Shown: positions 1 through 64,000 of the stretch, in pieces | Layout: each line of letters begins with the position of its first letter | How positions within the stretch are numbered: the first letter of the stretch is position 1 | DNA from: Candidatus Nomurabacteria bacterium | Lineage (GTDB): Bacteria; Patescibacteriota; Patescibacteriia; HK-STAS-PATE-3 | Reading direction: 5' to 3' | DNA: 64,000 bases | NCBI GenBank assembly: GCA_023898465.1 | Contig: CP060223.1 | Span: 576,001-640,000 of the forward strand | Position numbers and translations under genes: made by a program | The notes under the pieces: model-generated | The model's input: the letters and a program-made list of their open reading frames with translations, nothing else | What the model was told of the DNA's origin: nothing | Database searches by the model: none

Positions 1-357
1 TCGCTCATTAATCCAAAGCGAGGAAGTGCCGACTCCGGCTGCAACGAGAATTATCACAATCACCATAACCCAGGTCCCCCAGGATGACTTGGTGATGAGT
101 GATATTCCTAAGAAGACGATAGCCAGAGGCCACAGCTCCCAGAGATTGAAATGCACATCAACCCAACCGGTCGTCTCTGCTAGATAGAGAAACCCAACAA
201 TAACTAAGGTGATGCCAAAAAGTATGCGCCCAGGATTATGACGATGCAAACGCGACTCGCGCTGCTCCGGTTTTACCTCTGGCTTTGGCGGTGGAGGCGG
301 TGGAGCCTCTTTTCCTAAGGTAGGTGTTTCGTGATTTTGAAGCGGTGTCTCTGTCAT
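1..357 (-). CDS. Membrane protein, N-terminal part only (runs off window start). Pro-rich cytoplasmic N-terminus then TM helices. Immediately downstream of PspC-domain gene.
   Basis: Reverse-complement translation starts with ATG at 357..355 (MTETPLQNHETPTLGKEAPPPPPPKPE... then hydrophobic segments ILFGITLVIVGFLYL, WPLAIVFLGISLI). No stop before position 1. Not in ORF track because it is open-ended. Confidence 0.5.
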   Translation of the reverse strand, partial: MTETPLQNHETPTLGKEAPPPPPPKPEVKPEQRESRLHRHNPGRILFGITLVIVGFLYLAETTGWVDVHFNLWELWPLAIVFLGISLITKSSWGTWVMVIVIILVAAGVGTSSLWINER

Positions 358-360
358 AGC

Positions 361-804
361 TTAGCTCCGTTTCATAAGAATAAAAATGCCGAGAAAAATA
401 AACGTCAAAGGCCAAATACTATGCCACTGCAACCAGGTAAAGGAAAAGAGTTGCCGACTCAACAATACTACACCAAACACCACTACAATGACCCCGAGAA
501 AATTTTGCAACTGATTTGCCTGTCCAGCGTTTTGTACCGCATCAACCTTTTCTTGAATTTCGTTTCCCACCTGTTGCGCGCGCTCACTTAGTGTTGTAGC
601 AGCGTGCGTTGCGCCTTCTAGTGGTATAAGCAGCCAAAGCACAACATAAATAAGCACGCCCGCCCCATCAAAGATGGTAAGCAAGAGAAAGACGATACGA
701 AAAATAACTGGGTCAATGCCAAAGTAGTGTCCTAATCCACCGCAGACGCCTGCCAGCATCCGATGAGTCCGTGATCGTACTAATAGTCGCGTTGAATTAG
801 ACAT
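361..804 (-). CDS. PspC-domain (phage shock protein C family) membrane protein
   Basis: N-terminal motif MLAGVCGGLGHYFGIDPVIFRIVFLLL typical of the PspC domain. Several TM helices follow. Confidence 0.7.
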   Translation of the reverse strand: MSNSTRLLVRSRTHRMLAGVCGGLGHYFGIDPVIFRIVFLLLTIFDGAGVLIYVVLWLLIPLEGATHAATTLSERAQQVGNEIQEKVDAVQNAGQANQLQNFLGVIVVVFGVVLLSRQLFSFTWLQWHSIWPLTFIFLGIFILMKRS

Positions 805-1069
805 GAATTTCCTTTGTCTTTATCCTAGCACAGCTCTATGGACTGGCAATAGGGCTAAAATTGGCGCAAAAAATGACTTGACAAAGATTTTAGCAAGTCT
901 TAATGTCTCTATGTTGTCACAAGTACAACAGGCTCCCTGCGGTGCTCCGCGGGTACAATACACAAGAGATCAATCAGATTTGCGAAGTCGCCCTGCGGGG
1001 TGAATTCACCTGCAAAAGCAGGCTCTCTCGTGTGTTGGCCCAACGTGTATTGCGTGGGGGCCTTTTTCT

Positions 1070-1471
1070 TTACTCAAGTTGTGAAGTACAACTTGGACAA
1101 CGAGTTGCCTGTAGAGGAATTTCTGAAATGCAAAAGCGGCAAGACTTCGTGCTTACTTCTACTTCTTTTGGCTTTTGTAATTTGCTTAACAAGCGAATCA
1201 TAAAGAAAATGACTGCCGCAATAATCAAGAAGTCAATAGCCGCTTGAATAAACATCCCGTAAGTCAAATATACTGGCTCAGCTTCTGTACCGCCAATTTT
1301 TACTTGTAGACCAGAAAAATCTATCCCTCCGCTAATCAAACCAATCACCGGCATAATAATATCAGCGACTAAAGAGCTGACAATCTTACCAAAAGCAGCA
1401 CCAATGATGACCGCAACTGCCAGGTCCATCACGTTGCCGCGCATAATGAAGGCCTTAAAATCCTTTAACAT
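1070..1471 (-). CDS. mscL: Large-conductance mechanosensitive channel MscL, with an unusual C-terminal Cys4 ribbon
   Basis: MLKDFKAFIMRGNVMDLAVAVIIGAAFGKIVSSLVADIIMP is near-identical to the canonical MscL N-terminus/TM1. The C-terminus CRFCISEIPLQATRCPSCTSQLE has CxxC-x10-CxxC. Confidence 0.85.
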   Translation of the reverse strand: MLKDFKAFIMRGNVMDLAVAVIIGAAFGKIVSSLVADIIMPVIGLISGGIDFSGLQVKIGGTEAEPVYLTYGMFIQAAIDFLIIAAVIFFMIRLLSKLQKPKEVEVSTKSCRFCISEIPLQATRCPSCTSQLE

Positions 1472-1492
1472 ACTTTTTCACGATTAATAACA

Positions 1493-3181
1493 CTAACCGG
1501 CACTCGACCCGCCACCGCCGCCTCCGCCACCTGCAAATCCCCCGCCGCCAAATCCTGAGCTCGAAGATGGCGAACTGGCAAGGCTAGTTGCGACGCTGCT
1601 GTTCATAACTGAGACAAGGTGGTCAGTAAAACTCACTGCATTAAATGCTGCGAGTGGGTGTGTTGAATGAAACCACTTCGGCGGCTCAGTATAAATATCA
1701 CGGAAGCGATTCGCCCATTGCTTCTCCACATTAAATACCATGGCATAGGGTAAGAAACGCTCAAAGGTTTGCGGAGTCATGGCAGCAACTCTGAATCGCT
1801 CAGCAGTATGTAAGTAAAGCTTAAATCCTTCAGACCATTCCAACGCATGAATACCCTTCTTGGTTTTTTTAGGCATGACTCGACCAAAAATTACCAGCAG
1901 CAGCGCATACACCCAAGGTACGAAAAGGGTGAAAAAACCGATAGGAATCAAGGCTATAGCTACATAATAATATCGACGACGTATACTGTCTGGACGCACC
2001 GGGAAATAACCATACTCATCTGTGGTAACGCTATAAATACTGCTGGTGATTTCCTTCATATCCTTATAAAAGGAATTCTTCAAATCAGAAAGTGCAACTC
2101 GCTCTCCTGTGCTAAAGAGCTTCTCCATTAATAAAAGCTCATAGGGTTTCAAACTCGTATCATGCGCTACACTCTTGAGGCGAACAAAAGTATACTCCTT
2201 TTTCTTAAACAGTCCCCCTTCTTCATCCTCTTCAATGCGTAAATAACCCCGCACTGCTAAATCAATAATTGTGGCAATAAAATCACGTCGATCCGCCTGC
2301 TCATCGATTAAAGTACCGACGACTGCCGGCGGCGCACCATCGGGTGCTTCATATTGCGGGATAATTGTTACCCTACCCTCGGGGTCACGTCCATGCGCTC
2401 GCCAGCGTGAAATAAGCCAAAGAAGTAATACAAGTGGTGAGGCAATATATATCCAACGGAACCAGTCCCAAAAACTTGACCAAAGGCTGGTTTCCTCCTT
2501 GATAGTTTCAAAAGTTACTTCTCCTTTTGGCCAGCCTGCTACAATCGTCATTTCATCTGATGGTCCAACATCAGAGGTAGTAAAGGTTAACGTATCGCCT
2601 TCTTGCGTATAGGTTGTCCGATCTGCCGTACTGCCTCTGGGTCCGACTAATAATCGCTGCTGCGTATCTTCACTGCCATAGGATTTCGGTAGCACGACTT
2701 TAGCGCTGGCATAATGAATGGGTACTCCACGTTGTGCAGAAACTACATTCCAGTAGAGCTCGTCATGGTCAGCAAAATCACCGATTGCATTATGGGCTCG
2801 GTAATGAAAAGTAATGGATTTTTGTGTAATACCGGCATCTGGTGTTTTAGAGAAATACGCTCGAATGCGTACTTCCTTCGAAGTATTTTGTATATCAACA
2901 TCTGAGGAGGCAAATGCTTTACCGTCCTGGTCGTAAACCTCAATCTCGTCATACCAAATGCCTTTTGTTTTTGGTAGCGTCCTGCCTACCCACGTAAAAG
3001 CACCATGAAAATCAATATCCTGCTGCTCATCTACAATAATACTGGAATCCGTTTCAATAGTAATAGTCGAATCCCATGAACGGAACTCCCAAGTCTTGAT
3101 TTGCGCCTGAACCTGTGAGGTCCATAATAGTCCAATAAGGAGAATAGGAATGAAGCGAAATCGATGGAAAATATTTTGCAT
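1493..3181 (-). CDS. DUF2207-like membrane protein (signal peptide, large extracytoplasmic domain, TM helices, Gly-rich C-terminal tail)
   Basis: N-terminal signal-like MQNIFHRFRFIPILLIGLLWTSQVQA. Internal TM segments. C-terminus GFGGGGFAGGGGGGGGSSAG is characteristic of the DUF2207 family. Confidence 0.55.
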   Translation of the reverse strand: MQNIFHRFRFIPILLIGLLWTSQVQAQIKTWEFRSWDSTITIETDSSIIVDEQQDIDFHGAFTWVGRTLPKTKGIWYDEIEVYDQDGKAFASSDVDIQNTSKEVRIRAYFSKTPDAGITQKSITFHYRAHNAIGDFADHDELYWNVVSAQRGVPIHYASAKVVLPKSYGSEDTQQRLLVGPRGSTADRTTYTQEGDTLTFTTSDVGPSDEMTIVAGWPKGEVTFETIKEETSLWSSFWDWFRWIYIASPLVLLLWLISRWRAHGRDPEGRVTIIPQYEAPDGAPPAVVGTLIDEQADRRDFIATIIDLAVRGYLRIEEDEEGGLFKKKEYTFVRLKSVAHDTSLKPYELLLMEKLFSTGERVALSDLKNSFYKDMKEITSSIYSVTTDEYGYFPVRPDSIRRRYYYVAIALIPIGFFTLFVPWVYALLLVIFGRVMPKKTKKGIHALEWSEGFKLYLHTAERFRVAAMTPQTFERFLPYAMVFNVEKQWANRFRDIYTEPPKWFHSTHPLAAFNAVSFTDHLVSVMNSSVATSLASSPSSSSGFGGGGFAGGGGGGGGSSAG

Positions 3182-3190
3182 GGATGGTCT

Positions 3191-3805
3191 TTATATTTCT
3201 TGTCTACGCTTGCGCTGGAGCCAGGATTGAAACTCTTTATCCTGTTTCATTATCTCTTCAATCTCTCCGCGTAAGTAGTCAGCTTTTTTAAGTTTCGTAT
3301 TTTGAGTTTTCCAATCAAGATAGTGATCAATGGTCGGAGTAATGCGCAAAGTAAATTTAATGCGCGGAATCTCTTTCACTTCCCGCTTCCCAACTGTTTT
3401 GAGGAAGTCACCCAATAACCATTGTAATGAGTCATCCGTATAATAACGTATCTGACAAGTTTTTGGAACCTGCTTTTGATTGAGATATTTCAAGATTTGC
3501 CGGCCAGGACTACCGCGCTCTGATAAAAAGATGGTTGGCTTCTTCTGGGCGACTGCATAGGCAAGTAAATATCCAACTTCCGAGTCAGGAGTTGAGCCCT
3601 CAATCACAATTGCATCCATTGCATCAAGCAAGGTGCCACCTTTTGCTTCTATTTCTTGGGCTGAGGCTGGATCTAGGCTTGTTTCTGGGTGAATAGTGTT
3701 TGAGGAAAGTGCAATATCTGCCTCACGCAAAATGCGTCGTATCATGGCGTAGGCCTGTCGCAATCGTTGAGTGGTCGTATCTGGTCCGTAAAAATACACG
3801 TGCAT
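3191..3805 (-). CDS. Hypothetical protein, possibly nucleoside 2-deoxyribosyltransferase-like fold
   Basis: 204 aa ORF tightly packed between neighbours. Weak resemblance only (IVIEGSTPDSEVGYLLAYAVAQKKPTIFL). No strong motif. Confidence 0.3.
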   Translation of the reverse strand: MHVYFYGPDTTTQRLRQAYAMIRRILREADIALSSNTIHPETSLDPASAQEIEAKGGTLLDAMDAIVIEGSTPDSEVGYLLAYAVAQKKPTIFLSERGSPGRQILKYLNQKQVPKTCQIRYYTDDSLQWLLGDFLKTVGKREVKEIPRIKFTLRITPTIDHYLDWKTQNTKLKKADYLRGEIEEIMKQDKEFQSWLQRKRRQEI

Positions 3806-3806
3806 A

Positions 3807-4805
3807 CTAGTGGTGCAGAATTTCCTTTATCTTTTCTTTAAGTAAGCGCTGCACTTGAGTGGTATTTTTTGCTTGAGCAAAAATCCATGAGCTCAACACA
3901 AAAGCACTGTGATATGGCAGGGTGTGGAGAAGTGGTAAAGAGCTCAATCGATCTTGTTGAGCTTCTTGCTGATAAACTATCACAGGAACTTTACTTTTTT
4001 GCAGTTTTTCTAACGCCGAAACATGAGCTGAACTAAGCTGACTAGCTGGATCAAGCTTCACGAGAACTCCCGGTGCTTTCATTACCTCGCCGCTCAATCG
4101 ATCGGTGATTTGCATACCTGGATGCACATCAATCACCACCATGTCTGAGGCAAAGTCAGTGGCAAATTTCACTGCCCGATTACTCTGTTTCCTGATCGGT
4201 GGGAATAGTTTCAAGCCGAAATCAACTTTACCGAGCAAAATTCCGGACAAGGAACGGAAATACTGTGCATCGGGCGGTGCCACTGTAGTCAATTCAATCG
4301 CGCGATGAATTTGATTACCAAAGACCGCACACACATCACCGAAGGAGTATTCAGCTACATGCAGGGCATTCAAGAGATTATCCTTTTGTCCTAAGCCTCG
4401 TGCATGGGCGAACAGCGCCCGTATGTTTGCCGGCACTTTTGGACGCAGCAAATCATGCGGTGAGGCAGTTAATACGACTGGCTTACCTGTGTTTCCCAGT
4501 GCTGCGCCCAGGGCGGGTGCGGTATAGTGCAGCGTTTCTACTTCATGGCTAATCACAAAGCCGTCGAACTTGGTATAGTTGTCGCTAATCACCCGACCGA
4601 TTGACTGCCACAAGGCTGGCGAAACCCCGGACCCTTCGGCGTTTGCCACGTAGGTTGCATCGATTTCTGCCATGATGCTCAACTCTTGCATTTCTCGCAT
4701 CCAAGCAGCCACCTCGCGCTCACTCTGCACCAGGCGCTTTTTGCCTGGACCATACGACAGCGCTGATCCGCTGACGAGAAGTATAAGAATGCGTGCACGT
4801 TGCAT
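3807..4805 (-). CDS. L-asparaginase-family protein, probably a catalytically degenerate paralog
   Basis: YTKFDGFVISHEVETLHYTAPALGAALGNTGKPVVLTAS aligns with the asparaginase core (YDDYDGFVILHGTDTMAYTA...GKPVIVTGS). The N-terminal TGGTI threonine motif is replaced by VSGSAL and HGTDT by SHEVET. Confidence 0.5.
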   Translation of the reverse strand: MQRARILILLVSGSALSYGPGKKRLVQSEREVAAWMREMQELSIMAEIDATYVANAEGSGVSPALWQSIGRVISDNYTKFDGFVISHEVETLHYTAPALGAALGNTGKPVVLTASPHDLLRPKVPANIRALFAHARGLGQKDNLLNALHVAEYSFGDVCAVFGNQIHRAIELTTVAPPDAQYFRSLSGILLGKVDFGLKLFPPIRKQSNRAVKFATDFASDMVVIDVHPGMQITDRLSGEVMKAPGVLVKLDPASQLSSAHVSALEKLQKSKVPVIVYQQEAQQDRLSSLPLLHTLPYHSAFVLSSWIFAQAKNTTQVQRLLKEKIKEILHH

Positions 4806-4897
4806 GAGGTGTGTATTTACGCCGTCGTAACTATTTTAGAGACGGCGCTTTATTATACCCAAAAACTCCCCCTTTGGTCAAAACACTATACTTTACG

Positions 4898-6268
4898 TTA
4901 TGACCTCAGCCACTCTCTCCCCTGTCGTACGAGCAGCTCTTCTGCTTCCTCGGGGTCCTGGAGAAGCTCACGTACCACGCGCTCAAGTCGCACTGATTGC
5001 GAACCCTTCACCAATACGATGTCATGCAGACCTACTACCGAGCGGAGAAAAACCACTGCAGCTTTTGCGTCGGGAAACTCGTGCACTTCCTCCTCAGGAA
5101 AACCTGCTTCACGTGCTGCAGCTGCGATCTTGGCACCCAGCTTGCCAACGGTCACGAGAATATCGGCATGTCCTTTTACCGTCTTTCCAATTTCAGCATG
5201 TGCGTCATCAGTGTATTCCCCCAGCTCAGCCATATCACCTAACACCACAATACGGCGGAAAAAAGTAGCGGATTCAATGGTCTCAGATTTTTTTAATGGT
5301 CCAGTTGTAAGGTGATGTCGCAAATCCTTGGACAAATCACTGATCAACTGAAGTGCCGCAGTCACTGCACGTGGCGAGGCATTATATGAATCATCAATCA
5401 GGAGAGAACGCTTCTGACCTTTGAGTAAACGAGTGCGGCCACGTGGCGGGACGAAATGACGAAAGGCCTCAGCGATGTCGCGCAGATCCATACCATAGGC
5501 AAGTGCCACGCATGTTGCAGCTAGGGCGCTGGAAATAATTGCCTGCCCTACACTTCCTCGCAGCTCCAATGTTGCACTCTTATCCTCAAAATGTACTACG
5601 CAGCGCATGCCCTCGATGCTGGGAAACGCTTCAAATGATTCCTGCTTCCCATACAAGAAACCTACCTCGGTTGCCTGAACGTCAGCTTCTGCGTGAATGC
5701 CATAGCTCAGCACCCGCGACTTGGTCAGTTTATGAAATTCTAAGACTCGCTCATCATCTGCATTGAGAATGGTGTAGCCATCATCTTCTGTGCTTTTTGC
5801 CAGGACCGACTTTTCCTCTGCTACCTTCTCAACTGATCCAAAAAATTCCGTGTGCACTGGAGCAACTGCGGTGACAACACTTACCCGTGGTCGCGCAATG
5901 CTACAGAGATAGCTAATATCGCCCGGATGATCAGCGCCCATTTCTAGTATCAAGACTTCAGGGAAAGGACGACGTTGCAAAAGTAGCTTTGTCGCTTTGA
6001 TAAAAATTCCTAGCCAGGCAAAAGGGTTCCGACCGCCGCTCTTCGCGTCAATAATCGCCAGAGGTAAGCCAAGCTCGTTATTCAAGTTACCCTGACTCCG
6101 TCGCACCGCAAAAGCCCCGCTCATGACAGTGAAAATTGCTTCTTTGGTACTGGTTTTTCCAACGCTGCCCGTAATCGCCACCACATCGGGTTGATACTTA
6201 GCTAGGATTTTCCGTGCATACCAGGCTAGGATGCGCTGCACATACTGCTGGAGCTTTGAGATAGACAT
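4898..6268 (-). CDS. murF: UDP-N-acetylmuramoyl-tripeptide--D-alanyl-D-alanine ligase
   Basis: Mur ligase P-loop VVAITGSVGKTSTKE. Middle and C-terminal Mur ligase domains (LLIDDSYNASP). 456 aa. Confidence 0.9.
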   Translation of the reverse strand: MSISKLQQYVQRILAWYARKILAKYQPDVVAITGSVGKTSTKEAIFTVMSGAFAVRRSQGNLNNELGLPLAIIDAKSGGRNPFAWLGIFIKATKLLLQRRPFPEVLILEMGADHPGDISYLCSIARPRVSVVTAVAPVHTEFFGSVEKVAEEKSVLAKSTEDDGYTILNADDERVLEFHKLTKSRVLSYGIHAEADVQATEVGFLYGKQESFEAFPSIEGMRCVVHFEDKSATLELRGSVGQAIISSALAATCVALAYGMDLRDIAEAFRHFVPPRGRTRLLKGQKRSLLIDDSYNASPRAVTAALQLISDLSKDLRHHLTTGPLKKSETIESATFFRRIVVLGDMAELGEYTDDAHAEIGKTVKGHADILVTVGKLGAKIAAAAREAGFPEEEVHEFPDAKAAVVFLRSVVGLHDIVLVKGSQSVRLERVVRELLQDPEEAEELLVRQGREWLRS

Positions 6269-6310
6269 ATAGAGTAGTATAGCATTATCACCCTAGCGAT
6301 AAATGCACAT

Positions 6311-6339
6311 CTTGACAATTCTCAGGAAAATATATAGTA
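6311..6339 (+). promoter_or_regulatory. Sigma70-like promoter (TTGACA-17-TAGTAT) in long gene-free region
   Basis: cTTGACAattctcaggaaaatataTAGTATacgg read directly. Roughly 80 nt downstream lies a hairpin plus T-tract. Confidence 0.4.
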
Positions 6340-6390
6340 TACGGCCGAAAACCAAAAAAAGAATACGCTCTCTTCTACTCCCCCGGCGGG

Positions 6391-6432
6391 CCTCCAGACT
6401 ACTTCTCTGGAGGCCCCCTTTCTTTATTCTTT
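6391..6432 (+). terminator. Intrinsic terminator-like hairpin GGGCCTCCAGA...TCTGGAGGCCC followed by CTTTCTTTATTCTTT
   Basis: Perfect 11-bp inverted repeat with 8-nt loop followed by a T-rich run. Roughly 80 nt downstream of the promoter-like hexamers at 6311-6339. Confidence 0.45.
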
Positions 6433-6453
6433 ACTAAAAAGACTTTGCATGGT

Positions 6454-6877
6454 TTGACAGTAAAAAAGTGAAAGGTATAAGCTGACAACGGAAACGGCCC
6501 GGACGTGTGGAGATGCTTCAAGATAGGGGTCGTAGTCCATGCCCAAAAATCGCACATTCGCATGGAGGAGGGGTAGAGGGTAATTCAGAAGCCGTCCGGG
6601 CACTTTGCCGGATCGTGAACCCTCCAGTCGGAGCCTCGGAATCGGTGTGCGTGATTGCCGGGGCTTTTTTATTGACAAAAAATTTCCATTTGTTACTATG
6701 GCTGCATCGCACCTTCCCGCTCCTTTTTTCAACTTCCTAGCAGCTGATTCAGCTGCATTCGCGTTCGCTCTACGGACTTCCCCTTTCTCTGTTCTCACTG
6801 CTCCCTCCTGTCTTCCGTGTTCTGGCTTCGCGTCTCGTTCTCCCAGCCAGGTGCAACATTGTACCTGGCTTTCTTTT
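6454..6877 (+). ncRNA. Candidate non-coding RNA region. Promoter TTGACA-16-TATAAG at 6454-6481, a long-range helix (GGCCCGGACG at 6496-6505 pairing CGUCCGGGC at 6592-6600), a 150-nt CU-rich tract, and a terminator hairpin CCAGGTGCAACATTGTACCTGG plus T-run at 6847-6877.
   Basis: No credible ORF across about 600 bp. The 124-aa minus ORF 6424..6798 translates to low-complexity R/A-rich junk. Promoter and terminator hexamers/hairpins read directly. Identity of the RNA is unknown. Confidence 0.3.
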
Positions 6878-7410
6878 TAAAAATCTACAGCAGCCAAATA
6901 TCTCGCTGTATTCACATTTCGTACAGTCATGTACTTATACAGCTTTGACCCAATCACTTTACTCAACTGACTTTTATTCAGGTTCTCTTTTTTTACGTGC
7001 CAGACAATCGCACCTTTTATATAACGCAAGTCCATATACTCTTTTTTCATTGGTAACTCATCAAGAGTTTTCTTATCATCAACTTCAGGGAAAAGGAAAG
7101 CTACATCGGTCTTTTGTGTCTGATGATCGTTCTGCCAAGTCTGAGGAATTGCTGCCACGATTTTCTTCACCTCAGCTTGTGTCTTGATTAACACGGGGAT
7201 AGGAAAGCCAAATTCATTTACTAGGGCTTTTGTCAGCGCTGACTGAATATCCTTACTCTTCCCTTTTGCATTAAAAAGAATGTTGCCAGAATTTATGTAA
7301 GTTGAAACATCCGTGTAACCCAAACTCCCACACAACTCCTTGAGTCGCTTCATTTCTACTTTGTTATTCCCGCCAACATTAATGCCGCGGAGGAGGGCTA
7401 TGTATCTCAT
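6877..7410 (-). CDS. DUF1697-family protein
   Basis: N-terminus MRYIALLRGINVGGNNKVEMKRLKEL matches the DUF1697 signature (YIALLRGINVGG). Confidence 0.6.
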   Translation of the reverse strand: MRYIALLRGINVGGNNKVEMKRLKELCGSLGYTDVSTYINSGNILFNAKGKSKDIQSALTKALVNEFGFPIPVLIKTQAEVKKIVAAIPQTWQNDHQTQKTDVAFLFPEVDDKKTLDELPMKKEYMDLRYIKGAIVWHVKKENLNKSQLSKVIGSKLYKYMTVRNVNTARYLAAVDF

Positions 7411-7973
7411 TGATTGATCACCAAAAACTTCTGCTCAGGAATTTTAAGAATTTCGCACGGCTCTCCAAAACTCTCAAGACCTTCAAGCTTATCTTGTTTG
7501 TCTTCCGACCAATGGACAAACACTTTCACATTTAAGATCCCCAAACCTTGGTGAAATTTCTGACTATCAACATGATAAAAATATCGCGATAACATTTGCG
7601 CCCCAGCGGATGATCCTGCTACTGTTTTTCCCTGCCACAACTCTACCAGCATAGGCACCTTCCGCATATGTTCCAAAAGTACTAATGTCTCACCGCCAAT
7701 AGTATAAATTGCATCAGCGTTCTTAATCTGCTCAATAAAAGTCTGTGTATTCTCGGACGCCATAACAAAGTGTATAGATTTCTCCAGAGCAACTACAGAA
7801 AATCGTTCTTTGGTTAAATCAAAAAATTCTTTCCAGAGGCTTTTATCACGTGCAAAGGGAATAAACAACACAGTAGGCTCGCTCGGTACATCCTTTAAAA
7901 TTTCCTGCACGTAAGCTCGATTATCTACAGTATCATATTTTAGCGCACCACCGTGCAGTATATATTTTGTCAT
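7407..7973 (-). CDS. Peptidase S51 (peptidase E/cyanophycinase-like) family protein
   Basis: 188 aa with the GGETLVLL...GSSAGA pattern (nucleophile Ser in a GxSAG context) typical of S51 dipeptidase E. Confidence 0.5.
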   Translation of the reverse strand: MTKYILHGGALKYDTVDNRAYVQEILKDVPSEPTVLFIPFARDKSLWKEFFDLTKERFSVVALEKSIHFVMASENTQTFIEQIKNADAIYTIGGETLVLLEHMRKVPMLVELWQGKTVAGSSAGAQMLSRYFYHVDSQKFHQGLGILNVKVFVHWSEDKQDKLEGLESFGEPCEILKIPEQKFLVINQ

Positions 7974-7993
7974 ACGTTAAACCTTTTCGACAT

Positions 7994-8512
7994 TTATTTT
8001 CTCCCGACATTCTCATCCATGTCTTTGCCTCCAATAAAAGACAAAACATCAAAATCAGGATCAAGCAACTTTACTAAATCAAGGTCAGGACGATTCATTA
8101 TTTCCACGCCTGGCATTTTTTCACCTCTAGACAACGCCTTTTTTAGTTCTTCAAATTCCTCTTTATCCAAGACAAAATCAACATCGCCCACCTCGGTGTG
8201 CTGATCTGGTTTACGAATATAGAGATAGGTATAGGTGGTCTCCGGAATATCACCTTGGGCAGGAATAACAATGGGCTCATGGAGACGATAATATTTTTGA
8301 TTCCAATTATCAGATTCTTTTGTCAGCTCCTGGCGAACTTTTGTGAGATAGCTATACTCGTCATCGTCATGGCAAAATATTCCGAGATTACCTGCCACTG
8401 GTAAATATCTGCCAAAATTTTTTTTACATAACTCAAAACACTTAAGGTGAGTATATGTTATCGCTTGTATCAATTGCTCTTTGTCTTGGATTGGACTAAA
8501 TCGATACTGCAT
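7994..8512 (-). CDS. Hypothetical protein (172 aa), no recognisable domain
   Basis: ORF with coding-like composition in the ftsI-murF interval. No motif recognised. Confidence 0.4.
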   Translation of the reverse strand: MQYRFSPIQDKEQLIQAITYTHLKCFELCKKNFGRYLPVAGNLGIFCHDDDEYSYLTKVRQELTKESDNWNQKYYRLHEPIVIPAQGDIPETTYTYLYIRKPDQHTEVGDVDFVLDKEEFEELKKALSRGEKMPGVEIMNRPDLDLVKLLDPDFDVLSFIGGKDMDENVGRK

Positions 8513-8578
8513 GATTTCTGCTATAGAACTTCCTTTACAATACGCAGCTGAAGATGGCCATCTTCAGCTGCGGTTGAG

Positions 8579-10336
8579 TTACTCCCCAACTACACTCGGC
8601 GGAACTTCGAAGTAATTCAAGAGGAACTTCGCAATATCGCCGAATAAAGGCGCAGCAGTGCTCTCGGCAAATTTCACGTCCTTAGGATCCACAATCTTGG
8701 TCACCATGACAAACTTCGGGTCCTCGACCGGACCGAAACCGGCGAAGGAGCCAATGGTGCGATTAGGATCATAGCCCGGACCGTCAGTGCGTGGAATCTG
8801 CGCCGTACCTGTTTTACCGGCAATGTAATATCCTGGCACAGCCGCTCTCGTACCGTGACCATTCTTCACTACATTTACGAGCATGGCTGATACTGTGGTT
8901 GAGGTTTTTGGATCCAACACTTGTCGTACAGCTGTGGGGTGAGTTTTCACATGGAAGTCATTTGGCTTCACAATTTCATCAACGATGTATGGTTTATACA
9001 AAGTTCCCCCATTTGCAATAGCTGCATAGGCCGCGGCCAGCTGCAAAGGCGTGGCGGTGATACCTTGACCAAAAGAAGCGGTGTCAACGTAAATGTCACG
9101 TCCGCTGGCCAGCTCTCCGAGATTACCAGCCGACTCATTACCAAGCTCAACACCAGTCTGCTCACCAAAACCAAAGCGCTTCACATAGTCATAAAAAACG
9201 TCGTTCCCGGCCTGTTGCGCAGCAAAAATTGCTCCGGTGTTTAGAGATTTTTCCAACACCTCGGTCATTGTTTGCGTACCGTATGTTTTATCGTCGGAAT
9301 TCCGAATCGTGAAGCCGCCAACCTCTACACTTCCTTCATCAACATAAGTGGTTTCCGGTGTAACCTTGCCAGTATCAACCGCGGTCGCCATGGTAATGGG
9401 CTTGAAAATCGATCCAGGCTCATAAGGACTAATGGCCGGATTAAGAAAAACATCCAAGTCAGTCACCTCGTTGTAATGATTCGGATCAAAGTCAGGATAA
9501 CCGCACATGGCCAATATGGCACCGCTATCTGGATCAAGTATAACCACCGCCCCACTCTCAGCCCCGTGCTTCAGTACGGCTTCTTGAAGCTTCGTGCACA
9601 CAGTGTATTCCAGGGTACGGTCAATGGTAAGGATGAGATCATCACCATCTTTAGCATCTTGGATAAATCGATCGCCGACGGTAATCCAACGACCGGCCGC
9701 GTCGCGCTCAGCTTGCAAATAACCCTGTTGACCAGCCAGCTCTTCATCAAAATAACCTTCCAGTCCATACTGTCCTTTTTTCACATCCTCTGACATGCCA
9801 AGGAAACCAAGGATTTGGCTGGCCAGACTTCCCTCTGGATAAAGGCGTCCCTTTTCACTAATGAAAGAGATGCCATCAATCTCTAATGCCTCAATTTTTT
9901 CTTTGGTAGCAACGCTTATATTATGCTCAATCGGTTCATAGACATCGTCGCTTTTTGATAATCGAGCAAGTAATGTTTCTTTATCAAGCGTGATGAAACT
10001 TTCAAGCTTTTCGGTCACATCCTCCGGATCTTCAATTCGCTTTGGCACAGCATATACTAGGAAGCGTTCCTCATTGGTAGCCAGTGGAAAAAGCTGCCCA
10101 TCTGAATAGCGATCGTGCGCGTAAATTTCTCCACGATCTGGTAAAAGCCGTTGCTCAATTTCGTGCTGACCAGAGGCCAGCGCTTCGTAGAACCCGTGCG
10201 CTAAAACCTGCAGCGTGAATAGACGAACTACTAAAATACTCGAAAAGCCAAATAACAAAATAAGCAGCACGGTGAGACGATCAAGTCGCCATCTTGGCTG
10301 CTGTTGTCGTGGTCGATTGCGTCCGTACCGCGTCAT
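8579..10336 (-). CDS. ftsI: Penicillin-binding protein 2/FtsI-like class B transpeptidase
   Basis: N-terminal TM anchor. Transpeptidase motifs SIFKP (SxxK), SLN and KTG(T). 585 aa. Located downstream of ftsL. Confidence 0.85.
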   Translation of the reverse strand: MTRYGRNRPRQQQPRWRLDRLTVLLILLFGFSSILVVRLFTLQVLAHGFYEALASGQHEIEQRLLPDRGEIYAHDRYSDGQLFPLATNEERFLVYAVPKRIEDPEDVTEKLESFITLDKETLLARLSKSDDVYEPIEHNISVATKEKIEALEIDGISFISEKGRLYPEGSLASQILGFLGMSEDVKKGQYGLEGYFDEELAGQQGYLQAERDAAGRWITVGDRFIQDAKDGDDLILTIDRTLEYTVCTKLQEAVLKHGAESGAVVILDPDSGAILAMCGYPDFDPNHYNEVTDLDVFLNPAISPYEPGSIFKPITMATAVDTGKVTPETTYVDEGSVEVGGFTIRNSDDKTYGTQTMTEVLEKSLNTGAIFAAQQAGNDVFYDYVKRFGFGEQTGVELGNESAGNLGELASGRDIYVDTASFGQGITATPLQLAAAYAAIANGGTLYKPYIVDEIVKPNDFHVKTHPTAVRQVLDPKTSTTVSAMLVNVVKNGHGTRAAVPGYYIAGKTGTAQIPRTDGPGYDPNRTIGSFAGFGPVEDPKFVMVTKIVDPKDVKFAESTAAPLFGDIAKFLLNYFEVPPSVVGE

Positions 10337-10348
10337 AGCACCTAGGCT

Positions 10349-10708
10349 TTAACGACGGGCAAAGGCGGAATCGGTCGGACTAAGATATTCAATATGCGCC
10401 ACTTCGGTTAAGCCGAGCTGGCCACTTGCTTCCTGGACTGCACTCAGAGATTGCAGCTCAGTCGCCTCTACTTCCAGGCGACGATTTTCTTTACGCAACT
10501 CATCTACTCGATTTTCCAGCGTCTTGATTTCGAAACCAGTTGTCGCCACATTGTTAATCAACGCTAAATAGGCTCCCCCACCAATCACTGCGAGCGTCAC
10601 CGTTAACACGGTAATTGCAGTGAGGCGCAGCTTCAATGTACGAAGCAGCGTACCTGCTAAGCGTTGAGAAATGGTGCTTTGTTGAGTTGTGCGATCGTAA
10701 TAGGTCAT
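10349..10708 (-). CDS. ftsL: Cell division protein FtsL-like (small bitopic coiled-coil protein)
   Basis: 119 aa, single TM (LTAITVLTVTLAVIGGGAYLALI) followed by coiled coil (RVDELRKENRRLEVEATELQ). Position between rsmH and ftsI. Confidence 0.65.
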   Translation of the reverse strand: MTYYDRTTQQSTISQRLAGTLLRTLKLRLTAITVLTVTLAVIGGGAYLALINNVATTGFEIKTLENRVDELRKENRRLEVEATELQSLSAVQEASGQLGLTEVAHIEYLSPTDSAFARR

Positions 10709-11658
10709 TGGATTTTTTCTGCTACTCGGAGTTTAGCGCTCCTGGAACGTGAATTGTGCGCAATCTCATCCTGACCCGGCACGACTGGTTTCTTGGTCAG
10801 CACCTGCAATGAAGCATGGTGATTGCACGTGCAGACCGGTTGTTGGGCAGGACAGATGCAGTCTGTTGATTCGCGCCGGAAGAAACGCTTCACGATCCTA
10901 TCCTCTAGCGAGTGATAACTGAGGACCGCGATGCGACCGCCGGGTTGAAGCAAGTGAACTACTTCTGGTAAAACGCGCGCGAGGACGTCGAGCTCGTCAT
11001 TGACTTTAATGCGAAGCGCTTGGAAGACTTGCGTCGCAGGGTGAATGCGCGATCGCCCTCGCTTGGGTTTTACCTTATCTATACAGGCGACAAGTTGTGG
11101 AATGTGCGTGAAGGGATTTTTTTGACGCTCGGTAACGATTGCTCGAGCAATGCGACCAGCTGCTGACTCTTCCCCGTACTCTTTGAATATTTTTTTTAGC
11201 TCTTGCTCAGATGCGGTATTGAGGATATCGGCAGCCGTTGCTTGTGCGCTGGTCGGATCAAAGCGGAAATCGAGAGGCGCGGAACTTAGAAAGGAAAATC
11301 TTGATGCGAGAGCTTCGATTGCCAGTGAAGAGAGACCAAGGTCCAATAGAACACCGCGTAGTTGAATATCTGGGAATTGTTCATGGATGCGCTGTGCTGC
11401 GTGAACAAAATTATCATGCAGGAGATGAGTGCGCTGGCTATACTTCTGTAAACGCGCCTTGGCTATATCCAGTGTGACTGGATCCGCCTCTACTCCAATG
11501 AGTATTCCCTTTGGAGCTGTGCGCTCAAGCATTGCTTCAGCGTGCCCTCCCCCACCTAGAGTCAGATCAAGCACCGTATCGCCTGAACCTAGGTTGAGGA
11601 GCGCTAATGTTTCGTTGAGAAGAACAGGAATGTGTCCGCGGCCGGATTGGGCAGGCAT
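10705..11658 (-). CDS. rsmH: 16S rRNA (cytosine1402-N4)-methyltransferase RsmH (MraW)
   Basis: HIPVLLNETL, DLTLGGGGHAEAML SAM-binding motif. Start set at the internal Met (MPAQSGRGHIPVLL) so it abuts the mraZ stop. The annotated longer ORF would overlap mraZ by about 85 nt. Confidence 0.85.
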   Translation of the reverse strand: MPAQSGRGHIPVLLNETLALLNLGSGDTVLDLTLGGGGHAEAMLERTAPKGILIGVEADPVTLDIAKARLQKYSQRTHLLHDNFVHAAQRIHEQFPDIQLRGVLLDLGLSSLAIEALASRFSFLSSAPLDFRFDPTSAQATAADILNTASEQELKKIFKEYGEESAAGRIARAIVTERQKNPFTHIPQLVACIDKVKPKRGRSRIHPATQVFQALRIKVNDELDVLARVLPEVVHLLQPGGRIAVLSYHSLEDRIVKRFFRRESTDCICPAQQPVCTCNHHASLQVLTKKPVVPGQDEIAHNSRSRSAKLRVAEKIQ

Positions 11659-11659
11659 C

Positions 11660-12103
11660 TTAGACACCGATTTCACCAAGCGCCTCGGCAATATCACCGC
11701 TGGACTTCTCGGTTTTGGTCTTATAAGCGGCCCAAGCAGTTTCATCCCAGAGTTCCAGGCGGTTGTACAAGCCAGCTACCACTACCTTCTTCTTCATAGT
11801 GGCGTACTTGCGCAAGTAATCAGGCAACATGATGCGCCCCTGCTTATCAATCTCCACATCCATGGCCCCAGCCAGCATTAAGCGTGAAAAAGCGCGGGTG
11901 TTTGCTTGAGCAATTGGCAAATTCGCTAACTTGTCAGCTAACTTCTCCCACTCTTGTTGTGGATACAAGAAAAGACAGTTGTCCAAGCCTCGGGTGACGA
12001 CTGCCCCTTTGCTGAGTGCTTCACGGAATTTTCGAGGTACTGCGAGGCGACCTTTTTCATCAATCGCGTGGTAGTACTCTCCGATAAACATGCTGGTGGT
12101 CAT
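11660..12103 (-). CDS. mraZ: Transcriptional regulator MraZ
   Basis: Tandem MraZ repeats. N-terminus MFIGEYYHAIDEKGRLAVPRKFRE (DxxGR motif). First gene of the dcw cluster. Confidence 0.85.
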   Translation of the reverse strand: MTTSMFIGEYYHAIDEKGRLAVPRKFREALSKGAVVTRGLDNCLFLYPQQEWEKLADKLANLPIAQANTRAFSRLMLAGAMDVEIDKQGRIMLPDYLRKYATMKKKVVVAGLYNRLELWDETAWAAYKTKTEKSSGDIAEALGEIGV

Positions 12104-12119
12104 TTCTGGCTTTTTTCGT

Positions 12120-12303
12120 TATCCACATTAGGGAAGGGTTATCCCCACATTTATCCACTTCTCACCCTTCTTTAACCATTTTACCCCACTTCCTGGTTTT
12201 CGTCAACCACTTTAAAAACCACAAGAATTAGGCGTATTGGTCAAGAAAATGGTGAAATAGCACAATTTCAAGAAATAACGTTACACTTAGGCACTTCCCC
12301 ACT
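12120..12303 (-). promoter_or_regulatory. mraZ leader with GTGG(G) direct repeats (putative MraZ boxes), also matching the DnaA-box consensus TTATCCACA, plus a TTGACG-17-TAAAAT promoter
   Basis: Plus-strand TTATCCACA at 12120-12128, TTATCCCCACA at 12140-12150, TTATCCACT at 12152-12160, CCCCACT at 12184-12190 and 12297-12303. On the mraZ strand these read (A/T)GTGG(G)GATAA. The promoter (reverse complement) is gtggTTGACGaaaaccaggaagtggggTAAAAT. Confidence 0.45.
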
Positions 12304-12421
12304 TCGACCTCAGGAAGATGTACGTCAAAAATGACAAACTTGACCTTTTGCTGAGCCTTTGTAAACTGCCGACACTAAGGAATTCTTTGCACTTTCACAA
12401 TCTACTAGGAGGAGAGCGACA

Positions 12422-14323
12422 ATGTGCGGGATTATTGGGTACACGGGAAGCCGGTCGGCTCTCCCCCTCTTGTTTGAAGGGATTGAAAGTCTGCAACACC
12501 GGGGTTACGACTCTGGTGGGGTGGGACTACAAACAGACAGCAGCTTGACCCTGATTCGAGCTCTGGGAAAGCCTGAAAACCTCAGCAGTAAGCTGGAGGA
12601 AAGAGGGCACTGGAACCCTCAGAGTCCTGCGATGCGGTCACGCTGTGGCATCGGCCACACACGTTGGGCTACGCACGGTGAACCATCGGTCGTCAACGCA
12701 CATCCACACGCGTCGCGGGATGGCCACTATGCAGTGGTGCACAATGGGACAATCGACAACTTGGAAGCGATCCGAAAACAACTGTTAACCTGGCTGCCTG
12801 GCTTGGAGCTTTTCTCCGAAACTGATACCGAGCTACTCGCTCATATGGTCATGTACTTTGTTGATAAAGAACATGATCTGATCAGAGCAGTCCAGCTCAC
12901 CGGGTGCCTGATTGAGGGGGCAAACGCCTTCGCGGTCATATCAAGCAGAAACCCTGGATGTATTGCGGCCTTCCGTCGCGGTAGCCCGCTCTTGTTTGCT
13001 AAACTCGAGCACGGCTATCTCTTGGCTTCTGACCAGGCTGCTATCCTTCCTCACAGTTCCAGCTACAGCTGGCTCGAGGATGGTGATGTCCTCTTCTTGA
13101 GTCCGGATGAAGATCCGCGAGTTCTGGATGCTGACGACTACGATGTGGTACGGGAAAGCATCAATATCGAGGAGAGCATGCGCCAGAGTAGTCGAGGAGA
13201 TCACCCTCACTTCATGCTCGCCGAGATCATGGGACAACCCGTAACGATTCAACGGACCATCGAGGGACGAATTCAAGACGGAGGAAAGCCGCTGATCAGG
13301 CTCGGCGGCATGATCGACATCCGTGAATGGGTAGGACATGATCTGTCTGAGATACTTTTGACAGGATGTGGCACGTCCTGGTTTGCAGCTCAAGTGGGAA
13401 AGCGATGGCTAAACCAGCTCGGCTTCCGGGCTGAGGCACCCCTAGCTTCGGAGCTCTTCCGAAGCTTCCAGGGTGTTGATCGAGGCACGCTAGTCATCCC
13501 CTTCTCACAGTCCGGAGAAACCCATGACACCAATCAAGCGGTCAAGTGGGTCAAGGAGCGGGACGCGAAAGTCTGGAGTATCTGCAACGTGGTTGGATCA
13601 GCACTTACTCGCATGAGTAATGCTGGTATGTACCTGAGAGTTGGCCAGGAGACCGGAGTGGCCTCCACTAAGGCCTTCACCAGCCAAGTCGTCGCAGCGA
13701 CTTTGACCGGGCTAGCGCTCGTCCAAGAACGCGAGCCCGACAGACTTCACACTCCTGAGATCAAGGCTGTGATTCAGGCGATTCTGGATTTGCCTCGGCA
13801 GATTCAGAACGTGCTTGATCAAGCAGCGAAGATCCGAGAAGTTGCTGAATCCATTGCATCAAGCACCGGGGCCTACTTCCTGGGTACTGGCTATAGTCTT
13901 TGCGCAGCACGTGAAGGCGCTCTCAAGCTCAAGGAGATTTCCTATATTCATGCCGAGGCCTATCCGGTCGCGGAAATGAAACACGGGCCCATCGCCTTGA
14001 TCGACGAGAACATGCCAGTGATCTTCGTGGCCGTGGATGAAGGAGGACCCAAAGAATGGGCCCAGAGCCTTGGAAGCAACATCAGCGAGGTTCGTGCTCG
14101 AAAGGGCCAGATCATCGTGATTGCGGAAGAGGACTCCGAGCTCGCTGGCACAATTCTCAGTGAGGGCTCTGGTCAGGTACTGTACACTCCCAAGACCGTT
14201 GGTGTACTCACGCCTGTGCTGAGTGCCGTCGTCATGCAGCTCCTGGCCTACTACGCTGCAGCTGAGTTGGGACGCGAGATCGATCAACCTCGCAACTTGG
14301 CCAAAGTGGTCACCGTAGCCTAA
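12422..14323 (+). CDS. glmS: Glutamine--fructose-6-phosphate aminotransferase (isomerising)
   Basis: MCGIIGY (catalytic Cys2). Two SIS domains. 633 aa. RBS AGGAGG upstream. Confidence 0.92.
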   Translation: MCGIIGYTGSRSALPLLFEGIESLQHRGYDSGGVGLQTDSSLTLIRALGKPENLSSKLEERGHWNPQSPAMRSRCGIGHTRWATHGEPSVVNAHPHASRDGHYAVVHNGTIDNLEAIRKQLLTWLPGLELFSETDTELLAHMVMYFVDKEHDLIRAVQLTGCLIEGANAFAVISSRNPGCIAAFRRGSPLLFAKLEHGYLLASDQAAILPHSSSYSWLEDGDVLFLSPDEDPRVLDADDYDVVRESINIEESMRQSSRGDHPHFMLAEIMGQPVTIQRTIEGRIQDGGKPLIRLGGMIDIREWVGHDLSEILLTGCGTSWFAAQVGKRWLNQLGFRAEAPLASELFRSFQGVDRGTLVIPFSQSGETHDTNQAVKWVKERDAKVWSICNVVGSALTRMSNAGMYLRVGQETGVASTKAFTSQVVAATLTGLALVQEREPDRLHTPEIKAVIQAILDLPRQIQNVLDQAAKIREVAESIASSTGAYFLGTGYSLCAAREGALKLKEISYIHAEAYPVAEMKHGPIALIDENMPVIFVAVDEGGPKEWAQSLGSNISEVRARKGQIIVIAEEDSELAGTILSEGSGQVLYTPKTVGVLTPVLSAVVMQLLAYYAAAELGREIDQPRNLAKVVTVA

Positions 14324-14341
14324 ACATCGCACCTTAACCTG

Positions 14342-14383
14342 GCCCGCTTCGAGTAAAATCGAGAAGCGGGCTTTACTTTTTTA
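14342..14383 (+). terminator. Intrinsic terminator after glmS
   Basis: GCCCGCTTCGAGTAAAATCGAGAAGCGGGC hairpin followed by TTTACTTTTTTAT. Confidence 0.7.
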
Positions 14384-14484
14384 TAAAGCAGACGTAGTTT
14401 TTACATAGACATCCATGCTTGAAGGTATATTTTAGTGTTAATAATTTTGCTTACTAGCGCCTCACTTAGACCATTGCCACGTGT

Positions 14485-15651
14485 ATGAAAAAACTCATTC
14501 TCATAGTCACCCTCTTCGGCCTTATCCTCCCTTTTGCCATCCAAGCCCAAGATCAAGCTGATGCTATACCTGATCAAGTGATTAATGTAGCAGAAGATGA
14601 ACTATTTCAAGCAAAGGTCATACAAATATTGGATGCGCGAGAAGTTGACTCCCCTGACGGTGAGACCTACCAACAGCAAAATTTACTTCTCGAGGGCACC
14701 AAAGGAGAATGGAAAGGTAAACAAGTAACGATTGAGGGAATTTCTGATATCCAAATTGTGAATAGTCTCATTTTTAAAAAAGGAGATCAGGTTATTGTTG
14801 CGGCCAGTCCTAGTCCTGATGGTGAAGTGCGATATTACCTGGTTGATGCGGTTCGCAGTCCTTCACTGACCTGGTTAACCATCCTTTTTGTAATTATCGT
14901 GCTCATTATCGGAAAATGGAAAGGACTGCGTGCGCTCATAGTGCTGGGATTAAGTGCAGCGGTGATTCTCTGGTACATTGTGCCGCAGATATTAAAAGGA
15001 GCTGATCCCCTGGTAATCAGTGTTGTTGGTGGTGCAGTAATTATGGCTTTAGCAATTTTCTTCACTGAAGGTTATAACCGGCACGCTCGCCTAGCTTACT
15101 TCAGCATTCTCATCCTACTGGCGATTCTTTTACTCTTATCAAAATTCTTTACTCTGGCCGCTCATCTCACCGGATTAGCAAGTGAAGAAGCAATTTTTAT
15201 CAGCGCGCTACAGGGTGGGATAAATGTAGAGGGCCTCTTACTCGCTGGAATGATTATCGGTACCCTTGGTGCACTGGATGACGTTATCCTCAATCAAATT
15301 GCTGTAGTGGATGAATTACGCGAAAGTAATCCGGAACTCAGCACAAAAGAGTTGCACAAAAAAGCCATGCGCGTTGGCACGACCCATATCTCATCAATTG
15401 TAAACACGCTCTTCCTGGCCTATGCTGGCGCCTCACTCCCCCTCCTTGTGCTCTTCTCAGTGCATGAAGCACCTTTTCTCTCTTTCAGCGATGTTATCAA
15501 CAGTGAAGTCATCGCAACAGAGATCGTGCGTACTTTAGTGGGTAGTATAGTGCTTGTCTTAGCTGTTCCGCTAGCCACCTTCTTAGCAGTGCGCTTCTAT
15601 GACAAAACGCATCCAACGCATGGACAAGAAGCTAATGCTGAGGCAAGATAA
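14485..15651 (+). CDS. YibE/F-like polytopic membrane protein with N-terminal signal peptide and extracytoplasmic domain
   Basis: Signal peptide MKKLILIVTLFGLILPFAIQA, a roughly 100 aa soluble domain, then about 8 TM helices. Architecture fits the YibE/F family. Confidence 0.45.
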   Translation: MKKLILIVTLFGLILPFAIQAQDQADAIPDQVINVAEDELFQAKVIQILDAREVDSPDGETYQQQNLLLEGTKGEWKGKQVTIEGISDIQIVNSLIFKKGDQVIVAASPSPDGEVRYYLVDAVRSPSLTWLTILFVIIVLIIGKWKGLRALIVLGLSAAVILWYIVPQILKGADPLVISVVGGAVIMALAIFFTEGYNRHARLAYFSILILLAILLLLSKFFTLAAHLTGLASEEAIFISALQGGINVEGLLLAGMIIGTLGALDDVILNQIAVVDELRESNPELSTKELHKKAMRVGTTHISSIVNTLFLAYAGASLPLLVLFSVHEAPFLSFSDVINSEVIATEIVRTLVGSIVLVLAVPLATFLAVRFYDKTHPTHGQEANAEAR

Positions 15652-15675
15652 AGACGTTTATAAATATTCAACTCT

Positions 15676-15939
15676 ATGGATAAAACCTACAAAAACTGTC
15701 AAAGCTGCTCAATGCCCCTCAAAAGCGATAAAAACGGTGGCGGCACCAACGCTGATGGATCGAAAAGTACTATGTACTGCAGCTTATGCTATCAAAATGG
15801 CCAATTTGTAAACCCGGACTGGACTGCGCAGCAAATGCAGGACTTTGTAAAAGGAAAAATGAAGGAAATGGGTTTCCCAGGCTTCATGGCCGGATTTTTC
15901 ACTCGCGGCATACCAAAGTTAGAACGCTGGAAGCAGTAA
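15676..15939 (+). CDS. Putative zinc-ribbon domain protein
   Basis: CQSC...17...CSLC Cys4 arrangement then conserved-looking tail MQDFVKGKMKEMGFPGFMAGFF. 87 aa. Confidence 0.5.
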   Translation: MDKTYKNCQSCSMPLKSDKNGGGTNADGSKSTMYCSLCYQNGQFVNPDWTAQQMQDFVKGKMKEMGFPGFMAGFFTRGIPKLERWKQ

Positions 15940-15955
15940 TAAGTTCACTAAGGAT

Positions 15956-17053
15956 ATGACTGCATACACGAAAAAACGCATACTCCTCATTTTAACCGGC
16001 GGCACGATTGCTGGAAATGTAGCGAGTAATGAAATTACCAAGCAAGAGAAATCTCAACCAGACAGCTTCCTGTCAATTTTGAAAGACTCCACTGAAATCG
16101 TCAAACGAAATTGGAGTATTGAGATTGAAGCCAGCACCAAGGAACTGTTTAATGTTGATAGCTCTGATATGCTACCGGCCAACTGGTCCGCTATGGCTGA
16201 GACTATTGCTGAAAACTACGACGAGTATGATGCCTTTATTATCCTCCACGGTACAAATACTATGGGCTATACTGGCGCCGCCCTGTCATTTGCATTGGAG
16301 AATGTGAACAAACCGGTTATTTTAACGGGTGCACAGGTTCCACTGGGTTACCTGGGCTCGGACGCAACTACCAACTTAGTAAACTCACTTCGTTTAGCAG
16401 TCTGGGGCTATCACCCGATCAAAGGGGTGATGGCTGTATTTGGTAGTAAAATTATTGCCGGTACGCGAATTAAAAAAGGCACGGATTTTGACTACGATCC
16501 CTATAGCTCCTTTATTGCCGGAGCCCTAGGGCAGATTGGTCGATTCATTCGCATTAACGATGCGGCGCTTGATAAATATATTAGCTACTTGTCAAAAAGT
16601 AAGCCTCTGGCAATTCAAGCCCGGGTGCTTAGTGTGAAAAAGGACTTTGACACAAAGAGCATTGCCTCGCTTACTGAATTTCCCGGAATGTCACCTGACA
16701 TCTTCCAGACCCTGGTTGAGCAAAATGGCATTAAGGCTTTTGTGTTCCGGGCTTTTGGGGCTGGTGATGCCAGTCAGCATCTCTTCAAAGGCTTTGAGTA
16801 TTTGAAAGAAAAGCAAATTCCAATCGTGGTTACCTCTCAAGCCCCGCAAGGTGTGGCTAGTTTCCAGGTAAACGAATCTGGAAAACAACTCAAGGACCGA
16901 GATCTGGCTATCCCCGCCTATGATATGAGCATTGAGTCCATCACAACAAAGTTGGCTTGGCTCTTAGCGCAGGGTATAAGCTACGAACAGATCAAATCTA
17001 AGATGCTCGAAGACCTCCACGGCGAGATCAATATCGAGAACGAATTACTCTAA
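15956..17053 (+). CDS. ansA: L-asparaginase (type I, cytoplasmic-like)
   Basis: ILLILTGGTIAG (catalytic Thr motif), ILHGTNTMGYTGAALSF, KPVILTGAQ. Confidence 0.8.
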   Translation: MTAYTKKRILLILTGGTIAGNVASNEITKQEKSQPDSFLSILKDSTEIVKRNWSIEIEASTKELFNVDSSDMLPANWSAMAETIAENYDEYDAFIILHGTNTMGYTGAALSFALENVNKPVILTGAQVPLGYLGSDATTNLVNSLRLAVWGYHPIKGVMAVFGSKIIAGTRIKKGTDFDYDPYSSFIAGALGQIGRFIRINDAALDKYISYLSKSKPLAIQARVLSVKKDFDTKSIASLTEFPGMSPDIFQTLVEQNGIKAFVFRAFGAGDASQHLFKGFEYLKEKQIPIVVTSQAPQGVASFQVNESGKQLKDRDLAIPAYDMSIESITTKLAWLLAQGISYEQIKSKMLEDLHGEINIENELL

Positions 17054-17186
17054 TAGCAAAATTCGTTAGCACCTCCCCTTTCGCTGCTTTTTCATAACTC
17101 CGCGAAGTAGCACCTTCACGGAAGTTTACCCACATCCTGAACGCGGTAGCTCAGGAAGTTGTTAGCAATGTACCGCTTTACACATT

Positions 17187-19280
17187 CTACCCTCTTCCCC
17201 TAGACCGTCGCTGCTTCTTCTCCTCAAGCAAAATGTCGAGGACGCTTTTTGGCTCACCATCACTATCCATTTCAATGAAGAAATCATCAGGTGATCCCCG
17301 CTCCTCTGTCAGGGTCAGCTCTTCGTAGAGGTGCTCAGGCAGCTCGGTGATAAATGGAGACGGTCGCTGCATGTACATGGCAGTTGAGCGCATATTTACG
17401 CCGATGGAATAACTGAGGAAGAGATGCGTCTTAGCGCGAGTCACCGCAACATAGAAGAGGCGTCGCTCTTCTTCAATTCCACCCTCTTCTTTTAGGGCTC
17501 GAGGATTTGGAAAAGATCCATCATTGCAGCTGATAACAAAGACAACGTCCCACTCCAGACCTTTTGCCTGATGGATAGAGCTGACCACCATTGCCTCATC
17601 CTCACTTGCTGCGCCCGTTTCAGTGACCACGCCAAAAGATTCTTGCAAAGAAACTTCAGCTAAGAATTCGCTCAGCTTTTCATAGCGTTCAGCAAAACGA
17701 GCCAACTCAAGCAAGTCATCAATACGTTCATTCGCGTTAGGATAGGTCACCTGCAGATATTCCCGATACTCGCCTTTGGCTAATTCCTGAATCAAATCAT
17801 TTGGCGCTCGCTTCTCGTGCTGCAAAAGTTTCTTCAAGGTCTTTTGAAAACTGCGGAAACCCTCGCTGGAGCGTTGCGTTAAGGCTTTTTCGCAGGCAGC
17901 GCCGGCCAGCTCCTCAGCACTCGGCAGATCACTCAAACATTCGCGCCATAGCTTTACTCCGGTTTCCACCCCGATGCCGGGATAGAGCTGAATCACGCGT
18001 AAGAAAGCTACCTCATCGCGAGGATTATCAAGGAGTTTTAAGTAGGCTAACAAATCTTTAATATGCGCGCGTTCAAAAAAGCGCAAACCCCCGCGATAAT
18101 CATACGGGATATCCCGGCGTGTTAATTCAAATTCCAGCGACTGTGATTGATACGACGCGCGGAATAATACGGCGATGTTTTGCAAAGGAATCCCCTCTTC
18201 ACGGAACTCCAGGACACGCTGAGCAATGAATTCAGCCTCTTGTTCGCTGGAGCTGGCCGGCACAACCAAAGGCTTCACTACCCCGTGACGAATCGGATGG
18301 AGTGTTTTTTCAAACTGATCAGGGTTATGTCGGATCACATCATTCGCTACTTCTAATACCGGCTTGATCGAACGGTAATTTGTTTCTAGCTTAAAGGTTT
18401 GGCAATTAGGATACTGCTGCGGGAAATCTAAAATATTCTGCACCGTCGCCCCGCGAAAAGCGTAAATGCTCTGCGCGTCATCACCCACCACTAACAAATT
18501 CCCATGCACCGAAGCAAGTTGGCGTACAATTGATGACTGCAGACGATTTGTATCCTGGTACTCGTCGACCAAAACGTATTTGAATTGTGTGGCTAACTTT
18601 TCACGAATATCAGGCCGTGTCTGTAGGAGTTGATCCAGCAAGTAGAGCATGTCATCGAAATCTACCAGGTGATTTTTCTTTTTTCGCTTCACATACTGCT
18701 TCTGCACCGCCTCTAACTTATCCTCTAATTGGAGGAAGCTTGAAAAGCGCTTTTCTAATATATCGCGTAAATCGGACTGCGTATTAATGCAAAGACTGAG
18801 AATACTCTTCACCACAGCTGCCGAAGGAAATCGCTTACCCTTCGTATCAATACCCTCTTCTTTCACACACACATTGATGAGTGACTTAGCGTCCTCTTCA
18901 TCCAGGATAGTGAAATTAGGCGGGAAGCCAATTGCGTTCCCAAAACGGCGCAAAAGGATATTTGCAATGTGATGGAAAGTGCCGCCCCATAGGCCTTTCG
19001 GGTAAGCACCCAGCAACTCCTCCACTCGAGTCAACATTTCTCGTGAGGCTTTATTCGTAAAAGTAACTAAAAGGATGTTATCAGCCTTTACACCTTGCTC
19101 AAGAAGGTAAGCTACTCTATAGACAATAGTGCGGGTTTTGCCGGATCCAGCACCTGCTAACACCAAAACTGGCCCGTCCCCTCTCTGCACCACATCCAGC
19201 TGCTCCTGATTCAGCTCTTCTTTATAATTGACCTTCAAGGTACTCGGGTCTGTCGATTTGCGAATCACATATTCTGCCAT
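17187..19280 (-). CDS. uvrD: ATP-dependent DNA helicase, UvrD/PcrA/Rep family
   Basis: Walker A VLAGAGSGKTRT. DEYQDTN motif. 697 aa. UvrD-like C-terminal domain. Confidence 0.88.
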   Translation of the reverse strand: MAEYVIRKSTDPSTLKVNYKEELNQEQLDVVQRGDGPVLVLAGAGSGKTRTIVYRVAYLLEQGVKADNILLVTFTNKASREMLTRVEELLGAYPKGLWGGTFHHIANILLRRFGNAIGFPPNFTILDEEDAKSLINVCVKEEGIDTKGKRFPSAAVVKSILSLCINTQSDLRDILEKRFSSFLQLEDKLEAVQKQYVKRKKKNHLVDFDDMLYLLDQLLQTRPDIREKLATQFKYVLVDEYQDTNRLQSSIVRQLASVHGNLLVVGDDAQSIYAFRGATVQNILDFPQQYPNCQTFKLETNYRSIKPVLEVANDVIRHNPDQFEKTLHPIRHGVVKPLVVPASSSEQEAEFIAQRVLEFREEGIPLQNIAVLFRASYQSQSLEFELTRRDIPYDYRGGLRFFERAHIKDLLAYLKLLDNPRDEVAFLRVIQLYPGIGVETGVKLWRECLSDLPSAEELAGAACEKALTQRSSEGFRSFQKTLKKLLQHEKRAPNDLIQELAKGEYREYLQVTYPNANERIDDLLELARFAERYEKLSEFLAEVSLQESFGVVTETGAASEDEAMVVSSIHQAKGLEWDVVFVISCNDGSFPNPRALKEEGGIEEERRLFYVAVTRAKTHLFLSYSIGVNMRSTAMYMQRPSPFITELPEHLYEELTLTEERGSPDDFFIEMDSDGEPKSVLDILLEEKKQRRSRGRG

Positions 19281-19632
19281 AGCTCACGTATCCTAGCATA
19301 TCCCTATCTCAACAGAAAATAGAAAGGGGCAACTCCTCAGAGTCACCCCATGAATCTCAGCAGCGGCGACCGGATCCGTAATAGGATTCCTTTTCAGCTC
19401 GAGTCGCCTGGCGGCAATGATCGAAGGGGTGCAAACTGCACTCCAACCAGACACCTCAACTGCCAGTGAGTTGCATGGTCCCCTTGCAATCCTTGACCGG
19501 GCACTGATCACCCCTCTTCACTTCATCGAAGTTGGGCTTCCCTGCGTCCTCTTGAACAGCCGCGTTTCCCATGATCCCCTCCTCAGAACGTGAGTATTGA
19601 GAACAAGTGAACAAAAAAACACTAGCACGAGA

Positions 19633-19678
19633 TGAAAAAAAAGAAAAAGCCTCAGTGCAAACGCATGAGGCTTGGTAA
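19633..19678 (-). terminator. Intrinsic terminator (minus strand). Hairpin AGCCTCATGCGTTTGCACTGAGGCT followed by TTTTTCTTTTTTTT.
   Basis: Plus strand shows aaaaaaaagaaaaagcctcagtgcaaacgcatgaggct. Read on the minus strand the U-tract follows the 8-bp stem. Confidence 0.6.
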
Positions 19679-19679
19679 A

Positions 19680-20440
19680 GGTTTGACCCGGGACAGTGCG
19701 CACGCAAACGTGCTGCCAGGGACACCGCCCCGGGTCCGGGCGTGGCTCTCAGCCAAAAAAGGATCGTATACAGATCCTAGCGCGAGCGCTTCGTTAGGTC
19801 AAATAAAGAAAAAGGCCCCGTCACTACTACATTGGATGTGTAGCGTGACGGGGCCTGCGCCGGCGCGTAGGAGCGGCGGCGTGAATCGGCCTATCAGCGA
19901 ACCCGGCGGGCGTTTGCAGCGAGTGCTGTTCCCAATGGGTCGACCGCGGATGGCCGAAGTGTGCGGACCGGAGAGGGCGCGTCCCGGCGACAAAAAGTGT
20001 CGTCGAGGCGAAACCGACTAGCCGGTCGCGATGAATGTAATCAGAGATCAAGCCGTCAAAGGACGGTATGCTTCGTTCGAGCTGATGAGACCCTGCATCA
20101 GTGACAGGTGGTCACAACCGGGTCTTCCGATGAAAAGCTGTGACCATCGACTCCCACTTAGCGTTCACGCCGTTGATGCTGCGCATCATCATTGGTGCGC
20201 CGCTTCATGGGGCGAGTTAGGGCAGGACCGATGGTCCTACCCGCAAAGCTAGGTCGGATGTCCGTGGGTCATTCGTTCCTCCTTCTGCCCCTAACGCGTG
20301 TCAGGGGCGGGGTCCGCGCCGTCCGTCAGGCGCGTCGCCGGCCGTCGAGGGCGATCGTCGCGATGGTCGTCGTCGAATCGTAATAGGCGCTGCGGAGCGA
20401 AGTCGGGGGTCCATGGAGATTCATCTCGGACTCCTTTCGG
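19680..20440. other. GC-rich (about 60-65%) non-coding island with no credible ORF. Candidate structured ncRNA or degraded foreign DNA.
   Basis: Composition contrasts with the 45-48% GC neighbours. All ORFs here are short, overlapping and R/P/A-rich. Minus-strand terminator-like hairpins at 19814-19855 and 19761-19777 and a promoter-like TTGACC-17-TAGGAT (minus) at 19802-19774. Confidence 0.4.
19801..19855 (-). terminator. Intrinsic terminator (minus strand). GGCCCCGTCAC...GTGACGGGGCC followed by TTTTTCTTTATTT.
   Basis: 11-bp perfect stem read directly. The T-tract lies on the minus strand (plus-strand aaataaagaaaaa at 19801-19813). Confidence 0.6.
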
Positions 20441-20638
20441 TTCGCGGTGATATCGTCTGGCGACACCACCATCCACGTACTCTCTCAAACATCTCTGGTT
20501 GTTGAGGTGCAAGTTGGGTCGCTTCTCGCTAACCAACGGGAAGACACTAGCACAGCTCAAGAAATATGTCAACCCCAGGGGCTCAATAAATTTTCTGCAA
20601 ACAAAAATAAAATCAAAAAAGTCCAATAAAAAGCCCTC

Positions 20639-20666
20639 TTGACATTCGGTTTTTCTTCGGTATATC
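20639..20666 (+). promoter_or_regulatory. lexA promoter (TTGACA-16-TATATC) with the 16-mer TTCGGTTTTTCTTCGG occupying the spacer. Candidate LexA operator.
   Basis: cTTGACAtTTCGGTTTTTCTTCGGTATATCatagtcacATG. The identical 16-mer recurs at 21321-21336. Confidence 0.5.
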
Positions 20667-20674
20667 ATAGTCAC

Positions 20675-21301
20675 ATGACCGTTGTACTACCAAAGAAGAA
20701 ACAAGAGCTCCTGAAATACCTTCAGGAATATATTACTGAACATAGCTACGCCCCTACCCTGACCGAGATAGCGAAAAAGTTTGGCGTGTCCTCACTTGCT
20801 ACGATTCACGAGCATCTCGCCTTTTTAGAGGAGAACGGCTTTATCCGTCGTGATAAGCAACAAGCCCGTGGAATTACCCTGCTCAATCCAGAGGATAACG
20901 CTACGCAAAGTGAAAGCGCCTTGAATACAATAGAATTACCAATCGTTGGGGTTATCACCGCAGGTGCACCAATTGAGGCTATTGAGGATCGCGACCGCAC
21001 GCTTTCCGTCCCCCAGGAAATCGCTGGCCGTAAAAACGCCTATGTATTAAAGGTGCGCGGCGATTCTATGATTGAAAGTCTCATTGCTGACGGTGATTTC
21101 GTTGTTGTAGAAAAAACTGAATACGCAAAAGATGGTGACACTGTTGTAGCAATGCTAGAGGACGGCACCGCTACCTTAAAGAAATTCTTTAAGCATAAGA
21201 GCTATATTCGCCTACAACCAGCTAACAAGGCATATGCACCAATTAAAGTACCATCCGTAGTTATTCAAGGACGCGTACTTGGTGTCATGCGCAAAATGTA
21301 A
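20675..21301 (+). CDS. lexA: LexA repressor (S24 peptidase family)
   Basis: N-terminal wHTH (LTEIAKKFGVSSLATIHEHLAFLEENGFI). C-terminal S24 domain with GDSM (Ser nucleophile) and a later Lys. Start moved to the internal Met at 20675 because the promoter lies inside the longer annotated ORF. Confidence 0.85.
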   Translation: MTVVLPKKKQELLKYLQEYITEHSYAPTLTEIAKKFGVSSLATIHEHLAFLEENGFIRRDKQQARGITLLNPEDNATQSESALNTIELPIVGVITAGAPIEAIEDRDRTLSVPQEIAGRKNAYVLKVRGDSMIESLIADGDFVVVEKTEYAKDGDTVVAMLEDGTATLKKFFKHKSYIRLQPANKAYAPIKVPSVVIQGRVLGVMRKM

Positions 21302-21320
21302 TTTTTATTTATCTTTTATC

Positions 21321-21336
21321 TTCGGTTTTTCTTCGG
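21321..21336 (+). promoter_or_regulatory. Second copy of TTCGGTTTTTCTTCGG, 3 nt upstream of the Y-family polymerase start codon
   Basis: tatcTTCGGTTTTTCTTCGGcctATG. Exact 16/16 identity to the lexA promoter element. Confidence 0.45.
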
Positions 21337-21339
21337 CCT

Positions 21340-22527
21340 ATGAAACCCTCCCCTCTTATCAAGCGTTATATCCACGTCCGTTTAAATAGTTTTCTCGCTA
21401 GTATTGTTGAGAGAGAAAACCCCAAACTACAGGGTCGGCCTATTGTAATAAGCGAAATGCATAATAATGAAGAACGCGTGCTGAGTTGTAATATCCCAGC
21501 AAAAAAGCTAGGCATCCAAAAGGGCGATACAATTTTACAGGCAAAGAAGCGCTGTACTTGGGTGGCGGTATTTCCTAGTGACATTGAATTAGCAAAAACC
21601 TATGCGAAAGAGTTTATTGCCCTACTCTGTCGATTTTCCACTAAGGTCTATCCGCATAATCGTTTAGACGAAGCCTACATTGAGCTAGACGTCAGTGGAA
21701 TTGCTGCAAGCTCTCCAGAGGAGTTTGCGGCAACTATCCAGCGAAGCATTAAGGTACAACTTGGTTTAAATGCTAGCATTGGAATTGCACGCACTCGTTC
21801 GGTTGCCTGGAGCGCTGCACTGCATAAGCAGCCCGAAGGGATTACCAGTGTGCCTATTGGTAGTGAGCGCGCTTTTCTTTACCCTCTTCCACTTACTCAG
21901 CTCTACTCGCTGGGACAGCGCTCACGCGAATACCTCCTCTCGCATGGTATTCGGACTATTGGCCAACTAGCTGCTTGCTCCAGTAATTGGTTAGTGGAAC
22001 AGTTTGGCAGTGCAGGATATGAGCTACTTCAGTTAGGTCATGGCCAGGATATAAAAGAAGTGAAAACGCCAACTTTACAGAAGTCTATTTCGCGCTCACT
22101 TCGCTTCGAGGCTCCAACAAGTAATCCTGCATTAATTGAAACTACAGTAGCTCACTTAAGTGAAAAGGCTCTTCGTACGCTCCAAAAGCAGGGTCGACGT
22201 GCTGAGACCGTGGTGCTGCAAGTGACCGACATTTACGGTCGCTCACACCAAAGTCATGCAAAACTTTCTAGCTCACGAAACTCATTCCAAAAAGGACTTT
22301 ACAGTGTTTTTCGTCATCTTACCGCTCAGGTGAGCGCTATTCGTTCTATTGCCGTGCAGCTGCACACGTTGCTAGAAACACCGCAGGAGCAACCAAATCG
22401 TGTATGGCAAAGTCAGCCGGTACAATCAGCTATTTTAGGTCTAGAGTGGAGATCGGGTCAGCGGGCCAGAAAAGCAGCAAGATCAGGCAGCTTGGTGCAG
22501 TTACCACTACTCGGTATGAGCGCTTAG
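21340..22527 (+). CDS. Y-family DNA polymerase homolog (DinB/ImuB-like) lacking the first catalytic Asp motif
   Basis: N-terminus YIHVRLNSFLASIVERENPKLQGRPIVIS aligns to the DinB IHVDMDCFFAAVE...GKPVAV, but DMD is replaced by RLN. The second acidic motif is retained (LDEAYIELD). 395 aa. Confidence 0.65.
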   Translation: MKPSPLIKRYIHVRLNSFLASIVERENPKLQGRPIVISEMHNNEERVLSCNIPAKKLGIQKGDTILQAKKRCTWVAVFPSDIELAKTYAKEFIALLCRFSTKVYPHNRLDEAYIELDVSGIAASSPEEFAATIQRSIKVQLGLNASIGIARTRSVAWSAALHKQPEGITSVPIGSERAFLYPLPLTQLYSLGQRSREYLLSHGIRTIGQLAACSSNWLVEQFGSAGYELLQLGHGQDIKEVKTPTLQKSISRSLRFEAPTSNPALIETTVAHLSEKALRTLQKQGRRAETVVLQVTDIYGRSHQSHAKLSSSRNSFQKGLYSVFRHLTAQVSAIRSIAVQLHTLLETPQEQPNRVWQSQPVQSAILGLEWRSGQRARKAARSGSLVQLPLLGMSA

Positions 22528-22925
22528 CGTTTTTTGGGAAGTATTATGTTTGGCTCCCCACTATAGCGTGGAGTGAGCGCTTGCTTCTTTGCTAAGCGAG
22601 CCAATCCGCTATGCAATGTTTCGGGATCTACACCATCTACGGTAGCGATCGGAATTTTATGCACATAACCTAAAGACAAGGCAACGCTCATACATGCGCG
22701 CATGAGCGAGAAGCGACCAACCCCTTCAGTAACAAAAATTCCTGAGAGTGTTTTTGGTTCTACTTTTGCTTTTTTTAAAAGCGCTTCAACTAACTTTAGT
22801 GCGCTGGCGCTTTTTTCGCGAGACAGCAAGAAAGAATCCTTATAGATAATCTTCTGACCATCGTAAAGACTAGCAATGATATATTCAGACTGACTGCTGT
22901 CGAGTACTAGATACTTTTTCTTCAT
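22524..22925 (-). CDS. tsaB: tRNA threonylcarbamoyladenosine biosynthesis protein TsaB (YeaZ-like, N-terminal domain only)
   Basis: YLVLDSSQSEYIIASLYDGQ...SGIFVTEGVGRFSLMRACMSVALSLGYVHKIPIATV matches the TsaB/Kae1-fold N-terminus (LAIDTS..., GPGSFTGLRIG...). About 134 aa. Confidence 0.6.
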   Translation of the reverse strand: MKKKYLVLDSSQSEYIIASLYDGQKIIYKDSFLLSREKSASALKLVEALLKKAKVEPKTLSGIFVTEGVGRFSLMRACMSVALSLGYVHKIPIATVDGVDPETLHSGLARLAKKQALTPRYSGEPNIILPKKR

Positions 22926-23577
22926 GCGCTTTAACTGCATCATCTTTCTTTATCTCTGTCTTTTGTCGCATCGTTACACCTAAACGATCAATCATAACTA
23001 TGCGTTTATTTTCCAGAATATGGAAAATGAAGCGATCAGTTAAATCATTGCGATACTGAAACTCACGGGCCGAGAAAACAGTATAGCGTAATTGCGAGCT
23101 AACTTCCTTTTGCAATACCCCAAGCAACTTCTTTAACTTTGCTTTATTTATCTTACCTACAAGTAAAACATCTGTGAGCGTATTTGGAATTCCGGTAAAT
23201 ACTCCAGTAAGTACTAATAGTTTAACTGAACCTATCTTACTAATCGCATCCAGGAAGCTTTTTTGCAGAACTACCTGCGACTTAAGGAAGAGAGATTGCA
23301 GCTCACTGTAGAGAACAAAATCGGTGTTCACGCGGTAGTATTTTTTCCTATCTTCCACCTTTGACTCCAGTATATCTAATCGCTCCAAATGCTCTAGCTC
23401 CCGTCTGATTGAGTTCATGTGCTCATCTAAGGTGCGACAAATTTCCCGCACAAAGTACCATTCCTCTGGATGTAGGAAGAAAAGCCGTAGTAGCTTGGCT
23501 CGAGTTCTTGATCCAAATATGTGTTCAAGCATGGTTTTGACTGACTTGTCGGGAATAAGCGTTTTTAGTATAGTCAA
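22885..23577 (-). CDS. Winged-helix (ArsR/MarR-like) transcriptional regulator with C-terminal extension
   Basis: N-terminus LEHIFGSRTRAKLLRLFFLHPEEWYFVREICRTLDEHMNSIRRELEHLERLDIL is a typical wHTH. Confidence 0.5.
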   Translation of the reverse strand: MTILKTLIPDKSVKTMLEHIFGSRTRAKLLRLFFLHPEEWYFVREICRTLDEHMNSIRRELEHLERLDILESKVEDRKKYYRVNTDFVLYSELQSLFLKSQVVLQKSFLDAISKIGSVKLLVLTGVFTGIPNTLTDVLLVGKINKAKLKKLLGVLQKEVSSQLRYTVFSAREFQYRNDLTDRFIFHILENKRIVMIDRLGVTMRQKTEIKKDDAVKAHEEKVSSTRQQSV

Positions 23578-23641
23578 AAGCGGTTATAGCCGCAAGGAGG
23601 ACCTAGCTGTCGCTTCAGCGGAATACGCCTGAAATAGCCTT

Positions 23642-25879
23642 ATGGCGCAGCTATCACATACACTAGAAAAAGTACTACTTTGCGACCCGGAGCGAAATAC
23701 CTCTTTGGTCCATATTCATGTACCAGAAAGCACCCCTGTCGAATTCCGTACACTGGGGCAGCTTTTCTTTATTGTAGAAATCGATCGGCAGCTCCCAATT
23801 AACCAAGAGCTGGTAGGTGTTGTCGAGGAAGAAATGCAAAAAGCCTACTATCAGACTGCTCAGCTCAGAGTAGAGCCGGCCTTTGAACAAGCTCTACAGC
23901 ACGTGAACGAACAACTCTACCAACTTATTGAGGGTGGCGTTACTGAATGGCTAGAGCACTTCAATATTGTGGTCGGTATAGTGAAGGATGATCTCATCCT
24001 TTTTGCCCATCTCGGCAATATCAGCGCAGTGCTTATACATGGAGGTCGCGTAACTGACATCATTGCGAACGCGGGACGTGAGCGTGAAAAAGTGAATCCT
24101 TTAAAAATCTTTTCAACGGTAGTATCGGGCACAATTACCGATGGCGACCACATCCTCTTCTATACTCCTAGCGTCCTTGACTATCTCTCGCAGGAAAAAT
24201 TAAAGAGAATTGTGCTTGAACGAACACCGGACGAAGCCGTGCATCAGCTTGATGTGCTACTTGATGAGGCTTCACACCACGCCGCTTTTGGGCTCCTGTT
24301 ATTACACTCGACTCGAGAGCGAGAAACCGTACATCTGCAAACCACTCGGACCACTACCCCACGCGCTCCGATGCATACACAGTCCTCAATGGAGCACTTG
24401 ATCGCCCGAGAACGTTCGACTGATCGCTTGCTTGCACCGTCCTTCTGGTTAACGGCACGACAAATCACCAGCGCAATTACGCAAAATATTCGATCAACAT
24501 TTGGACGCATTCGATCAACGCAGAAAACAACTCGTCGACCCTACTTAGGCACGGAACATAGCTCCCCTGCTTCAGAGTATGCTATGCCGCAGCGTGAGAG
24601 CTCCGGCACAAAAGCTGGATTACAATCAATTGCTCGTATATCGACTCGTAGCGGTAAAGCAGTAGGTCGATCATTGCAAAGTACTTTTGCCAAGCGACAA
24701 CAATGGTTTGATTTCTTGAAGGCGGTACCGAGCGGGCTAGGTCGAGTAACGAACCGTTTTGTACGAAACTTTTTAGCATGGAGCTTTACTCGAAAAGCAA
24801 TTTTCTTTGCAATTATCATTGTGCTCTTCTTTTTTGCCCAGAGCATCGTGAGTATTGGTCGGCGCGGAGCAGTAGAAGAAGCTCAACGACAAGAAACTGA
24901 GGCGGTGGCAGCAATTGAAGAAAAGACTTTTCAAGCCGAGGCATCACTTAGCTACGAAGATGAGGCACGAGCCAATACCCTACTCGATGAAGCCGAGGCC
25001 CTGATTGCTGCGCTAGAAAATAAAGACACTGACGCGGTGCGTAGTGCACAGAATGAAATAAATACCTTACGCGAACAAGCGAACCGAGTAGTACGAATCA
25101 GCGAGCCAACAACGCTGGCCGATCTTAGTCAGCAAGACGGCTTTACCTCTACTCGCTTTATCAACGCGCTAGCAGATACCCTTTATCTGCCAGACCAGAA
25201 TGGTTCGAAGATGTGGGCCGTTGATGGTAATGGCAACGTTGTAGGGATTGATACAGGAATAGATGGTCTAGGGGCGCCAACAATGTCGGCCCTCCAGGGC
25301 GGTCAAAGCATTATTGTGTATCACGACAACGGTGCGGTCTATGCAATAAACGCTGCAAATACCATTCAACTTCTCAGCTTTACTCCCCCGTCGGAAAGTA
25401 AAGACTTTGTCGCGATGTCTACGTATCAATCGCGAGTATACATTCTCGACAAACTAAATAATCAAATTTATCGCTCACTCCAGGGTAGTGCTGCTATTGG
25501 GACTGCAAGTGAATGGCTCGATGCTAACTATGATCTTTCTCAAAGCGTCGATCTAGCAGTTGATGGCACAATCTATGTTGCTGATGAATCTGGTGCAGTG
25601 CGAGAATTCTCTCAAGGAACTCAAGACGACTTCACTCTGCAAGACATCACACCGGCCGTGAATCACATTGATCGAATTTGGACTGATGCTGAGGCAAACA
25701 ATCTGTACATCCTTGATCGTAATGAAAAGCGTTTACTAGTCTTCACGAAGAATGGTCGACTCCGACAGCAATACACCTCGGAGGCTTGGGATGATCTGAG
25801 GGCTATGAGTATAGATGAGGCGAATGATATCGCCTATCTCCTCAGCGGTACTAAAATATATACACTCGAACTACAGTAA
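23642..25879 (+). CDS. Large membrane protein. N-terminal PP2C/SpoIIE-like phosphatase-like domain, a central TM helix, and a C-terminal beta-propeller-like (NHL/YVTN-type) repeat region.
   Basis: 745 aa. Central TM FFAIIIVLFFFAQSIV. C-terminal repeated motifs (IYVADESGAV, LYILDRNEKRLLVF). The N-terminal domain assignment is tentative. Confidence 0.4.
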   Translation: MAQLSHTLEKVLLCDPERNTSLVHIHVPESTPVEFRTLGQLFFIVEIDRQLPINQELVGVVEEEMQKAYYQTAQLRVEPAFEQALQHVNEQLYQLIEGGVTEWLEHFNIVVGIVKDDLILFAHLGNISAVLIHGGRVTDIIANAGREREKVNPLKIFSTVVSGTITDGDHILFYTPSVLDYLSQEKLKRIVLERTPDEAVHQLDVLLDEASHHAAFGLLLLHSTRERETVHLQTTRTTTPRAPMHTQSSMEHLIARERSTDRLLAPSFWLTARQITSAITQNIRSTFGRIRSTQKTTRRPYLGTEHSSPASEYAMPQRESSGTKAGLQSIARISTRSGKAVGRSLQSTFAKRQQWFDFLKAVPSGLGRVTNRFVRNFLAWSFTRKAIFFAIIIVLFFFAQSIVSIGRRGAVEEAQRQETEAVAAIEEKTFQAEASLSYEDEARANTLLDEAEALIAALENKDTDAVRSAQNEINTLREQANRVVRISEPTTLADLSQQDGFTSTRFINALADTLYLPDQNGSKMWAVDGNGNVVGIDTGIDGLGAPTMSALQGGQSIIVYHDNGAVYAINAANTIQLLSFTPPSESKDFVAMSTYQSRVYILDKLNNQIYRSLQGSAAIGTASEWLDANYDLSQSVDLAVDGTIYVADESGAVREFSQGTQDDFTLQDITPAVNHIDRIWTDAEANNLYILDRNEKRLLVFTKNGRLRQQYTSEAWDDLRAMSIDEANDIAYLLSGTKIYTLELQ

Positions 25880-25883
25880 AGCA

Positions 25884-25912
25884 AACGCCGGGCATCTTGC
25901 CCGGCGTTTTTT
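25884..25912. terminator. Bidirectional intrinsic terminator between convergent genes
   Basis: AACGCCGGGCATCTTGCCCGGCGTT hairpin with TTTTTTG on plus and A/T-rich flank on minus. Confidence 0.7.
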
Positions 25913-25932
25913 GATTCGAGATTGAAGTGGAA

Positions 25933-26376
25933 TTACTTCAGAGTTACCTTAGCTCCGGCTTCTTCCAATTTCTTCTTCAGATCGTCAGCCTCTTCTTTGG
26001 TAGCACCTTCTTTGATCATCTTTGGTGCACCGTCGACGAGATCCTTGGCTTCTTTCAAGCCCTTCTGGGTCACTTCACGGACGACCTTGATGACAGCAAT
26101 CTTGTTGCCACCGGCTTCGGTCAACTCGACATCAAAGGAGGACTTCTCCTCTGCAGCACCGGCGTCTCCACCGGCAGCTGGCATACCAGCCATCATGACT
26201 GGAGCAGCTTGAGCTGATACTCCGAATTTATCTTCCAGCACTTTGACGAGCTCAGAGAGTTCAACCACGTTGAGCTTCTCGATTTGCTCGACCAATGCCT
26301 TAAACTTTTCTGGTACTTCAACAGCCTTGTCTTCCTTTGATTCCTCGGCTGCTGGTGTTGCGTTTTCTTCTGACAT
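25933..26376 (-). CDS. rplL: 50S ribosomal protein L7/L12
   Basis: [39 protein letters not shown]...[10 protein letters not shown] is a canonical L7/L12 C-terminal domain. Confidence 0.92.
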
Positions 26377-26410
26377 AGTCGTAGTAAGAATAAATTAGCG
26401 AATAAAAATG

Positions 26411-26938
26411 TTAAGCTGATTTTTGATCTTTGATTGCACTGAGGACAGTGACCAAACCGCGGATATTGCCTTGGAGTACATTGACGAATCCAGACAATGG
26501 AGCTTGGATCGTGCGAACCAATTGGCCAAGGAGCTGCTGCCGTGATGGCAACTTAGACAAGGCTTCAATTGATGCGGCATTGATAAGATTTCCTTCGAGG
26601 TAGCCGCCCAAGAATTGGACGCTCTCGTGCTCTTTACGGAAATCAGCCAAGGCTTTTGCGGTTTCCACTTCATCACCGAATCCAAAAGTGATACTGATCG
26701 GCTGGTTAATTTCCTCGATACCCAGCGTCTCGTGTCCCTTTTCACCAAACACCTTTTTTAATAAGGTCTTTTTGGCTACGTGATACTCTCCACCAACATC
26801 GTAAACTGCTTGACGAAGTTTTTGCTCATCTCCAACTTGGAGTCCAGAGAATGAGGTGAAAACGGCCAAACTTGCTCGGTCGAGCTGCTCACGCAATTCG
26901 GCTAAATCCTGCTCTTTTTTGGCTTTTGATTTGCTCAT
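26411..26938 (-). CDS. rplJ: 50S ribosomal protein L10
   Basis: Internal Met start MSKSKAKKEQDLAELREQLDRASLAVFTSFSGLQV is typical of L10. The annotated upstream extension is probably leader. Located immediately upstream of rplL. Confidence 0.85.
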   Translation of the reverse strand: MSKSKAKKEQDLAELREQLDRASLAVFTSFSGLQVGDEQKLRQAVYDVGGEYHVAKKTLLKKVFGEKGHETLGIEEINQPISITFGFGDEVETAKALADFRKEHESVQFLGGYLEGNLINAASIEALSKLPSRQQLLGQLVRTIQAPLSGFVNVLQGNIRGLVTVLSAIKDQKSA

Positions 26939-27112
26939 AGTGAGATAAGATGAATAAAGAAGCGGTCTTCCGAGACCGCCTGCACTTCCCCACATTTGGG
27001 GAGAAGATTGGCTACCTCGGTAAGGTGATGGTTGAATCCGCCCTAGAGCGGACCTTACGGTCTTTGGTAGATAAATTGTCAAAACCTAGACTAGCAATCT
27101 CTCCGTATACTG

Positions 27113-27811
27113 TCAAGTAAAAATGCGTGTACCATGAAATGCCTTACCCTGGAGGGCTAATTTTACCTGCTCTAAACGCTTCCCCTGCAAAATATCCACT
27201 TCTAAGCCGTGCTTTTGGGCCAAAGCACTTGCTCGAGGATCAAATGGCGAGCTTAAACGCGGTGTCCACTTCTTAGGGATTATTTTCCTATACTCTTTCC
27301 AGTTCACTTGCCCAAGCGCTTTTGCGTCCTTATACTTCTTGGGATCCTTGGTATACACATAGGGAATGTCGGACAAATTGAGAATACGAGTGGCCCCTAG
27401 AGCAATTGCCATCTGCACAGCATCCATATCTGTTGAATGCCCTGGGACATAGCCTCCCCCTAGGAGAATCGGCCGCAACATCTTTGGCGGCTTCTCAGGA
27501 TTATCAATGAGGGTGGTATTTGCGTATGCACCAAAAATGCTACGGAGAAGATGCGCATGTACCTTCGTCGTGGCAATACCTATCCAGTCCAGATCAACTG
27601 CTTTGACGGTGGCGAGCTTCCGAGCTGCTTCATTGTAACGTTTGTTTGTCTTCCCTCCCCCGGTAATAATAACAAAGCGCTGACCTTGCCGTACAAAGCT
27701 CAAAATCAATTGACGAAACTTTTTTAAAAACGTGACATCTATTTCATCAGGCACAATCAGTGACCCGCCTAGTGAAATAATGCTTACTGGTTGTGTGGGC
27801 TGTTTTTTCAT
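27113..27811 (-). CDS. pyrH: Amino-acid-kinase family protein, probably UMP kinase (archaeal-like form)
   Basis: ISLGGS, VIITGGG and TDMDAVQMAIALGA motifs of the carbamate/UMP kinase fold. Confidence 0.55.
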   Translation of the reverse strand: MKKQPTQPVSIISLGGSLIVPDEIDVTFLKKFRQLILSFVRQGQRFVIITGGGKTNKRYNEAARKLATVKAVDLDWIGIATTKVHAHLLRSIFGAYANTTLIDNPEKPPKMLRPILLGGGYVPGHSTDMDAVQMAIALGATRILNLSDIPYVYTKDPKKYKDAKALGQVNWKEYRKIIPKKWTPRLSSPFDPRASALAQKHGLEVDILQGKRLEQVKLALQGKAFHGTRIFT

Positions 27812-28824
27812 TCTAGGTATTTCTGAACATTTACTGAATGCTCGGCAAATGTTTTTGCAAAATGCGCAACGTCATCTGCATCGGTTAAGAAATAGTAGTA
27901 CTCATTTGGAATGGGCTGAAGGGCTGAGGTGATTGCATCGAGACCGGGATTGGAAATAGGACCAGGCGGCAATCCTTGATATTTATAAGTGTTGTATGGA
28001 CTATCAACCGAGGTATCAAAACCATCATTGCCGGTAACATACTTCACCGTTACATCCGACTGAAGCGCTTGCCCAATCTCTAAACGACGGAGGAATAAAT
28101 CTGCCGCCAATCTCCTATCCTCGGTTTTTTGTAATTCTTTTTCAATAATTGAGGCAAGTGTCAGCATTTCGTAAAAACTATATCCGTATTGATCAGCTTC
28201 AGCACGTAATTCAACCGGGACTTTTTCCGCAAAAGTATCAAGTAATTTTACTGTCACATCCTCTGCTGTTGCATTCTTAAAGAAGCGATAAGTATCTGGA
28301 AAGAGAAAGCCTTCAAGCGTGCCATTCACTGGTACATCAGCCAAGAAATCGTATGGACGATTTGCATCATTAAAAGCAAGGAGAAAGGTCTTGCGTAACT
28401 CATCAGCTGACTTGTCCTGCACTTCGGCAAATGCATCGCCGAGCTGCTGAGCGATTTGTTCCTTTGTTAAGCCCTCTCGTAATCGCACAAGGATTTCATC
28501 AGCCAACACATCCCCGTCGCTTAACCTCTCCGTGATTTCAGCAACACTCAAATCAGTATTTAGGACATAGGTGCCTGCCTGCAAGTCACTTTGCACGCCT
28601 TGCAGCTTCACATAGAGACGAAAAACATTTGTGCTGCGAATAAGGCCAGCCCCTTTTAAGGTGTCAGCGATATTTTGCACACTATCCCCTTGCGCAATCA
28701 CAATAGTCTTATCCTCTGCTTCACTAGAAACTGCGCGTAAACCATTTTGATACCAAAACACACCGGTAAGTGTCAGTAGAATAACAGCGCTAAGAAAAAA
28801 AAGAAGCCTAAAACGTGTATGCAT
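27808..28824 (-). CDS. mltG: Endolytic murein transglycosylase MltG (YceG family)
   Basis: N-terminal TM, then conserved C-terminal NTYKYQGLPPGPISNPG motif of YceG/MltG. Confidence 0.8.
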   Translation of the reverse strand: MHTRFRLLFFLSAVILLTLTGVFWYQNGLRAVSSEAEDKTIVIAQGDSVQNIADTLKGAGLIRSTNVFRLYVKLQGVQSDLQAGTYVLNTDLSVAEITERLSDGDVLADEILVRLREGLTKEQIAQQLGDAFAEVQDKSADELRKTFLLAFNDANRPYDFLADVPVNGTLEGFLFPDTYRFFKNATAEDVTVKLLDTFAEKVPVELRAEADQYGYSFYEMLTLASIIEKELQKTEDRRLAADLFLRRLEIGQALQSDVTVKYVTGNDGFDTSVDSPYNTYKYQGLPPGPISNPGLDAITSALQPIPNEYYYFLTDADDVAHFAKTFAEHSVNVQKYLE

Positions 28825-28835
28825 AGCGTGACAAC

Positions 28836-29921
28836 TTAAAGGTAACGTTCAAGCGAGCGATCTTTCAAAACCTCAACTAAGTTTTTTACCTCCGCGGAAA
28901 GCTGCTTCGGCACCACCAAAACCGCATCCTTCGTATCAACTACCACCATATCACGCAAGCCTACTCCGGCAACTAATCGTCCACTATCGGAAAAAAGAAG
29001 ACTGCGTTTCGTATCGTGAGTCACAACTTTACCGCGCGTAGCGTTTTGTTGTGCACCCTGCAGGAGTAAGTCGTGAATAAGATACCACTTACCGGTATCA
29101 CTCCAACCTAGATTGCCGGACACCACACCCATTTGTTCAACATATTGCGCAATCGCCTCCTCGATTGAAGCGGCGCGCATTGCCGTGTATTCCCTCTTCA
29201 GCACTGAAGCAAAACGACGAGTCCCCTGCGCTGCACTTATCCGACGCAAGCGCGAAGTCATTAAGGGTTGGTAAGTTTCAAAGTAAGAAAGTATGGTCGA
29301 GGACTTCCATATGTACTGACCAGTGTGCGCAAAAAACTTTGGATTGCGCATAATTCGATTCAACATGGTCGACTTTGGCTTTTCAACCCACCGTTTTGCA
29401 AGATGAAAGGATTGACCATATATTTTGCCAATACTTTTTCCTAGCTCGATATAACTTAAGCCTGAATCAGGTTTTTCAACTTGGGCCGCTACCGCTAAGG
29501 CGTAAAAAGGTTTTTCGTGTAAAAATTTCTCTGCAGCGCGCAAAAGATTGCGAAACTTTTCCACATTGGTAAACACATCGTCAACAGTTAAGCTGGCAAT
29601 GACTGGATCCTCTTCTTTTGACAGTTTTTGAATAAGGACCGATTCGAGCCCAATAGCCGGACCGGTATTACGACTTACCGGCTCGACAATAATATTATCT
29701 TTGGGTAAACGAGGAAGGATTTTGCGGACAGTCGACTCAAATCCTGGACCAATAGAGACAAAGAGATCACGGGATGAGCCCAATAATGGCTTAATTTCCT
29801 CGTATTTTTGCCGTAAAAGCGAATGTTGGCCTAATAATGGGAGAAACTGCTTAGGATGTTTTTTCCGGGATAATGGCCACAATCGAGTACCAGAACCGCC
29901 GGCGCGAATAACTATTTTCAT
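28836..29921 (-). CDS. Mannose-1-phosphate guanylyltransferase-like sugar nucleotidyltransferase
   Basis: MKIVIRAGGSGTRLWPLSRKKHPKQF (G-x-G-T-R-L nucleotidyltransferase signature). Confidence 0.7.
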   Translation of the reverse strand: MKIVIRAGGSGTRLWPLSRKKHPKQFLPLLGQHSLLRQKYEEIKPLLGSSRDLFVSIGPGFESTVRKILPRLPKDNIIVEPVSRNTGPAIGLESVLIQKLSKEEDPVIASLTVDDVFTNVEKFRNLLRAAEKFLHEKPFYALAVAAQVEKPDSGLSYIELGKSIGKIYGQSFHLAKRWVEKPKSTMLNRIMRNPKFFAHTGQYIWKSSTILSYFETYQPLMTSRLRRISAAQGTRRFASVLKREYTAMRAASIEEAIAQYVEQMGVVSGNLGWSDTGKWYLIHDLLLQGAQQNATRGKVVTHDTKRSLLFSDSGRLVAGVGLRDMVVVDTKDAVLVVPKQLSAEVKNLVEVLKDRSLERYL

Positions 29922-30463
29922 ATGAGTTTCCTTCGCATAATGATTTCATAGGCTCGGAGGATAGGAAGCGCCCAATCAGCGCTAGGGATCTCGCCGTCTA
30001 ATGCCAGACGGGCTGCTTTTCGCAATGGAATACAGCGCAAGACATTAGGTTCATCGTCTGGATTCTCTCGTTGTTTCAGAGTAATGTCCCTGGCTAAATA
30101 CAAAAAGCGATCCCATTTCCACGACCCTCCGCCGTGGTAATCATAAAGCAAACTAAGTTTTTTCGCCTTAATGCCCGTTTCCTCATAGAGTTCACGAAGT
30201 GCGGCATGGCGCGGTGTCTCCCCTTGTTCCACCTTCCCGCCCGGCAGACGTAGAGCCGTCTTCTGAATTCCTATTCGGTATTCCTCTATCAAATACACGT
30301 TTTTCTTCTTATCCACCGCTACAACATTCACTGACGATGGTCGCTCCATCACCTCACGTGTTACTCGACGACCATCTGGCAATGTGACAAAAGCAGTACG
30401 GAGTGTAAATAAGGAACCCCGGAAGACTACTTTTGACGAAAGTTCTTGTTCAATGTTTGGCAT
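29918..30463 (-). CDS. NUDIX hydrolase
   Basis: Nudix box GGKVEQGETPRHAALRELYEETGI. Confidence 0.8.
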   Translation of the reverse strand: MPNIEQELSSKVVFRGSLFTLRTAFVTLPDGRRVTREVMERPSSVNVVAVDKKKNVYLIEEYRIGIQKTALRLPGGKVEQGETPRHAALRELYEETGIKAKKLSLLYDYHGGGSWKWDRFLYLARDITLKQRENPDDEPNVLRCIPLRKAARLALDGEIPSADWALPILRAYEIIMRRKLI

Positions 30464-30555
30464 AGGCGCTGAGTATCTTAGTATACCAGAATTTTATGCA
30501 CTCACCTATTTTACCTACTAGCGCTTCGCGATATTAAAGACGCTTAAGCTAGGGT

Positions 30556-30586
30556 TGACAAAAATAGTAATGTTGTGCTATAAACC
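30556..30586 (+). promoter_or_regulatory. Sigma70-like promoter TTGACA-18-TATAAA upstream of the surface-protein/sortase operon
   Basis: gggTTGACAaaaatagtaatgttgtgcTATAAAcc read directly. Confidence 0.4.
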
Positions 30587-30708
30587 TATGTCATGCTATG
30601 CTATTTACCAGCGTGAATTCCATGTTGTACGTGGTACTCAACATTCACTCTCAATTACACATTTCGGCATCATAGCCGCCTTTTTCAATACCATTAACTC
30701 TGTAAATT

Positions 30709-33081
30709 ATGCGAATCTTCGCACTAAAAACACTACGTCTCCTTAGTACTCCAGCCCGCAGCATTCTTGTGGGTGGACTTATTTTCGGTTTAATCGCCCA
30801 GCCACTGCTATCGGCTGCTGCGGTCCTGCCTCTTGATCAGGATGGTTCTGAGGGCGGTGGCGGTGGAATCGCCCCACAAACACAAGGCACTGACCAGCTT
30901 GTATTCGAAAAAACCTTTGATACAAACAGCCCTGCTGGAATGGCGAACTACATTCTTTCTTATGAGAATACAGGCGCTGTGCCGGTCTATAACGCTGTAG
31001 TCACTGACACCTTGCCTGATGAATTGCAATATCTCAGCTCAACTCCAAGCGGAAATGAAGCCGGTGGGGTTATTAAGTGGGATTTAGGCACTTTGGGCGC
31101 TGGTGTTTCGGGTGAAATTTATCTAAGCACAGTCATCGATAATGAAGCACTTGAGAACTGCGCTGACCTAACCAACACGGCCAATTTACAGGCAAAGCGA
31201 CCCGACACAACTCCGGTTGATCATCGTTTTGATATTACGGTCACTTCCACGGAAAATTTCTGCCCAATGGCGCCAGATCTCAGCATTACCAAGACCATTG
31301 TTGAGGAACAGCTTGGCTACATCGATTACACTCTCACCTATGAGAATAACGGTGACTGGCCAGCTTACAATGTGGAGATTCGGGATGTCCTGCCAAGCGG
31401 TTTAGCTGATATGGAAATCGATCCCCAACCAACTTTGGATGGAAATGACGCCGTATGGAACATTGATGCTATTCAGCCTGGTGATGGCGATACGATTTCA
31501 TTCCGCGTATGGTTTGACGCAAGTCAAGCTACTTGTGGTCCAATCGTAAATACCGCAACCATTACTCAACAAGACGGTCCTACACTGCAGGCCCAATATC
31601 GTGAGCGCAACCTCTCAAACAACGAGAGTCAAGTCAGCACTCAGCAGATCTATGGCATCTGTACTGGCACCATCCAGGGTCAGAAATGGAATGATGAAGA
31701 TGCAAATGGCATCTGGGACAATGCTGAAACAGGACTTGAGGGTTGGACTATCAACCTCCTGACTTCCTGCTCTCAGGATTTTGACGACTATAATTACGAC
31801 AGCACGAATGATGTTATTGATCTCGGTGACTTTGTTGGCTGGACCGATCACTACGTGCACAACATGGCTGATGCCGATCTTAACCAAGATGGCATCCTCA
31901 GTAAGCTTGACTTAAGCTGTCTCGGGATTTGGTTTAATAACGGACCAATCACTGATAGCATGTCTCTCGTCGCAAGTGACGTTACTGATGCTAATGGCAA
32001 CTATGTTTTTGACGGATTAGAAAAAGGTAGCTACTGGCTAAATGAAACTATGCAAGACGGATGGGAACAAAGCTTCCCTCTTCTTGATCCGATTGGTCCG
32101 TACAGCATTATCAGCGATGGCCAAGTGTTACAAGGAAGTGACTTTGGTAACCACGTAATTGATGATGGTGATAATCAAGGAGAGCGAACTCCTGTTATCA
32201 CACTAGAGAAAGAGGCTCTGGCAAATGCTAGCGCAAGTGGTGCTAATGTTTCCTATCTCTTAAACTACACCGTTGCTGATGCTACAGCTACAAATCTGGT
32301 CTTGGTAGATCAACTGCCACAGTACACAAACTTTATTAGCGCAAGTGACAGCGGCGTCTATGATGCAAATGCGCGAACAGTGACATGGAGCCTCGGCACA
32401 GTGAATCCAGGCAGCTATTCTGTTTCCATCACCTTAGCGCTTGATGACACAATCCCGGATGGCACCGTGGTAACAAACACTGCCCTACTCTCCGGTGACC
32501 GACTTACCCAAATCCAGGATAATGCAGAAGTGACTGTTTCATCTCAACCAGTCTTAAGCGTTGAAAAATTAGTAAACGTAAGTACAGCAAAAACTGGCGA
32601 AACTCTGCTCTATACTGTTCGCATTAGCAACGAGGGTAGCGATGTTGCTCATAATGTTAGCTTGAGCGATGTACTGCCACAAGGATTCCTCACTACTGAA
32701 AATAGCCTCGCCTCCTTCACTAAGAATTTGGGCGACCTGGCAGTTGGTGATTCCATTAGCACCTCATATGAAGTAACAGTCGGCAACAGCGTAAGCAGCG
32801 GTGACTATGTAAACACTGCAACAGCCAGAGCTGACAACGCTGACCCAGTGACAGCAACTGCTACGGTAAGCGTCAGTGCTGGTCAAGTACTTGGCGTCTC
32901 TGATGAAGCAAGTACAGAAGATACCAACACCGCGCAAGGTCAGGTGTTAGGTGCTGAGGACACGCTGCCAGAAACAGGTGCAGGAGTTATGGACTACCTC
33001 CTCCTCATCCTTGCTTCAGTAATTATTGTAGCTGGCGCGCTCACACTCCGCCGCAGCTACAGCCGCAGCCACCTTAACTAA
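30709..33081 (+). CDS. Cell-surface protein with DUF11/CnaB-like repeats and C-terminal LPxTG sorting signal
   Basis: Signal peptide. Repeated Thr/Asn-rich beta domains. C-terminal LPETGAG then hydrophobic helix and RRSYSRSHLN positive tail. Confidence 0.75.
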   Translation: MRIFALKTLRLLSTPARSILVGGLIFGLIAQPLLSAAAVLPLDQDGSEGGGGGIAPQTQGTDQLVFEKTFDTNSPAGMANYILSYENTGAVPVYNAVVTDTLPDELQYLSSTPSGNEAGGVIKWDLGTLGAGVSGEIYLSTVIDNEALENCADLTNTANLQAKRPDTTPVDHRFDITVTSTENFCPMAPDLSITKTIVEEQLGYIDYTLTYENNGDWPAYNVEIRDVLPSGLADMEIDPQPTLDGNDAVWNIDAIQPGDGDTISFRVWFDASQATCGPIVNTATITQQDGPTLQAQYRERNLSNNESQVSTQQIYGICTGTIQGQKWNDEDANGIWDNAETGLEGWTINLLTSCSQDFDDYNYDSTNDVIDLGDFVGWTDHYVHNMADADLNQDGILSKLDLSCLGIWFNNGPITDSMSLVASDVTDANGNYVFDGLEKGSYWLNETMQDGWEQSFPLLDPIGPYSIISDGQVLQGSDFGNHVIDDGDNQGERTPVITLEKEALANASASGANVSYLLNYTVADATATNLVLVDQLPQYTNFISASDSGVYDANARTVTWSLGTVNPGSYSVSITLALDDTIPDGTVVTNTALLSGDRLTQIQDNAEVTVSSQPVLSVEKLVNVSTAKTGETLLYTVRISNEGSDVAHNVSLSDVLPQGFLTTENSLASFTKNLGDLAVGDSISTSYEVTVGNSVSSGDYVNTATARADNADPVTATATVSVSAGQVLGVSDEASTEDTNTAQGQVLGAEDTLPETGAGVMDYLLLILASVIIVAGALTLRRSYSRSHLN

Positions 33082-33087
33082 GAAACA

Positions 33088-34101
33088 ATGCGTACACGGC
33101 AAAACCTCACTGTCATCCTTATCACTTTAGGCCTTCTGACAGGAGGTTTTGCTTCTGCGCAGAGCATCGAGCGGCCAACCCAAACGCAAGTTCCAATTGT
33201 ACAGTTAGCGCTAGATGGCCCAAGCCAAGTAGATGCTGGGGCTACTTTTACCTACACACTTCGCTACTCAATTAGCGATTTCAGCACGAGTAATGTTGTC
33301 CTCTCTTTAGCGCTCCCGGCCCGAGCTATTCTGCTTGAGAATAGTGGTAATGGCGCAATCAACGATGTGACGCAAAGTGTAGAATGGAGTTACTCAAACA
33401 AGGAAATTGGCGACTATACCGAGACTGCCACATTTAGCGCCTTAACACCTGCGCCAAATGGTACGGAAATATCTTTTCAGGCAACACTAGACAGTGACGA
33501 GACTGAGGTAATTTCCGCGCAAGCAAACAGCGCAATAATGTCGAGCCCTAAGCTTGAATATCGCTCTCAGCTTTCCTCCCCTATTCTCCAGCCTGGTGGT
33601 GAAATAACCGTAACACTCACTATTGATAATTCTGGTTCTGATGATGCAAATGGTGTGCAATTACATGAAGTACTTCCAGAAGGACTGCATTCCGCTGATC
33701 AAGGAGAGTTGTCATACTCACTCGGCACAATTCCAGCTGGTCAGCAGGTCGAAGTAAGTTATCCGGTGCGCGCTGATGCAGGATTACTCAATCAAGAATA
33801 TATTGGCAAGTTAGCGTTAAGTGCTACAAATGTAGCAATGCAAACATCTGACCATATTTATATTGTTCGGCAGCCTCTCGTTCTAGGAGCAGAGGCTGAG
33901 GCTCTAAATCAAACAAGTCAGGAGTCTGCAGCTCAAGAAGGACAAGTACTCGGCGCAGAGACTGAGTTAAGTCCAACAGGTATGAGCTTCTGGGATTGGC
34001 TACTCATCTATGCTGCCGCTCTCTTATTAGCCCTAGGTGTAACGACTCTTATTTTCGCCCCTCACAGTAAAGAACACGATAAGCGCATTGAAGAAAAATA
34101 A
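33088..34101 (+). CDS. Cell-surface protein with variant sorting signal (LSPTG)
   Basis: Signal peptide. DUF11-like repeats. C-terminal LSPTGMSFWDWLLIYAAALLLALGV then charged tail. Confidence 0.65.
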   Translation: MRTRQNLTVILITLGLLTGGFASAQSIERPTQTQVPIVQLALDGPSQVDAGATFTYTLRYSISDFSTSNVVLSLALPARAILLENSGNGAINDVTQSVEWSYSNKEIGDYTETATFSALTPAPNGTEISFQATLDSDETEVISAQANSAIMSSPKLEYRSQLSSPILQPGGEITVTLTIDNSGSDDANGVQLHEVLPEGLHSADQGELSYSLGTIPAGQQVEVSYPVRADAGLLNQEYIGKLALSATNVAMQTSDHIYIVRQPLVLGAEAEALNQTSQESAAQEGQVLGAETELSPTGMSFWDWLLIYAAALLLALGVTTLIFAPHSKEHDKRIEEK

Positions 34102-34793
34102 TGCCAAGCGATACCAAGGCCTCGGGGGAGCTCAAACAAACTAAGCAGAGCAGTAAGGCAATGCCACAGATTGGATGGAGTCAGCGACGACTTCGCACAG
34201 TGCGTATTCTGGCTATTGTACTTATTCTTATTGGAATTGGCGTTATCCTCTACCCCTTCTTCCCTGCCATTCGCTACGAGCTTTTTCATCCAGAACCCGC
34301 ATATCCCTACAGCACTAAACTACAAGAAACGAATGTCGAGGAAAATGGTGGACACCTCCCAGACGTTGCTGATACACTCCCCTCAGAAAGCCGCCTCGTC
34401 ATCCCAAAAATTGGGGTGAACATGCAGATTGTTGAAGGAGAGAATGAGTCCGCACTTTTCCGCGGATCATGGCGTTTGCCGCAAACTTCGACACCTGAAA
34501 AAGGCGGCAATACAGTCCTGACTGTGCATCGCTTCCAGTATCTCGCCGGACCCAATACCCTCGCCCTGGCTGATCGTTTAGAGGCTGGCGATATCGTGAT
34601 AGTGTATTGGAAAGGACAGGATGGACAAGTAAAAGAGTACGACTACCAAATAAGCAAAACGTATTTAGTCGACCCGCACCAGGTGGAAATCCTCGACAAC
34701 ACTGAGGAGCCTAAACTCACACTTTTCACCTGCGCCCCAATGTTTTCAACCAAACAACGACTCGTTATTGACGGAGCATTAATAGAAAATTAA
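34101..34793 (+). CDS. srt: Sortase (transpeptidase)
   Basis: N-terminal TM anchor. Conserved catalytic H (TVLTVHRFQY) and the TLxTC active-site motif (LTLFTCAP). Confidence 0.8.
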   Translation: MPSDTKASGELKQTKQSSKAMPQIGWSQRRLRTVRILAIVLILIGIGVILYPFFPAIRYELFHPEPAYPYSTKLQETNVEENGGHLPDVADTLPSESRLVIPKIGVNMQIVEGENESALFRGSWRLPQTSTPEKGGNTVLTVHRFQYLAGPNTLALADRLEAGDIVIVYWKGQDGQVKEYDYQISKTYLVDPHQVEILDNTEEPKLTLFTCAPMFSTKQRLVIDGALIEN

Positions 34794-34805
34794 CTATTCA
34801 CCGAT

Positions 34806-35879
34806 ATGGCTATGACTAAACCGCAAACTGTTGGAGGGATGCGAACAATGTCGTGGCGAACTATGCTGAAAAGCATATTCATCGCTGCGTTCGTCTTAGT
34901 AAGTGCCAGCTGGACAAGCACCGTCCTGGCTGAAGAGGCAAATATTGACCTCGTAATCTCCCCTACTCAAGCAGGGATCACGGCGGGAGAAAGTATGCAA
35001 TTCAGCCTGCAGGCCACTAATCGCGATACTGGTGCAAGCTGGGATGCAACTAACTACGCGAGCTTTAGCACTACCGATCCAACCGGCACAATCACTGGGG
35101 GTCTTTATCAGGCTCGCAGTGCCGGGACCTGGACTATTAACGCTGACTACTCCGGCCGTACTATCAGCACGAAGGTAAATGTCACACCTGGCCCTGTTCA
35201 GCACATCGTAATTGATCCGAACTCTTATCCTGAGTATGTCACCGTGACGAAAGTGAAACAGTTCAGCGCTCGAGCCTATGACGCTTGGAATAACCAAATT
35301 TCAAATCCTGAGCTTCGTTGGTCATTAAGCGGAAATATCGGCACCCTCAGTACTGAGGGAGTCTTTACTGCTACGCAAGTTGGCGAAGGCACTATAACCG
35401 TAAGTTCTGAAACTGTCAGCGCCAAAGTAGACGTGGTTGGTCAAACCGCTCGAGTGGTAAATACAAATGTAAGCACTAGTAATGCCAACACATCAAATAG
35501 CAATGTGAGTGAAGAAAATGAGAGTACAAGCGGTGAAGTACTCGGTGAAAATGATGAAATGACTGGTGATGAAGAAATGATGACTGATGAGGAAGCGAAC
35601 GAAGCAAGTTGCTGGGATATCCACTGGTGGGGATGGCTACTCACTATGATCGTTTACTTCGTTCTCCTCTACGGATTCTACTACATGGTTCGAGGCACTG
35701 ATGACAGCTGGATCTGGATTGGACCCGTAGTTCTTACTGCCGCGGCTCTGGCAATCTTCTTTGCCTTCCGCTGCGACGGCACTGCAGCCTGGTTCCCCTG
35801 GCTAAGTATCATCGGCGGACTCTTGATCACGCTTTTCCGCCCATTAAAGTTCGTACCAAAAAACGGCGACTCTCTCTAA
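34806..35879 (+). CDS. Surface/membrane protein with Big_2-like Ig domains and C-terminal TM helices
   Basis: Signal peptide. Ig-like repeats. Acidic linker. C-terminal multi-helix hydrophobic region. Confidence 0.5.
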   Translation: MAMTKPQTVGGMRTMSWRTMLKSIFIAAFVLVSASWTSTVLAEEANIDLVISPTQAGITAGESMQFSLQATNRDTGASWDATNYASFSTTDPTGTITGGLYQARSAGTWTINADYSGRTISTKVNVTPGPVQHIVIDPNSYPEYVTVTKVKQFSARAYDAWNNQISNPELRWSLSGNIGTLSTEGVFTATQVGEGTITVSSETVSAKVDVVGQTARVVNTNVSTSNANTSNSNVSEENESTSGEVLGENDEMTGDEEMMTDEEANEASCWDIHWWGWLLTMIVYFVLLYGFYYMVRGTDDSWIWIGPVVLTAAALAIFFAFRCDGTAAWFPWLSIIGGLLITLFRPLKFVPKNGDSL

Positions 35880-35896
35880 TTCGTCGCTACAAAAAA

Positions 35897-35921
35897 CCCT
35901 GGCAGAGCGTCAGGGTTTTTT
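35897..35921. terminator. Bidirectional terminator between convergent genes
   Basis: AAAAAACCCTGGCAGAGCGTCAGGGTTTTTTG. Confidence 0.7.
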
Positions 35922-35933
35922 GTTTGTCGCTTT

Positions 35934-36749
35934 TTAAAGCCAGAATATGATAAGCAAGATGCCGAGTGCGATACGATACCAGGCAAATCCTCGTAAGGTG
36001 TGTGACTGAAAAAAACGAAGTAGGAAACGAATAGCAATAAGACCGGTAATGAAGGAGCTGGCAAAACCTAAAAGCATAGTAAATATCTCTTGACTGTCTA
36101 CGCCCTGGGATGCAAGCTCAGCTAAAACCTTCACTGCAGCCGCAAAGACAATCGGGACAGATAGCAAAAAGGAAAAGCGAGCTGCATCATAGTGACGTAA
36201 TCCAAGGAAGCGTCCTGCCACAATAGTGCTACCTGAACGGGAAATACCAGGCACCAGGGCTAAAGCTTGTGCTAAGCCAATCCAAATAACATCTTTAAAG
36301 GCAATGCTCTCCCCTGTGCGATTAGCCTCCTGACGATCTGCCCAGAAGAAAAAGAGACCGCCGATGAATAAAGTTACCCCAACGGAAACAGCGCTCCGGA
36401 ATGTATCAGCTAAGAAGGATTCAAAAAATAATCCAACGAGAGCGGCCGGAATACTGCCTACCACGAGATACCAAAACATACGACGTTCACGTGAATCTGA
36501 TTGATCAGGCCTCCGTGTTATTGATCGAATTCCTGCTAAGAAAATACGCCAAAGGTCGCGACGGAAAAAAACCAACAAGGCACATAAGGTACCCACGTGA
36601 AGAGCAACATCAAAAGCTAAAGCATCAGCAGCTGAAAAATCAGGCCAAATAGCATGGAGTACGACAAGATGACCAGAGCTCGATATTGGAAAGAATTCAG
36701 TAACCCCCTGCACTAGACCAAAGAGAATCGACAAGAGCGCATCAAACAT
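35934..36749 (-). CDS. uppP: Undecaprenyl-diphosphatase (BacA/UppP)
   Basis: MFDALLSILFGLVQGVTEFFPISSSGHLVVL is the canonical UppP N-terminus. Confidence 0.9.
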   Translation of the reverse strand: MFDALLSILFGLVQGVTEFFPISSSGHLVVLHAIWPDFSAADALAFDVALHVGTLCALLVFFRRDLWRIFLAGIRSITRRPDQSDSRERRMFWYLVVGSIPAALVGLFFESFLADTFRSAVSVGVTLFIGGLFFFWADRQEANRTGESIAFKDVIWIGLAQALALVPGISRSGSTIVAGRFLGLRHYDAARFSFLLSVPIVFAAAVKVLAELASQGVDSQEIFTMLLGFASSFITGLIAIRFLLRFFQSHTLRGFAWYRIALGILLIIFWL

Positions 36750-36761
36750 AGAAAAGTAAAC

Positions 36762-37631
36762 TTAATGAAGTACCTGACATTTGGGGCAATAGTGGGCTGA
36801 GCGTCCACCTATTTTTTCCCGCTTCAATATGGTACCACATTGGTGACAGTTTTGCCCGTCTCTACCATAGGCATGTAGATATTTTTGCATGCTTCCTCCC
36901 ATACCTTTCCCTTTACCAAAGTGGTGAAAGGTCGTCCCCTTTTTAGTCACGGCTAACTTTATTATTCTGAGTATTGCCCGATACAAGGCTAATAATTCTT
37001 GATTATTTAGACTGACCACTCGACGTCGTGGATGAACCCTAGCCGCGTAATTTACTTCATCGGCATATATATTACCCAGACCAGCCAAAACTCTCTGGTC
37101 CAATAGCGCATCTTTAATTCTCGCTTTAGGATGTCGATGTAGTCGTTCCAAAAAAGTCTGGAAGCGAAGCTGTTGATTAGGTTCAGGACCTAAGCCTAAA
37201 GATTGAAACCACGTAGCTAATTGACCAGTCTTACGACAATGCAGGTAGGCAAAGCGACGCTGATCATTAAAAAATAGTTGCGTGTTGTCGGAAAGCAAAA
37301 ACACAGCCCCAGTGAAGGTATTTGGCAAATTTTGCAAACCATTGTGAATTGGATGTCCCCCAACCCTTATTACACCTTCCGCGTTGCGATGAATAAGCTG
37401 GCCAGTCATTTTTAAATGCACACAAAGGGTGTAGCCATTATCAAGCTCTAGTAAAAATATTTTTGCTCGTCTTTTTACTGCGGTGATTTTTGCATGTACG
37501 GCGCGCTTAACTGAATATGGAGATTCTTTCACTAACTTCGGATGAAATATTTGGATAGATAAAATCTCCCGGTTTTTTAATACGGGCTGTAAAACTCGTC
37601 GGAGTGTCTCGACTTCCGGTAACTCAGGCAT
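36762..37631 (-). CDS. mutM: Formamidopyrimidine-DNA glycosylase
   Basis: MPELPEVE N-terminus (catalytic Pro2, Glu3). C-terminal zinc finger CHQCG...CPKCQ. Confidence 0.88.
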   Translation of the reverse strand: MPELPEVETLRRVLQPVLKNREILSIQIFHPKLVKESPYSVKRAVHAKITAVKRRAKIFLLELDNGYTLCVHLKMTGQLIHRNAEGVIRVGGHPIHNGLQNLPNTFTGAVFLLSDNTQLFFNDQRRFAYLHCRKTGQLATWFQSLGLGPEPNQQLRFQTFLERLHRHPKARIKDALLDQRVLAGLGNIYADEVNYAARVHPRRRVVSLNNQELLALYRAILRIIKLAVTKKGTTFHHFGKGKGMGGSMQKYLHAYGRDGQNCHQCGTILKREKIGGRSAHYCPKCQVLH

Positions 37632-37637
37632 CCAAGA

Positions 37638-37973
37638 CTACTCGCTACTCAATCCTAAATCGCTCAACTGCAACTCGACCCACTCTCCACTTTCTGGGTC
37701 CTGGCGAAAGAGTTGCAAGAAATCAACTGTCTCGGTGTCGCTATACTCTTTTTCAATCTGCACATCTCCACCAATGCGCTTTGATACAATCGCCTTCTCT
37801 CCCACAAATCGTCCGCGTACGCTACGACTTAATTTCATGTTTCCTTGGGGGCCACGAAAAATAAGTGTCTCGGTAGCACCGTGTCCATCCTCGTCTGGCT
37901 CAGTCGACCTCGACTGTAAATCCAGCTTCTCCTCTATCATCTCACAAATTTCTTCCCATTTTTCATCAAGCAT
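37638..37973 (-). CDS. Hypothetical acidic small protein
   Basis: 111 aa, no motif recognised. Translationally coupled to the upstream receiver gene. Confidence 0.35.
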   Translation of the reverse strand: MLDEKWEEICEMIEEKLDLQSRSTEPDEDGHGATETLIFRGPQGNMKLSRSVRGRFVGEKAIVSKRIGGDVQIEKEYSDTETVDFLQLFRQDPESGEWVELQLSDLGLSSE

Positions 37974-38448
37974 ATTGTTTTTCTTCTGGACTCAATTTGT
38001 TATGCTCCTGATTTGCCCGCTCCTCTGCTTCTAAAAATCCAGCTATTTTTGGATCAACTTCCAATTTCGGAATCTTGCCTGCCAGGAAATCACGCACTCG
38101 ACTCACTAAAGCATGAGGGTCGAAATTTGACTTCACAATAAAATCATTACCACCTAGGTATGCCACACGCTGCTGACTTACCATATCCCCTAAGTTTGAA
38201 ATTACCATAATAGGCAATTTCTTTGTCTCAGGATCTGCACGCAAAATTCTAATTACCTCATAGCCGTCAATTTTAGGCATGAGTAAATCAGCTAAAACTA
38301 AATCTGGCTTAAACTCCTTTACCTCCGCTAATACTCGAGAAGCATCAGCTAAGGCTAGTACGGTAAAACCTGACTTCTCGAAAAGTACCCGGTAGAGTCG
38401 TCGGATCGTTTCAGTGTCTTCGAGAATAAGAATTCGTGTTGTAGCCAT
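37966..38448 (-). CDS. Single-domain response regulator (CheY-like receiver)
   Basis: ILILEDTE...DLVLADLLMPKIDGYEV...MVISNLGD receiver signature, no output domain. Confidence 0.75.
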   Translation of the reverse strand: MATTRILILEDTETIRRLYRVLFEKSGFTVLALADASRVLAEVKEFKPDLVLADLLMPKIDGYEVIRILRADPETKKLPIMVISNLGDMVSQQRVAYLGGNDFIVKSNFDPHALVSRVRDFLAGKIPKLEVDPKIAGFLEAEERANQEHNKLSPEEKQYA

Positions 38449-38498
38449 ATATTTTCCTCCTGGAATTAGGATATCAAATGAATGCGTTCATGACCAGC

Positions 38499-39284
38499 TT
38501 ACTTGTCTTCGGGCAGCTCATTTTTCTCGATTTTTTGGAGAATTTTTGCCCAGGGTAATTTTACCAAGGCATAAATCAAAAAAACGAAAAGAAGAAATAA
38601 AAATGCATTCATTATTACGCTGCCAAGGGAAATTTCTGTGCTAAATACCACATCATGAGCAAAAAGACCCAGAATCGCAATGCCTAGTCCTGCAAGAATC
38701 TTGCCAAAAAGCATGGCGGGTATCAGGTGCCAGAGTGGATAACGTATCATACCCAAGGGTAAAGTGAGCATATCATCGGGTAGAGGTAAACTAGCAAAAG
38801 CAACAATCAAGACTTGAGTTACTACAGGGCGACGATGCACAAAGGCTCTAATAGCCTGATAAGAAGCTGGTCTTTTCCTTTTAAATAGACTTGAGCCAGA
38901 CCACCCCACACCATAACTCACTAATTCGCCCAGGGTTGCCCCCAGGCCGGTCAAAATACCTAGCCAAAGTGGATGGAGACCAAAAGCGGCCAGGAAAAAA
39001 ACGACCGCCGCATACGGTAAAGGACTAAAAACAGTAATATTGCCAATTATGGAAACAATGAAGGTGCCGAGATATCCATACCGAATAGCAGCATCTTGCC
39101 AAGCCTCTGACCACTCAGCCACGCTTCTCTGTGTAGCTGGGTGGGTAAGGAAGAAAACGCTCGCCCCAACAATACAAAGAAAGGAAATTAGTAAAAACCA
39201 CTCTTCCGCGCCCCAGTGTTTTTCAAACACGCCGAAGATATAGCGCTGTTGCTTCTCAGGATTTTCCCTTTTTTCCTCGTCCAC
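38499..39284 (-). CDS. DedA/TVP38-family membrane protein
   Basis: Polytopic. VTT-like core (FSPLPYAAVVFFLAAFGLHPLWLGILTGLGATLGELVSYGVG). Confidence 0.5.
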   Translation of the reverse strand: MDEEKRENPEKQQRYIFGVFEKHWGAEEWFLLISFLCIVGASVFFLTHPATQRSVAEWSEAWQDAAIRYGYLGTFIVSIIGNITVFSPLPYAAVVFFLAAFGLHPLWLGILTGLGATLGELVSYGVGWSGSSLFKRKRPASYQAIRAFVHRRPVVTQVLIVAFASLPLPDDMLTLPLGMIRYPLWHLIPAMLFGKILAGLGIAILGLFAHDVVFSTEISLGSVIMNAFLFLLFVFLIYALVKLPWAKILQKIEKNELPEDK

Positions 39285-40560
39285 GCTTTTGTCGATAACT
39301 AATATAATAGCGACGACCGGCTAGGCGGGCTGGTAAATAACTTTGTTTCCCCTCTTCTGCATCATAGTCATGCGAGTATTTGTAATCACGTCCATAACCT
39401 AAATCTTTCATTAGACTGGTTGGCGCATTACGTAAGTGTAAAGGCACGGCCTCGTTCATACTCTCACGCACATCCTTTTGCGCACGTAATAATGCTTGAT
39501 AGGTACTATTATTCTTAGGGGCGAGAGCGAGCGCAATCGCACAATGCGAGAGATTAAGGGCGCATTCTGGCAAGCCAATGCTTTGAACTGCTTGAAAGGC
39601 GGCAATAGCCAGCGGCAACGCATTTGGATCAGCTAATGACACATCCTCGGAAGCAAAAATAACCATACGACGAGCAATGAAAAGTGGGTCCTGGCCGACT
39701 TCCAACATTCGCGCAAGCCAATAGACGGCTCCATCTGGATCAGACCCACGCATCGATTTAATAAAAGCAGAAATAATGTTGTAGTGTTCCTCGCCCTTTT
39801 TATCAAAAAGCAGATGTCGTTTTTGTATAGCACTTTGCACATGCGCTAAGGTGAGATGCCGCACTCCTTTTGCATCAGGCGCCGCAGTTTTGACGGCGAT
39901 CTCTAAGCTATTAAGCAGGGCGCGAGCATCTCCATTAGCTTCTCCGAGGAGGAAATCAACGGCCTTGGGTGCAAGTTTTGCCTTATACTCTCCATACCCT
40001 CGCAACTTATCACTCAGTGCACGTTTCAACAGCTTTGCTAAATCCTCAGGGCTATGTCGCTCTAAAACATATACCTGACATCGAGAAAGAAGCGGGGCAA
40101 TAATTTCGAAAGAGGGATTTTCGGTCGTGGCACCAATTAACACAATTTCACCATTTTCAACATGTGGCAAAAAAGCATCTTGCTGGGCTTTATTCCAGCG
40201 ATGAATTTCATCCACAAAAAGAATAGTCCGACGACCATGAAATCGCCAGTCATCGCCAGCTTGCTGAACCACTTTACGCAAATCAGCAATGCCCGAAGTA
40301 ACGGCAGACATCTGGATAAATTTTGCCTGAGTCTGCTCAGCAATCAATCGAGCGAGCGTGGTTTTACCCGACCCGGGCGGCCCCCAGAGAATCATGGAAT
40401 AGAGCTCGTCGTTCTGAATCGCCTGCCGTAGGGCCGCTTCCTCTCCGGCCACCTGCTCCTGACCTAGGAACTCAGTAAAGCTCTTTGGCCGCATCCTATC
40501 AGCTAAAGGAGCAGTTCGATCTCGCTCAGGTGCGCGTGCATTCGTAAATAAGTCTTCCAT
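39256..40560 (-). CDS. rarA: Replication-associated recombination protein A (AAA+ ATPase RarA/MgsA)
   Basis: [18 protein letters not shown] Walker A. Walker [21 protein letters not shown]. MgsA C-terminal helical domain. Confidence 0.85.
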
Positions 40561-40612
40561 AGTACAACCGAAGAATAGCCAAAAACAGCCTTCCTGGCAA
40601 CGCCTGCCTTAG

Positions 40613-41293
40613 CTATTGAGGAAGGTTTTTCTGCTCAGGGTTAACCGGATAGACGTATGAAATAGCCTGGCCACTTAACCACCACGCAAAGCTCGCTACC
40701 ACGATTCCGGCTAATGGATCAAGCACATAGTGTTGCTTCAGGAGTACAGTGGAGAGGATGATGCTAAGTCCCAGTACTATGAAGAACGCTCGCCAATAAC
40801 GATTTCGCACTATGGTCAATGTCGAGAGCAATAATATGACAGTGGTGTAGGTATGACCTGATGGGAAGGAATTATACCGTCTCCCCTGCCCATAGACCCA
40901 CTTCAAAATTTGGTCAAAGCCGTTTTGAACTTCCAGATCTGGGCGTGGAACAGTTGATTGATAGCTTAAATAAATTATGTAAGCCATTACCACCGCGAAG
41001 AGCATGGCAAGCATGAAGCGAAGGTAGGCTTTTGGAAGTCGCCACAAGGTCCAAAGCACATAGGCTGCGCCCCAGCCAAAAAAGCCAAACACATAGACAA
41101 TGACAAATTCTGACACAATGGGAAGCTGATCATCAATAGGCAGCTTAAATGAATGCACTGTCCCCCAGGCTTGATTGATCGGAAAATATAGGGAAAAAAT
41201 TCCAGCCATTAAAACAAGAATTGCAAAACGACCTATGGGCGTACTTAGGTCGATGAAAAGCTTAGGTGATGTTTTTTTCTGCATGTGATTCAT
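40613..41293 (-). CDS. PAP2-family lipid phosphatase
   Basis: PAP2 motifs PSGHT and the KQHYVLDPLAG-type H...D motif. Polytopic membrane protein. Confidence 0.6.
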   Translation of the reverse strand: MNHMQKKTSPKLFIDLSTPIGRFAILVLMAGIFSLYFPINQAWGTVHSFKLPIDDQLPIVSEFVIVYVFGFFGWGAAYVLWTLWRLPKAYLRFMLAMLFAVVMAYIIYLSYQSTVPRPDLEVQNGFDQILKWVYGQGRRYNSFPSGHTYTTVILLLSTLTIVRNRYWRAFFIVLGLSIILSTVLLKQHYVLDPLAGIVVASFAWWLSGQAISYVYPVNPEQKNLPQ

Positions 41294-41979
41294 GAGCCGA
41301 AGCGACGTTGCCGCTTTTGAAAGTCTTGGATCACTCGAATAATATCACGTCGAGTCACGGCTGGCCAATGCTTCTTGAGAAAGAAAAATTCGGCGTATTC
41401 TGCTTGCCACAAGAGATAACCTGAGCTGCGCTGCTCGCCCGAAGTTCTTAGGATCAAGTCCGGCGACGGTAAATCTGGCTGATATAAATACTGGGCAATG
41501 GTTTTTTGATCTATCTTTTCAGCAGGAATTTTCTCCTTTACAATTTTTTTCACTGCATCAACAATCTCATTCCTCCCGCCATAATTCAAACAAAGCTGCA
41601 CAATACCTCGTTTGTTCTGAGCGGTCTTCTCTATAGCTGCCTGAAGTAGTTTTTGTAGCTTATTAGGAAATTCATCCATGCGACCAGACACACGGAGCTG
41701 GATACCCTGCTCATGAAAGCGATCAATCCGATCAGTTAATAGATGAGCAAACATGGCCAAGAGATATTGAACCTCACGTTTCGGGCGTGTCCAGTTTTCC
41801 GATGAAAAGCCCCAGAAGGTCATCACTTTTACGCCCTGGTCAATTGCCGCAAAACAAACCTCTTCGGTCACGTCAGCCCCACGACGGTGTCCTTCTAAGC
41901 TTGGCAAATGATTATCCTTTGCCCAGCGTCGGTTTCCGTCAGGGATAATCGCGATATGTTGGGGAACTTTCTGCGTCAT
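41290..41979 (-). CDS. uppS: Isoprenyl transferase (undecaprenyl diphosphate synthase)
   Basis: HIAIIPDGNRRWAK cis-prenyltransferase signature. Confidence 0.9.
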   Translation of the reverse strand: MTQKVPQHIAIIPDGNRRWAKDNHLPSLEGHRRGADVTEEVCFAAIDQGVKVMTFWGFSSENWTRPKREVQYLLAMFAHLLTDRIDRFHEQGIQLRVSGRMDEFPNKLQKLLQAAIEKTAQNKRGIVQLCLNYGGRNEIVDAVKKIVKEKIPAEKIDQKTIAQYLYQPDLPSPDLILRTSGEQRSSGYLLWQAEYAEFFFLKKHWPAVTRRDIIRVIQDFQKRQRRFGS

Positions 41980-41981
41980 AA

Positions 41982-43079
41982 TTAAGCAGTACGATATACA
42001 CTTATATCGGCTAACACCGACAGCATGCTAGCACAATCAGCATCAATGTGTCGACTTTTTTGTAAAACTTGCTTGGCTTTCTCGGCCTGCGCATTTGCCA
42101 TGCTCTGCACCTCTTCCAGCGCCTTTGTCTTCCCGATAATGCGACGGACCTCTTTTATCTCTGTCTGCGTACGAACTGATTTTGCAAAAAGCGCATCAAG
42201 ATTCTGTCTATCTCGCTGTTTCAATTTTTTTCGGGCCCTTAAAATAATTTCGGTTACCTTCCCCTCTCGTATATCGTTCGAGGGTTTGCCACTGTGACGT
42301 TGCGGAGTAAAGCCCAATAAATCATCAGCTAATTGAAAACCAACGCCCACCGGGATCGCATAATGTTGAAGGTCTCGACGAGTCGCTGAATTCGCCCCTG
42401 CTAAAATTGCCCCCATGGTAAGTGGTAGCGAAAAAGTATATGAGGCAGTTTTCAGCTCTGCTATCGTCGTAATGACATTTTTATTTGTCCTATGCAACCA
42501 GGATTGCTCAATATCCATAAACTCGCCTACATAGGTTTCATGCTGAAGGCTTTTGAGTAAATACACAATCGCCTCCTGAAGCTTTTGAGCTGGCCAGCGC
42601 ATTAACATGAGATAGCGGAAAGCAAGTAGTGACGCATAATTTCCAGTAAACATTGCCATACTTACCCCTCGATGGTGTTTATCAGCACGGCTACCCGGAA
42701 TTGTCTTGCGAAAAGCCTCATGAACAGTTGATCCACCTCTACGAAATTCATCTCGATCAGCAATATCATCTAGGATAAGTAGGTAGTTATGCACTATCTC
42801 GATTACCGCAGCGAGTTGGGCTAGTTTTTTGGGAGCCCTCTTCCCTGTGCTTTCGTAGCCCAAATACACCAACATCGCGCGAACTCGTTTACTTGCCGGA
42901 CGCATAGTAAATTCCCTAAGCAGGTGAAAGCCTTGCTGAAGCGTTGGAGAATGCACTTTTTGCATGTGCACTGACTCGGCCTGAAAAATTTGTTTCAGGG
43001 CTTGATCAGTCTCTTGTCGAATGCGTATTTGCTTTTGCTTGAATCTGAGGGCAGCAGATGAATCTGATCGTGTGCTCAC
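41982..43079 (-). CDS. Polyprenyl synthetase (trans-isoprenyl diphosphate synthase)
   Basis: First and second aspartate-rich motifs LILDDIADRDEFRRG and GFQLADDLLG. Confidence 0.8.
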   Translation of the reverse strand: MSTRSDSSAALRFKQKQIRIRQETDQALKQIFQAESVHMQKVHSPTLQQGFHLLREFTMRPASKRVRAMLVYLGYESTGKRAPKKLAQLAAVIEIVHNYLLILDDIADRDEFRRGGSTVHEAFRKTIPGSRADKHHRGVSMAMFTGNYASLLAFRYLMLMRWPAQKLQEAIVYLLKSLQHETYVGEFMDIEQSWLHRTNKNVITTIAELKTASYTFSLPLTMGAILAGANSATRRDLQHYAIPVGVGFQLADDLLGFTPQRHSGKPSNDIREGKVTEIILRARKKLKQRDRQNLDALFAKSVRTQTEIKEVRRIIGKTKALEEVQSMANAQAEKAKQVLQKSRHIDADCASMLSVLADISVYRTA

Positions 43080-43118
43080 AATGAATCTTGCTAATTACTA
43101 ATTTTTATTTCCCTTCCC

Positions 43119-43195
43119 TGGTCGGGGTGGGGAGACTCGAACTCCCGACCTCAGCGACCCGAACGCTGCGCGCTAGCCAACTGCGCTACACCCCG
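43119..43195 (-). tRNA. tRNA-Pro (anticodon CGG), CCA encoded
   Basis: Reverse complement CGGGGTGTAGCGCAGTTGGCTAGCGCGCAGCGTTCGGGTCGCTGAGGTCGGGAGTTCGAGTCTCCCCACCCCGACCA. Anticodon loop UUCGGGU. Standard cloverleaf. Confidence 0.9.
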
Positions 43196-43298
43196 AACAG
43201 AGAGAGAAAGGGCTCAAATAAGCCATATGCAAATCAACCAGCACATCCTAGCAACCCTAGCTCAAATGGTCAAAATGACCCAAAACTCAAGCTCTGGG

Positions 43299-43976
43299 CT
43301 AGAAGGAGAAACTCTGGGCAGTATCCTCAAAAATCTGATACTCGCTTGTGTCAGGCGCAAAATCAGTCAGCAGCACAAAAGTGTAGGCTCCTCGACTCAC
43401 GACATAACCGCGTTGTTCGCCATCAATACTTAGCATATGTGCATTTAACTGCACTTGGACGCCTAGGCTCTCGGTGTCATCAAGCTGAATGTAAGCGCGG
43501 TCGGAAAATTCTGCTTCTATTGCACTGGTCGGAAATACCTGCACCGCAAAGACTCGCCTATCCCCTGAACGGAGCGACCACTCGCTATACAAATTTCCCG
43601 AGACTGTGCTTGAGGCCACTGCAGTCAAATCTGTAGCCTGCGGGCCATACAATACTGAATAACCAAATTCAGGATTACGATAGGCGTTATCTGGTAATGA
43701 ACTTGAGGTGTCGACCGTGCTTGGCGTTGAGGTATCATCAACAGTCGTATTAGTATTTGCGCTATCGATGTTAAGGTTTTGATTGGCTGCTGTATTGGTA
43801 TTTGAAGTGTTTGCTACATTACCGTTTTCATTCGCAGCGTCTTGCGCTGGTCGCAAAACAAAATAATACAAAGCCCCAGCCGCAGCTACTGCCACAATCA
43901 AAATAAGCGTTATCACAAGAGGACTCATGGAGTGATGAGTCGTGTTTTGAGACTGCTGACCTGTTTGATTTGCCAT
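43299..43976 (-). CDS. Membrane-anchored secreted protein with Thr/Asn-rich low-complexity linker
   Basis: N-terminal TM LVITLILIVAVAAAGALYYFVL, then NTSNTNTAANQN... linker and a C-terminal globular domain. Start moved to the internal Met. Confidence 0.4.
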   Translation of the reverse strand: MANQTGQQSQNTTHHSMSPLVITLILIVAVAAAGALYYFVLRPAQDAANENGNVANTSNTNTAANQNLNIDSANTNTTVDDTSTPSTVDTSSSLPDNAYRNPEFGYSVLYGPQATDLTAVASSTVSGNLYSEWSLRSGDRRVFAVQVFPTSAIEAEFSDRAYIQLDDTESLGVQVQLNAHMLSIDGEQRGYVVSRGAYTFVLLTDFAPDTSEYQIFEDTAQSFSF

Positions 43977-44040
43977 ATTCCCCCTACGATACCCCATTAA
44001 TTAATACTGCTTTATTATAGCAGAATGGTCATTCATGGGT

Positions 44041-44751
44041 CTACTCAAGGCTAGGTTGTAACCATTGCTCGGTCTTAATCACCTCTCTATTAAGCCCTAT
44101 TTCAACAAGTAAGCGAATAAAGCTTTGGACAAATTCCGGAGATCCACATAAGAAACATTCACTCTCCGTTAAATCCGGCACAAGTGCTAATAGACGCTCT
44201 TTTGTAAATCTTCCCAGTTCCCAATTCCGAGCAGACTGACTCGCTCTGGTTAATGTAACTGCAACTCTTATATTTGACTGGTCTTGCTTCCAGGTGAGGA
44301 GCTCATCTTGAAAAATAACATCCTCCTCCTCTCGGGCGCTATAACAAAGTGTAATAGGCCCAACATCCTGGGCAGCTAGAGAACGAAGCATCGACCGAAC
44401 CGGAGCAATACCTGTACCGCCGACTAAAAAGAAAAGGGGTCGGTCAATTTTTTCAGGTAAGCGAAATTTTCCCATTGGTGCACTTAAATGCAAGGTGTCC
44501 CCCACTTTGGCATTGTGTAATGCAGTGGTTATCTTCCCGGTCTTCTCAACAGTAATTTCTAAATTACTATCACTTGGAGCGGATGAAAAAGAAAAAGGTC
44601 GAGCCGGGATTCCACTCTCAGGAACGCTTACCATGGTAAAGGCGCCTGGAACAAAAGTATAAGGCTGTTCTTCGATAAGTGACATGCCAATGGTTTTTAC
44701 CGTCGGCGTCTCCTGTCGCGTGCTAACGATTTTAACTGGGAAGGAATTCAT
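44041..44751 (-). CDS. Oxidoreductase with FAD-binding and NAD(P)-binding domains (ferredoxin-NADP reductase-like)
   Basis: RPFSFSS (RxYS FAD motif). LFFLVGGTGIAPVRSML NAD-binding motif. Confidence 0.65.
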   Translation of the reverse strand: MNSFPVKIVSTRQETPTVKTIGMSLIEEQPYTFVPGAFTMVSVPESGIPARPFSFSSAPSDSNLEITVEKTGKITTALHNAKVGDTLHLSAPMGKFRLPEKIDRPLFFLVGGTGIAPVRSMLRSLAAQDVGPITLCYSAREEEDVIFQDELLTWKQDQSNIRVAVTLTRASQSARNWELGRFTKERLLALVPDLTESECFLCGSPEFVQSFIRLLVEIGLNREVIKTEQWLQPSLE

Positions 44752-45914
44752 GCTCGCCGCAGACTAAGTACGTTTGCTAAGAAAAGAAGACTGAGTAATC
44801 CGGAAAAAGTAAAAAGGAATGGAAGCGGTGCTACGCTAAGTAAAACAGCGGCCAACAATGGCGCAGTCACTTGCCCTAAGCCCATTGCAGAACGAAAAAC
44901 ACTTAATCGCTCTACATCACGCTCTCCAGCTCGGCGAAAAAAAGCCGCAAAGGTAATCTGCTCGATGAAGCTTGTTCCGATTACCCCGATAAATAATCCT
45001 GCAATAATCCAGGGAAGGCTCGGGCCAAAGCCATAAAGAAAGCCTACCACACTTAATATACTGAAACCGGTAATAAGAAATGCTCGCTCCCCTTTTTTAT
45101 CAGCCCATCGGCCGATTGGATACTCAAGCACCACCCATGGAATAGCTGACAAGGAATAGAGTAGACCAAGATTAGCCACTGATAATCCATGACTGGTGAG
45201 GAGTACTGGTAGGAAATACCAAGTAGCGTACAGAAAATACAAACCAAATAATGCAAAATAAATCCGGGCAAGCTCTCTTTCTCGAAAAAACATTTTCAGA
45301 GATGTCCAGAAATTTTCATTCTCTGTCACAACCACCTCATGGTCATATGGTCGAAGTTCAAAAAACAGAATAAAGGCGATAAGTGTTATTAACGCTGCGG
45401 CAACAAAAACCGCCGGAAGGTCAAATCGCGTAGCTACCGCGCCGCCAATAAAAGGTGCCAACACAACACCAAGGTTCACAAATACACCTAGCTTACCCTC
45501 ATTGCCTGAGAGATGCTGAGCGTCTGAATTATGTTTCACATATAAATGCACATTAAACCAGACAAGTGTTACCGCAAAGGTATACAGAGAAAAAATAACC
45601 ACCAAAACCACGATATGACCGATATATCCCATGAGGAACAAGGCGATCGTGGTAAGTCCTAGGAAAAAAATCAATGCTCGCTGCTCATGCAGCTTTCGAA
45701 TAATTCGACCACCTAATAAGTTGGCTACAATACTGACAGTGAAAGAGGCTGAAATGATTAACCCAACAAACTGAAGCGGAACAAGGGTTTTTAAGTAGAG
45801 TGCCAAAAAAGGCTCAATAGTTGCAATGCCCAGAGCTGTTAAAAAGCTCAACGCATAAATAGCCCCGAGAGGTTGAGTTGGACGCAGGCGAAACCGTAGG
45901 TGCATTCTCGACAT
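44748..45914 (-). CDS. MFS transporter
   Basis: About 12 TM helices. MFS-like loop motif GRWADKKGER. Start set at the internal Met (MSRMHLRF). The upstream extension would overlap the divergent gene. Confidence 0.6.
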   Translation of the reverse strand: MSRMHLRFRLRPTQPLGAIYALSFLTALGIATIEPFLALYLKTLVPLQFVGLIISASFTVSIVANLLGGRIIRKLHEQRALIFFLGLTTIALFLMGYIGHIVVLVVIFSLYTFAVTLVWFNVHLYVKHNSDAQHLSGNEGKLGVFVNLGVVLAPFIGGAVATRFDLPAVFVAAALITLIAFILFFELRPYDHEVVVTENENFWTSLKMFFRERELARIYFALFGLYFLYATWYFLPVLLTSHGLSVANLGLLYSLSAIPWVVLEYPIGRWADKKGERAFLITGFSILSVVGFLYGFGPSLPWIIAGLFIGVIGTSFIEQITFAAFFRRAGERDVERLSVFRSAMGLGQVTAPLLAAVLLSVAPLPFLFTFSGLLSLLFLANVLSLRRA

Positions 45915-45990
45915 AACGATGGCATTGTAGCGAGAAGCGACTCGCCAAGCAAGTAGGAGGCACAACCCCACTATGCTATAGTCACCACAT

Positions 45991-46599
45991 ATGCACCACA
46001 ATACTATTGCCCTCGATATCGTACTTTTTCCACCGGAGGAAATCGCCAAAGAGGCAAAGTCTTACAATGAGGAATTGTTGCAGCAAAATCCAGCGGGTTT
46101 ATGTTTAGACGCCACACACCTTCCTCATATGACGCTTATGCAGCTCTATGCAAACTCTGAGAAGCTGCCCGACATAGTAGACAGTATTAGGACCATCAGT
46201 CATCAATTCCAAGCACTGCCTTTACGAATAAATGGCATCAAGGGAATAGCGTTAGAAAATGAACGTGCTTTTTTCCTTACATTGGACCCACAGCCAGAGC
46301 TCTTCCGACTCCACCGTGATCTCATGAATAAACTTCAAACGTATGAAGTAGCGACTGATGCAAAGGCATTTCTACTTGATGCGGATGAGGAAGCTCGACC
46401 GAGCACTCTAGCCTATACCAAAAACTTCCGTGAGCAGGTAAGTTTTGATCACTTTGATCCTCATATAACCATTGGAACTGGTGAACAAATAGACTTTCGC
46501 AACCCAATGGAATTCCTAGCTAGTCAACTAGCAATCTGTCATCTAGGAAATTTCAATACCTGCCGAAAAATACTTTGGGAAACCCAATTAGGTAGATAG
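45991..46599 (+). CDS. 2H phosphoesterase superfamily protein (LigT/2'-5' RNA ligase-like)
   Basis: Two H-x-T-x motifs (HMTLMQ and HITIGT) at the expected spacing. Confidence 0.6.
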   Translation: MHHNTIALDIVLFPPEEIAKEAKSYNEELLQQNPAGLCLDATHLPHMTLMQLYANSEKLPDIVDSIRTISHQFQALPLRINGIKGIALENERAFFLTLDPQPELFRLHRDLMNKLQTYEVATDAKAFLLDADEEARPSTLAYTKNFREQVSFDHFDPHITIGTGEQIDFRNPMEFLASQLAICHLGNFNTCRKILWETQLGR

Positions 46600-46632
46600 T
46601 GCAGATGCCACGCTAAAGGAGACTGAAGCGAT

Positions 46633-47871
46633 TTAGCGCTTTCTTTGATGAAGAAGGAGTTTCCAGGATAGCTTCTCGGTATACTCCATTGAGCCAATGC
46701 GAAACATCGCAAAAGCAAGATACAGACCAATCACAATGTAGAGGAACACTGCAGCAACGCCTAGGAGTAATTCCCCTATTCCTATTGCATCCACTGATGA
46801 ACGGAATAAGAGAACGAGCGGTGCGGTGAATGGAAAAAAGCTAAAGAAGCGAGCAATAGATCCACCAGGATCAGTCGCTAAAATACTCGCGAGATAAATC
46901 GGCAGAATTGAAAGCATAATAAAGATCGAGGAAAACTGTTGCGCATCTCGATAGTTTGGCATTGCCGCACCCACGCCAACCATAATACTCGCAATGAAGA
47001 AGAAGCCGGAAAAAACAAAGTACAGAGCAATAAGTATTTGTCCAAAGGAAATGTGAACCATTGACCAATTAATGTCGATCAGGGTTGCACTAGACACCAT
47101 GCCAATAGCGAGAATAATAGCGCTCAGAGTGAGGAGTTGTGTAAGCGCCACTGCGGTGAGTCCAAGCAACTTCCCCCATAACAATGTCCGCATTGGCACG
47201 ATTGAGCGAACAATCTCAATCATGCGATTTTCCTTTTCCTCAGAAATACTCATCAACATATAACTTGAGGACATCATCACGAGCAGGAAGTATATTACGA
47301 CAGCCACGATCGGCAGAACCAAGCTCTCAATTCCTCCTTGCACAACATCGCCGTCTTTGTAGAGTGTATGCGTTACCGCTATATCACTGTTAAATAACTC
47401 TATTTCCTGGTTATCACCTACTTTAGAAAGTATGCTTTGCTTTAATAAGTTTTTTGCTAAGTCATCAAAACGCCCGCGAGTTGCAAAGCTGGTATCCTCA
47501 ACCACCAACTCAACTTGTTTCGTCTCAGTCACATTTGCAGGCACAATAATCGCTGCATCCGCCTGCTTGTCTTGAACTGCGCTCCGGGCAGCGCTTGCAT
47601 CCATCGTCGAAACAATGGCACCCTGATAGTACTCTGGAAGAATAATCCCTGACTCATCAACAACGAGTATCTCTTTAGCATTTTTTACTTGCTCTTGGAT
47701 TTTCTTTTCTGCTGAACTGGCCGAGAGAGTTGATACGAGTAAGAGCACTACATAGAGCGCCGGAATAAGGAATATGACTGCCCAAAAAGATTTTTTGCGA
47801 ACAATTTTCCACCACTCCCGAAACGCAATAATCCAAAGCTTAGATTGCATTGTCTTGTTGGATACGAACAA
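46633..47871 (-). CDS. ABC-2 family transporter permease
   Basis: N-terminal TM, large extracytoplasmic loop, then about 5 C-terminal TM helices. Adjacent to an ABC ATPase. Confidence 0.6.
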   Translation of the reverse strand: MFVSNKTMQSKLWIIAFREWWKIVRKKSFWAVIFLIPALYVVLLLVSTLSASSAEKKIQEQVKNAKEILVVDESGIILPEYYQGAIVSTMDASAARSAVQDKQADAAIIVPANVTETKQVELVVEDTSFATRGRFDDLAKNLLKQSILSKVGDNQEIELFNSDIAVTHTLYKDGDVVQGGIESLVLPIVAVVIYFLLVMMSSSYMLMSISEEKENRMIEIVRSIVPMRTLLWGKLLGLTAVALTQLLTLSAIILAIGMVSSATLIDINWSMVHISFGQILIALYFVFSGFFFIASIMVGVGAAMPNYRDAQQFSSIFIMLSILPIYLASILATDPGGSIARFFSFFPFTAPLVLLFRSSVDAIGIGELLLGVAAVFLYIVIGLYLAFAMFRIGSMEYTEKLSWKLLLHQRKR

Positions 47872-48742
47872 AAATTTCCTGCAATGAAGGTAGAGCTAAG
47901 GAAAAATGAGAAACTGCAACATTTTGCTCAATTAAATAGCGCAGCACACTCTCTGGATTTACTTCAGGGCGTAAGGTTAACCGCGCAGCATCATTACCAA
48001 GCTCCACTTCATACAATTCTGCATTCCTTGGAAAATCACCCTTATAGCGTACATCCACCATTCGCTCACCAAAGCTTTCCTTCACTTCTCGGACACCTCC
48101 GTAGAGGACGCGCTTGCCATTCTTTAACATAACTAATCGATCGGCAATCCGTTCTACCTCATCCATGAGGTGAGTAATGAAGACTATGGTACTCCCCTGC
48201 GCTTTTAATCCATCCAACAAATCCATAAGTAGTGATCGGTTCACAGGGTCTAAGCCGCGGGTCGGCTCATCAAGTATGAGCAACTTTGGCTGATTAAGTA
48301 TGGCAATGCCTAGCTGTACCTTTTGCTGCTGTCCAGAAGAGAGACGCTTAATGCGCTCGTTCTTCTTATCAATCAGACCCACACGCTCTAAATATTCTTC
48401 GCTCTGCTTCTTAGCTTCCATTGAGCTCATCCCTCGCAGCTCGCCAAAATACTTGAGCGTCTCATATACACTCGCATCTGAATACAACCCCCGCTCCTCT
48501 GGGAGATAACCAACTTTCGGTGCCAGGGCTGGACCATAGTCTTGGTCAAAAATCCTCATGACACCCTTACTCGGCGTAAGTAAACCTAAGAGGCAACGAA
48601 TAGTCGTTGTCTTACCTGATCCGTTTGCACCGAGAAAAGCAAAGGTCTCTCCTGCGCCAACCTCAAAAGAGAGGTCACGAACAACCTCTTTTGATCCAAA
48701 TGATTTTGCAAAACCTTCGATGCGAATAACTGAATCACTCAT
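47840..48742 (-). CDS. ABC transporter ATP-binding protein
   Basis: Walker A GANGSGKTT, signature LSSGQQQKV, Walker B LILDEPT. Confidence 0.88.
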   Translation of the reverse strand: MSDSVIRIEGFAKSFGSKEVVRDLSFEVGAGETFAFLGANGSGKTTTIRCLLGLLTPSKGVMRIFDQDYGPALAPKVGYLPEERGLYSDASVYETLKYFGELRGMSSMEAKKQSEEYLERVGLIDKKNERIKRLSSGQQQKVQLGIAILNQPKLLILDEPTRGLDPVNRSLLMDLLDGLKAQGSTIVFITHLMDEVERIADRLVMLKNGKRVLYGGVREVKESFGERMVDVRYKGDFPRNAELYEVELGNDAARLTLRPEVNPESVLRYLIEQNVAVSHFSLALPSLQEIFVRIQQDNAI

Positions 48743-48803
48743 ATGCTTCCACGCTTCACCGTAACAAGCATAGCCTAACAAAACAGACCGAAAGATTCAA
48801 GTA

Positions 48804-49178
48804 CTAGACGCCGAGTTTCGTTTTCACTTTTTCAACTAAATCTTCTAGCTTCCAGTCTGCCTTTACGAGAAAATCAAAAACCTTATTCTCAAGCGCTTTC
48901 TGCACTTTGTCAGCATCATTTAAGTTGGTCAACATCATAACCGGCACGTCGCTCCCCCACTCATCATCCCGTAATTGTGACAACATGGTAATCCCATCCA
49001 TCTTAGGCATGACAATATCGAGCAGAATGAGGTCAGGATGTTCCTGCATTGCTACTGATAGTCCCTGTATACCATCACTAGCTCGAAGCACTGTAAACTT
49101 TTCATGCTCTAACTTATCACCGAGTGCCCGAAGTAATGCTGAATCATCTTCAACAACGAGAATTTTTTTTACTGGCAT
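48804..49178 (-). CDS. Single-domain response regulator (receiver only), paralog 1
   Basis: ILVVEDD...DLILLDIVMPKMDGITM...MMLTNL. 124 aa. Confidence 0.8.
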   Translation of the reverse strand: MPVKKILVVEDDSALLRALGDKLEHEKFTVLRASDGIQGLSVAMQEHPDLILLDIVMPKMDGITMLSQLRDDEWGSDVPVMMLTNLNDADKVQKALENKVFDFLVKADWKLEDLVEKVKTKLGV

Positions 49179-49180
49179 AA

Positions 49181-49555
49181 TTATTTTAACCCTTCCTTAA
49201 TTTTTTTAATTATATCTTCTAAAGTCCATTCTGATTTCACTATAAACTGACTCACCCCGCCGGCGATTGCCTTATCTTTTTCCCCGGCATAATCTAAATT
49301 GGTCAATATCATGACTTTGACATTTTTACCCCAATCATCCTCACGGAGTTTTTCCAACATTGTCATCCCGTCCATCTTAGGCATGACAATATCGAGCAGG
49401 ATGAGATCGGGATGTTTACTAAAGGCAACATTTAAACCCGCCATACCATCAGGAGCCTCCAAGCAAGTGTACTTTTCTTTTGACAACTTTTGACAAAGCG
49501 CCTGACGAATTGACGGATCATCCTCGATAACCAGTATTGTTTTTGTACTCTGCAT
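49181..49555 (-). CDS. Single-domain response regulator (receiver only), paralog 2, tandem duplicate of the previous
   Basis: ILVIEDD...DLILLDIVMPKMDGMTM...MILTNL. 124 aa. Roughly 50% identical to its neighbour. Confidence 0.8.
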   Translation of the reverse strand: MQSTKTILVIEDDPSIRQALCQKLSKEKYTCLEAPDGMAGLNVAFSKHPDLILLDIVMPKMDGMTMLEKLREDDWGKNVKVMILTNLDYAGEKDKAIAGGVSQFIVKSEWTLEDIIKKIKEGLK

Positions 49556-49557
49556 AG

Positions 49558-49956
49558 TTACTCCTTAAGGTCTAACGAGCGCTCGATTGCATCGACAATT
49601 GCATCGAGTCGATGGTCGGTTTTAGTGAAATAATTTTGAATACCAAGTTGAAGATAGGCTTTTTGCGCATCAGCACTTGCAGTATTTGAAACGACAAAAA
49701 CTGGGATATTTTTCCAGCGGGAATCTTCAGCCTTTATCTTTGCCAGGAAATGAAGGCCATTATCACTTCCTAATAAATAATGATCTAGCCAAATCACATC
49801 AATACGATCAATCTCTTCAATGTAATGCAAGGCCTGTTCAGATGTTCGGGCGCATACTACAGAAAAATCTCGACTTTCAAGTTTTTTTTGGATTGCGCTG
49901 GCGAGAGGGCGCTCATCCTCAACTACAAGTATAACCTTATCAATTTTTTGTACCAT
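49558..49956 (-). CDS. Single-domain response regulator (receiver only), divergent third copy
   Basis: VILVVEDERPL...DVIWLDHYLLGSDNGLHFLAKIK...VFVVSN. 132 aa. Confidence 0.7.
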   Translation of the reverse strand: MVQKIDKVILVVEDERPLASAIQKKLESRDFSVVCARTSEQALHYIEEIDRIDVIWLDHYLLGSDNGLHFLAKIKAEDSRWKNIPVFVVSNTASADAQKAYLQLGIQNYFTKTDHRLDAIVDAIERSLDLKE

Positions 49957-49965
49957 AGCGTAATA

Positions 49966-52389
49966 TTATGAACTTATTAAACCCTTATTTCCCTGCTGTG
50001 CTCGCATACCTTTAATAGGCAGACTTACTAAAAATGTCGTACCCTTTCCCTCTTCTGAAACAAAGCTGATTTTCCCTCCGGCCATTTCTACGACCGCTTT
50101 TGCAATATAGAGACCTAGACCAGTACCGTCTGTCTCCCTTACTTTTACATTATCAGCTCGGAAAAGTTTTGTGAAGATCTTATCTTGCTGTTTCTGAGGT
50201 ATGCCATAACCGTTATCTTTAATTTCCACGATGGCATTTTTTTGTTCAAGATACATTTTAACCCAAATTTTACCTTTTTCGGGGGTATACTTTACTGCAT
50301 TGCTAAGGAGATTATCAAACACTATCTGAATCAATTTTGGATCAAGATGGATTAATGGGATCCCCTTTTTAGTTTGCATCACTAACTTAATTTCTTTTTC
50401 ATTGATCATTGGTTGAAGTAGCGACGCGCTCACTCGACACAGCTCGGTAATATCCGTTGGTTGAGGATCTACAGCTAAAGTTCCTAGCTCTATGCGAGAG
50501 ACATTTAATAATGCATTTACCAAATCCACCATGCGTTGATTACCGTGGTATATTTCCTTCACATATTCAAGCTGATTTTTTTTCAGCTTACCCACGTCAC
50601 CATCTAGCAGCATTTCAGCATACCAATTAATCGCTGAAATAGGCGTACGTAATTGATGAGAAGCTAGAGAAACAAACTCAGTTTTTGCTCGATCGATTTC
50701 TTTTTCCTTTGTAATATCTCTTTCAATACCTACAAAGAATAACACATTGTTATCGTCATCTAATACCGGACTAACTGTCACCGATGCTTCATATATCTCA
50801 CCGTTCTTGCGCTTATTTTTTACCTCACCTTTAAAAGTAAGCTTCTTTTGAAAAATTGTAGTCCAAAACTTGCTATAAAATGCTTTTGGCATGAGGCCGC
50901 CCCAAAGCTCTCGCCCACCCGCCTTCTTACCTATTATCTCATTGGCTGAAAAACCAGTTATTTTTGTTGTTGCGTCATTAGCATATACAATAATCCCATC
51001 CGGATTTGTAATTACTATTTGATCGGAAGCCTGATCTACCGCTAAGCCAAATTTCTTTAAGTCCTGAGCTAAGAGTAAGGATCGATCTTTTTCTTGCTTC
51101 ACATCCTTCAGAGACTGGGTTAGTTTAGCTTTTGATTCAGCTAAACCTTTTTTTTGACGCTCTACAAGGGTGAGATTTCGACTAAGTTCAGCGGTACGAT
51201 CTGCTACTCTTTTTTCTAAAGTACTGCGATTCTTTTCTACTACGCCACGCATTTTCTCAAACGATTTTGCTAAGAGAGAAATCTCGTTGCTTGCACTAAA
51301 ACGATTAAGCGGTAGAGGTTTTGAAAAATTATTTTGCGCTATGGCATTAGATGCCTCAGTGAGGGTGCGCAACGGTGAGGTGATAAGGCTCGCGAGCAGA
51401 AAAGTGATCGCGGTAATGGCAATAAGACTTAACACACCAATCCGAATCGCCTCATTACTAAGCACGGTGACTGGTGCGAACAAACTACTCTCCGTGTACA
51501 CAGAGATGAGCGCCCAATAACGTTCAGGATGAGCTGGGTCATAAAAAACCTTCTTCCAAGTACGGAACTCTTGATCATCGCTATCTCGCTCAATCGCCTC
51601 ATCAAACGCGGCTACACGATCCTTCATTTCTGGATGAAGTACAAAATAATTTGCTCGGTTAGGCAGGACAAAGCCGTAAAGCAAATAAGAATCCGGATGT
51701 ATAAGTATATTTCCCTCACTATCAATGAGGACCTCGTACTGAGTTTCGGTGCTTACACTTCGGAGACCTTCCTGAATAACATCATTTGCATGCAAGTTGA
51801 GCACAACATAGCCCTCAATGACTTTAGTCTCGTCGTTTCGAACCTTGGCTACAACTCTCAGCACTGGCACATAGGGCTCTTGTATTTTTCCATACGCGAT
51901 ATTTAAATCATATGGGGAAATGAAAACATCAGTATTAGAACTTTGCGCTTCCTGAAAGTACTCCCACGCTGATTCATCCTCAAGTTGAGATCCTTCTACT
52001 ATTTGAACAACCCCGTTATCTCCGTCTACACGCACCATCTCTTTGCCATCCAGATCGAGATACTTTATACGAAAAATTCTTGGGTCGGCCTTTAGAAAAG
52101 ATTGAAATATTTGTTGAGTCTCGGTAATCGCCTGAGTACGAGCCTCGTTTTCACTGCCTGGTAATTTTGTGAGGCTTGGATAATCACGCAAAGAAAGCAC
52201 AAGGCGGTAATACGTTTCTAGTTCATCTTCCACATGTACAGCCTCTGACTCCACTACCCCTTTTTCTTGTTCTAAGATTCTGGCTTCTAAATTTGTCCTA
52301 GCCTGAAAAAATACTAAAAACCCCAGCACAAGCATAGGAATAGCAGCGAGTACTAGAAATATGAGCGCAAGTCGTATTCGTATACCCAT
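49966..52389 (-). CDS. Sensor histidine kinase: TM, periplasmic sensor (Cache-like), TM, HAMP, PAS, HisKA, HATPase_c
   Basis: Two TM helices flanking a roughly 280-aa extracytoplasmic domain. H-box SHQLRTPISAI. G-boxes DNGYGIP and GTGLGLYIAK. Confidence 0.85.
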   Translation of the reverse strand: MGIRIRLALIFLVLAAIPMLVLGFLVFFQARTNLEARILEQEKGVVESEAVHVEDELETYYRLVLSLRDYPSLTKLPGSENEARTQAITETQQIFQSFLKADPRIFRIKYLDLDGKEMVRVDGDNGVVQIVEGSQLEDESAWEYFQEAQSSNTDVFISPYDLNIAYGKIQEPYVPVLRVVAKVRNDETKVIEGYVVLNLHANDVIQEGLRSVSTETQYEVLIDSEGNILIHPDSYLLYGFVLPNRANYFVLHPEMKDRVAAFDEAIERDSDDQEFRTWKKVFYDPAHPERYWALISVYTESSLFAPVTVLSNEAIRIGVLSLIAITAITFLLASLITSPLRTLTEASNAIAQNNFSKPLPLNRFSASNEISLLAKSFEKMRGVVEKNRSTLEKRVADRTAELSRNLTLVERQKKGLAESKAKLTQSLKDVKQEKDRSLLLAQDLKKFGLAVDQASDQIVITNPDGIIVYANDATTKITGFSANEIIGKKAGGRELWGGLMPKAFYSKFWTTIFQKKLTFKGEVKNKRKNGEIYEASVTVSPVLDDDNNVLFFVGIERDITKEKEIDRAKTEFVSLASHQLRTPISAINWYAEMLLDGDVGKLKKNQLEYVKEIYHGNQRMVDLVNALLNVSRIELGTLAVDPQPTDITELCRVSASLLQPMINEKEIKLVMQTKKGIPLIHLDPKLIQIVFDNLLSNAVKYTPEKGKIWVKMYLEQKNAIVEIKDNGYGIPQKQQDKIFTKLFRADNVKVRETDGTGLGLYIAKAVVEMAGGKISFVSEEGKGTTFLVSLPIKGMRAQQGNKGLISS

Positions 52390-52410
52390 AAAACCCCTCT
52401 TATGAGCTAA

Positions 52411-53094
52411 TTATCGCTCCTTTTTACGGAAATCGTAACGCAAGCAGCCCTCGCAGCTGCAATTAAGAAAATTTGTCATACTGGCTAAACGTCGACCAAG
52501 GAGCCGGGCTACCTTCTTATCGCCCTGACTCAACTTCTTCTCTCCTCGATGCCCACTTACAAAAATACCCCCATATGGACTGCCGGCATCAAAATCAACA
52601 CCCTCCCCTTGTACTGGATAAGGGATACCTACTGGAATCATGCCTAGATTTAATAAAGGAATAATCAATGAAAGTAATGTTGCTTCTTCACCAGAGTGAA
52701 TACTACCACCTGAACAGAATACTGCAGCTGGCTTATTCACCAACTTCCCCTCTAACCATATAGGTGATAAACCATCAAGGAATTGCTTCAACTGAGAAGC
52801 AAAAGAACCAAAATGCACCGGGGTTCCCAGCGCGACTCCATCAGCGTTAATAAAATCGTCTAAACTTGCTTCAGGGAACTCTTTAGTCAAGCTATTATGC
52901 ACTTTTTTTAACTTTGGGTTTTTTCGAAAAAAAGAAGCGGGCAAAAGCTCGGGAACTCTCATTACCTTCACTTCAACATCACCTATCTCTCGTGCTCCCT
53001 GCGCAATAATTTTAGCCAACTCTGCTGTCTTACCGGTAAAACTATAAAAAAGCACGAGCACTGAAAGCTTTTTTGTATGAATTTTTGTTTGCAT
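52411..53094 (-). CDS. Flavodoxin-like NAD(P)H:quinone oxidoreductase (WrbA-like)
   Basis: LVLFYSFTGKTAELAK flavodoxin-fold FMN-binding N-terminus. WrbA-like length. Confidence 0.6.
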   Translation of the reverse strand: MQTKIHTKKLSVLVLFYSFTGKTAELAKIIAQGAREIGDVEVKVMRVPELLPASFFRKNPKLKKVHNSLTKEFPEASLDDFINADGVALGTPVHFGSFASQLKQFLDGLSPIWLEGKLVNKPAAVFCSGGSIHSGEEATLLSLIIPLLNLGMIPVGIPYPVQGEGVDFDAGSPYGGIFVSGHRGEKKLSQGDKKVARLLGRRLASMTNFLNCSCEGCLRYDFRKKER

Positions 53095-53196
53095 AGATGA
53101 ATTGTAGCTTTTGCTAATAAAAAAAGCAAAATTGACTTTTTCATAAGGATAACATAAGCTCCTAATGACTTACATTTCCTACATGTATGACATAAT

Positions 53197-53448
53197 ATGA
53201 AGACCATGAAAAATACACATCATGATGCTCACCACTTCTTTGGAACGACCACGCTAGGTGAAAAAGGTCAGGTGGTAATACCGGCCGAGACGAGAAAGGC
53301 GCTGAATTTAAAGCCAGGCGACAAACTGCTAGTCTTTGGCATGGGTAAAAATATGATCACGCTGACAAAGTTTGAACAGCTCGAGAAATTTACCAATATT
53401 ATGAGCAAGCGACTCGACGGCCTGCGTAAAATCCTCCGAGACGCTTAA
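53197..53448 (+). CDS. AbrB/MazE/SpoVT-family DNA-binding protein
   Basis: Swapped-hairpin motif GQVVIPAETRKALNLKPGDKLLVF. His-rich N-terminus. 83 aa. Directly upstream of the ABC exporter pair. Confidence 0.6.
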   Translation: MKTMKNTHHDAHHFFGTTTLGEKGQVVIPAETRKALNLKPGDKLLVFGMGKNMITLTKFEQLEKFTNIMSKRLDGLRKILRDA

Positions 53449-53449
53449 T

Positions 53450-55216
53450 ATGCGCACACTCCTCCGCTTCGTCCGTCCTTATACATGGACCATAGTTTTA
53501 TTGGTTGGCTTTGTGTATGCCAGCGTGGCTGCCAACCTGGCTTTGCCCGATTATATGGCCAATATTATTAATAATGGCATTGTGGGTAAGGATATTGGCC
53601 TGGTCTGGCGAACAGGGTTGGAGATGCTCGCAATATCACTTGGTGGAGCAGCGGCCAGCTTCTTTGTTACCCTACTCGCCTCTCGTATTGCCAGTGGGTT
53701 TTCCCGTGACGTGCGAGAAGCGCTTTTTAGTAAGATCGAAAGCTTTTCTTTAAGCGAATTTAATACCTTCTCAACCGCTTCACTCATTACCCGCTCAACA
53801 AACGATGTCCAACAGTTGCAAACGGTGCTAGTCATCCTCCTACGTATGGCCCTAATGGCGCCAATTATGGGTATCTGGGCGATTATTAAAGCCTACACAA
53901 ACGCTCCGTCAATGACCTGGCTCATGGGTCTAGCAGTCGGTGTATTATTAGTGATTATTTCAGTTATTCTGGCTATTGCGATTCCGAAGTTTACTGCCCT
54001 GCAAAAGTTAGTTGATAAGTTAAACCTTGTTACTCGCGAGTTACTCACTGGACTTCGGGTTATCCGGGCCTTTCACCGCGAAGAAGCTGAGGAAACAAAA
54101 TTTGATAAAGCGAATGTTGAGCTTACGCAGCTTAACCTCTTTGTGAATCGACTCATGATCCTCCTGCAGCCAATTATGATATTCATCATGAATGTTACTA
54201 CATTGGCAATTGTTTGGTATGGCGCAAAGTTAGTTGATGCAGGAGACCTCCAAATCGGTCAAATGATTGCCTTTATGCAGTATGCCATGCAGGCCGTCTT
54301 TGCTTTCCTGTTGATCACTATGGTCTTTATTATGGTCCCTCGGGCTTCTGTCTCGGCTAAGCGCATTGGCGAAGTATTACGAACCAAGGCCACTATTCTT
54401 GACCCGGAAAAACCTGAGCAAGTTGAAAAACTGCAAAACGGAAAAGTGGAATTTGACCACGTTACCTTTTCCTACGGCCAAGCTGACACTCCTGTGCTGC
54501 ACGATATTTCCTTCACCGCTGAATCAAATCAAACCACGGCCTTTATCGGAAGTACTGGGAGCGGCAAGTCTACTTTGATCAACCTTATCCCCCGCTTTTA
54601 TGATGTGAGCTCCGGGGCTATTCGTATCGATGGTCTAGATATTCGACAACTACGCCAAGAGGATCTCTACAGTCGGATCGGTTTTGTTCCACAGAAGGGC
54701 GTCTTATTCTCCGGCACGGTGCGTAGTAATCTCACCTATGGGGCTCCAGATGCCAGTGAAGAGGAAATTCGCCGAGTTGCCCACATTGCCCAAGCTGATG
54801 AATTCATTGAGAAACTTGAAGGTGCTTATGGCGCGCCTATTTCTCAGGGCGGTACAAATGTTTCCGGTGGACAAAAACAACGCCTCTCCATCGCCCGAGC
54901 AATTCTGCATAAGCCACTCATCTATATCTTCGATGATAGTTTTTCAGCACTTGATTTCGCCACAGACGCAAAATTACGAAATGCGCTACGCAATGAGACA
55001 AGAAACAAAACGGTCTTGATTGTTGCCCAACGCATTAGCACTATTATGAATGCTGACAAGATTGTCGTGTTAAACGAAGGTCGGATTGTTGGACAAGGCA
55101 AGCACGCTGAGCTCATGGAAACTTGCCAAGTCTATCGTGAGATCGCACTATCTCAACTCTCAGAGGAAGAACTACAGGGCTCAGGAATAAAGACACTAAG
55201 TGCAGCAAACGCATGA
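53450..55216 (+). CDS. ABC exporter, fused permease-ATPase (type I exporter), subunit 1 of a heterodimeric pair
   Basis: Six TM helices then an NBD with Walker A GSTGSGKST, signature VSGGQKQRLSIARA and Walker B IYIFDDSFSALD. Confidence 0.88.
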   Translation: MRTLLRFVRPYTWTIVLLVGFVYASVAANLALPDYMANIINNGIVGKDIGLVWRTGLEMLAISLGGAAASFFVTLLASRIASGFSRDVREALFSKIESFSLSEFNTFSTASLITRSTNDVQQLQTVLVILLRMALMAPIMGIWAIIKAYTNAPSMTWLMGLAVGVLLVIISVILAIAIPKFTALQKLVDKLNLVTRELLTGLRVIRAFHREEAEETKFDKANVELTQLNLFVNRLMILLQPIMIFIMNVTTLAIVWYGAKLVDAGDLQIGQMIAFMQYAMQAVFAFLLITMVFIMVPRASVSAKRIGEVLRTKATILDPEKPEQVEKLQNGKVEFDHVTFSYGQADTPVLHDISFTAESNQTTAFIGSTGSGKSTLINLIPRFYDVSSGAIRIDGLDIRQLRQEDLYSRIGFVPQKGVLFSGTVRSNLTYGAPDASEEEIRRVAHIAQADEFIEKLEGAYGAPISQGGTNVSGGQKQRLSIARAILHKPLIYIFDDSFSALDFATDAKLRNALRNETRNKTVLIVAQRISTIMNADKIVVLNEGRIVGQGKHAELMETCQVYREIALSQLSEEELQGSGIKTLSAANA

Positions 55217-57294
55217 GCGACCAAGAACGTAAAACCCAAAACAGCGGAGCTAGCACCCAATCTGGTCGTCCTATGATGCGACCAATGGGTGGTGGCAACC
55301 CTATGGCAATGATGCAGGCCGCAGCGAAGCCAAAAAACTTCAAGCGGACTATGCGTCAACTCGCCACCTATCTTAAGCCGTATTGGAAAAAGATTATTCT
55401 GGTACTAGTCTTGGCCATGGCGAGCACGGTTTTCTTAATCGCTAGCCCAAAAATACTCGGGCGTATGACCAATCAAGTAGTGGATGATTTTGTAGATGTC
55501 ACTGTATATAAGCAGCTGGTGGCAAAACTCCCGGCCGGTACTACTTTCCCAGAAGGTACTACCGGGGCTGATGTGCTCGCCCAACTCCCTCCCGAAACTA
55601 TTGAAAGCATGCCTGATTTTGCGAAAAGCGCATTAGAAAAACTGGACTTATCACAGGCCCCAAGTTTTCACTATGACATACTGCGCAACATTGCGCTTGA
55701 ACTCATGATCCTCTACCTCTTAAGCGCGCTTTTTAGCTACATACAAGGATGGATTATTACCGACGTATCGCAGAAAGTTACTTATCAGTTTCGTCGCGAT
55801 ATTTCCACAAAGATTGGCCGGATGCCTTTACGCTATTTTGATAAAACAACTCATGGTGAAGTACTTAGTCGAGTAACGAATGATGTCGATACCGTGAGTC
55901 AAACTCTCAATCAATCATTAGCGCAAATTATTACCGCCGTCACAGCGCTGATTGGCATACTTATCATGATGTTCTCGATCAGTTGGGAAATGACTCTCGT
56001 GTCTTTAGTCACCCTGCCAATGAGTTTTGGATTGCTTCGCGTCATTGTTGTGCGCTCGCAGCGTTTCTTTAAGCAGCAGCAAGATACGCTTGGACATTTG
56101 AATGGACATATCGAGGAAATGTTTAGCGGCCACACCGTTATGAAAGTGTTTAATGGTCAGAAGCGTTCGGTGGCCAAATTCACTAAAAATAATGACGAGC
56201 TCTATGGGAGTGCCTGGAAGTCGCAATTCCTTTCTGGGCTCCTCTTCCCGCTTACCAACTTTGTCGGCAACTTGGGCTATGTTGGCGTGACCGTCGTTGG
56301 CGGCTATTTAGCTCTGCATGGTCGGGTGAACATTGGCGATATCCAGGCCTTTATCCAATACGTCAACCAATTCAATCAACCAATTATCCAAACCGCAAAT
56401 GCGGCAAATGTGCTGCAGTCCACAGCTGCTTCAGCTGAGCGGGTATTTGAATTCCTGGCTGAAGAAGAGCAGAGCCCTGAAGCTCATCTGGAGAAAAAAG
56501 TATCGCAGGTCACCGGATCGGTCGAGTTTGAAGATGTAGTTTTTGGCTACACTCCAGGGCAAACGATTATTAAGAATTTCACTGCGCATATCAAAGCTGG
56601 TCAACGGGTAGCCATCGTAGGTCCGACCGGTGCAGGTAAAACCACCATCGTGAACTTGCTTATGCGCTTCTATAATGTAGACAGTGGGACTATTAAAATT
56701 GATGGAATCGACACACGCACAATGTCGCGCGCTGAAGTCCGAGAGCTCTTTGGTATGGTATTACAAGACACTTGGCTCTTCCATGGCACGATTAGAGAAA
56801 ACCTCCTCTACGGCAAGCCACAGGCAAGTGAAGAAGAGCTCATCGAAGCTGCGAAGGCCGCGCATGTTGATCACTTCATCCACTCACTCCCCCATGGCTA
56901 TGACATGGTACTTGATGAAGAGGCGAATAATATCTCGCAAGGTGAAAAACAATTACTCACCATTGCACGAGCAATGCTCATTAAATCACCAATGTTGATA
57001 TTAGATGAGGCGACCAGCTCGGTTGATACTCGCACCGAGATCCTTATTCAAAAGGCTATGGATCGACTGATGCATGCAAAGACAAGCTTCATTATCGCCC
57101 ATCGTCTGTCCACTATTAAGAATGCTGACCTCATCTTAGTCATGCGTGATGGTAATATTGTTGAGCAAGGCAAGCACGAGGAACTGCTCAAGCAGCAAGG
57201 CTTCTACGCCTCTCTCTACAACAGTCAGTTCGTGGCACCACTGATCGAAGAAGCAGAGCCCGTCACTCAAAAGCTGCATTCAGTCCCGGCCTAG
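55213..57294 (+). CDS. ABC exporter, fused permease-ATPase, subunit 2, with Met/Gly/Pro-rich N-terminal extension
   Basis: Walker A GPTGAGKTT, signature ISQGEKQLLTIARA, Walker B LILDEATSSVD. 4-bp overlap with subunit 1. Confidence 0.88.
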   Translation: MSDQERKTQNSGASTQSGRPMMRPMGGGNPMAMMQAAAKPKNFKRTMRQLATYLKPYWKKIILVLVLAMASTVFLIASPKILGRMTNQVVDDFVDVTVYKQLVAKLPAGTTFPEGTTGADVLAQLPPETIESMPDFAKSALEKLDLSQAPSFHYDILRNIALELMILYLLSALFSYIQGWIITDVSQKVTYQFRRDISTKIGRMPLRYFDKTTHGEVLSRVTNDVDTVSQTLNQSLAQIITAVTALIGILIMMFSISWEMTLVSLVTLPMSFGLLRVIVVRSQRFFKQQQDTLGHLNGHIEEMFSGHTVMKVFNGQKRSVAKFTKNNDELYGSAWKSQFLSGLLFPLTNFVGNLGYVGVTVVGGYLALHGRVNIGDIQAFIQYVNQFNQPIIQTANAANVLQSTAASAERVFEFLAEEEQSPEAHLEKKVSQVTGSVEFEDVVFGYTPGQTIIKNFTAHIKAGQRVAIVGPTGAGKTTIVNLLMRFYNVDSGTIKIDGIDTRTMSRAEVRELFGMVLQDTWLFHGTIRENLLYGKPQASEEELIEAAKAAHVDHFIHSLPHGYDMVLDEEANNISQGEKQLLTIARAMLIKSPMLILDEATSSVDTRTEILIQKAMDRLMHAKTSFIIAHRLSTIKNADLILVMRDGNIVEQGKHEELLKQQGFYASLYNSQFVAPLIEEAEPVTQKLHSVPA

Positions 57295-57905
57295 GCTCTC
57301 CCTTGTAGTCCAATGAGAGTGAGATAAGTGAGTAGTGATGCGATATTAGCTAAAAAGGTAATGAGGCCCCACTTAGCCCACTTCTGCTGGGACTTTTTAA
57401 AATCTTCCACACTTGCCCATCGATTTGCCTTCCATGCCATTTCATTTCCTTTGATACCCATAACTATCCACCATACATAATTAATCAATGGGATGTATGC
57501 AAAAAAACCAAACCAAACTCGATATGCGATGCTCCATGCCGGAGTAAGAAATGCGGCTGCCCAATTCCATCCTTTTACTTCTTCTGGCACTTGAGCTAAC
57601 TCATCCCCTGAACGAGCGTCATACCCCGACAAAACCACTTTCTCTTTCCGACGAAAATATACAACACAAACTATGACACCAACTATGGTGGCAGGCACCA
57701 TTAAAAGTATAAGCACGCTAAGTGTCAATTGAATTGGCACAAGTATATCCTCTCTGTCTTGTAAGAGGTACACTGTTACGCTCCAAATAAAAATTAAAAC
57801 AGCTACTAAAAGTTGTGGAATAAAAAATGCTAAAGCGCCCTTTACACGATTTCGATAAGGTACTTCTATATACTCTTGTGCTTTTGTGGTTTTTCTTTCA
57901 GCCAT
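57291..57905 (-). CDS. Hypothetical polytopic membrane protein
   Basis: Four predicted TM helices. Last gene of a 4-gene minus-strand membrane-protein operon. Confidence 0.4.
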   Translation of the reverse strand: MAERKTTKAQEYIEVPYRNRVKGALAFFIPQLLVAVLIFIWSVTVYLLQDREDILVPIQLTLSVLILLMVPATIVGVIVCVVYFRRKEKVVLSGYDARSGDELAQVPEEVKGWNWAAAFLTPAWSIAYRVWFGFFAYIPLINYVWWIVMGIKGNEMAWKANRWASVEDFKKSQQKWAKWGLITFLANIASLLTYLTLIGLQGRA

Positions 57906-57916
57906 GAATATTCAAC

Positions 57917-58114
57917 CTAAAAATAACGACTGGCGATTTTGTAGCCAGCCCAAATACCGAGTATACCACCTATCCCACTAAACACAGTCGCGGTAAACGA
58001 AAGCCAACTTACTCCCCAAAGTCCGGGAATGGCGCCGCCAATCGTCGTACCCAGGATCGCACCGATCATGACAAAGGGTTTTTTATTCACTGTATTCCTA
58101 GTTAATAAACTCAC
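57917..58114 (-). CDS. Small glycine-zipper membrane protein (65 aa)
   Basis: GAILGTTIGGAIPGLWG and GIGGILGIWAG glycine-zipper helices. Confidence 0.4.
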   Translation of the reverse strand: MSLLTRNTVNKKPFVMIGAILGTTIGGAIPGLWGVSWLSFTATVFSGIGGILGIWAGYKIASRYF

Positions 58115-58862
58115 TGAGTTCCTGCTCCCCTCCTAGTGGGGTCACCATAGCGGGCAGAGAACCAAGTAGATAGGCCGCGTTATCAGTGTATTGCAAATCA
58201 TCAATACGGAAACCAGGAACTGCAGCAATCTCTCGATTAAGCACGTCTTGAGCAGCTTCTTCGATTTGATTATAGTATTTCTCTGGCACAGTCAGACGGC
58301 CAACTTTGGCTTTTTGTAAATTCAAGGAAACCGATTGAGTGCCAGTGCGCGTTACGTCTACATCAACATAGACCGGTGCTTTGATATAGGGCGAAACAAA
58401 AGCGGAAATCTCCATGCCGCCTTCGCGAAAGCGAACTTGAATGTCACGGACAAAACGCCCATCGCCATGATAGTGTTGAATAAAAGCTGTCACCTCTTCG
58501 GAACTATGTTCATCGTCAATGGCCACCTGACCCGCAAAGCTTTTATTTTGTGACCAATAAAATGTACCTGGCTCAGCCTCAATCATCATCGGATTATCCG
58601 CTAAGGCACTGGCTAAATCGGCTTCGGTAGGATGGACCCCTAAATCAATCGGCTTATCAGAGCCAAAGAGTTGTGTCAGACCTGGGATATGCCATACGCC
58701 TGAATACCCTAGGGCCAGGAGAGGCAATATTATCAATACCACCACGAGAGTCACGAGCGTCCATCGTAAGCGATGACGCTTTGGTTTAGGTAGTGATTCC
58801 TGATGCTCGCCCTGTGGCAGCTCATGTGCAGGATTGAGATCAGCTTTTACTTCATTTGGCAT
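58098..58862 (-). CDS. Membrane-anchored protein with extracytoplasmic domain, hypothetical
   Basis: N-terminal TM LVTLVVVLIILPLLALGY followed by a roughly 200 aa domain. Confidence 0.4.
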   Translation of the reverse strand: MPNEVKADLNPAHELPQGEHQESLPKPKRHRLRWTLVTLVVVLIILPLLALGYSGVWHIPGLTQLFGSDKPIDLGVHPTEADLASALADNPMMIEAEPGTFYWSQNKSFAGQVAIDDEHSSEEVTAFIQHYHGDGRFVRDIQVRFREGGMEISAFVSPYIKAPVYVDVDVTRTGTQSVSLNLQKAKVGRLTVPEKYYNQIEEAAQDVLNREIAAVPGFRIDDLQYTDNAAYLLGSLPAMVTPLGGEQELSEFIN

Positions 58863-58931
58863 ACTCGTTTAGTAAATTCTAAGACCTCCTTAGGTATTGT
58901 GCCCTGAGAGGCTCCTTTGGTCAATTCTCTC

Positions 58932-59297
58932 CTAGGTGAATAAAAATCGCAGGACCAACAATAGCGCCCCAAGTACACATAACACCGCCCAATTGCGAAA
59001 ACCGTAAGGAGCGTATCGCTTGCCAGCCACTAATTCAAATAATGTCTTTTCATCACCGTAGCGAGCGTGCACAACCCCCAAGGGACAATTTCCATGATTC
59101 AACATCACAATAATCCACTGCCCTGCAAGTAGGGCTATACTGGCAATCGTCCATAAATTAAGCGCCCGGAAAAGACCTGAGTACCAAAGATACCCAGTGG
59201 CTAAAGTCATGCTTATGCCAATAATAAAATGACCAAAGCGCACCACATATACCATTCGCTGATAAGGCTTTGCGGACGACACTGTATTCATATACAT
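58932..59297 (-). CDS. Small membrane protein (possibly DUF2784-like)
   Basis: Three TM helices and an HGNCPLG motif. First gene downstream of RNA element A. Confidence 0.4.
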   Translation of the reverse strand: MYMNTVSSAKPYQRMVYVVRFGHFIIGISMTLATGYLWYSGLFRALNLWTIASIALLAGQWIIVMLNHGNCPLGVVHARYGDEKTLFELVAGKRYAPYGFRNWAVLCVLGALLLVLRFLFT

Positions 59298-59299
59298 AT

Positions 59300-59494
59300 C
59301 CTAGCACAAAGCAGGATGCAAACGCCGAAGACTTGGGCCCGAAGGGTTAAGTCTTCTAGGGGGCCCCGCTGCAAACCAAGGACCTCGAGCCTGCCGAGAG
59401 GGACTGTTTGCAGTGGGGAAAAGGGACATCCTTGCAAAGGGCGCAGTGAAGACAATTTGTTGTCGTCACGGAGCCCACAGCAAGTGATGGCCCG
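59300..59494 (-). ncRNA. Conserved structured RNA element, copy A. Immediately 3' of tRNA-Trp and 5' of a membrane-protein operon.
   Basis: Shares blocks with copy B (60221-60456). Conserved core ATGTCCCTTT..AAACAGTC.CT.TCG.CAGGCTCGAG.TCCTTGGTTT and 3' motif CCCAAGTCTTCGGCGTTTGCA. Stems differ by compensatory changes (CUGCAAAC/GUUUGCAG here, UUUGAAAC/GUUUCAAA in B). Confidence 0.5.
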
Positions 59495-59568
59495 TGGCAG
59501 GGGCGGAAGGTGTCGAACCCTCGTTACCGGTTTTGGAGACCGGTGTTCTACCGTTGAACTACGCCCCC
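59495..59568 (-). tRNA. tRNA-Trp (anticodon CCA), CCA encoded
   Basis: Reverse complement GGGGGCGTAGTTCAACGGTAGAACACCGGTCTCCAAAACCGGTAACGAGGGTTCGACACCTTCCGCCCCTGCCA. Anticodon loop CUCCAAA. Confidence 0.9.
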
Positions 59569-59592
59569 ACAGATTCGTAGAATCAATGAAGA

Positions 59593-59748
59593 CTATTTTG
59601 TCTCTTTATGGAGAGTATGCTTTTTGCACCACTTACAGTGCTTTTTCATCTCAAGTCGACCTTTGAGGGTCTTCTTGTTTTTGAAGCTGTGATAGTTGGT
59701 GCGCTTGCACACCGTGCATTCCAGCTTAATAAGATTATCTTGGGACAT
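59593..59748 (-). CDS. rpmG: 50S ribosomal protein L33
   Basis: [51 protein letters not shown] matches the L33 pattern (C-x2-C...C-x2-C, KETK end). Absent from the supplied ORF track because it is 51 aa. Confidence 0.85.
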
Positions 59749-59787
59749 AGCAGTATATTATTTATGCGTATATTCTTGCCGACCGCC

Positions 59788-59863
59788 TGGAGCCGATGGT
59801 CGGATTCGAACCGACGACCTTCACTTTACAAAAGTGTTGCTCTACCAACTGAGCTACATCGGC
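59788..59863 (-). tRNA. tRNA-Thr (anticodon UGU), CCA encoded
   Basis: Reverse complement GCCGATGTAGCTCAGTTGGTAGAGCAACACTTTTGTAAAGTGAAGGTCGTCGGTTCGAATCCGACCATCGGCTCCA. Confidence 0.88.
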
Positions 59864-59880
59864 GCCCGGCGCTTGGCAAG

Positions 59881-60189
59881 TTATGAAAGCTCTAAGCGAG
59901 GAAAAATATCGATGGCTGGTTCTTCATAAGGGTGCGCCTGCTTCAACGCTATTATTACCTCCTCTACTTTTTCCTTATGACAGAGCATGCGAATCACTTC
60001 CTCTTCCACAATCTCTTCCTGACCAATCTCCCCTATGGCAGGATGCGCTCCCTCTTGCGGGATGAAACGTCCAGTAGTGCGATAGCTTCCACTACAGTGT
60101 GAATAGTTGCCCATCTTCCCTGCGCCAGCATCACCCATTGCCTTACGAACTGCATCAGCTTGGGGCACTGGCACCGAGGTGCGAATCAT
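59881..60189 (-). CDS. Hypothetical small protein (about 103 aa), occupying the position where tuf sits in the conserved Thr-Tyr-(Gly)-Thr-tuf-rpmG-Trp-secE arrangement
   Basis: MIRTSVPVPQADAVRKAMGDAGAGKMGNY...HPYEEPAIDIFPRLE. Start chosen at the internal Met because the longer ORF N-terminus is encoded by RNA element B. Confidence 0.4.
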   Translation of the reverse strand: MIRTSVPVPQADAVRKAMGDAGAGKMGNYSHCSGSYRTTGRFIPQEGAHPAIGEIGQEEIVEEEVIRMLCHKEKVEEVIIALKQAHPYEEPAIDIFPRLELS

Positions 60190-60220
60190 AACGTATTCTG
60201 ATTCTTGAAGTGACATAAGG

Positions 60221-60456
60221 AATAGAGTGCAAACGCCGAAGACTTGGGATTTTTGGGGCTCCATTTGAAACCAAGGATCTCGAGCCTGTCGAAAGAGACT
60301 GTTTCAAATGAGGAAAGGGACATGCGCCGTAAGGGCTTTCAAACGCCGAGCGCTTGGGCCGACAGGTTAAGTGCGAGGCGTAAAGGCACACGCTGGCAAA
60401 GGGTGGAGTGTTCTCGTTTTAACGAGGACACGCAACCCGCAGCCAGCGATGGGCCG
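60221..60456 (-). ncRNA. Conserved structured RNA element, copy B. Immediately 3' of tRNA-Tyr and 5' of the small hypothetical gene.
   Basis: See copy A. Contains an extra roughly 45-nt insertion carrying a third copy of the CCCAAG..TCGGCGTTTG motif. Small hairpin CUCGUU-AAAA-CGAG covaries with GACAA-CAAA-UUGUC in A. Confidence 0.5.
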
Positions 60457-60543
60457 TGGTGGGCCGGGTAGGATTCGAACCTACGAAGGCGCAAGGCCAG
60501 CAGATTTACAGTCTGCCCCCGTTGACCGCTTGGGTACCGACCC
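60457..60543 (-). tRNA. tRNA-Tyr (anticodon GUA) with long variable arm, CCA encoded
   Basis: Reverse complement GGGTCGGTACCCAAGCGGTCAACGGGGGCAGACTGTAAATCTGCTGGCCTTGCGCCTTCGTAGGTTCGAATCCTACCCGGCCCACCA. Confidence 0.9.
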
Positions 60544-60571
60544 TCATGTGAGGAAATGATCTCACCACTCC

Positions 60572-60647
60572 TGGAGCCGATGAGCGGATTTGAACCGCTG
60601 ACCTACTCCTTACCATGGAGTTGCTCTACCAACTGAGCTACATCGGC
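60572..60647 (-). tRNA. tRNA-Thr (anticodon GGU), CCA encoded
   Basis: Reverse complement GCCGATGTAGCTCAGTTGGTAGAGCAACTCCATGGTAAGGAGTAGGTCAGCGGTTCAAATCCGCTCATCGGCTCCA. 5' half identical to the other tRNA-Thr. Confidence 0.88.
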
Positions 60648-60694
60648 ACAATGTAGCACCAGAAGTAATAAGACCATTATTTTTTATGAATGAA

Positions 60695-61552
60695 CTACAG
60701 TGCTTTTACCTGCTCATCAAATTCACTAAGGCGCTGATTTTCCGGATTCACTTCCTTAAGCTTATCAAAGACTCGTATAGCGAGTAGCTTCTTCTTTGCC
60801 TCAATGGCTAGCTCAAGCGTGCCGTGAAGAAACTTAGGATTATTTGGCATGAGCTCCAAAGCGCTTTCGCAACTATCTACCGCATCATCGTACTCACCCA
60901 AGCCTCGTTGTGCCATGCAAAGATCGTAACGGAGTTCGGCCATTTCTGAGCTGTAACCACCGATGTTTTGACTTGGCTGACCATTTGGCTGCTGAACACC
61001 TTTTACCTGATAGGTACGCTGAGCTAAATCAAGCGCATGACGGAAAACATCTCTGGCTTGTGCGTGCTCTTTCATTCGCAGATACACATCACCGAGAATT
61101 CGATACGCATCAATACTCTTCGGCTCAATCGCGATAGCTTCGATACAGCGCTGCTCAGCCTCACTATATTGCTCGTTCTTACTTAGGCTTTCCGCTTCTT
61201 CGATGAGTAAGACCACTTTACGCTGCGCTTCAGCTCGCTCACTTGGAGATCGCTCTGAGTGCGCTCGCTGGCGATACTGTCGTTCAATGGATTGTAAACG
61301 GGCGTAGAAACTTCGAGCCGCTCCCCTACCTCGATTCACTAGACCATGCAATCTTCCAATAGTCTTTTCATGCACTCCATCAAGTTTACGCTGCAAGCGG
61401 CGCTCGATCAGATCAAGCTTACGCTGTGTCTCCTGCTCACTCTTAATCTTACGCGTATCAATCGATGTGAGGCTCGGAAGCTTTCGAAACAGTACCACCG
61501 CAATGACGGCGATACCGGCAACGATCAGGATAATGAGTGCGATGTCGAGCAC
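60695..61552 (-). CDS. Membrane-anchored TPR-repeat protein
   Basis: N-terminal TM IALIILIVAGIAVIAVVLF. Coiled-coil region. Several TPR-like repeats (AIAIEPKSIDAYRILGDVYLRMKEHAQA...). Confidence 0.55.
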   Translation of the reverse strand: MLDIALIILIVAGIAVIAVVLFRKLPSLTSIDTRKIKSEQETQRKLDLIERRLQRKLDGVHEKTIGRLHGLVNRGRGAARSFYARLQSIERQYRQRAHSERSPSERAEAQRKVVLLIEEAESLSKNEQYSEAEQRCIEAIAIEPKSIDAYRILGDVYLRMKEHAQARDVFRHALDLAQRTYQVKGVQQPNGQPSQNIGGYSSEMAELRYDLCMAQRGLGEYDDAVDSCESALELMPNNPKFLHGTLELAIEAKKKLLAIRVFDKLKEVNPENQRLSEFDEQVKAL

Positions 61553-61562
61553 GTGGGTAGGA

Positions 61563-62144
61563 TTATAACTCGAAACGAATGAAGCGACCTATTTGAATAT
61601 TTTCCCCAAACTTTGTAACCGCTTCAGCAACGTATTCCTCAACCGTCTTGCTATCGTCCATAATGAGAGGCTGCTTCATGAAACAGATTTCACTATAGAA
61701 ACGGGCAAGCTTTCCATCAATAATCTTCTGCACAATCTGCTCTGGCTTACCTTCAATATCTTTTGAAGTAGCAGCCAATTCGCGCTCCCTTGCTACCAAA
61801 TCCTCTGGAGCATCCTCTGGTCGTAAACACTGTGGGTTAGCAGCTGCGATGTGCATTGCCAGCTCATACGCAAAACGTTGGAAATCATCAGTCCGTGAAA
61901 CAAAATCTGTTTCGCAGCTTACCTCAACCATGGCGCCAATTCGCTTATTTGCATGAATGTAAGAAGCAACCACACCTTCTTTTGTCTCGCGTCCCTGCTT
62001 TTTCACAGCTCGGGCCTGTCCCTTCTTGCGGAGAACGAGTAAGGCAGCCTCATAATCATCTTTAGCTTCCGTTAAAGCTTCTTTTGCTTCAACTACACCG
62101 GCGCCGGTTTCTTCTCGTAATTTTTTAATGAGTGCTAAGTCCAT
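61563..62144 (-). CDS. tsf: Elongation factor Ts (short form)
   Basis: N-terminal UBA-like LIKKLREETGAGVVEAKEAL, then the EF-Ts dimerisation core. Downstream of rpsB as usual. Confidence 0.88.
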   Translation of the reverse strand: MDLALIKKLREETGAGVVEAKEALTEAKDDYEAALLVLRKKGQARAVKKQGRETKEGVVASYIHANKRIGAMVEVSCETDFVSRTDDFQRFAYELAMHIAAANPQCLRPEDAPEDLVARERELAATSKDIEGKPEQIVQKIIDGKLARFYSEICFMKQPLIMDDSKTVEEYVAEAVTKFGENIQIGRFIRFEL

Positions 62145-62161
62145 GAATACGTACCTAGAGA

Positions 62162-62950
62162 TTAATTATCGTTGGAGCTATCCTTTTGCTTATCCTCTAC
62201 TTCGGCAGCTGCCTCTTCCTTCGCAGCCTCCGCTTTCTTCTCTTTGGTTTCGCTTACCTGGATATCAGCCTTTTGCTTACCAGAGAGGATTTCATCAGTC
62301 ATGACACTGAGGATAAGATCAAGCGCTTTGGTGGCGTCATCATTTGAAGGAATCGGATACGTAACGCCCTTAGGGTTTACATTAGTATCGACTATGGCGA
62401 TTACCGGAATGCCGACCTTCAAAGCTTCTTTCATGGCGGTGCGCTCTTGCTTCACATCAACGATGAAGACTGCGGCTGGCAAGGCATCAAGCGTGCTGAT
62501 ACCACCTACGAGACCTTCTAAACGTTCCAGCTCTTCTTTGAAGCCTAATTGCTCGCGCTTGGTATAACGGCCTAGCTGACCGCCTTCTACTTCTGATTTC
62601 AACTTCTTATATTTGGCAATCACGCGGCTAACAGTTGGGAAATTGGTGAAAGTTCCACCAATCCAACGATTCGTCACATAAGGCATGCCTACGCGTTGCG
62701 CTTCACGCTCTACAATTGCCTTGGCTTGTCGCTTGGTACCAATGTAAAGGACCTTGCCTCCCTTGGCTGCTAACTCACCAGCAAAATTGGCGGCTCGCTC
62801 CAAACGCTCCTTGGTCTGCTCGAGATCAAGGATATAAATGCCATTTCGAGCAGCAAAAATGAATGGTTTCATTTTTGGATGCCAACGGCTGACCTGGTGG
62901 CCAAAGTGTACACCAGCTTTCAATAACTCTGAGAGGGTAACTTCTCGCAT
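62162..62950 (-). CDS. rpsB: 30S ribosomal protein S2
   Basis: LLKAGVHFGHQVSRWHPKMKPFIF is the canonical S2 N-terminus. Start set at the second Met. Confidence 0.9.
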   Translation of the reverse strand: MREVTLSELLKAGVHFGHQVSRWHPKMKPFIFAARNGIYILDLEQTKERLERAANFAGELAAKGGKVLYIGTKRQAKAIVEREAQRVGMPYVTNRWIGGTFTNFPTVSRVIAKYKKLKSEVEGGQLGRYTKREQLGFKEELERLEGLVGGISTLDALPAAVFIVDVKQERTAMKEALKVGIPVIAIVDTNVNPKGVTYPIPSNDDATKALDLILSVMTDEILSGKQKADIQVSETKEKKAEAAKEEAAAEVEDKQKDSSNDN

Positions 62951-63229
62951 ATTGTTTCCTTTCATCCTATCTGGATAGTTCTCTCAATGACTATCTCAGT
63001 AGGTCCACTATCGACCTAGCGGCTGGGACCTCGGCATGAGGCAGGATCCAGTCGACAGTCTTAGCTGGGTGGCTAAAGGGTCGATATGAGTGATAAATAA
63101 CGAATAAATGAACGGTGTAGACTCTACCATAGAAGCAAAAATCCCGCAAGGGTGGCTCAGGGGCTTCTGGAGACTTGCAAAGTATTCCCTATTCTGCTAA
63201 GCTTAGCCACGCTTTTCCTAAGAAATGCT

Positions 63230-63514
63230 ATGAAAAAATCCATCCACCCAAACTATACACACGAAAGCAAGGTTATCTGTGCTTGCGGTAATACCTTTAG
63301 CACCGGCTCTACCCAGGATGAAATTCGTGTAGAAATTTGCTCAAATTGCCACCCTTTTTACACTGGTAAGCAAAAACTCGTTGATACGGCCCGCCGTATT
63401 GACCGCTTTAACCGTCTCCGGGAAAAAACCGAAACGGTCAGCGCTGCCCGCAAAACCAAGCAAGCTACAAAGGCAAAGCCAGCAAAGAAGACAGACGAAA
63501 AGAAGAGCAAATAG
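63230..63514 (+). CDS. rpmE: 50S ribosomal protein L31
   Basis: [23 protein letters not shown]...[12 protein letters not shown] is the L31 signature. Start moved to the internal Met. The upstream extension lacks an RBS context. Confidence 0.85.
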
Positions 63515-63547
63515 CTGCTTGGCGGTATTACTCCCGCCTCAAAAACT

Positions 63548-64000
63548 ATGGACACGCAGCTTCAGCAACTTCGCACCCGTCATCAGGAACTCGCCGTTCA
63601 GCTTCAGCAACCGGAGCTCATGCAAAACCCGGACAAGCTTCGCACACTTTCAAAAGAGTTTGCCGAGCTTAGTGAAGTCGTGAACTTAGCTGATCAGCTT
63701 GATCAGGTGCATTCTTCGCTTACGCAAACGCAGGAAAGTCTCAAGGATGAACAGGATCCTGAGATGCTTGCCCTTGGTGAAGAGGAGATCGCCAAACTGA
63801 ATGCCCAGAGAGATGAGCTACAGCAAAAACTCAATGCGGAATTAAACCCACCTGACCCACTGGATAAGAAGGACGTTATTGTGGAAATTCGGGCCGGGGC
63901 TGGCGGTGATGAAGCGGCTCTTTTTGCGGCTGAGCTTTTCCGCGCCTATGCACGCTACGCCGAAGAGCATGATTGGAGCACTACCCTACTCTCGATGAGT
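63548..64000 (+). CDS. prfA: Peptide chain release factor 1, N-terminal part (runs off window end)
   Basis: MDTQLQQLRTRHQELAVQLQQPELMQNPDKLRTLSKEFAEL and later IRAGAGGDEAALFAAELFRAY match RF1 domains 1-2. rpmE-prfA adjacency is common. Confidence 0.8.
   Translation, partial: MDTQLQQLRTRHQELAVQLQQPELMQNPDKLRTLSKEFAELSEVVNLADQLDQVHSSLTQTQESLKDEQDPEMLALGEEEIAKLNAQRDELQQKLNAELNPPDPLDKKDVIVEIRAGAGGDEAALFAAELFRAYARYAEEHDWSTTLLSMS

What the first reader, a model, noticed from the sequence alone, without database searches (positions are those of the whole stretch)
6269..6876. 600-bp gene-free insertion in the dcw cluster with promoter/terminator pairs and a 150-nt CU-rich tract
Between murF and the DUF1697 gene, plus-strand signals are read directly. 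First, TTGACA-17-TAGTAT at 6311-6339, followed about 50 nt later by a perfect 11-bp hairpin plus T-run at 6391-6432, which would give an 80-nt sRNA. Second, TTGACA-16-TATAAG at 6454-6481. This is followed by a segment with a 9-bp long-range helix (6496-6505 with 6592-6600) and a GC hairpin plus U6 at 6655-6672. Third, an almost purine-free CU-rich stretch (6700-6845) ending in a hairpin plus T-run at 6847-6877. The only long ORF (minus, 124 aa) is low-complexity. In such a tightly packed genome this much non-coding sequence with paired signals suggests one or more ncRNAs. A GGA-rich antisense CsrB-like decoy is conceivable on the minus strand.
Basis: seen in the sequence. Interest (0 to 1): 0.55.

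Follow-up and report, generated by a model that had tools for sequence, protein, structure and literature searches.

The report
Three tandem orphan small-RNA genes beside murF
A 608-base gap next to the cell-wall gene murF in a tiny-genome (Patescibacteria/CPR) bacterium most likely holds three back-to-back small non-coding RNA genes that match no known RNA or protein family; relatives carry different RNAs at the same spot, and what they do is unknown.

Summary
Window 6269-6876 lies between murF (4898-6268, -) and a DUF1697 gene (6877-7410, -). It carries three consecutive promoter-to-terminator units on the + strand:
- U1, about 6347-6432, roughly 85 nt.
- U2, about 6488-6672, roughly 185 nt, G-rich.
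- U3, about 6706-6878, roughly 175 nt, C/U-rich.

No other such triple exists in the window.

Nothing known matches the region. Rfam, Pfam, a search of 1.84 billion representative proteins, six-frame comparison with relatives, and phage, plasmid and viral collections all gave nothing. It is therefore not a recognisable pseudogene.

The genome is a Patescibacteria MAG. Its nearest relatives (PBP 68-70%, MurF 50-52% identity) also keep one or two opposite-strand promoter/terminator RNA units directly upstream of murF. Those RNAs are not detectably homologous to the window's. More distant CPR genomes have a median gap of 13 bp there.

My verdict is lineage-specific, fast-evolving sRNA genes. The mechanism is only inferred: pairing through CU-rich single strands, or cis-antisense action. 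The CsrB-like minus-strand idea is not supported. This is a new member of a known kind, of moderate interest.

The parts
4898..6268 (-). murF (UDP-MurNAc-tripeptide--D-Ala-D-Ala ligase); flanking gene, transcribed divergently from U1
   Evidence: Pfam Mur_ligase_M and Mur_ligase_C. The identical protein is named MurF in NCBI.
6276..6284 (-). putative extended -10 promoter of murF (TGcTATACT), 7 nt before the ATG; implies a leaderless or very short-leader murF mRNA
   Evidence: Read from the sequence. There is no -35 match, so the scan does not list it. This is inference.
6312..6340 (+). P1 promoter, TTGACA-17-TAGTAT, back to back with the murF promoter
   Evidence: 10 of 12 matches.
6347..6432 (+). 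U1, predicted sRNA of about 85 nt: A-rich 5' end, CU-rich single strand (CGCUCUCUUCUACUCCCCC), then the terminator
   Evidence: Fold z = -4.7. The transcription start is inferred from the -10 position.
6388..6426 (+). T1 intrinsic terminator (perfect 11-bp stem with 8 GC pairs, then a T-rich tail)
6454..6481 (+). P2 promoter, TTGACA-16-TATAAG; weaker because the -10 lacks the final T (alternative: spacer 18 with TAAGCT)
   Evidence: Not listed by the scan.
6488..6672 (+). U2, predicted RNA of about 185 nt, G-rich (33% G, 57% GC against 46% for the genome), contains GGAGGAGGGG; several alternative helices
6630..6672 (+). T2 intrinsic terminator (interrupted stem of about 15 bp, then U6); its T-run abuts the -35 box of P3
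6672..6699 (+).
   Evidence: 10 of 12 matches, TG present.
6706..6878 (+). U3, predicted RNA of about 175 nt. A 140-nt C/U-rich, mostly unpaired body carries CUUCC x4, CUCC x4 and UCCC x4, plus one internal hairpin at 6740-6756.
6845..6878 (+). T3 intrinsic terminator (11-12 bp stem, then TTCTTTTT), ending at the stop codon of the convergent DUF1697 gene
6877..7410 (-). DUF1697 gene; flanking, convergent with U3; absent from all relatives' loci

Best explanation
The gap holds three independent, tandem small non-coding RNA genes on the strand opposite the surrounding dcw-region genes. Each would be transcribed from its own sigma-70-type promoter and ended by its own intrinsic terminator: U1 about 85 nt, U2 about 185 nt, U3 about 175 nt. 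They are lineage-specific (orphan) RNAs. They sit in a slot directly upstream of murF that, in this family of Patescibacteria, habitually holds fast-evolving RNA genes transcribed divergently from murF.

The most likely mode of action is inferred, not shown. U1 and U3 would act in trans through long, unpaired C/U-rich stretches that pair with purine-rich mRNA segments. In this genome Shine-Dalgarno sites are rare, so that would mean the few strong ones, for example glmS. This is the mode used by C-rich sRNAs of the LhrC, RsaE/RoxS and 6C kind. U2 would be a G-rich structured RNA, either a protein-binding RNA or a partner or sponge.

Shown here: the signals, their rarity, the absence of coding and homology, and the positional analogues. 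Inferred: transcription itself, RNA ends, trans-acting pairing and targets.
For: **Signals.**
- There are three promoter-to-terminator units.
- They are the only such cluster on either strand of 64 kb.
- TTGACA is about 26-fold enriched in the gap.
- T1 and T3 are the best terminator hairpins in 20 kb.
- P1 and P3 match the consensus as well as or better than the promoter in front of tRNA-Pro (TTGACC-17-TAGGAT).
- All terminators have T-runs only on the + strand (sequence).

**Not coding.**
- Pfam gave nothing for the 124-aa (-) and 91-aa (+) ORFs.
- The 124-aa ORF had 0 hits among 1.84 billion representative proteins.
- The 91-aa ORF had 0 hits.
- Six-frame comparison with 1.3 Mb of relatives' murF neighbourhoods found nothing.

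**Clade context.**
- L162, L002 and L167 (PBP 68-70%, MurF 50-52% identity) each have 1-2 opposite-strand promoter-plus-terminator units. L164/L165/L166 (MurF 50-52%) have one: a TTGACA box, which the promoter scan does not list, and a terminator hairpin followed by U6.
- These units are 180-290 nt long, and in each genome the first -35 box lies 43-115 nt from the murF ATG.
- In 145 CPR loci the median gap upstream of murF is 13 bp.
- Within one sub-clade the RNA region is as conserved (79% DNA identity) as MurF protein (80%).

**CU-rich single strands.** U3 is 74% pyrimidine and predicted mostly unpaired. The 5' part of U1 pairs best with the glmS SD among 62 start regions (-20 kcal/mol).
Against: - There are no expression data.
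- No sequence or structural conservation of U1-U3 themselves could be shown, because no genome closer than 56% MurF identity exists in the collections searched.
- The RNAs at this position in relatives are not homologous to U1-U3. The positional analogy could therefore be independent gain or a property of the locus.
- P2 lacks the conserved -7 T.
- U2 is no more stable than shuffles.
- The U1-glmS pairing is explained by composition: 11-15% of shuffled U1 do as well.
- U2 duplexes with U1 or U3 are not better than shuffles.
- Only 9 of 62 genes here have an SD-like motif, which limits a general anti-SD mechanism.
- The CU-rich character is not shared by the relatives' RNAs (pyrimidine 0.51-0.54).
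Confidence: 0.55

Rival explanations
1. The units act in cis, not through their RNA products. Three strong promoters fire against the direction of the dcw and accessory operon. Together with + strand-only terminators, they form an antisense or transcriptional-interference buffer that uncouples murF from read-through out of the upstream genes. Their divergent transcription might also stimulate the adjacent -35-less murF promoter through local supercoiling. The RNA sequences would then be free to drift.
For: - There is no minus-strand terminator with a T-run between DUF1697 and murF, so read-through is possible. Any such transcript would be fully complementary to U1-U3.
- P1 lies back to back with a putative extended -10 murF promoter.
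- In every relative the first RNA promoter lies 43-115 nt from the murF ATG, while the RNA sequences are unrelated. That pattern is expected if position rather than sequence is selected.
Against: - L164 and L165 conserve the RNA body about as well as the MurF protein, which argues for selection on the RNA sequence.
- Three separate units with strong terminators are more than interference would need.
- GC content and predicted structure of the relatives' units are well above background.
Confidence: 0.2
2. The minus strand of 6700-6845 is a GGA-rich CsrB/RsmZ-like decoy that sequesters a CsrA-type protein.
For: There are 8 GGA motifs in 146 nt on the minus strand, in the top 0.12% of windows.
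Against: - No promoter or terminator is found on the minus strand.
- The + strand has a complete extended -10 promoter and a terminator framing exactly this tract.
- The GGA motifs are not displayed in repeated hairpin loops.
- No Csr/Rsm Rfam family is matched even at E <= 10.
- No CsrA is found in the window, although that covers only about 6% of the genome.
Confidence: 0.04
3. The gap is debris. It would be a decayed gene or the remnant of a small mobile or foreign element, and its promoter- and terminator-like signals would be fortuitous or relics.
For: - The PBP-murF slot is variable. The window alone has three accessory genes there.
- U2 is bracketed by a 16-nt imperfect inverted repeat, 6453-6468 and 6664-6679.
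- GC of U2 and U3 (52-57%) exceeds the genome's 46%.
Against: - No protein homology was found in any frame.
- No similarity was found to phage, plasmid or viral collections.
- There is no repeat elsewhere in the window.
- Three intact, correctly ordered promoter/terminator pairs are improbable as relics in a genome with about 90% coding density.
- The inverted repeat is mostly an A-run and a T-run plus the near-palindromic TTGACAA.
Confidence: 0.1
4. U2 is a highly diverged housekeeping RNA, for example a 6S-like RNA polymerase-binding RNA, that current models cannot recognise in CPR bacteria.
For: - Its size (about 185 nt) fits, it has its own promoter and terminator, and its GC is above background.
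- Relatives have 180-290-nt GC-rich RNAs at the same place.
- I know of no such RNA described for CPR bacteria.
Against: - No Rfam 6S, SRP, RNase P or tmRNA match was found at E <= 10, nor in relatives.
- The predicted fold is four separate hairpins, not a rod with a central bubble, and it is no more stable than shuffles.
- A housekeeping RNA would be expected to stay alignable among genomes whose PBP is 70% identical. It does not.
Confidence: 0.05
5. The CU tract encodes a small Ser/Pro/Ala/Phe-rich protein: the + strand ORF 6605-6880, or its internal ATG at 6698 giving 60 aa.
For: An open frame exists. This genome rarely uses SD sequences, so the lack of an SD is not an argument against it.
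Against: - The ATG at 6698 overlaps the -10 box of P3 and lies upstream of the predicted start at 6706.
- No homologue was found.
- The ORF runs through the T3 hairpin.
- The composition is what translating any CU-rich sequence would give.
Confidence: 0.03

Closest known systems
LhrC family sRNAs of Listeria monocytogenes (multicopy, tandemly encoded, envelope-stress induced; PMC4132741)
   Same: Both are several small RNA genes in tandem in one intergenic region, each with its own promoter and intrinsic terminator. Both have C/U-rich (UCCC-type) unpaired motifs suited to pairing with purine-rich ribosome-binding regions, and both have a genomic or functional link to the cell envelope.
   Different: LhrC copies are homologous siblings of about 110 nt. 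U1, U2 and U3 are unrelated to each other apart from a 27-nt stretch at 74% identity, and U2 is G-rich. There is no Rfam match. No regulator is known. The genome is SD-poor. No target is shown.
C-rich base-pairing sRNAs: RsaE/RoxS (Firmicutes), 6C (Actinobacteria; PMC6486639), IsrR
   Same: Both are stand-alone sRNAs whose C-rich single-stranded motifs would bind G-rich SD regions without needing a dedicated adjacent protein.
   Different: In those RNAs the C-rich motifs sit in defined hairpin loops and the families are conserved across genera. U3 is a 140-nt, largely unstructured CU tract with no conservation in relatives and no family match.
CsrB/RsmZ protein-sequestering RNAs
   Same: The complement of U3 has a high density of GGA.
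   Different: The strand is wrong for the transcription signals. There are no repeated GGA hairpin loops, no family match and no CsrA in the window.
GlmY/GlmZ (sRNA control of glmS in Enterobacteria) and the glmS ribozyme
   Same: The regulatory logic could be the same if U1 pairs with the glmS SD: an sRNA encoded next to a cell-wall gene would control amino-sugar supply. glmS here has no ribozyme match and a short leader.
   Different: There is no homology. The predicted pairing would repress rather than activate. It is not better than composition-matched shuffles.
6S RNA
   Same: U2 has a similar size and is an independent gene.
   Different: U2 has no rod-with-central-bubble fold and no Rfam match.

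Membership tests
Stand-alone bacterial sRNA gene (generic class) | Own promoter and own intrinsic terminator in an intergenic region, on one strand | tested here: met
   P1/T1, P2/T2 and P3/T3 are all on the + strand. P2 is weaker because its -10 lacks the final T.
Stand-alone bacterial sRNA gene (generic class) | No protein-coding capacity or homology | tested here: met
   Pfam gave none. There were 0 hits in 1.84 billion representative proteins, 0 hits for the + ORF, and no tblastx hit.
Stand-alone bacterial sRNA gene (generic class) | A discrete transcript is actually made | not testable with these tools
   No transcriptome data are available here.
Stand-alone bacterial sRNA gene (generic class) | Conservation of sequence or structure in related genomes | tested here: inconclusive
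   No homologue was found in 167 loci. However, the nearest genome has only 50-56% MurF identity. Only positional analogues are seen.
C-rich/UCCC-motif base-pairing sRNAs (LhrC, RsaE/RoxS, 6C) | C-rich motifs in unpaired regions | tested here: met
   U3 has CUUCC x4, CUCC x4 and UCCC x4 in predicted unpaired stretches. U1 has CUCUCUUCUACUCCCCC unpaired.
C-rich/UCCC-motif base-pairing sRNAs (LhrC, RsaE/RoxS, 6C) | Sequence or structure match to the family model | tested here: not met
   No Rfam hit at gathering thresholds or at E <= 10.
C-rich/UCCC-motif base-pairing sRNAs (LhrC, RsaE/RoxS, 6C) | Specific complementarity to target ribosome-binding sites | tested here: inconclusive
   The best U1 partner is the glmS SD at -20 kcal/mol, but 11-15% of shuffled U1 reach that value. 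Only 62 genes of the genome were available.
CsrB/RsmZ decoy RNAs | Many GGA / A(N)GGA motifs | tested here: met
   The minus strand of 6700-6845 has 8 GGA and 3 ANGGA, in the top 0.12% of windows.
CsrB/RsmZ decoy RNAs | GGA motifs presented in loops of repeated hairpins | tested here: not met
   The minus-strand fold shows no repeated GGA-loop hairpins.
CsrB/RsmZ decoy RNAs | Promoter and terminator on the GGA-rich strand | tested here: not met
   No minus-strand promoter or terminator was found in 5800-7500.
CsrB/RsmZ decoy RNAs | CsrA/RsmA encoded in the genome | tested here: inconclusive
   tblastn with CsrA against the 64-kb window found nothing. The rest of the 1.08-Mb genome was not available.
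6S RNA | Rod-like fold of about 180 nt with a central bubble, and a match to RF00013 | tested here: not met
   U2 folds into four separate hairpins with z = -0.31. There is no Rfam match.
Riboswitch / cis leader | A downstream gene on the same strand under its control | tested here: not met
   No + strand gene follows. T3 abuts the stop codon of the convergent DUF1697 gene. No riboswitch family is matched.
Pseudogene | Detectable protein homology in some frame | tested here: not met

The most novel reading that the evidence does not exclude
In one family of Patescibacteria, the slot immediately upstream of murF would be a dedicated, rapidly turning-over 'sRNA cradle' coupled divergently to the murF promoter. 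Its RNAs would regulate cell-envelope precursor supply. In this SD-poor genome they would do so by pairing their CU-rich strands with the small set of mRNAs that still carry a strong Shine-Dalgarno sequence, glmS among them. These would be among the first regulatory sRNAs, and the first sRNA regulon logic, defined for the Candidate Phyla Radiation.
Probability: 0.1. Interest if true: 0.7.

Novelty: new member of a known kind. Interest (0 to 1): 0.4.

Why it matters
Regulatory RNAs of the Candidate Phyla Radiation are essentially uncharted. A 2022 transcriptome paper on the best-studied member, TM7x, states that it has 'no currently validated small RNAs' (bioRxiv 10.1101/2022.03.25.485537).

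This window offers a clean candidate. It has three textbook promoter/terminator units packed into 608 bp of a genome with almost no spare DNA. They sit next to a peptidoglycan gene, and related genomes carry positional counterparts. If the units are transcribed, they would give concrete, testable sRNA candidates for an ultra-small, host-dependent bacterium.

They would also give an example of a locus where sRNA genes are replaced rapidly while their position is kept. If they are not transcribed, the region is simply unusual spacer DNA.

Tried and rejected
**Known RNA families.** Rfam at gathering thresholds over the whole window found only 5 tRNAs. Rfam at E <= 10 on the gap and on the relatives' gaps gave only noise.

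**Close relatives for covariation analysis.**
- MurF-anchored scans of GTDB species genomes and JGI metagenomes, and a search of 5.8 billion proteins, found nothing closer than 56% MurF identity.
- The 56% relative has no retrievable DNA.

**Sequence homology of U1-U3.**
- blastn, nhmmer and Smith-Waterman against shuffles, run on the relatives' RNA units and 167 loci, gave nothing.
- The MAFFT alignment is unconvincing, at 41% column identity.

**Covariance model.** A model of the L164/L165 RNA searched against the window and relatives matched only itself.

**Pseudogene test.** Pfam, exhaustive HMMER, a word-indexed search and tblastx were all negative.

**Mobile or foreign origin.** Phage and plasmid blastn and exact 21-mer scans of viral contigs were all negative. 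No repeat of the gap exists elsewhere in the window.

**RNA-RNA partnership inside the island.** U2-U3, U2-U1 and U1-U3 duplex energies equal those of shuffles.

**Target prediction.** glmS is the top U1 partner, but I rejected this as evidence after the shuffle control.

**CsrA, Hfq and KhpA in the window.** None found.

**Failed script.** My first dinucleotide-shuffle script hung and was replaced by mononucleotide shuffles.
Full report
**1. What is in the sequence**

The window comes from a Patescibacteria (CPR) metagenome-assembled genome. The MurF protein encoded at 4898-6268 (-) is identical to an NCBI entry from a 'Candidatus Nomurabacteria' MAG with a 1.08-Mb contig.

The finding lies in a run of minus-strand genes:

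| Coordinates | Gene |
|---|---|
| 11660-12103 | mraZ |
| 10705-11745 | rsmH |
| 10349-10708 | 119-aa FtsL-sized ORF |
| 8579-10336 | PBP/FtsI |
| 7994-8512 | 172-aa ORF without a Pfam hit |
| 7407-7973 | S51 peptidase |
| 6877-7410 | DUF1697 |
| 6269-6876 | the 608-bp gap |
| 4898-6268 | murF |
| 3807-4805 | asparaginase-like gene |

Most genes in the window are separated by fewer than 60 bp, so a 608-bp gap is unusual.

**2. The signals**

The consensus scan finds the following on the + strand:
- P1 (TTGACA-17-TAGTAT, 6312-6340).
- T1 (perfect 11-bp hairpin, 6388-6416, with a T-rich tail).
- T2 (6642-6661). Folding extends it to an interrupted stem of about 15 bp at 6630-6667, followed by U6.
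- P3 (TTGACA-16-TACTAT preceded by TG, 6672-6699).
- T3 (6845-6870, followed by TTCTTTTT).

P2 (TTGACA-16-TATAAG, 6454-6481) is present. It lacks the conserved last T of the -10 box, so it is the weakest element.

With it, the CU-rich tract becomes a third self-contained unit rather than a tail of the second. Placing starts 7 nt after each -10 box gives U1 at about 6347-6432, U2 at about 6488-6672 and U3 at about 6706-6878.

None of the three hairpins is followed by a T-run on the minus strand, and no minus-strand promoter was found in 5800-7500.

**3. Is this more than chance?**

- TTGACA occurs 12 times on the + strand of the 64-kb window, and three of these are in the gap. About 0.1 would be expected, and my Poisson estimate is about 1e-4.
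- T1 and T3 rank first and second among terminator-like hairpins in window 1-20000. Only a handful of stems of 10 bp or more exist in 60 kb.
- A scan of both strands for strong promoters (at least 10 of 12 matches, -35 at least 5 of 6) followed within 30-320 nt by a stable hairpin and T-run gives six pairs in all. Three of them are these.
- P1 and P3 match the consensus at least as well as the promoter in front of tRNA-Pro (TTGACC-17-TAGGAT). The organism therefore appears to use this promoter type.
- The CU tract (6700-6845) is 74% pyrimidine (A 9%, G 17%, C 38%, T 36%). It is not 'almost purine-free', but it is the window maximum, 4.2 sd above the mean.

**4. What it is not**

- **No known RNA family.** Rfam finds only five tRNAs in the window and nothing credible in the gap at E <= 10 on either strand.
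- **No protein.**
  - The 124-aa minus ORF and the 91-aa plus ORF have no Pfam hit.
  - The 124-aa ORF has zero hits among 1.84 billion representative proteins.
  - The 91-aa ORF has none in the 5.8-billion-protein search.
  - tblastx against 1.3 Mb of murF neighbourhoods from relatives is empty.
- **Not a leader.** The ATG at 6698 overlaps the -10 box of P3 and lies upstream of the predicted start, and no + strand gene follows.
- **No foreign match.** Phage, plasmid and viral collections contain nothing similar, and the gap is not repeated elsewhere in the window.

**5. Comparative context**

No close relative exists in the collections. MurF-anchored scans of GTDB species genomes and JGI metagenomes gave at best 49-50% identity. 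The 5.8-billion-protein search gave 56% at best, and that contig has no retrievable DNA.

The nearest genomes with DNA are L162, L163, L164, L165/L166, L167 and L002, with MurF 50-52% identical. In the three whose upstream flank is available the PBP is 68-70% identical (L162, L002), or its last 21 residues match (L167). They share the synteny mraZ-rsmH-ftsL-PBP-[variable]-murF-[variable]-asparaginase-DUF2207.

All of these genomes except L163 have RNA-like units on the strand opposite murF in the space directly upstream of it:
- **L162:** TTGACA-17-TATTAT, then a stable hairpin with a T-rich tail about 190 nt later.
- **L002:** TTGACA-17-TAGACT, then a terminator about 255 nt later, in a 555-bp gap between PBP and murF.
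- **L165/L166/L164:** a unit of about 240 nt ending in a long hairpin and U6. It has a TTGACA box 43 nt from the murF ATG, but no clear -10, so the scan lists no promoter.
- **L167:** two consecutive units of about 210 and 270 nt, with promoters TTGACC-17-TACTAT and TTGACG-17-TAAGAT, in a gene-free kilobase between PBP and murF.

In each genome the first -35 box is 43-115 nt from the murF ATG.

Across 145 CPR loci the median distance from murF to the upstream gene is 13 bp, and only four loci show a gap of at least 300 bp. A large RNA-bearing gap is therefore a property of this clade, not of CPR in general.

DUF1697, the S51 peptidase and the 172-aa ORF occur in none of the relatives' loci. 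The window-specific event is their insertion between the PBP gene and the RNA island, not the gap itself.

**6. Are the RNAs homologous?**

- Not detectably. Local alignment against shuffles, blastn, nhmmer and a multiple alignment show nothing beyond terminator T-runs.
- A covariance model built from L164 and L165 finds only its own sources.
- L164 and L165 themselves are 79% identical over the promoter and RNA, and nearly identical over the first ~110 alignment columns (promoter plus 5' end of the RNA). Their MurF proteins are 80% identical. Within that sub-clade the RNA therefore looks constrained.
- The CU-rich character is unique to the window (pyrimidine 0.72 for U3 and 0.62 for U1, against 0.51-0.54 in relatives).
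- Overall, position and orientation are kept while sequence turns over. This fits fast-evolving sRNA genes. It equally fits selection on the act of divergent transcription.

**7. Anatomy of the three RNAs**

- **U1** has an A-rich 5' end, then an unpaired CGCUCUCUUCUACUCCCCC, then T1. Its fold z-score is -4.7, mostly owing to the terminator.
- **U2** is G-rich (33% G; 57% GC against 46% for the genome) and contains GGAGGAGGGG.
  - The minimum-free-energy fold is no better than shuffles (z = -0.31).
  - It therefore shows no sign of a rod-like 6S fold.
- **U3** has one internal perfect hairpin (6740-6756) and T3. Between them lies a largely unpaired C/U tract carrying CUUCC x4, CUCC x4 and UCCC x4.

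**8. Mechanism: what could be tested**

*Partnership inside the island.* The G-rich U2 could in principle pair with the CU-rich U1 or U3. Duplex energies equal those of shuffles.

*Trans targets.*
- Among 62 start regions in the window, the best partner of U1's CU stretch is the SD of the gene at 12422-14323, at -20 kcal/mol and 3 sd below the mean.
- That gene is glmS: a glutamine amidotransferase domain and two SIS-domain stretches. This would fit the cell-wall context.
- However, 11-15% of composition-preserving shuffles of U1 do as well. The signal reflects CU-richness meeting one of the few strong SDs.
- Only 9 of 62 genes have an SD-like motif. A general anti-SD role is therefore unlikely, but a selective one on SD-bearing mRNAs remains possible.

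*Cis action.*
- murF has a TGcTATACT extended -10 element 7 nt before its ATG (sequence). This suggests its own promoter and a leaderless or near-leaderless mRNA, back to back with P1.
- The minus strand has no T-run terminator between DUF1697 and murF. Any read-through RNA would therefore be fully complementary to U1-U3.

*CsrB idea.*
- The minus strand carries 8 GGA in 146 nt, in the top 0.12% of windows.
- That strand has no signals, and there are no GGA-loop hairpins.
- There is no family match and no CsrA in the window.

**9. Verdict**

The most economical reading is three tandem, independently transcribed, orphan small RNA genes. I give about 0.55 to the whole statement, including trans-acting pairing. 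I would give about 0.75-0.8 to the narrower claim that at least two discrete + strand RNAs are made.

The main rival is a cis-acting antisense or interference role for the same transcription units (about 0.2). Debris, a minus-strand CsrB-like decoy, a diverged 6S RNA and a small protein are each unlikely.

In kind, this is ordinary bacterial sRNA architecture. The nearest functional analogues are tandem, C/U-rich sRNAs such as LhrC (PMC4132741) and C-rich sRNAs such as 6C (PMC6486639). It belongs to none of those families.

It is worth recording because CPR regulatory RNAs are essentially unknown, and because the locus shows positional persistence with sequence turnover. Without expression data or closer genomes, function cannot be established.

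Noticed in passing
window 19281-20640 (minus strand): This is a second gene-poor stretch, GC-rich at 56% against 46% for the genome, between a UvrD-like helicase and LexA. On the minus strand it carries, in order:
- a promoter TTGACA-17-TAGTGT (-35 at 20572);
- a strong terminator at about 19853-19805;
- a promoter TTGACC-17-TAGGAT (19802-19774), a unit of about 130 nt, and a terminator with a T10 run at about 19665-19630;
- a 38-aa ORF with a strong SD (ATG at 19571; contains CPxxDC), followed by a terminator at 19349-19326.

The two long ORFs there have no Pfam hit, and Rfam finds nothing.
   Followed up: partly
window, all 62 long ORFs: The genome hardly uses Shine-Dalgarno sequences. Only 9 of 62 predicted starts have a GGAG, GAGG, AGGA or GGGG motif in the 18 nt (-20 to -3) upstream of the start codon. 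Start calls are from longest ORFs, so some may be wrong.
   Followed up: partly
window 12104-12421 and 12422-14323 (+): glmS (glutamine amidotransferase domain and two SIS-domain stretches) is divergent from mraZ. It has a short leader with one of the strongest SDs in the window (AGGAGGAGAG) and no glmS ribozyme match. It is the best predicted duplex partner of U1, but not beyond composition.
   Followed up: yes
window 6268-6289 (minus strand): murF is preceded by GATAATGCTATACTACTCTAT-ATG. This contains an extended -10 element (TGcTATACT) 7 nt from the start codon and no SD, suggesting a leaderless or near-leaderless murF mRNA. L164 and L165 keep TATACT upstream of murF as well.
   Followed up: partly
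window 6877-8512: DUF1697, the S51 peptidase and a 172-aa ORF without a Pfam hit sit between PBP/FtsI and the RNA island. They have no counterpart in any of 167 related loci. They look like a window-specific insertion into the dcw region.
   Followed up: partly
window 6453-6468 and 6664-6679: A 16-nt imperfect inverted repeat (88%) brackets U2 (TTTGACAGTAAAAAAG / CTTTTTTATTGACAAA). It consists of an A-run and a T-run plus the near-palindromic TTGACAA, so it is probably fortuitous.
   Followed up: no
L163 560-740 (strand opposite murF): The 214-bp gap upstream of murF in this relative has no promoter/terminator unit. Instead it has two tandem copies of a module of about 55 nt, each with a GGCGCAATCT[A/G]AAGA[A/G]TGCGCC hairpin and CCGCGCTTACGA, followed by a third hairpin (GACGCAAGCTTCAGCTTGCGTC). 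There is no Rfam match.
   Followed up: no
L162 3551-4720 (strand opposite murF): In this relative the RNA unit is followed on the same strand by a second TTGACA box, an SD and a 310-aa ORF without a Pfam hit. The RNA there could therefore be a leader rather than a free-standing sRNA.
   Followed up: no
L002, L013 and other loci: Many records whose MurF neighbourhood is clearly Patescibacteria-like are titled 'uncultured Gammaproteobacteria bacterium' (binchicken MAGs). The record titles are unreliable for taxonomy.
   Followed up: no
window 30555-30786 (+): Upstream of the 790-aa gene at 30709 lies a strong promoter-like site (TTGACA-18-TATAAA). About 195 nt later there is a hairpin and T-run that falls just inside the ORF. 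This could be an attenuator or a mis-called start.
   Followed up: no

What the first reader, a model, noticed from the sequence alone, without database searches (positions are those of the whole stretch)
12104..12310. mraZ leader carries GTGG(G) direct repeats that are also near-perfect DnaA boxes
Downstream of a TTGACG-17-TAAAAT promoter and before the mraZ ATG, the transcribed strand reads AGTGGATAA-a-TGTGGGGATAA...TGTGGATAA. Further GTGGGG copies lie upstream. E. coli and Bacillus MraZ bind short GTGG(G)-type direct repeats in their own promoters, so this is probably the autoregulatory operator. The same sequences equal the DnaA-box consensus TTATCCACA, perfect at 12120-12128 and with one change at 12152-12160. 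This raises the possibility of DnaA input into dcw transcription.
Basis: partly seen in the sequence, partly recalled or inferred. Interest (0 to 1): 0.5.

Follow-up and report, generated by a model that had tools for sequence, protein, structure and literature searches.

The report
MraZ operator with embedded DnaA boxes
The stretch in front of the cell-division regulator gene mraZ in this candidate-phyla-radiation bacterium is a conserved control region built from evenly spaced GTGG boxes (the known MraZ self-repression site), and it also holds a perfect DnaA-type 9-mer that relatives conserve as a separate class of site, which suggests but does not prove that the replication initiator also controls division genes.

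Summary
mraZ (11660-12091, minus) follows a TTGACG-17-TAAAAT promoter. Six GTGG boxes on the mraZ sense strand fall on one 10.5-bp lattice across the promoter and leader.

The core GTGGATAAATGTGGGGATAA is the only GTGG-N6-GTGG in 64 kb. It recurs upstream of mraZ in 66 of 81 Patescibacteria species. In an unbiased metagenome scan of the 20-mer, 101 of 111 informative hits sat directly upstream of mraZ. The architecture matches the characterised MraZ operators of E. coli, B. subtilis and Mycoplasma, so autorepression by MraZ is well supported.

The DnaA idea is better supported than expected. The perfect TTATCCACA (12119-12127) is conserved at a fixed +22 offset, and it varies most at DnaA-box positions 9, 5 and 3. 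Positions 5 and 3 are the degenerate ones in the published consensus. Relatives, though not this window, carry isolated perfect TTATCCACA 9-mers upstream of the promoter, mostly inverted, at 58-80 times the background rate. These sites differ from the MraZ boxes at position 9.

No binding data exist, and the DnaA specificity of this phylum could not be checked.

Verdict: MraZ operator, about 0.85. Additional DnaA input in this window, about 0.5.

The parts
11660..12091 (-). mraZ coding sequence (143 aa). The open frame extends to an upstream ATG at 12103, but homologs start at MFIGEY.
   Evidence: Pfam PF02381 with two stretches, E=6e-42. 100% identical to an NCBI 'Candidatus Nomurabacteria' MraZ of 143 aa. 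Aligns to solved Mycoplasma MraZ with D11, K13, R15 and the second DxxxR motif kept.
12201..12206 (-). -35 hexamer TTGACG of the predicted mraZ promoter
   Evidence: Consensus scan, 10 of 12 matches. TTGAC occurs at the same offset from box 2 (-58/-57) in 26 of 49 relatives.
12178..12183 (-). -10 hexamer TAAAAT. The predicted transcription start is near 12171 (inferred, not measured).
   Evidence: TA.AAT occurs at -35/-34 from box 2 in 36 of 49 relatives, followed by a conserved GG.
12219..12222 (-). GTGG at lattice position -74, upstream of the -35. In many relatives an inverted TTATCCACA occupies this position instead.
12207..12210 (-). GTGG abutting the -35 (GTGGTTGAC), lattice position -62
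   Evidence: Unique in the window. GTGG is at -62 in 12 of 49 relatives.
12184..12189 (-). GTGGGG abutting the -10, lattice position -41
   Evidence: GTGGNNTAWAAT is unique in the window. GTGG is at -41/-40 in 35 of 49 relatives.
12165..12168 (-). Degenerate box 0 (AGGG), lattice position -20. It is a full GTGG in 15 of 49 relatives.
12151..12159 (-). Box 1, AGTGGATAA (MraZ box). As a DnaA box it reads TTATCCACT, one mismatch at position 9.
12139..12148 (-). Box 2, GTGGGGATAA (MraZ box), exactly 10 nt after box 1. Read as a DnaA box, the overlapping 9-mer TGGGGATAA (12139-12147) is TTATCCCCA, one mismatch at position 7.
   Evidence: The shifted 9-mer TGGGGATAA is present in 36 of the 49 relatives whose box 2 is GTGGGG.
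12119..12127 (-). Box 3, TGTGGATAA, which is the perfect DnaA-box consensus TTATCCACA on the + strand. It lies 22 nt after box 2, in the transcribed leader at about +45.
   Evidence: Only perfect match in 64 kb. In relatives a site with at most one mismatch to TGTGNATAA is at offset +22 in 28 of 33 loci. 39 of 88 metagenome loci are perfect. Lowest information content is at DnaA positions 9, 5 and 3.
12297..12305 (-). Distal GAAGTGGGG, an exact 9-nt repeat of 12184-12192. It is out of phase with the lattice, and its function is unknown.

Best explanation
This is the control region of the mraZ-rsmH-ftsL-ftsI (dcw) operon of a Patescibacteria (CPR) bacterium. Two layers of sites are superimposed.

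Layer 1, well supported. GTGG boxes form a one-sided array with a period of about 10.5 bp. They lie at -74, -62, -41, (-20 degenerate), -10, 0 and +22 relative to box 2. The strict core is GTGGATAAAT-GTGGGGATAA, immediately downstream of the -10. This is the MraZ operator. Oligomeric MraZ, reading one TG(G/T) per major groove through K13/R15/R86, would occupy the boxes cooperatively. That occupancy covers the -35, the -10 and the start site, and represses its own operon.

Layer 2, inferred with moderate support. The 9-mer at 12119-12127, and the weaker boxes 1 and 2, belong to a second class of site with the sequence and degeneracy of the DnaA box TT(A/T)TNCACA. DnaA bound at about +45 would add a replication-status input to dcw transcription. 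In relatives, a second inverted box lies just upstream of the -35. Repression or modulation of MraZ occupancy is the most likely effect.

Shown here: sequence, conservation, position, phasing and site statistics.

Inferred: the transcription start, binding by MraZ, binding by DnaA, and the sign of regulation.
For: MraZ layer:
- The protein is a bona fide MraZ with its DNA-contact residues kept.
- GTGG-N6-GTGG is unique in the window. It occurs upstream of mraZ in 66 of 81 species, against 5 per 694 kb elsewhere.
- Most of the remaining loci carry a variant, GGTGaaaaGTGGGGaatagaGGTG.
- An unbiased 20-mer scan finds mraZ downstream in 101 of 111 hits.
- GTGG positions in 49 loci pile up at -62, -52, -41, -20, -10, 0, +10 and +22. 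All six window boxes lie within 1 nt of that lattice, on one strand only.
- E. coli Pmra has the same order: promoter, then three GTGGG boxes at a 10-nt period, then mraZ.
- Published work describes GTG(G/T) boxes with 6-nt spacers and cooperative multi-box binding.

DnaA layer:
- Box 3 is at a fixed +22 offset. It is perfect to TTATNCACA in 16 of 49 species loci and 39 of 88 metagenome loci.
- Box 3 variants are GTGC, GTGT and GACAA, and its lowest information content is at DnaA positions 9, 5 and 3.
- Isolated perfect TTATCCACA upstream of the operator occurs at 1.51 per kb against 0.026 per kb background (0.135 per kb in other intergenic DNA). It is mostly in the inverted orientation, 25:5.
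- This was replicated in the metagenome set at 1.0 against 0.012 per kb.
- Among one-mismatch sites, mismatches favour positions 3, 5 and 9 and avoid positions 4 and 8.
- Upstream 9-mers have A at position 9 in 30 of 36 cases. Box 1 has it in 2 of 27. Fisher p = 8e-10.
- The perfect 9-mer persists in lineages whose MraZ boxes lack the ATAA tail.
- The same 20-mer occurs inside a tandem DnaA-box-like array with no mraZ, in a Firmicutes-like ydiF/moaC locus.
- E. coli MraZ is reported to bind a site overlapping the mioC promoter DnaA box.
Against: - No binding or expression data exist for either protein in this organism.
- The window itself lacks the upstream inverted 9-mer seen in relatives. 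Its DnaA case therefore rests on box 3 plus two one-mismatch boxes.
- Box 3 also sits on the GTGG lattice (+22 against an ideal +21), so MraZ alone could explain its position.
- E. coli's third MraZ box, GTGGGAATAA, also ends in ATAA. The ATAA tail of boxes 1 and 2 may therefore be an old MraZ-operator feature.
- The window has only two canonical consecutive boxes, where most described operators have three.
- The DnaA-box specificity of Patescibacteria DnaA could not be checked. No dnaA or oriC is in any sequence held, and no literature was found.
- The loci are related, so the counts are not fully independent.
Confidence: 0.5

Rival explanations
1. MraZ only. Every box, including box 3 and the upstream 9-mers of relatives, is a MraZ site. 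In this clade MraZ, or DNA bending around its ring, prefers GTGGATAA. The identity with the DnaA box is coincidental.
For: - All window boxes lie on one 10.5-bp lattice, including box 3.
- Boxes 1 and 2 share the ATAA tail, and so does E. coli's third MraZ box GTGGGAATAA.
- In many relatives the CCAC core of the inverted box next to the -35 falls at about -73, which is a lattice position.
- MraZ tolerates altered spacing at high concentration.
Against: - Known MraZ sites are same-orientation direct repeats read through only 3-4 bases.
- Isolated, inverted, perfect 9-mers at variable distances (-64 to -290) are not expected from that binding mode.
- Box 3 tolerates GTGC, which breaks the TG(G/T) contact.
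- Upstream 9-mers and box 1 differ sharply at position 9, p = 8e-10.
- The 9-mer stays perfect in lineages whose MraZ boxes have lost ATAA.
Confidence: 0.3
2. MraZ operator plus a second, unidentified transcription factor (not DnaA) that reads the TTATCCACA 9-mer in Patescibacteria.
For: - The 9-mer class is statistically distinct from the MraZ boxes.
- It is about ten times more frequent in intergenic than in coding DNA of these loci, as expected for a regulator site.
- DnaA specificity in this phylum is untested.
Against: - The 9-mer equals the near-universal bacterial DnaA box. Its tolerated mismatch positions include 3 and 5, the degenerate positions of TT(A/T)TNCACA (consensus from established knowledge).
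- No alternative reader of this sequence is known.
Confidence: 0.12
3. A DnaA-box cluster only, acting as a titration or regulatory site, with no role for MraZ.
For: - Three boxes with at most one mismatch lie within 41 bp on one strand.
- The same 20-mer lies in a DnaA-box-like array without mraZ in L160.
Against: - The strict GTGG-N6-GTGG phasing is kept in lineages without any DnaA-like tail, for example GTGGTGAAAAGTGGGGAATT.
- The link to mraZ is near-exclusive.
- The layout matches experimentally defined MraZ operators.
Confidence: 0.03
4. The conserved leader acts as RNA (a structured 5' UTR, riboswitch or attenuator), or the repeats are chance.
For: - Boxes 1-3 lie downstream of the predicted start and would be transcribed.
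- In the window a 12-nt imperfect inverted repeat flanks boxes 1-2.
Against: - RNAalifold on 27 aligned leaders predicts no pairs.
- The window leader folds no better than shuffles, z = +0.49.
- No Rfam family matches.
- Conservation is confined to the boxes, while the spacers vary.
- The chance expectations are far exceeded.
Confidence: 0.03

Closest known systems
E. coli Pmra / MraZ operator (Eraso et al. 2014, known to me; sequence read)
   Same: [quoted passage not shown] The last box, GTGGGAATAA, is 9 of 10 identical to box 2 here.
   Different: E. coli has three consecutive boxes starting about 7 nt after the -10. Here there are two strict consecutive boxes starting 19 nt after the -10, plus phased GTGG copies over the -35 and -10 and a displaced box at +22. 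No perfect DnaA 9-mer lies between the E. coli promoter and mraZ in the stretch read.
Mycoplasma genitalium MraZ-four-box complex (cryo-EM, PMC12957436) and the Mollicutes AAAGTG[T/G] site (cited in PMC8475190)
   Same: [quoted passage not shown] The transcription start lies at or near the first box. The protein contact residues K13, R15 and R86 are conserved in this MraZ.
   Different: Mycoplasma has four contiguous boxes, and no DnaA-like 9-mers are reported. The oligomeric state of the CPR protein is unknown.
Bacillus subtilis MraZ binding repeats (bioRxiv 10.1101/2022.02.09.479790)
   Same: Three GTGG[A/T]G repeats with 4-nt spacers (10-nt period) occur only at the mra promoter and are required for repression.
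   Different: The spacer sequence differs, and no ATAA tail or flanking 9-mers are described.
DnaA boxes acting as transcription-factor sites and DnaA-box clusters (E. coli dnaA and mioC promoters; B. subtilis DnaA-box clusters; Caulobacter DnaA-dependent ftsZ transcription; own knowledge apart from the mioC statement in PMC4446571)
   Same: The 9-mer consensus TTATCCACA is identical. Degeneracy at positions 3 and 5 is shared, boxes occur in both orientations next to a promoter, and there is precedent for MraZ and DnaA sites overlapping (mioC).
   Different: DnaA control of mraZ/dcw has not been described in the literature searched. The box here is embedded in a MraZ operator at a fixed helical offset. 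Binding is untested.

Membership tests
MraZ protein (PF02381, SpoVT/AbrB-like) | Two tandem MraZ/UPF0040 domains | tested here: met
   Pfam PF02381, two stretches, E=6e-42.
MraZ protein (PF02381, SpoVT/AbrB-like) | DNA-contact residues: DxxxR in both halves plus K13 | tested here: met
   The alignment to M. genitalium and M. pneumoniae MraZ chains keeps D11-x-K13-x-R15 and the second D-x-x-x-R. Their role is taken from PMC12957436.
MraZ operator | GTG(G/T) boxes in direct orientation separated by six bases (10-nt period) | tested here: met
   Box 1 at 12158 and box 2 at 12148 are exactly 10 nt apart. This spacing is invariant in 66 of 81 species loci.
MraZ operator | Three or more consecutive boxes | tested here: inconclusive
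   The window has two canonical consecutive boxes. The -20 position reads AGGG, which is a full GTGG in 15 of 49 relatives. Further GTGGs lie at -74, -62, -41 and +22 on the same helical face.
MraZ operator | [quoted passage not shown] | tested here: met
   It lies between TTGACG-17-TAAAAT and mraZ. mraZ-rsmH-(ftsL-like)-PBP follow. It is the only GTGG-N6-GTGG in 64 kb. 101 of 111 unbiased 20-mer hits precede mraZ. Only 64 kb of the genome was available.
MraZ operator | Bound by MraZ, with repression dependent on the boxes | not testable with these tools
   Needs EMSA, footprinting or a reporter assay.
DnaA box | 9-mer matching TT(A/T)TNCACA | tested here: met
   12119-12127 is a perfect TTATCCACA. 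12139-12147 and 12151-12159 each have one mismatch, at positions 7 and 9.
DnaA box | All nine positions under selection, with degeneracy at positions 3 and 5 | tested here: met
   Box 3 information content is lowest at positions 9, 5 and 3. One-mismatch upstream sites favour positions 3, 5 and 9 and avoid 4 and 8 relative to background. The flanks of the isolated 9-mers are not conserved.
DnaA box | Functions as an isolated site in either orientation | tested here: met
   Relatives carry 30 perfect isolated boxes in 19.9 kb upstream of the operator, 25 of them inverted. This was replicated. It is not met in the window itself, which has only the three same-strand boxes.
DnaA box | The organism's DnaA recognises this sequence (same boxes at its oriC or dnaA promoter) | not testable with these tools
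   No dnaA or oriC is in the window or in the 200 fetched loci. GC skew shows no origin in the window. No literature was found.
DnaA box | Bound by DnaA in vitro or in vivo | not testable with these tools
   Needs EMSA, footprinting, or ChIP- or DAP-seq.

The most novel reading that the evidence does not exclude
Across a class-level radiation of Patescibacteria, the dcw promoter is a shared MraZ/DnaA operator. High-affinity DnaA boxes in inverted orientation flank a phased MraZ array whose own boxes double as weak DnaA sites. DnaA-ATP level, which reflects replication-initiation status, and MraZ would then jointly set expression of division genes. This would be a minimal replication-division coupling circuit in organisms with very few regulators.
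Probability: 0.35. Interest if true: 0.7.

Novelty: new variant of a known kind. Interest (0 to 1): 0.5.

Why it matters
MraZ autoregulation of the dcw operon is known, so that part is an expected extension to an uncultivated phylum. It does show that the operator grammar (GTGG at a 10-nt period, placed after the promoter) is conserved from Proteobacteria and Firmicutes to the CPR.

The conserved DnaA-type 9-mers at this promoter are not described in the literature searched. If DnaA binds them, the replication initiator would feed directly into transcription of the cell-division and cell-wall operon. These bacteria have tiny genomes and few transcription factors, so the open question of how replication and division are coupled would gain a concrete molecular handle.

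The hypothesis is directly testable with two recombinant proteins and a 140-bp DNA fragment. The organism does not need to be cultured.

Tried and rejected
- RNA element. Rfam at gathering thresholds found nothing in the leader. RNAalifold on 27 leaders gave zero pairs. The window leader's fold energy was no better than shuffles. Rejected.
- Origin of replication nearby. Cumulative GC skew is monotonic over the 64 kb, so this is not oriC.
- Finding dnaA or oriC of a CPR genome to check its box sequence. The tools gave no route to a CPR DnaA sequence.
- Literature on DnaA boxes in Patescibacteria or CPR. None was found. The primary E. coli MraZ paper (PMC4010979) is not held, so its statements are taken from citing papers and from my own knowledge.
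- GTGG next to the -35 and -10 as a general promoter feature of this genome. Rejected, because each pattern occurs only at this promoter in 64 kb.
- Upstream 9-mers belonging to a conserved neighbouring gene. Rejected. The upstream genes differ (tsaB-like, response regulator, glmS, lexA-like and others), and 53 of 70 are co-directional with mraZ.
- A regulon hint from other intergenic perfect boxes. The neighbours were too few and too heterogeneous, one being a lexA-like gene. Not pursued.

Full report
**What is there**

The finding lies in the 318-bp intergenic region between mraZ on the minus strand and a divergent glmS at 12422-14323 on the plus strand. The mraZ ORF runs 11660-12103. Homologs are almost all 143 aa and start MFIGEY, so the real start is probably the ATG at 12091.

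Downstream on the minus strand are rsmH, a 119-aa ftsL-like ORF, a class B penicillin-binding protein and, further on, a Mur ligase. This is the 5' end of a dcw cluster.

The MraZ protein is 100% identical to one annotated in a 'Candidatus Nomurabacteria' MAG on a 1.08-Mb contig. It is 70-88% identical to MraZ from many Patescibacteria.

**Check of the observation**

Read on the minus strand, the region is:

TTGTGGTTTTTAAAGTGG-TTGACG-(17)-TAAAAT-GGTTAAAGAAGGGTGAGAA-GTGGATAAAT-GTGGGGATAA-CCCTTCCCTAA-TGTGGATAA-CGAAAAAAGCCAGAAATGACCACCAGC-ATG

The promoter-like site is confirmed at 12206-12178.

One-mismatch copies are at 12139-12147 and 12151-12159. The perfect copy is the only one in 64 kb.

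GTGG starts on the minus strand at 12302, 12222, 12210, 12189, 12158, 12148 and 12126. Six of these lie within 104 nt, against 3.05 per kb-strand in the window, and none lies on the other strand.

GTGG-N6-GTGG occurs once in the whole window, here.

**Comparative evidence for an operator**

I fetched mraZ loci from 80 species-level genome representatives. All are Patescibacteria, with labels including Kerfeld-, Buchanan-, Komeili-, Magasanik-, Uhr-, Falkow-, Veblen-, Torok-, Berkelbacteria and 'Saccharibacteria'.
- GTGG-N6-GTGG lies within 600 nt upstream of mraZ in 66 of 81 loci, counting the window. The rest of those loci hold 5 occurrences in 694 kb of strand-sequence.
- Most loci without it carry a variant, GGTGaaaaGTGGGGaatagaGGTG, behind the same promoter.

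Anchoring on box 2 gives this consensus: (GTGG)TTGAC - 17 - (aaGTGGtg)TAAAATGG - about 12 - aaGTGGATAAAAGTGGGGATAAg - 12 variable - tGTGGATAAc. Information content is high in the boxes and near zero in the spacers.

GTGG start positions pile up at -62, -52, -41, -20, -10, 0, +10 and +22. This is a 10.5-bp lattice on one face of the helix. The window's six boxes, at -74, -62, -41, -10, 0 and +22, all fall within 1 nt of that lattice. The GTGGs that abut the -35 and -10 are unique to this promoter in the window, so they are not a general promoter feature.

As an unbiased test I scanned public metagenomes for the 20-mer GTGGATAAANGTGGGGATAA.
- Of 111 hits with enough downstream sequence, 101 have mraZ on the same strand. 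The median distance is 56 nt.
- Seven exceptions are chance hits inside high-GC coding sequences.
- Two or three exceptions are GTGG- or DnaA-box-rich non-coding regions.

**Why this is a MraZ operator**

- There are three boxes in most bacteria and four in M. genitalium, where the boxes are bound cooperatively.
- One subunit reads TG(T/G) per major groove through K13, R15 and R86 (PMC12957436).
- B. subtilis has three GTGG[A/T]G repeats with 4-nt spacers, and they are needed for repression.
- Mollicutes use AAAGTG[T/G].

The E. coli Pmra sequence I read has the same layout: TTGACA-17-TAAACT-7-GTGGGaaattGTGGGgcaaaGTGGGaataa, then mraZ.

The window's MraZ has two PF02381 domains. It keeps D11, K13, R15 and the second DxxxR motif when aligned to the solved Mycoplasma proteins.

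The most likely mechanism is therefore cooperative binding of oligomeric MraZ to the phased boxes. That would occlude the -35, the -10 and the start site, and repress the operon. Binding, the start site and the sign of regulation are inferred, not shown.

**Is the DnaA-box resemblance meaningful?**

Boxes 1 and 2 behave as MraZ boxes.
- Box 1 is preceded by A in 78% of loci, giving AAGTGG as in Mollicutes. That is a mismatch at DnaA position 9.
- Box 2 carries a GG insertion.
- E. coli's third MraZ box also ends in ATAA.

Box 3 behaves differently.
- A site within one mismatch of TGTGNATAA sits at a fixed +22 offset in 28 of the 33 species loci that have such a site. It is perfect to TTATNCACA in 16 of 49 species loci and in 39 of 88 metagenome loci.
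- It is preceded by T in 59-76% of loci.
- It tolerates GTGC, GTGT and GACAA.
- Its lowest information content is at DnaA positions 9, 5 and 3. Positions 3 and 5 are the degenerate positions of the classical consensus TT(A/T)TNCACA (established knowledge).

Relatives also carry isolated perfect TTATCCACA 9-mers upstream of the operator, which I had not expected.
- There are 30 in 19.9 kb (1.51 per kb). Flanking sequence holds 0.026 per kb and other intergenic DNA 0.135 per kb.
- 25 of the 30 are in the orientation opposite to the boxes.
- They lie at variable distances, with a preferred position just upstream of the -35, and their flanks are not conserved.
- The metagenome set replicates this, at 1.0 against 0.012 per kb, with a cluster at -75 to -79.
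- TTATCCACA is among the most enriched 9-mers in an unbiased k-mer count.
- One-mismatch variants favour positions 3, 5 and 9 and avoid 4 and 8 relative to background.
- These 9-mers have A at position 9 in 30 of 36 cases, against 2 of 27 for box 1. Fisher p = 8e-10.
- They remain perfect in Magasanikbacteria-type loci whose MraZ boxes have no ATAA tail.
- The upstream genes differ between loci, so the 9-mers go with mraZ and not with a neighbour.

Isolated, inverted 18-bit sites are not what the MraZ binding mode predicts, since MraZ reads 3-4 bases per subunit on direct repeats. They are what a DnaA box looks like.

Two further leads point the same way. E. coli MraZ is reported to bind a site overlapping the mioC promoter DnaA box. 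The 20-mer also occurs inside a tandem DnaA-box-like array in a Firmicutes-like convergent ydiF/moaC intergenic region without mraZ. From memory, that region corresponds to a known B. subtilis DnaA-box cluster. I did not verify this.

**Limits**

- The window itself has no upstream inverted box. Its DnaA case rests on box 3 and two one-mismatch boxes.
- Box 3 is also on the MraZ lattice, so MraZ alone could explain its position.
- I could not obtain any CPR dnaA or oriC sequence to confirm that the phylum's DnaA uses the canonical box, and the literature held nothing on it.
- The loci are related, although the spacers have diverged to randomness.
- There are no binding or expression data.

I put the MraZ operator at about 0.85 and an additional functional DnaA input in this window at about 0.5. 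I put MraZ-only at 0.3 and an unknown 9-mer reader at about 0.12.

**Rejected alternatives**

- RNA leader element: no Rfam hit, no consensus pairs in 27 leaders, and fold energy no better than shuffles.
- Replication origin: GC skew is monotonic.
- Chance: the statistics above exclude it.

**Novelty and interest**

The MraZ operator is a new member of a known kind. It is expected, and its grammar is conserved from E. coli to the CPR. The conserved DnaA-type 9-mers at the dcw promoter were not found described in the literature searched. If they are bound by DnaA, they would make a new variant: a shared MraZ/DnaA operator linking replication initiation to division-gene transcription in minimal-genome bacteria. 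The hypothesis is cheaply testable in vitro. Interest 0.5.

Noticed in passing
L046, L052, L055, L056, L066, L079 (about 60-300 nt upstream of mraZ; e.g. L052:2240-2460): In a Falkowbacteria-like sublineage the operator is the variant GGTGaaaaGTGGGGaatagaGGTG. A 300-400-nt leader separates it from mraZ. The leader contains a conserved multi-hairpin element (GGCCAAGATAnTnAGCGCC hairpin and a long AGAAGGGGTCTGATAA...TTATCAGACTTCTC hairpin). RNAalifold predicts 34 pairs, 15 of them with compensatory changes, and no Rfam family matches. It may be an undescribed structured RNA in the mraZ 5' UTR.
   Followed up: partly
L160:3060-3200 (metagenome contig Ga0308176_10050719): The same 20-mer sits in a tandem array, TGTGGATAAAAGTGGGGATAACTGTGGATAATGTGGAAAA. 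The array lies just past the 3' end of an ABC-F ATPase gene (ydiF-like), which has a divergently oriented moaC on its other side. There is no mraZ. It looks like the Bacillus gcp-ydiF DnaA-box cluster (from memory, unverified).
   Followed up: partly
L167:300-700: A roughly 400-nt non-coding region rich in GTGG/GGGG motifs. It contains TGTGGATAACTATGTGGACAAC and GTGGATAAATGTGGGGATAAATGGAAGGGGTGAGAAGTGGGG, with no mraZ nearby. The neighbouring ORFs were not annotated. It could be an origin, an iteron array or a MraZ/DnaA decoy.
   Followed up: no
window 12092-12103: The longest mraZ ORF starts at the ATG at 12103 (147 aa), but about 95% of homologs are 143 aa and start at MFIGEY (12091). Neither start has an obvious Shine-Dalgarno sequence, and the same holds for most relatives.
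   Followed up: partly
window 12297-12305 and 12184-12192: Exact 9-nt direct repeat GAAGTGGGG (minus strand). The distal copy is 113 nt upstream of the promoter-proximal one and lies between the mraZ and glmS promoters. It is out of phase with the GTGG lattice, and its function is unknown.
   Followed up: no
L037, L045, L032 (about 115-130 nt upstream of box 2): In Magasanikbacteria-type loci the perfect TTATCCACA forms the 5' arm of a hairpin (TTATCCACAC...GTGTGGAT) followed by a T-run. It therefore overlaps what looks like the intrinsic terminator of the upstream gene.
   Followed up: no
L046, L052, L055, L066, L068, L070, L076, L079, L080 (directly after the upstream tsaB-like gene): A conserved TGTG(G/C/T)AT(T/A)AnnTGTTGA(A/C)AA motif follows the stop codon of the tsaB-like gene. 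Its first nine bases are a DnaA-box-like 9-mer with zero or one mismatch, in the same orientation as the operator boxes.
   Followed up: no
L029:1418 and L122:7929: A perfect TGTGGATAA lies in the intergenic region facing the 5' end of a lexA-like gene. It is one of the few perfect boxes outside the mraZ upstream region.
   Followed up: no
L039 and L050 (20-400 nt upstream of mraZ): A small ORF is inserted between the structured leader element and mraZ. It resembles the four-helix-bundle proteins found in 23S rRNA intervening sequences (my recollection, not tested).
   Followed up: no
window 43122-43195 and 59498-60647: Five tRNA genes on the minus strand, four of them clustered at 59.5-60.6 kb (Rfam).
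   Followed up: no
and tables: MraZ is unusually conserved across Patescibacteria, at 67-88% identity between differently named candidate phyla. This parallels the conservation of its operator. Many of the MAG records are labelled 'uncultured Gammaproteobacteria' although the sequences are clearly Patescibacteria-like.
   Followed up: no

Follow-up and report, generated by a model that had tools for sequence, protein, structure and literature searches.

A GC-rich island between uvrD and lexA

In the 64,000-nt stretch of DNA analysed here (the window, to which all coordinates refer), a spacer of 1394 bp separates the uvrD start (19280) from the lexA ATG (20675), and it is within this spacer that we assessed a GC-rich island. 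The GC content of positions 19680-20440, predicted from the sequence at 60-65% against ~46% for the window, measured 61.5% against 46.3%. Across 300-nt segments of the window the mean GC is 0.463 (sd 0.043); those of the island lie at 0.58-0.63, and the only other segment with GC ≥0.58 falls at a tRNA cluster near 60301.

The spacer holds just two open reading frames (ORFs) longer than 110 aa, at 19632-20021 (plus strand) and 20291-20674 (minus strand). They overlap terminators and the lexA promoter (Table 1), and neither has a family match. Owing to frame-breaking indels and a 500-bp presence/absence difference, neither is kept in a sister strain (L024). The original prediction of ~1.35 kb without a credible ORF therefore holds for the long ORFs, which are not conserved, but fails for a 38-aa ORF with an SD sequence (19456-19572, minus strand), which is credible. 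The observation itself, a GC-rich island with promoter- and terminator-like signals and no conserved ORF, is confirmed.

Independent Logan assemblies match the window exactly over the stretches they cover (the whole spacer in L001, 549 bp in L002 and 193 bp in L003), which rules out an assembly chimaera. We found no convincing terminal inverted repeats and no transposase at the island; L024 carries mutations in a perfect inverted repeat of 9 nt (19452/20501), and the 64 kb contain the island only once. On these grounds, and for the 64 kb searched, an IS element, a MITE and a REP repeat were rejected. The island is no more complementary to other parts of the window than expected by chance.

Table 1. 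Features of the uvrD-lexA spacer, in the order in which they lie from lexA to uvrD (window coordinates).
Feature	Position	Strand	Description
lexA promoter	20639..20668	+	TTGACA-18-TATCAT, containing the direct-repeat motif TTCGGTTTTTCTTCGG (20645-20660)
Promoter P1	20544..20572	-	TTGACA 20572-20567, 17-nt spacer, extended -10 TGC-TAGTGT 20552-20544; read from the sequence
Candidate RNA	19805..20537	-	~730 nt, 60% GC; from ~7 nt past the P1 -10 to the T1 U tract
sORF1	20326..20424	-	32 aa (MNLHGPPTSLRSAYYDSTTTIATIALDGRRRA), behind AGGAG
Conserved core of the candidate RNA	20060..20350	-	13 substitutions/290 nt; local folding z -2.6 to -3.8
Mini-ORF	20249..20285	-	MTHGHPT-stop behind a perfect SD (GAAGGAGG); written GAAGGAGGAACGAATG, then MTHGHPT-stop
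sORF3	20112..20147	-	11 aa (MVTAFHRKTRL); GGAG, short spacing; weak candidate
Terminator T1	19800..19856	-	Intrinsic; 17-18 bp hairpin (stem 19855-19814) + UUUUUCUUUAUUU
Promoter-like P2	19754..19802	-	TTGACC-17-TAGGAT 19802-19774; overlaps a short hairpin + U6 (19778-19760)
Second small unit	19633..19767	-	~130 nt; long hairpin 19736-19685, then terminator T2
38-aa ORF	19456..19572	-	MGNAAVQEDAGKPNFDEVKRGDQCPVKDCKGTMQLTGS, behind GGAGG; extended -10 TGCTAGTGT at 19627-19619
Terminator T3	19316..19349	-	After the 38-aa ORF; -16.7 kcal/mol, z = -3.5
uvrD extended -10	19290..19298	-	TGCTAGGAT; ends 9 nt before the uvrD ATG (19280)

A candidate transcription unit on the minus strand

Promoter P1 is missing from the promoter-scan list because its -10 matches the consensus at 3/6 positions. 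Its hexamers are identical in L024, and in a third strain (contig L021) the site reads TTGACA-N18-TGCTAGTTT, with the hexamers kept and the spacer between them diverged. Terminator T1 folds with an energy of -32 kcal/mol (z = -6.5). Its counterpart in L024, in which one C-G pair has become U-G, reaches -28.2 kcal/mol (z = -6.0). A predicted promoter and a predicted terminator thus lie on one strand, P1 being kept in both other strains and T1 in L024. The RNA they delimit would end at ~20537 and ~19805, a unit with a GC content of 0.604 compared with 0.463 for the window. Counted over the region, promoter-like sites (3 versus 1.5 expected) and terminator-like sites (4 versus 1.8) do not in number alone exceed chance.

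These signals correspond to elements proposed beforehand: a minus-strand TTGACA-17-TAGTGT at ~20540-20570, which we place at 20572-20544 and which carries an extended TGn and is kept in two other strains, and a terminator-like hairpin with a U-tract at 19801-19855, which is the very stable T1. One or two GC-rich non-coding RNAs of ~550 and ~130 nt had also been proposed. A long minus-strand non-coding unit remains the best reading, but at ~730 nt rather than 550, and the 130-nt unit is absent from the sister strain.

Between T1 and uvrD lie further signals. The second promoter-like site was found where it had been predicted (19802-19774) and is absent from L024; the hairpin with U6 that it overlaps could act as a back-up terminator after T1. 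The predicted terminator-like hairpin at 19633-19678 proved to be T2 (stem 19673-19650, U tract to ~19633; -15.1 kcal/mol, z = -5.1). The ~130-nt unit that T2 closes has no Rfam match; its absence from the sister strain places it outside the conserved element. The 38-aa ORF is a gene call in L001 and is kept with its stop codon in contig L029 of the third strain; it is absent from L024 and has no Pfam match.

The unit is conserved between two strains and lacks a coding signature

Two full copies of the unit, ~90% identical, were available for comparison: that of the window and that of L024, whose positions 1026-1745 align with the candidate RNA. In the third strain (SRR32105342), contigs L021 and L029 both break at the island edges, so that its island copy lies outside this comparison. 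We counted 75 substitutions in ~720 aligned positions (~10%), against a divergence of 23.5-24% at the four-fold sites of uvrD and lexA and of 30% over the 40 alignment columns that separate P1 from the lexA promoter. The unit has therefore changed more slowly than synonymous sites, ~2.5x overall and ~5x in the core, where divergence is 4.5% and the central 120 columns hold 2 substitutions. On a 100-nt scale divergence is graded, from 30% in the spacer through 10-20% in the 5' part to 2-5% in the core, with >25% at 19900-19960. Synonymous sites, too, diverge unevenly between the two strains (0.10-0.32 per 300 nt), so a recent recombination tract could mimic the constraint on the core.

Substitutions are distributed evenly over the codon phases (27/25/23), 13 of 17 indels would shift a reading frame, and each of the six frames of the unit contains 4 to 11 stops. 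The unit is thus conserved between the two strains and non-coding, with an overall GC periodicity of 0.164 as against 0.149 +/- 0.023 in shuffles. A spurious 100-aa ORF (P0241) is called on the L024 copy.

Over 19600-20580 the minus strand has a folding z of -6.1. The plus strand folds equally well (z = -7.7), and much of the global signal stems from the terminators. Locally, z falls to -3.8 in the core on the minus strand. Four local hairpins and T1 are predicted at a probability >0.7 in both the window copy and L024; 52 of the 121 high-probability pairs of the window copy are shared, and one A-U to U-A exchange lengthens a long helix. RNAalifold reported 3 double and 10 single pair-compatible changes between the two sequences at ~90% identity, and in a single-sequence MFE test on the same two sequences 29 of 37 touched pairs were broken, a marginal result (P ~0.05-0.11). 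Together these values hint, weakly, at conserved secondary structure across the two sequences.

Short ORFs within the unit

All three SD-led short ORFs in the unit are kept in L024, and with three such frames behind SD-like motifs the candidate RNA is possibly dual-function. In L024, sORF1 encodes 31 aa (MYLHGPPTSIRTGSYYDSTSTDSALDGRRRA) and retains the same stop despite 3-nt and 6-nt indels. A codon-by-codon reading of the alignment gave 2 synonymous changes and ~8 or more that alter the amino acid, and for this reason the peptide bears no sign of constraint. GC3-type periodicity is present locally, at 20280-20400, in the phase of sORF1. Read directly, neither the window nor the L024 version contains a membrane-spanning or hydrophobic helix stretch.

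The SD-led mini-ORF that had been predicted at 20285-20270 was found, extending to 20249. Its L024 counterpart reads MNHGHPT with start and stop unchanged, and in both strains it is flanked by hairpins (20308-20287 and 20242-20220) with pairing probability >0.7. The weak candidate sORF3 reads MVTAFHRKTLP in L024.

The unit matches no known family

The unit matches no known RNA or protein family among the libraries searched. With all 4227 families of Rfam 15 and a cut-off of E up to 10, cmscan returned only noise of 14-18 bits on either strand, compared with gathering scores of 33-80, and the whole window contains no tmRNA or RNase P RNA match at the gathering score. ARAGORN found no tmRNA. We accordingly rejected tmRNA (RF00023) and bacterial RNase P RNA (RF00010, RF00011), for which no covariance model matched either strand at E up to 10, and with them the partial word matches to tmRNA and to the RNase P P4 strands that the original prediction had pointed out, which are due to chance. 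The OLE, GOLLD, ROOL, HEARO/IscB omega and raiA RNAs, group I/II introns and self-cleaving ribozymes likewise gave no Rfam 15 covariance-model match. A hammerhead-like CUGAUGA word on the plus strand was set aside, as the core failed to fit on visual inspection and Rfam gave no match.

On the protein side, Pfam returned nothing for ten ORFs, the small ORFs or the six frames, and NCBIfam nothing for the six frames (E up to 1-10). A pseudogene of a known protein family was rejected on this evidence: the homology to a frameshifted gene that had been considered beforehand was absent from all six frames in both libraries. The related idea of a degraded acquired fragment survives as far as the foreign-looking, lineage-specific insertion is concerned, but not as a degraded gene, since all frames lack a protein-family match and GC3 periodicity is absent overall. 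A plus-strand frame that crosses the core without a stop for 76 aa had 0 matches among 1.84 billion protein representatives.

At the nucleotide level, blastn found nothing among plasmids and only chance matches among phages (41-57 nt, E >=0.06), and two conserved 23-mers found nothing among viral contigs. Searches of 30 loci with blastn and nhmmer, using the single sequence and a two-strain profile, recovered only the organism itself and L024; a covariance model of a 160-nt core recovered only itself among 23 loci. Scans of genome and metagenome collections based on lexA yielded only relatives at <=76% identity, none with the island.

The spacer varies among relatives and the SOS neighbourhood looks incidental

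In two relatives with the same gene order (L023 and L026), uvrD still faces lexA-dinB across a spacer of 207 bp and 279 bp, respectively, which marks the unit as a lineage-specific insertion. As to conservation in related genomes, a check named with the original prediction, the unit is conserved in L024 but absent from these two relatives. The spacer measures 1.39 kb in the window and 0.9 kb in L024. That of L004 comprises 2.3 kb of unrelated units whose cassettes also bear small SD-led ORFs, and that of L005 contains an IS200-like Y1 transposase and GC-rich filler; Rfam at E up to 1 gave only noise on both. As judged from these sequences, the uvrD-lexA spacer is in this clade an insertion hot spot for unrelated small transcription units. 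The uvrD -10 is kept in L024 and L029 and reads TGCTATAAT in L004 and TATACT in L023.

The lexA promoter is the sole part of the spacer conserved in all relatives. The direct-repeat motif TTCGGTTTTTCTTCGG within it is likely a LexA operator, and a second exact copy lies before dinB (21321-21336). The lexA and dinB promoters alone carry this motif or its relaxed forms, which are absent from P1, P2, P3 and uvrD; inside the island the relaxed pattern has a single 1-mismatch match (20425-20440), away from promoters and at a count expected by chance. Because nothing resembling a LexA box is present at P1, the SOS neighbourhood appears incidental, and the location between two SOS genes, previously singled out as notable, loses its weight. 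Membership of the SOS regulon and an SOS-induced type I toxin-antitoxin were rejected, given no operator at P1 and no hydrophobic toxin peptide in sORF1.

Interpretation and alternatives

We read the unit as an orphan candidate RNA gene, possibly dual-function. The island would be a lineage-specific insertion that carries an independently transcribed minus-strand gene for a GC-rich ~730-nt RNA, not a conventional protein-coding message; we put the probability of this reading at roughly 0.5. Transcription would run from P1 to T1, and the product would work at the RNA level, most probably as a regulatory or dual-function RNA that acts in trans and is partly structured. Its 5' part may bear short translated ORFs, namely sORF1 and the SD-led 7-codon mini-ORF clamped by two strong hairpins, while the nearly invariant 290-nt core would supply an RNA-level function, for example the binding of a protein or of another RNA. 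Tentatively, and with the odds somewhat against it, the unit could also be the founding member of a new class of ~0.7 kb functional RNAs in Patescibacteria, horizontally acquired and under selection, with tiny translated ORFs and this almost invariant core, which would have a protein, the ribosome or another RNA as its partner. As the searches found no homologue beyond one species-level lineage, the element may be young and marginal in function.

That the unit is instead an mRNA for small peptides (sORF1 and/or the other mini-ORFs), its GC-rich remainder forming a stabilising structured 3' UTR, seems to us unlikely. The retention of all three short ORFs in L024 would fit, as would the intact stop of sORF1, the local periodicity in its phase and the small SD-led ORFs of neighbouring cassettes here and in L004. 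However, two in-frame indels are expected by chance in about 1 in 9 cases, the changes in sORF1 are predominantly amino-acid changes, no protein family matches, and the best-conserved stretch lies mostly outside sORF1 and has no 3-periodicity. Slightly less likely still, the island is left over from acquired DNA, for example as a mobile-element fragment, and has no function; its signals would be fortuitous or residual and its low divergence would reflect recent recombination. A spacer that is filled in the window, L024, L004 and L005 and empty in L023 and L026 would fit such a remnant, and the foreign-looking GC, the patchy synonymous divergence and the lack of a homologue elsewhere among the collections searched agree with it. 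Against it, divergence is graded at the 100-nt scale rather than forming one clean tract, three strains retain the P1 hexamers even as the sequence between them changes, and the high GC predates the split of the strains and has persisted; nor did we find terminal inverted repeats, a second copy in the 64 kb or a protein remnant.

Two further explanations carry little weight. In L024, T1 lies just ~50 bp upstream of the uvrD -10 box in the same orientation, as would suit a long cis-acting leader that controls uvrD through regulated termination at T1. We regard this as improbable, because uvrD has its own extended -10, conserved in all strains and relatives, relatives run uvrD without such a leader, and in the window three more terminator-like hairpins (19778-19760, T2 and T3) and the 38-aa ORF intervene. 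Least credible of all is a divergent form of a known RNA (tmRNA, RNase P RNA, OLE, GOLLD, ROOL, HEARO, an intron or a ribozyme) or a frameshifted pseudogene: short word matches (GAUUCGACG, GUCCGGGC and GAACCCGGC) are all that speaks for it, 2 of the 3 lie on the plus strand and GUCCGGGC falls in a segment absent from L024, and Rfam 15 gave noise only, ARAGORN was negative and the six frames had no Pfam/NCBIfam match at E up to 1.

Comparison with known systems

The genomes of CPR/Patescibacteria are tiny and gene-dense, and a constrained 0.7-kb non-coding unit in a genome of ~1.1 Mb is unlikely to be junk. To our knowledge, almost nothing has been published on non-coding RNAs in this group, and if the candidate RNA gene is real it would offer an entry point for RNA biology in an uncultured CPR group. 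Known from two copies, it should for now be regarded as a well-documented candidate and not yet as a discovery.

In Staphylococcus aureus, RNAIII is a dual-function RNA of 514 nt that encodes the 26-aa delta-haemolysin and is divergent from the agr operon. The candidate resembles it in being long, in having a short SD-led ORF in the 5' part and a longer conserved non-coding part, and in lying back to back with a regulator promoter. It differs in having no sequence or structural homology to RNAIII, no targets or pairing motifs identified and a poorly conserved peptide, and in its CPR host with a genome of ~1.1 Mb.

Small genes linked to the SOS response include the type I toxin-antitoxin pairs tisB/istR-1 and dinQ/agrB and the division inhibitors yneA, divS and chiZ, which are divergent from lexA. 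As at the yneA/divS/chiZ-type loci, a small ORF/RNA unit is here divergent from lexA; unlike at these SOS-linked loci, P1 has no LexA-box-like motif, sORF1 no hydrophobic helix and the unit no evident antisense partner, and relatives of the same synteny do without it.

Large, GC-rich structured bacterial non-coding RNAs (OLE, GOLLD, ROOL, HEARO and raiA) were found via long GC-rich intergenic regions (PMC6429828, PMC8632094, PMC8723152). Our candidate shares with them an intergenic region that is long for a dense genome (1.39 kb) and far richer in GC than the genome, a promoter and intrinsic terminator of its own, a length of 0.6-0.8 kb without coding signature, and a sporadic distribution with a horizontally acquired look. 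It departs from them in matching no covariance model, in having two copies only and so no covariation support, and in combining a moderate structure signal, concentrated in a few hairpins, with SD-led mini-ORFs.

The remaining features of the spacer, the 130-nt unit and the 38-aa ORF, would be dispensable cassettes distinct from the main unit and inserted at the same hot spot, a site that may be of interest for small genes and genome plasticity in CPR bacteria. The stem of T3, which follows the 38-aa ORF, shows pair-preserving changes in L029.

A GC-rich island with a predicted minus-strand transcription unit

We examined the 1394-bp spacer that separates the start of uvrD (minus strand, 19280) from the ATG of lexA (plus strand, 20675). 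As predicted, its centre is strongly GC-rich: 19680-20440 has 61.5% GC and 19805-20537 has 60.4%, whereas the window as a whole has 46.3%. When GC is taken over 300 nt at a time (mean 0.463, s.d. 0.043), values ≥0.58 are reached only in this island and at one point in a tRNA cluster. Judged by relatives of its LexA and UvrD, the window belongs to Patescibacteria, the source names including Candidatus Kerfeldbacteria and Nomurabacteria. The flanking genes have exact protein records (LexA and UvrD, USN53111.1 and USN53112.1), and no second copy of the island was found within the 64-kb window. Because three independent Logan assemblies of the organism, covering the whole spacer (L001), 549 bp (L002) and 193 bp (L003), are all identical to the window here, an assembly chimaera was ruled out as the source of the island.

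The promoter-like and terminator-like signals and the GAAGGAGGAACGAATG-MTHGHPT mini-ORF of the original prediction were all recovered at their predicted places. The spacer does, however, hold a credible Shine-Dalgarno (SD)-led ORF, of 38 aa and followed by a terminator, where none had been expected.

Predicted features of the uvrD-lexA spacer (L024, sister strain; L001, assembly of the organism itself)
Feature	Position	Strand	Remarks
Promoter P1	TTGACA 20572-20567, 17 nt, TAGTGT 20549-20544	minus	TGC before the -10 (extended -10)
sORF1, 32 aa	20424-20326	minus	SD-like motif ahead; kept in L024
Mini-ORF, 7 codons, MTHGHPT-stop	20272-20249 (with GAAGGAGGAACGAATG, 20285-20249)	minus	perfect SD GAAGGAGG; kept in L024
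11-codon ORF	20147-20112	minus	SD-like motif ahead; kept in L024
Terminator T1	19856-19800	minus	hairpin and U tract; -32 kcal/mol, z = -6.5
P2, promoter-like TTGACC-17-TAGGAT	19802-19774	minus	site confirmed
Terminator T2	stem 19673-19650, U tract to about 19633	minus	z = -5.1
38-aa ORF (MGNAAVQEDAGKPNFDEVKRGDQCPVKDCKGTMQLTGS)	19456-19572	minus	behind GGAGG; CPVKDC motif; called as gene in L001
Terminator T3	19349-19316	minus	after the 38-aa ORF

By simple counts, sites resembling promoters and terminators are no more numerous here than chance predicts; their weight comes from comparative data. L024 has the same P1 hexamers and TGC, and in a third, more distant strain (contig L021) P1 reads TTGACA-N18-TGCTAGTTT, with the hexamers retained and the spacer between them altered. 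Retention of hexamers while the intervening spacer changes is what a functional promoter typically shows, and P1 appears to behave like one. T1 is likewise retained in L024, with one change (C-G to U-G).

Graded sequence divergence and no coding signature

Using the sister strain L024 (Logan run SRR17818317), we compared the unit running from P1 to T1 with its flanking genes. UvrD and LexA are 99% identical in protein sequence, and 23.5% and 24.2% of their four-fold degenerate sites differ (range 0.10-0.32 per 300 nt). The L024 spacer is 906 bp long and contains the GC-rich unit; window positions 19302-19804, with a 130-nt unit, the 38-aa ORF and T3, are missing from it. Alignment from P1 to T1 gave 75 substitutions over about 720 positions (~10%), and divergence is graded rather than uniform: 30%, the neutral expectation, in the 40 columns from the lexA promoter to P1, 10-20% across the quarter at the 5' end, 4.5% for the core (20060-20350), whose central 120 columns hold 2 changes, and >25% with a 30-nt indel at 19900-19960, before T1 is again almost identical.

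These changes carry no coding signature. Substitutions by phase number 27/25/23 in the unit and 16/6/128 in uvrD, 13 of 17 indels are frame-breaking (not multiples of three), and every frame contains 4-11 stop codons of mixed types. Frame-specific GC periodicity (0.164) is at the shuffled level (0.149 ± 0.023), compared with 0.23-0.26 for lexA and uvrD.

Both strands of 19600-20580 fold better than shuffled sequences (z = -6.1 minus, -7.7 plus). In 150-nt windows the signal is confined to the terminators (z as low as -5.7) and the conserved core (-2.6 to -3.8, minus strand); the rest of the island gives about -1 and the flanking genes about 0. In both strains T1 and four local hairpins have predicted probabilities >0.7, and two of these hairpins (20308-20287 and 20242-20220) are predicted to clamp the SD and mini-ORF. 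RNAalifold, on two sequences only, gave 3 double and 10 single pair-compatible changes, including an A-U to U-A swap that lengthens a long helix; an unbiased test of the same pair against each single-sequence MFE structure was marginal (P about 0.05-0.11). Only 52 of 121 confident pairs of the window copy are common to L024. On these results together the predicted RNA is best described as partly structured, and the functional case is made by sequence constraint and the conserved promoter and terminator, not by structure.

Small ORFs and searches for known families

sORF1 is intact in L024 despite 3-nt and 6-nt indels and has a local GC3-like signal. Its peptide varies freely, with at least 8 replacements and 2 synonymous changes between the strains; if sORF1 is translated, it would seem that the act of translation, or the peptide ends alone, matters. 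The 38-aa ORF, which has no family match, keeps its stop in the third strain (contig L029), with 6 changes in 29 aligned residues.

A cmscan search of both strands against Rfam 15 (E up to 10) returned no family, since the best scores, 14-18 bits, fell well short of the gathering scores (33-80), and ARAGORN found no tmRNA. The word matches to tmRNA and RNase P reported earlier are attributable to chance; two of the three lie on the plus strand, one of these in the segment missing from L024. No matches came from Pfam and NCBIfam with the ORFs and all six frames, from plasmid and phage blastn and 23-mers in viral contigs, or from a search of 1.84 billion protein representatives with a 76-aa frame spanning the core. 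A two-strain profile and a covariance model of the core found nothing further in any of the fetched loci, and no terminal inverted repeats survive in L024.

What the island may encode

The likeliest reading, to us about an even bet (probability about 0.5), is that the island is a horizontally acquired, independently transcribed RNA gene functioning mainly as RNA, with a dual function involving the tiny ORFs possible. The long minus-strand unit of the original prediction stands, although it measures about 730 nt rather than roughly 550 nt. Since the SD-led ORFs are kept in L024 and sORF1 survives indels, both a dual-function RNA and a peptide mRNA are still viable; a message for a small peptide, its 3' UTR being long, seems unlikely. 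We regard it as rather improbable that the island is an acquired remnant without function and that recombination explains its low divergence, given the graded divergence along the unit, the promoter footprint at P1 and the maintained GC content. There is little to recommend a leader for uvrD, which has its own conserved promoter and from which the unit is separated by extra terminators, and we give almost no credence to a divergent known RNA or a pseudogene.

Read as an RNA gene, the unit resembles dual-function RNAs such as RNAIII in anatomy. It also resembles the large, GC-rich ncRNAs that have come from screens of long intergenic regions high in GC (PMC6429828, PMC8632094, PMC8723152). It matched no curated family of such RNAs. 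The interest of this orphan candidate lies in its location in a minimal CPR genome and is limited by there being just two known copies.

The uvrD-lexA spacer in relatives

The gene order, with uvrD facing lexA-dinB and the following genes, is kept in two relatives, L023 (LexA 73%, UvrD 70% identical) and L026 (UvrD 63% identical), whose spacers are just 207 bp and 279 bp; by this comparison the island is a lineage-specific insertion. In L004, another close relative, the spacer (6034-8330) is 2.3 kb with no ORF >93 aa and is unrelated to the island. Its two minus-strand units, each about 350 nt long and separated by about 1.12-1.14 kb, have unrelated interiors with a small SD-led ORF in each, and share a promoter block of 29 nt (TTGACAAT.GTGGATAAATACGCTAA) and a terminator block of 25 nt, which looks like a cassette-style arrangement. 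The same spacer in L005 (4136-5420), also a close relative, carries an IS200-like Y1 transposase ORF (Pfam Y1_Tnp, E = 9e-9) adjoining a GC-rich (0.56-0.59) stretch of about 600 nt that is poor in ORFs and has no similarity to the island. As spacer contents differ and only the lexA promoter, with the motif TTGACATTCGGTTTTnCTTCGGT, is conserved across all relatives, the sequences mark this spacer as an insertion hot spot in the clade.

The contigs of the third strain (L021 and L029) end on either side of the island and cover only its flanks. This strain, the outgroup by synonymous divergence (0.36-0.38), carries the 38-aa ORF and T3, the latter with pair-preserving stem changes, so L024 probably lost that segment.

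SOS context and neighbouring features

The 16-mer TTCGGTTTTTCTTCGG has the form TTCGG-N6-TTCGG, a direct repeat whose period is 11 bp. Exact copies lie inside the lexA promoter (20645-20660) and immediately ahead of dinB, in a gap of 38 bp (21321-21336), and all relatives fetched conserve the motif upstream of lexA. This direct repeat probably serves the clade as its LexA operator; such a motif is reported for Patescibacteria in a study cited in PMC7739468 (reference 52). No LexA-operator-like motif was found at the uvrD promoter or at P1, P2 or P3, and the island is missing from relatives in which these neighbours are the same, so its position between two SOS genes, called notable in the original prediction, looks incidental.

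The -10 boxes of uvrD (19290-19298, minus) and lexA (20663-20668, plus) end 9 nt and 6 nt upstream of the start codons, which would leave both mRNAs with no leader or almost none; L024, L029, L004 and L023 retain the arrangement at uvrD. Downstream of uvrD lies a YibE_F-family gene in L024 (4182-5348) and L029 and an asparaginase gene in the window (about 15956-17053), and the uvrD flanks thus vary between strains on both sides.

A second small unit at 19633-19802 (minus), absent from L024 and without an Rfam match, comprises the promoter-like TTGACC-17-TAGGAT, a long GC hairpin (19736-19685, -36 kcal/mol) and T2. Instead of belonging to a distinct RNA, the hairpin and U6 at 19778-19760 may back up T1 as a terminator.
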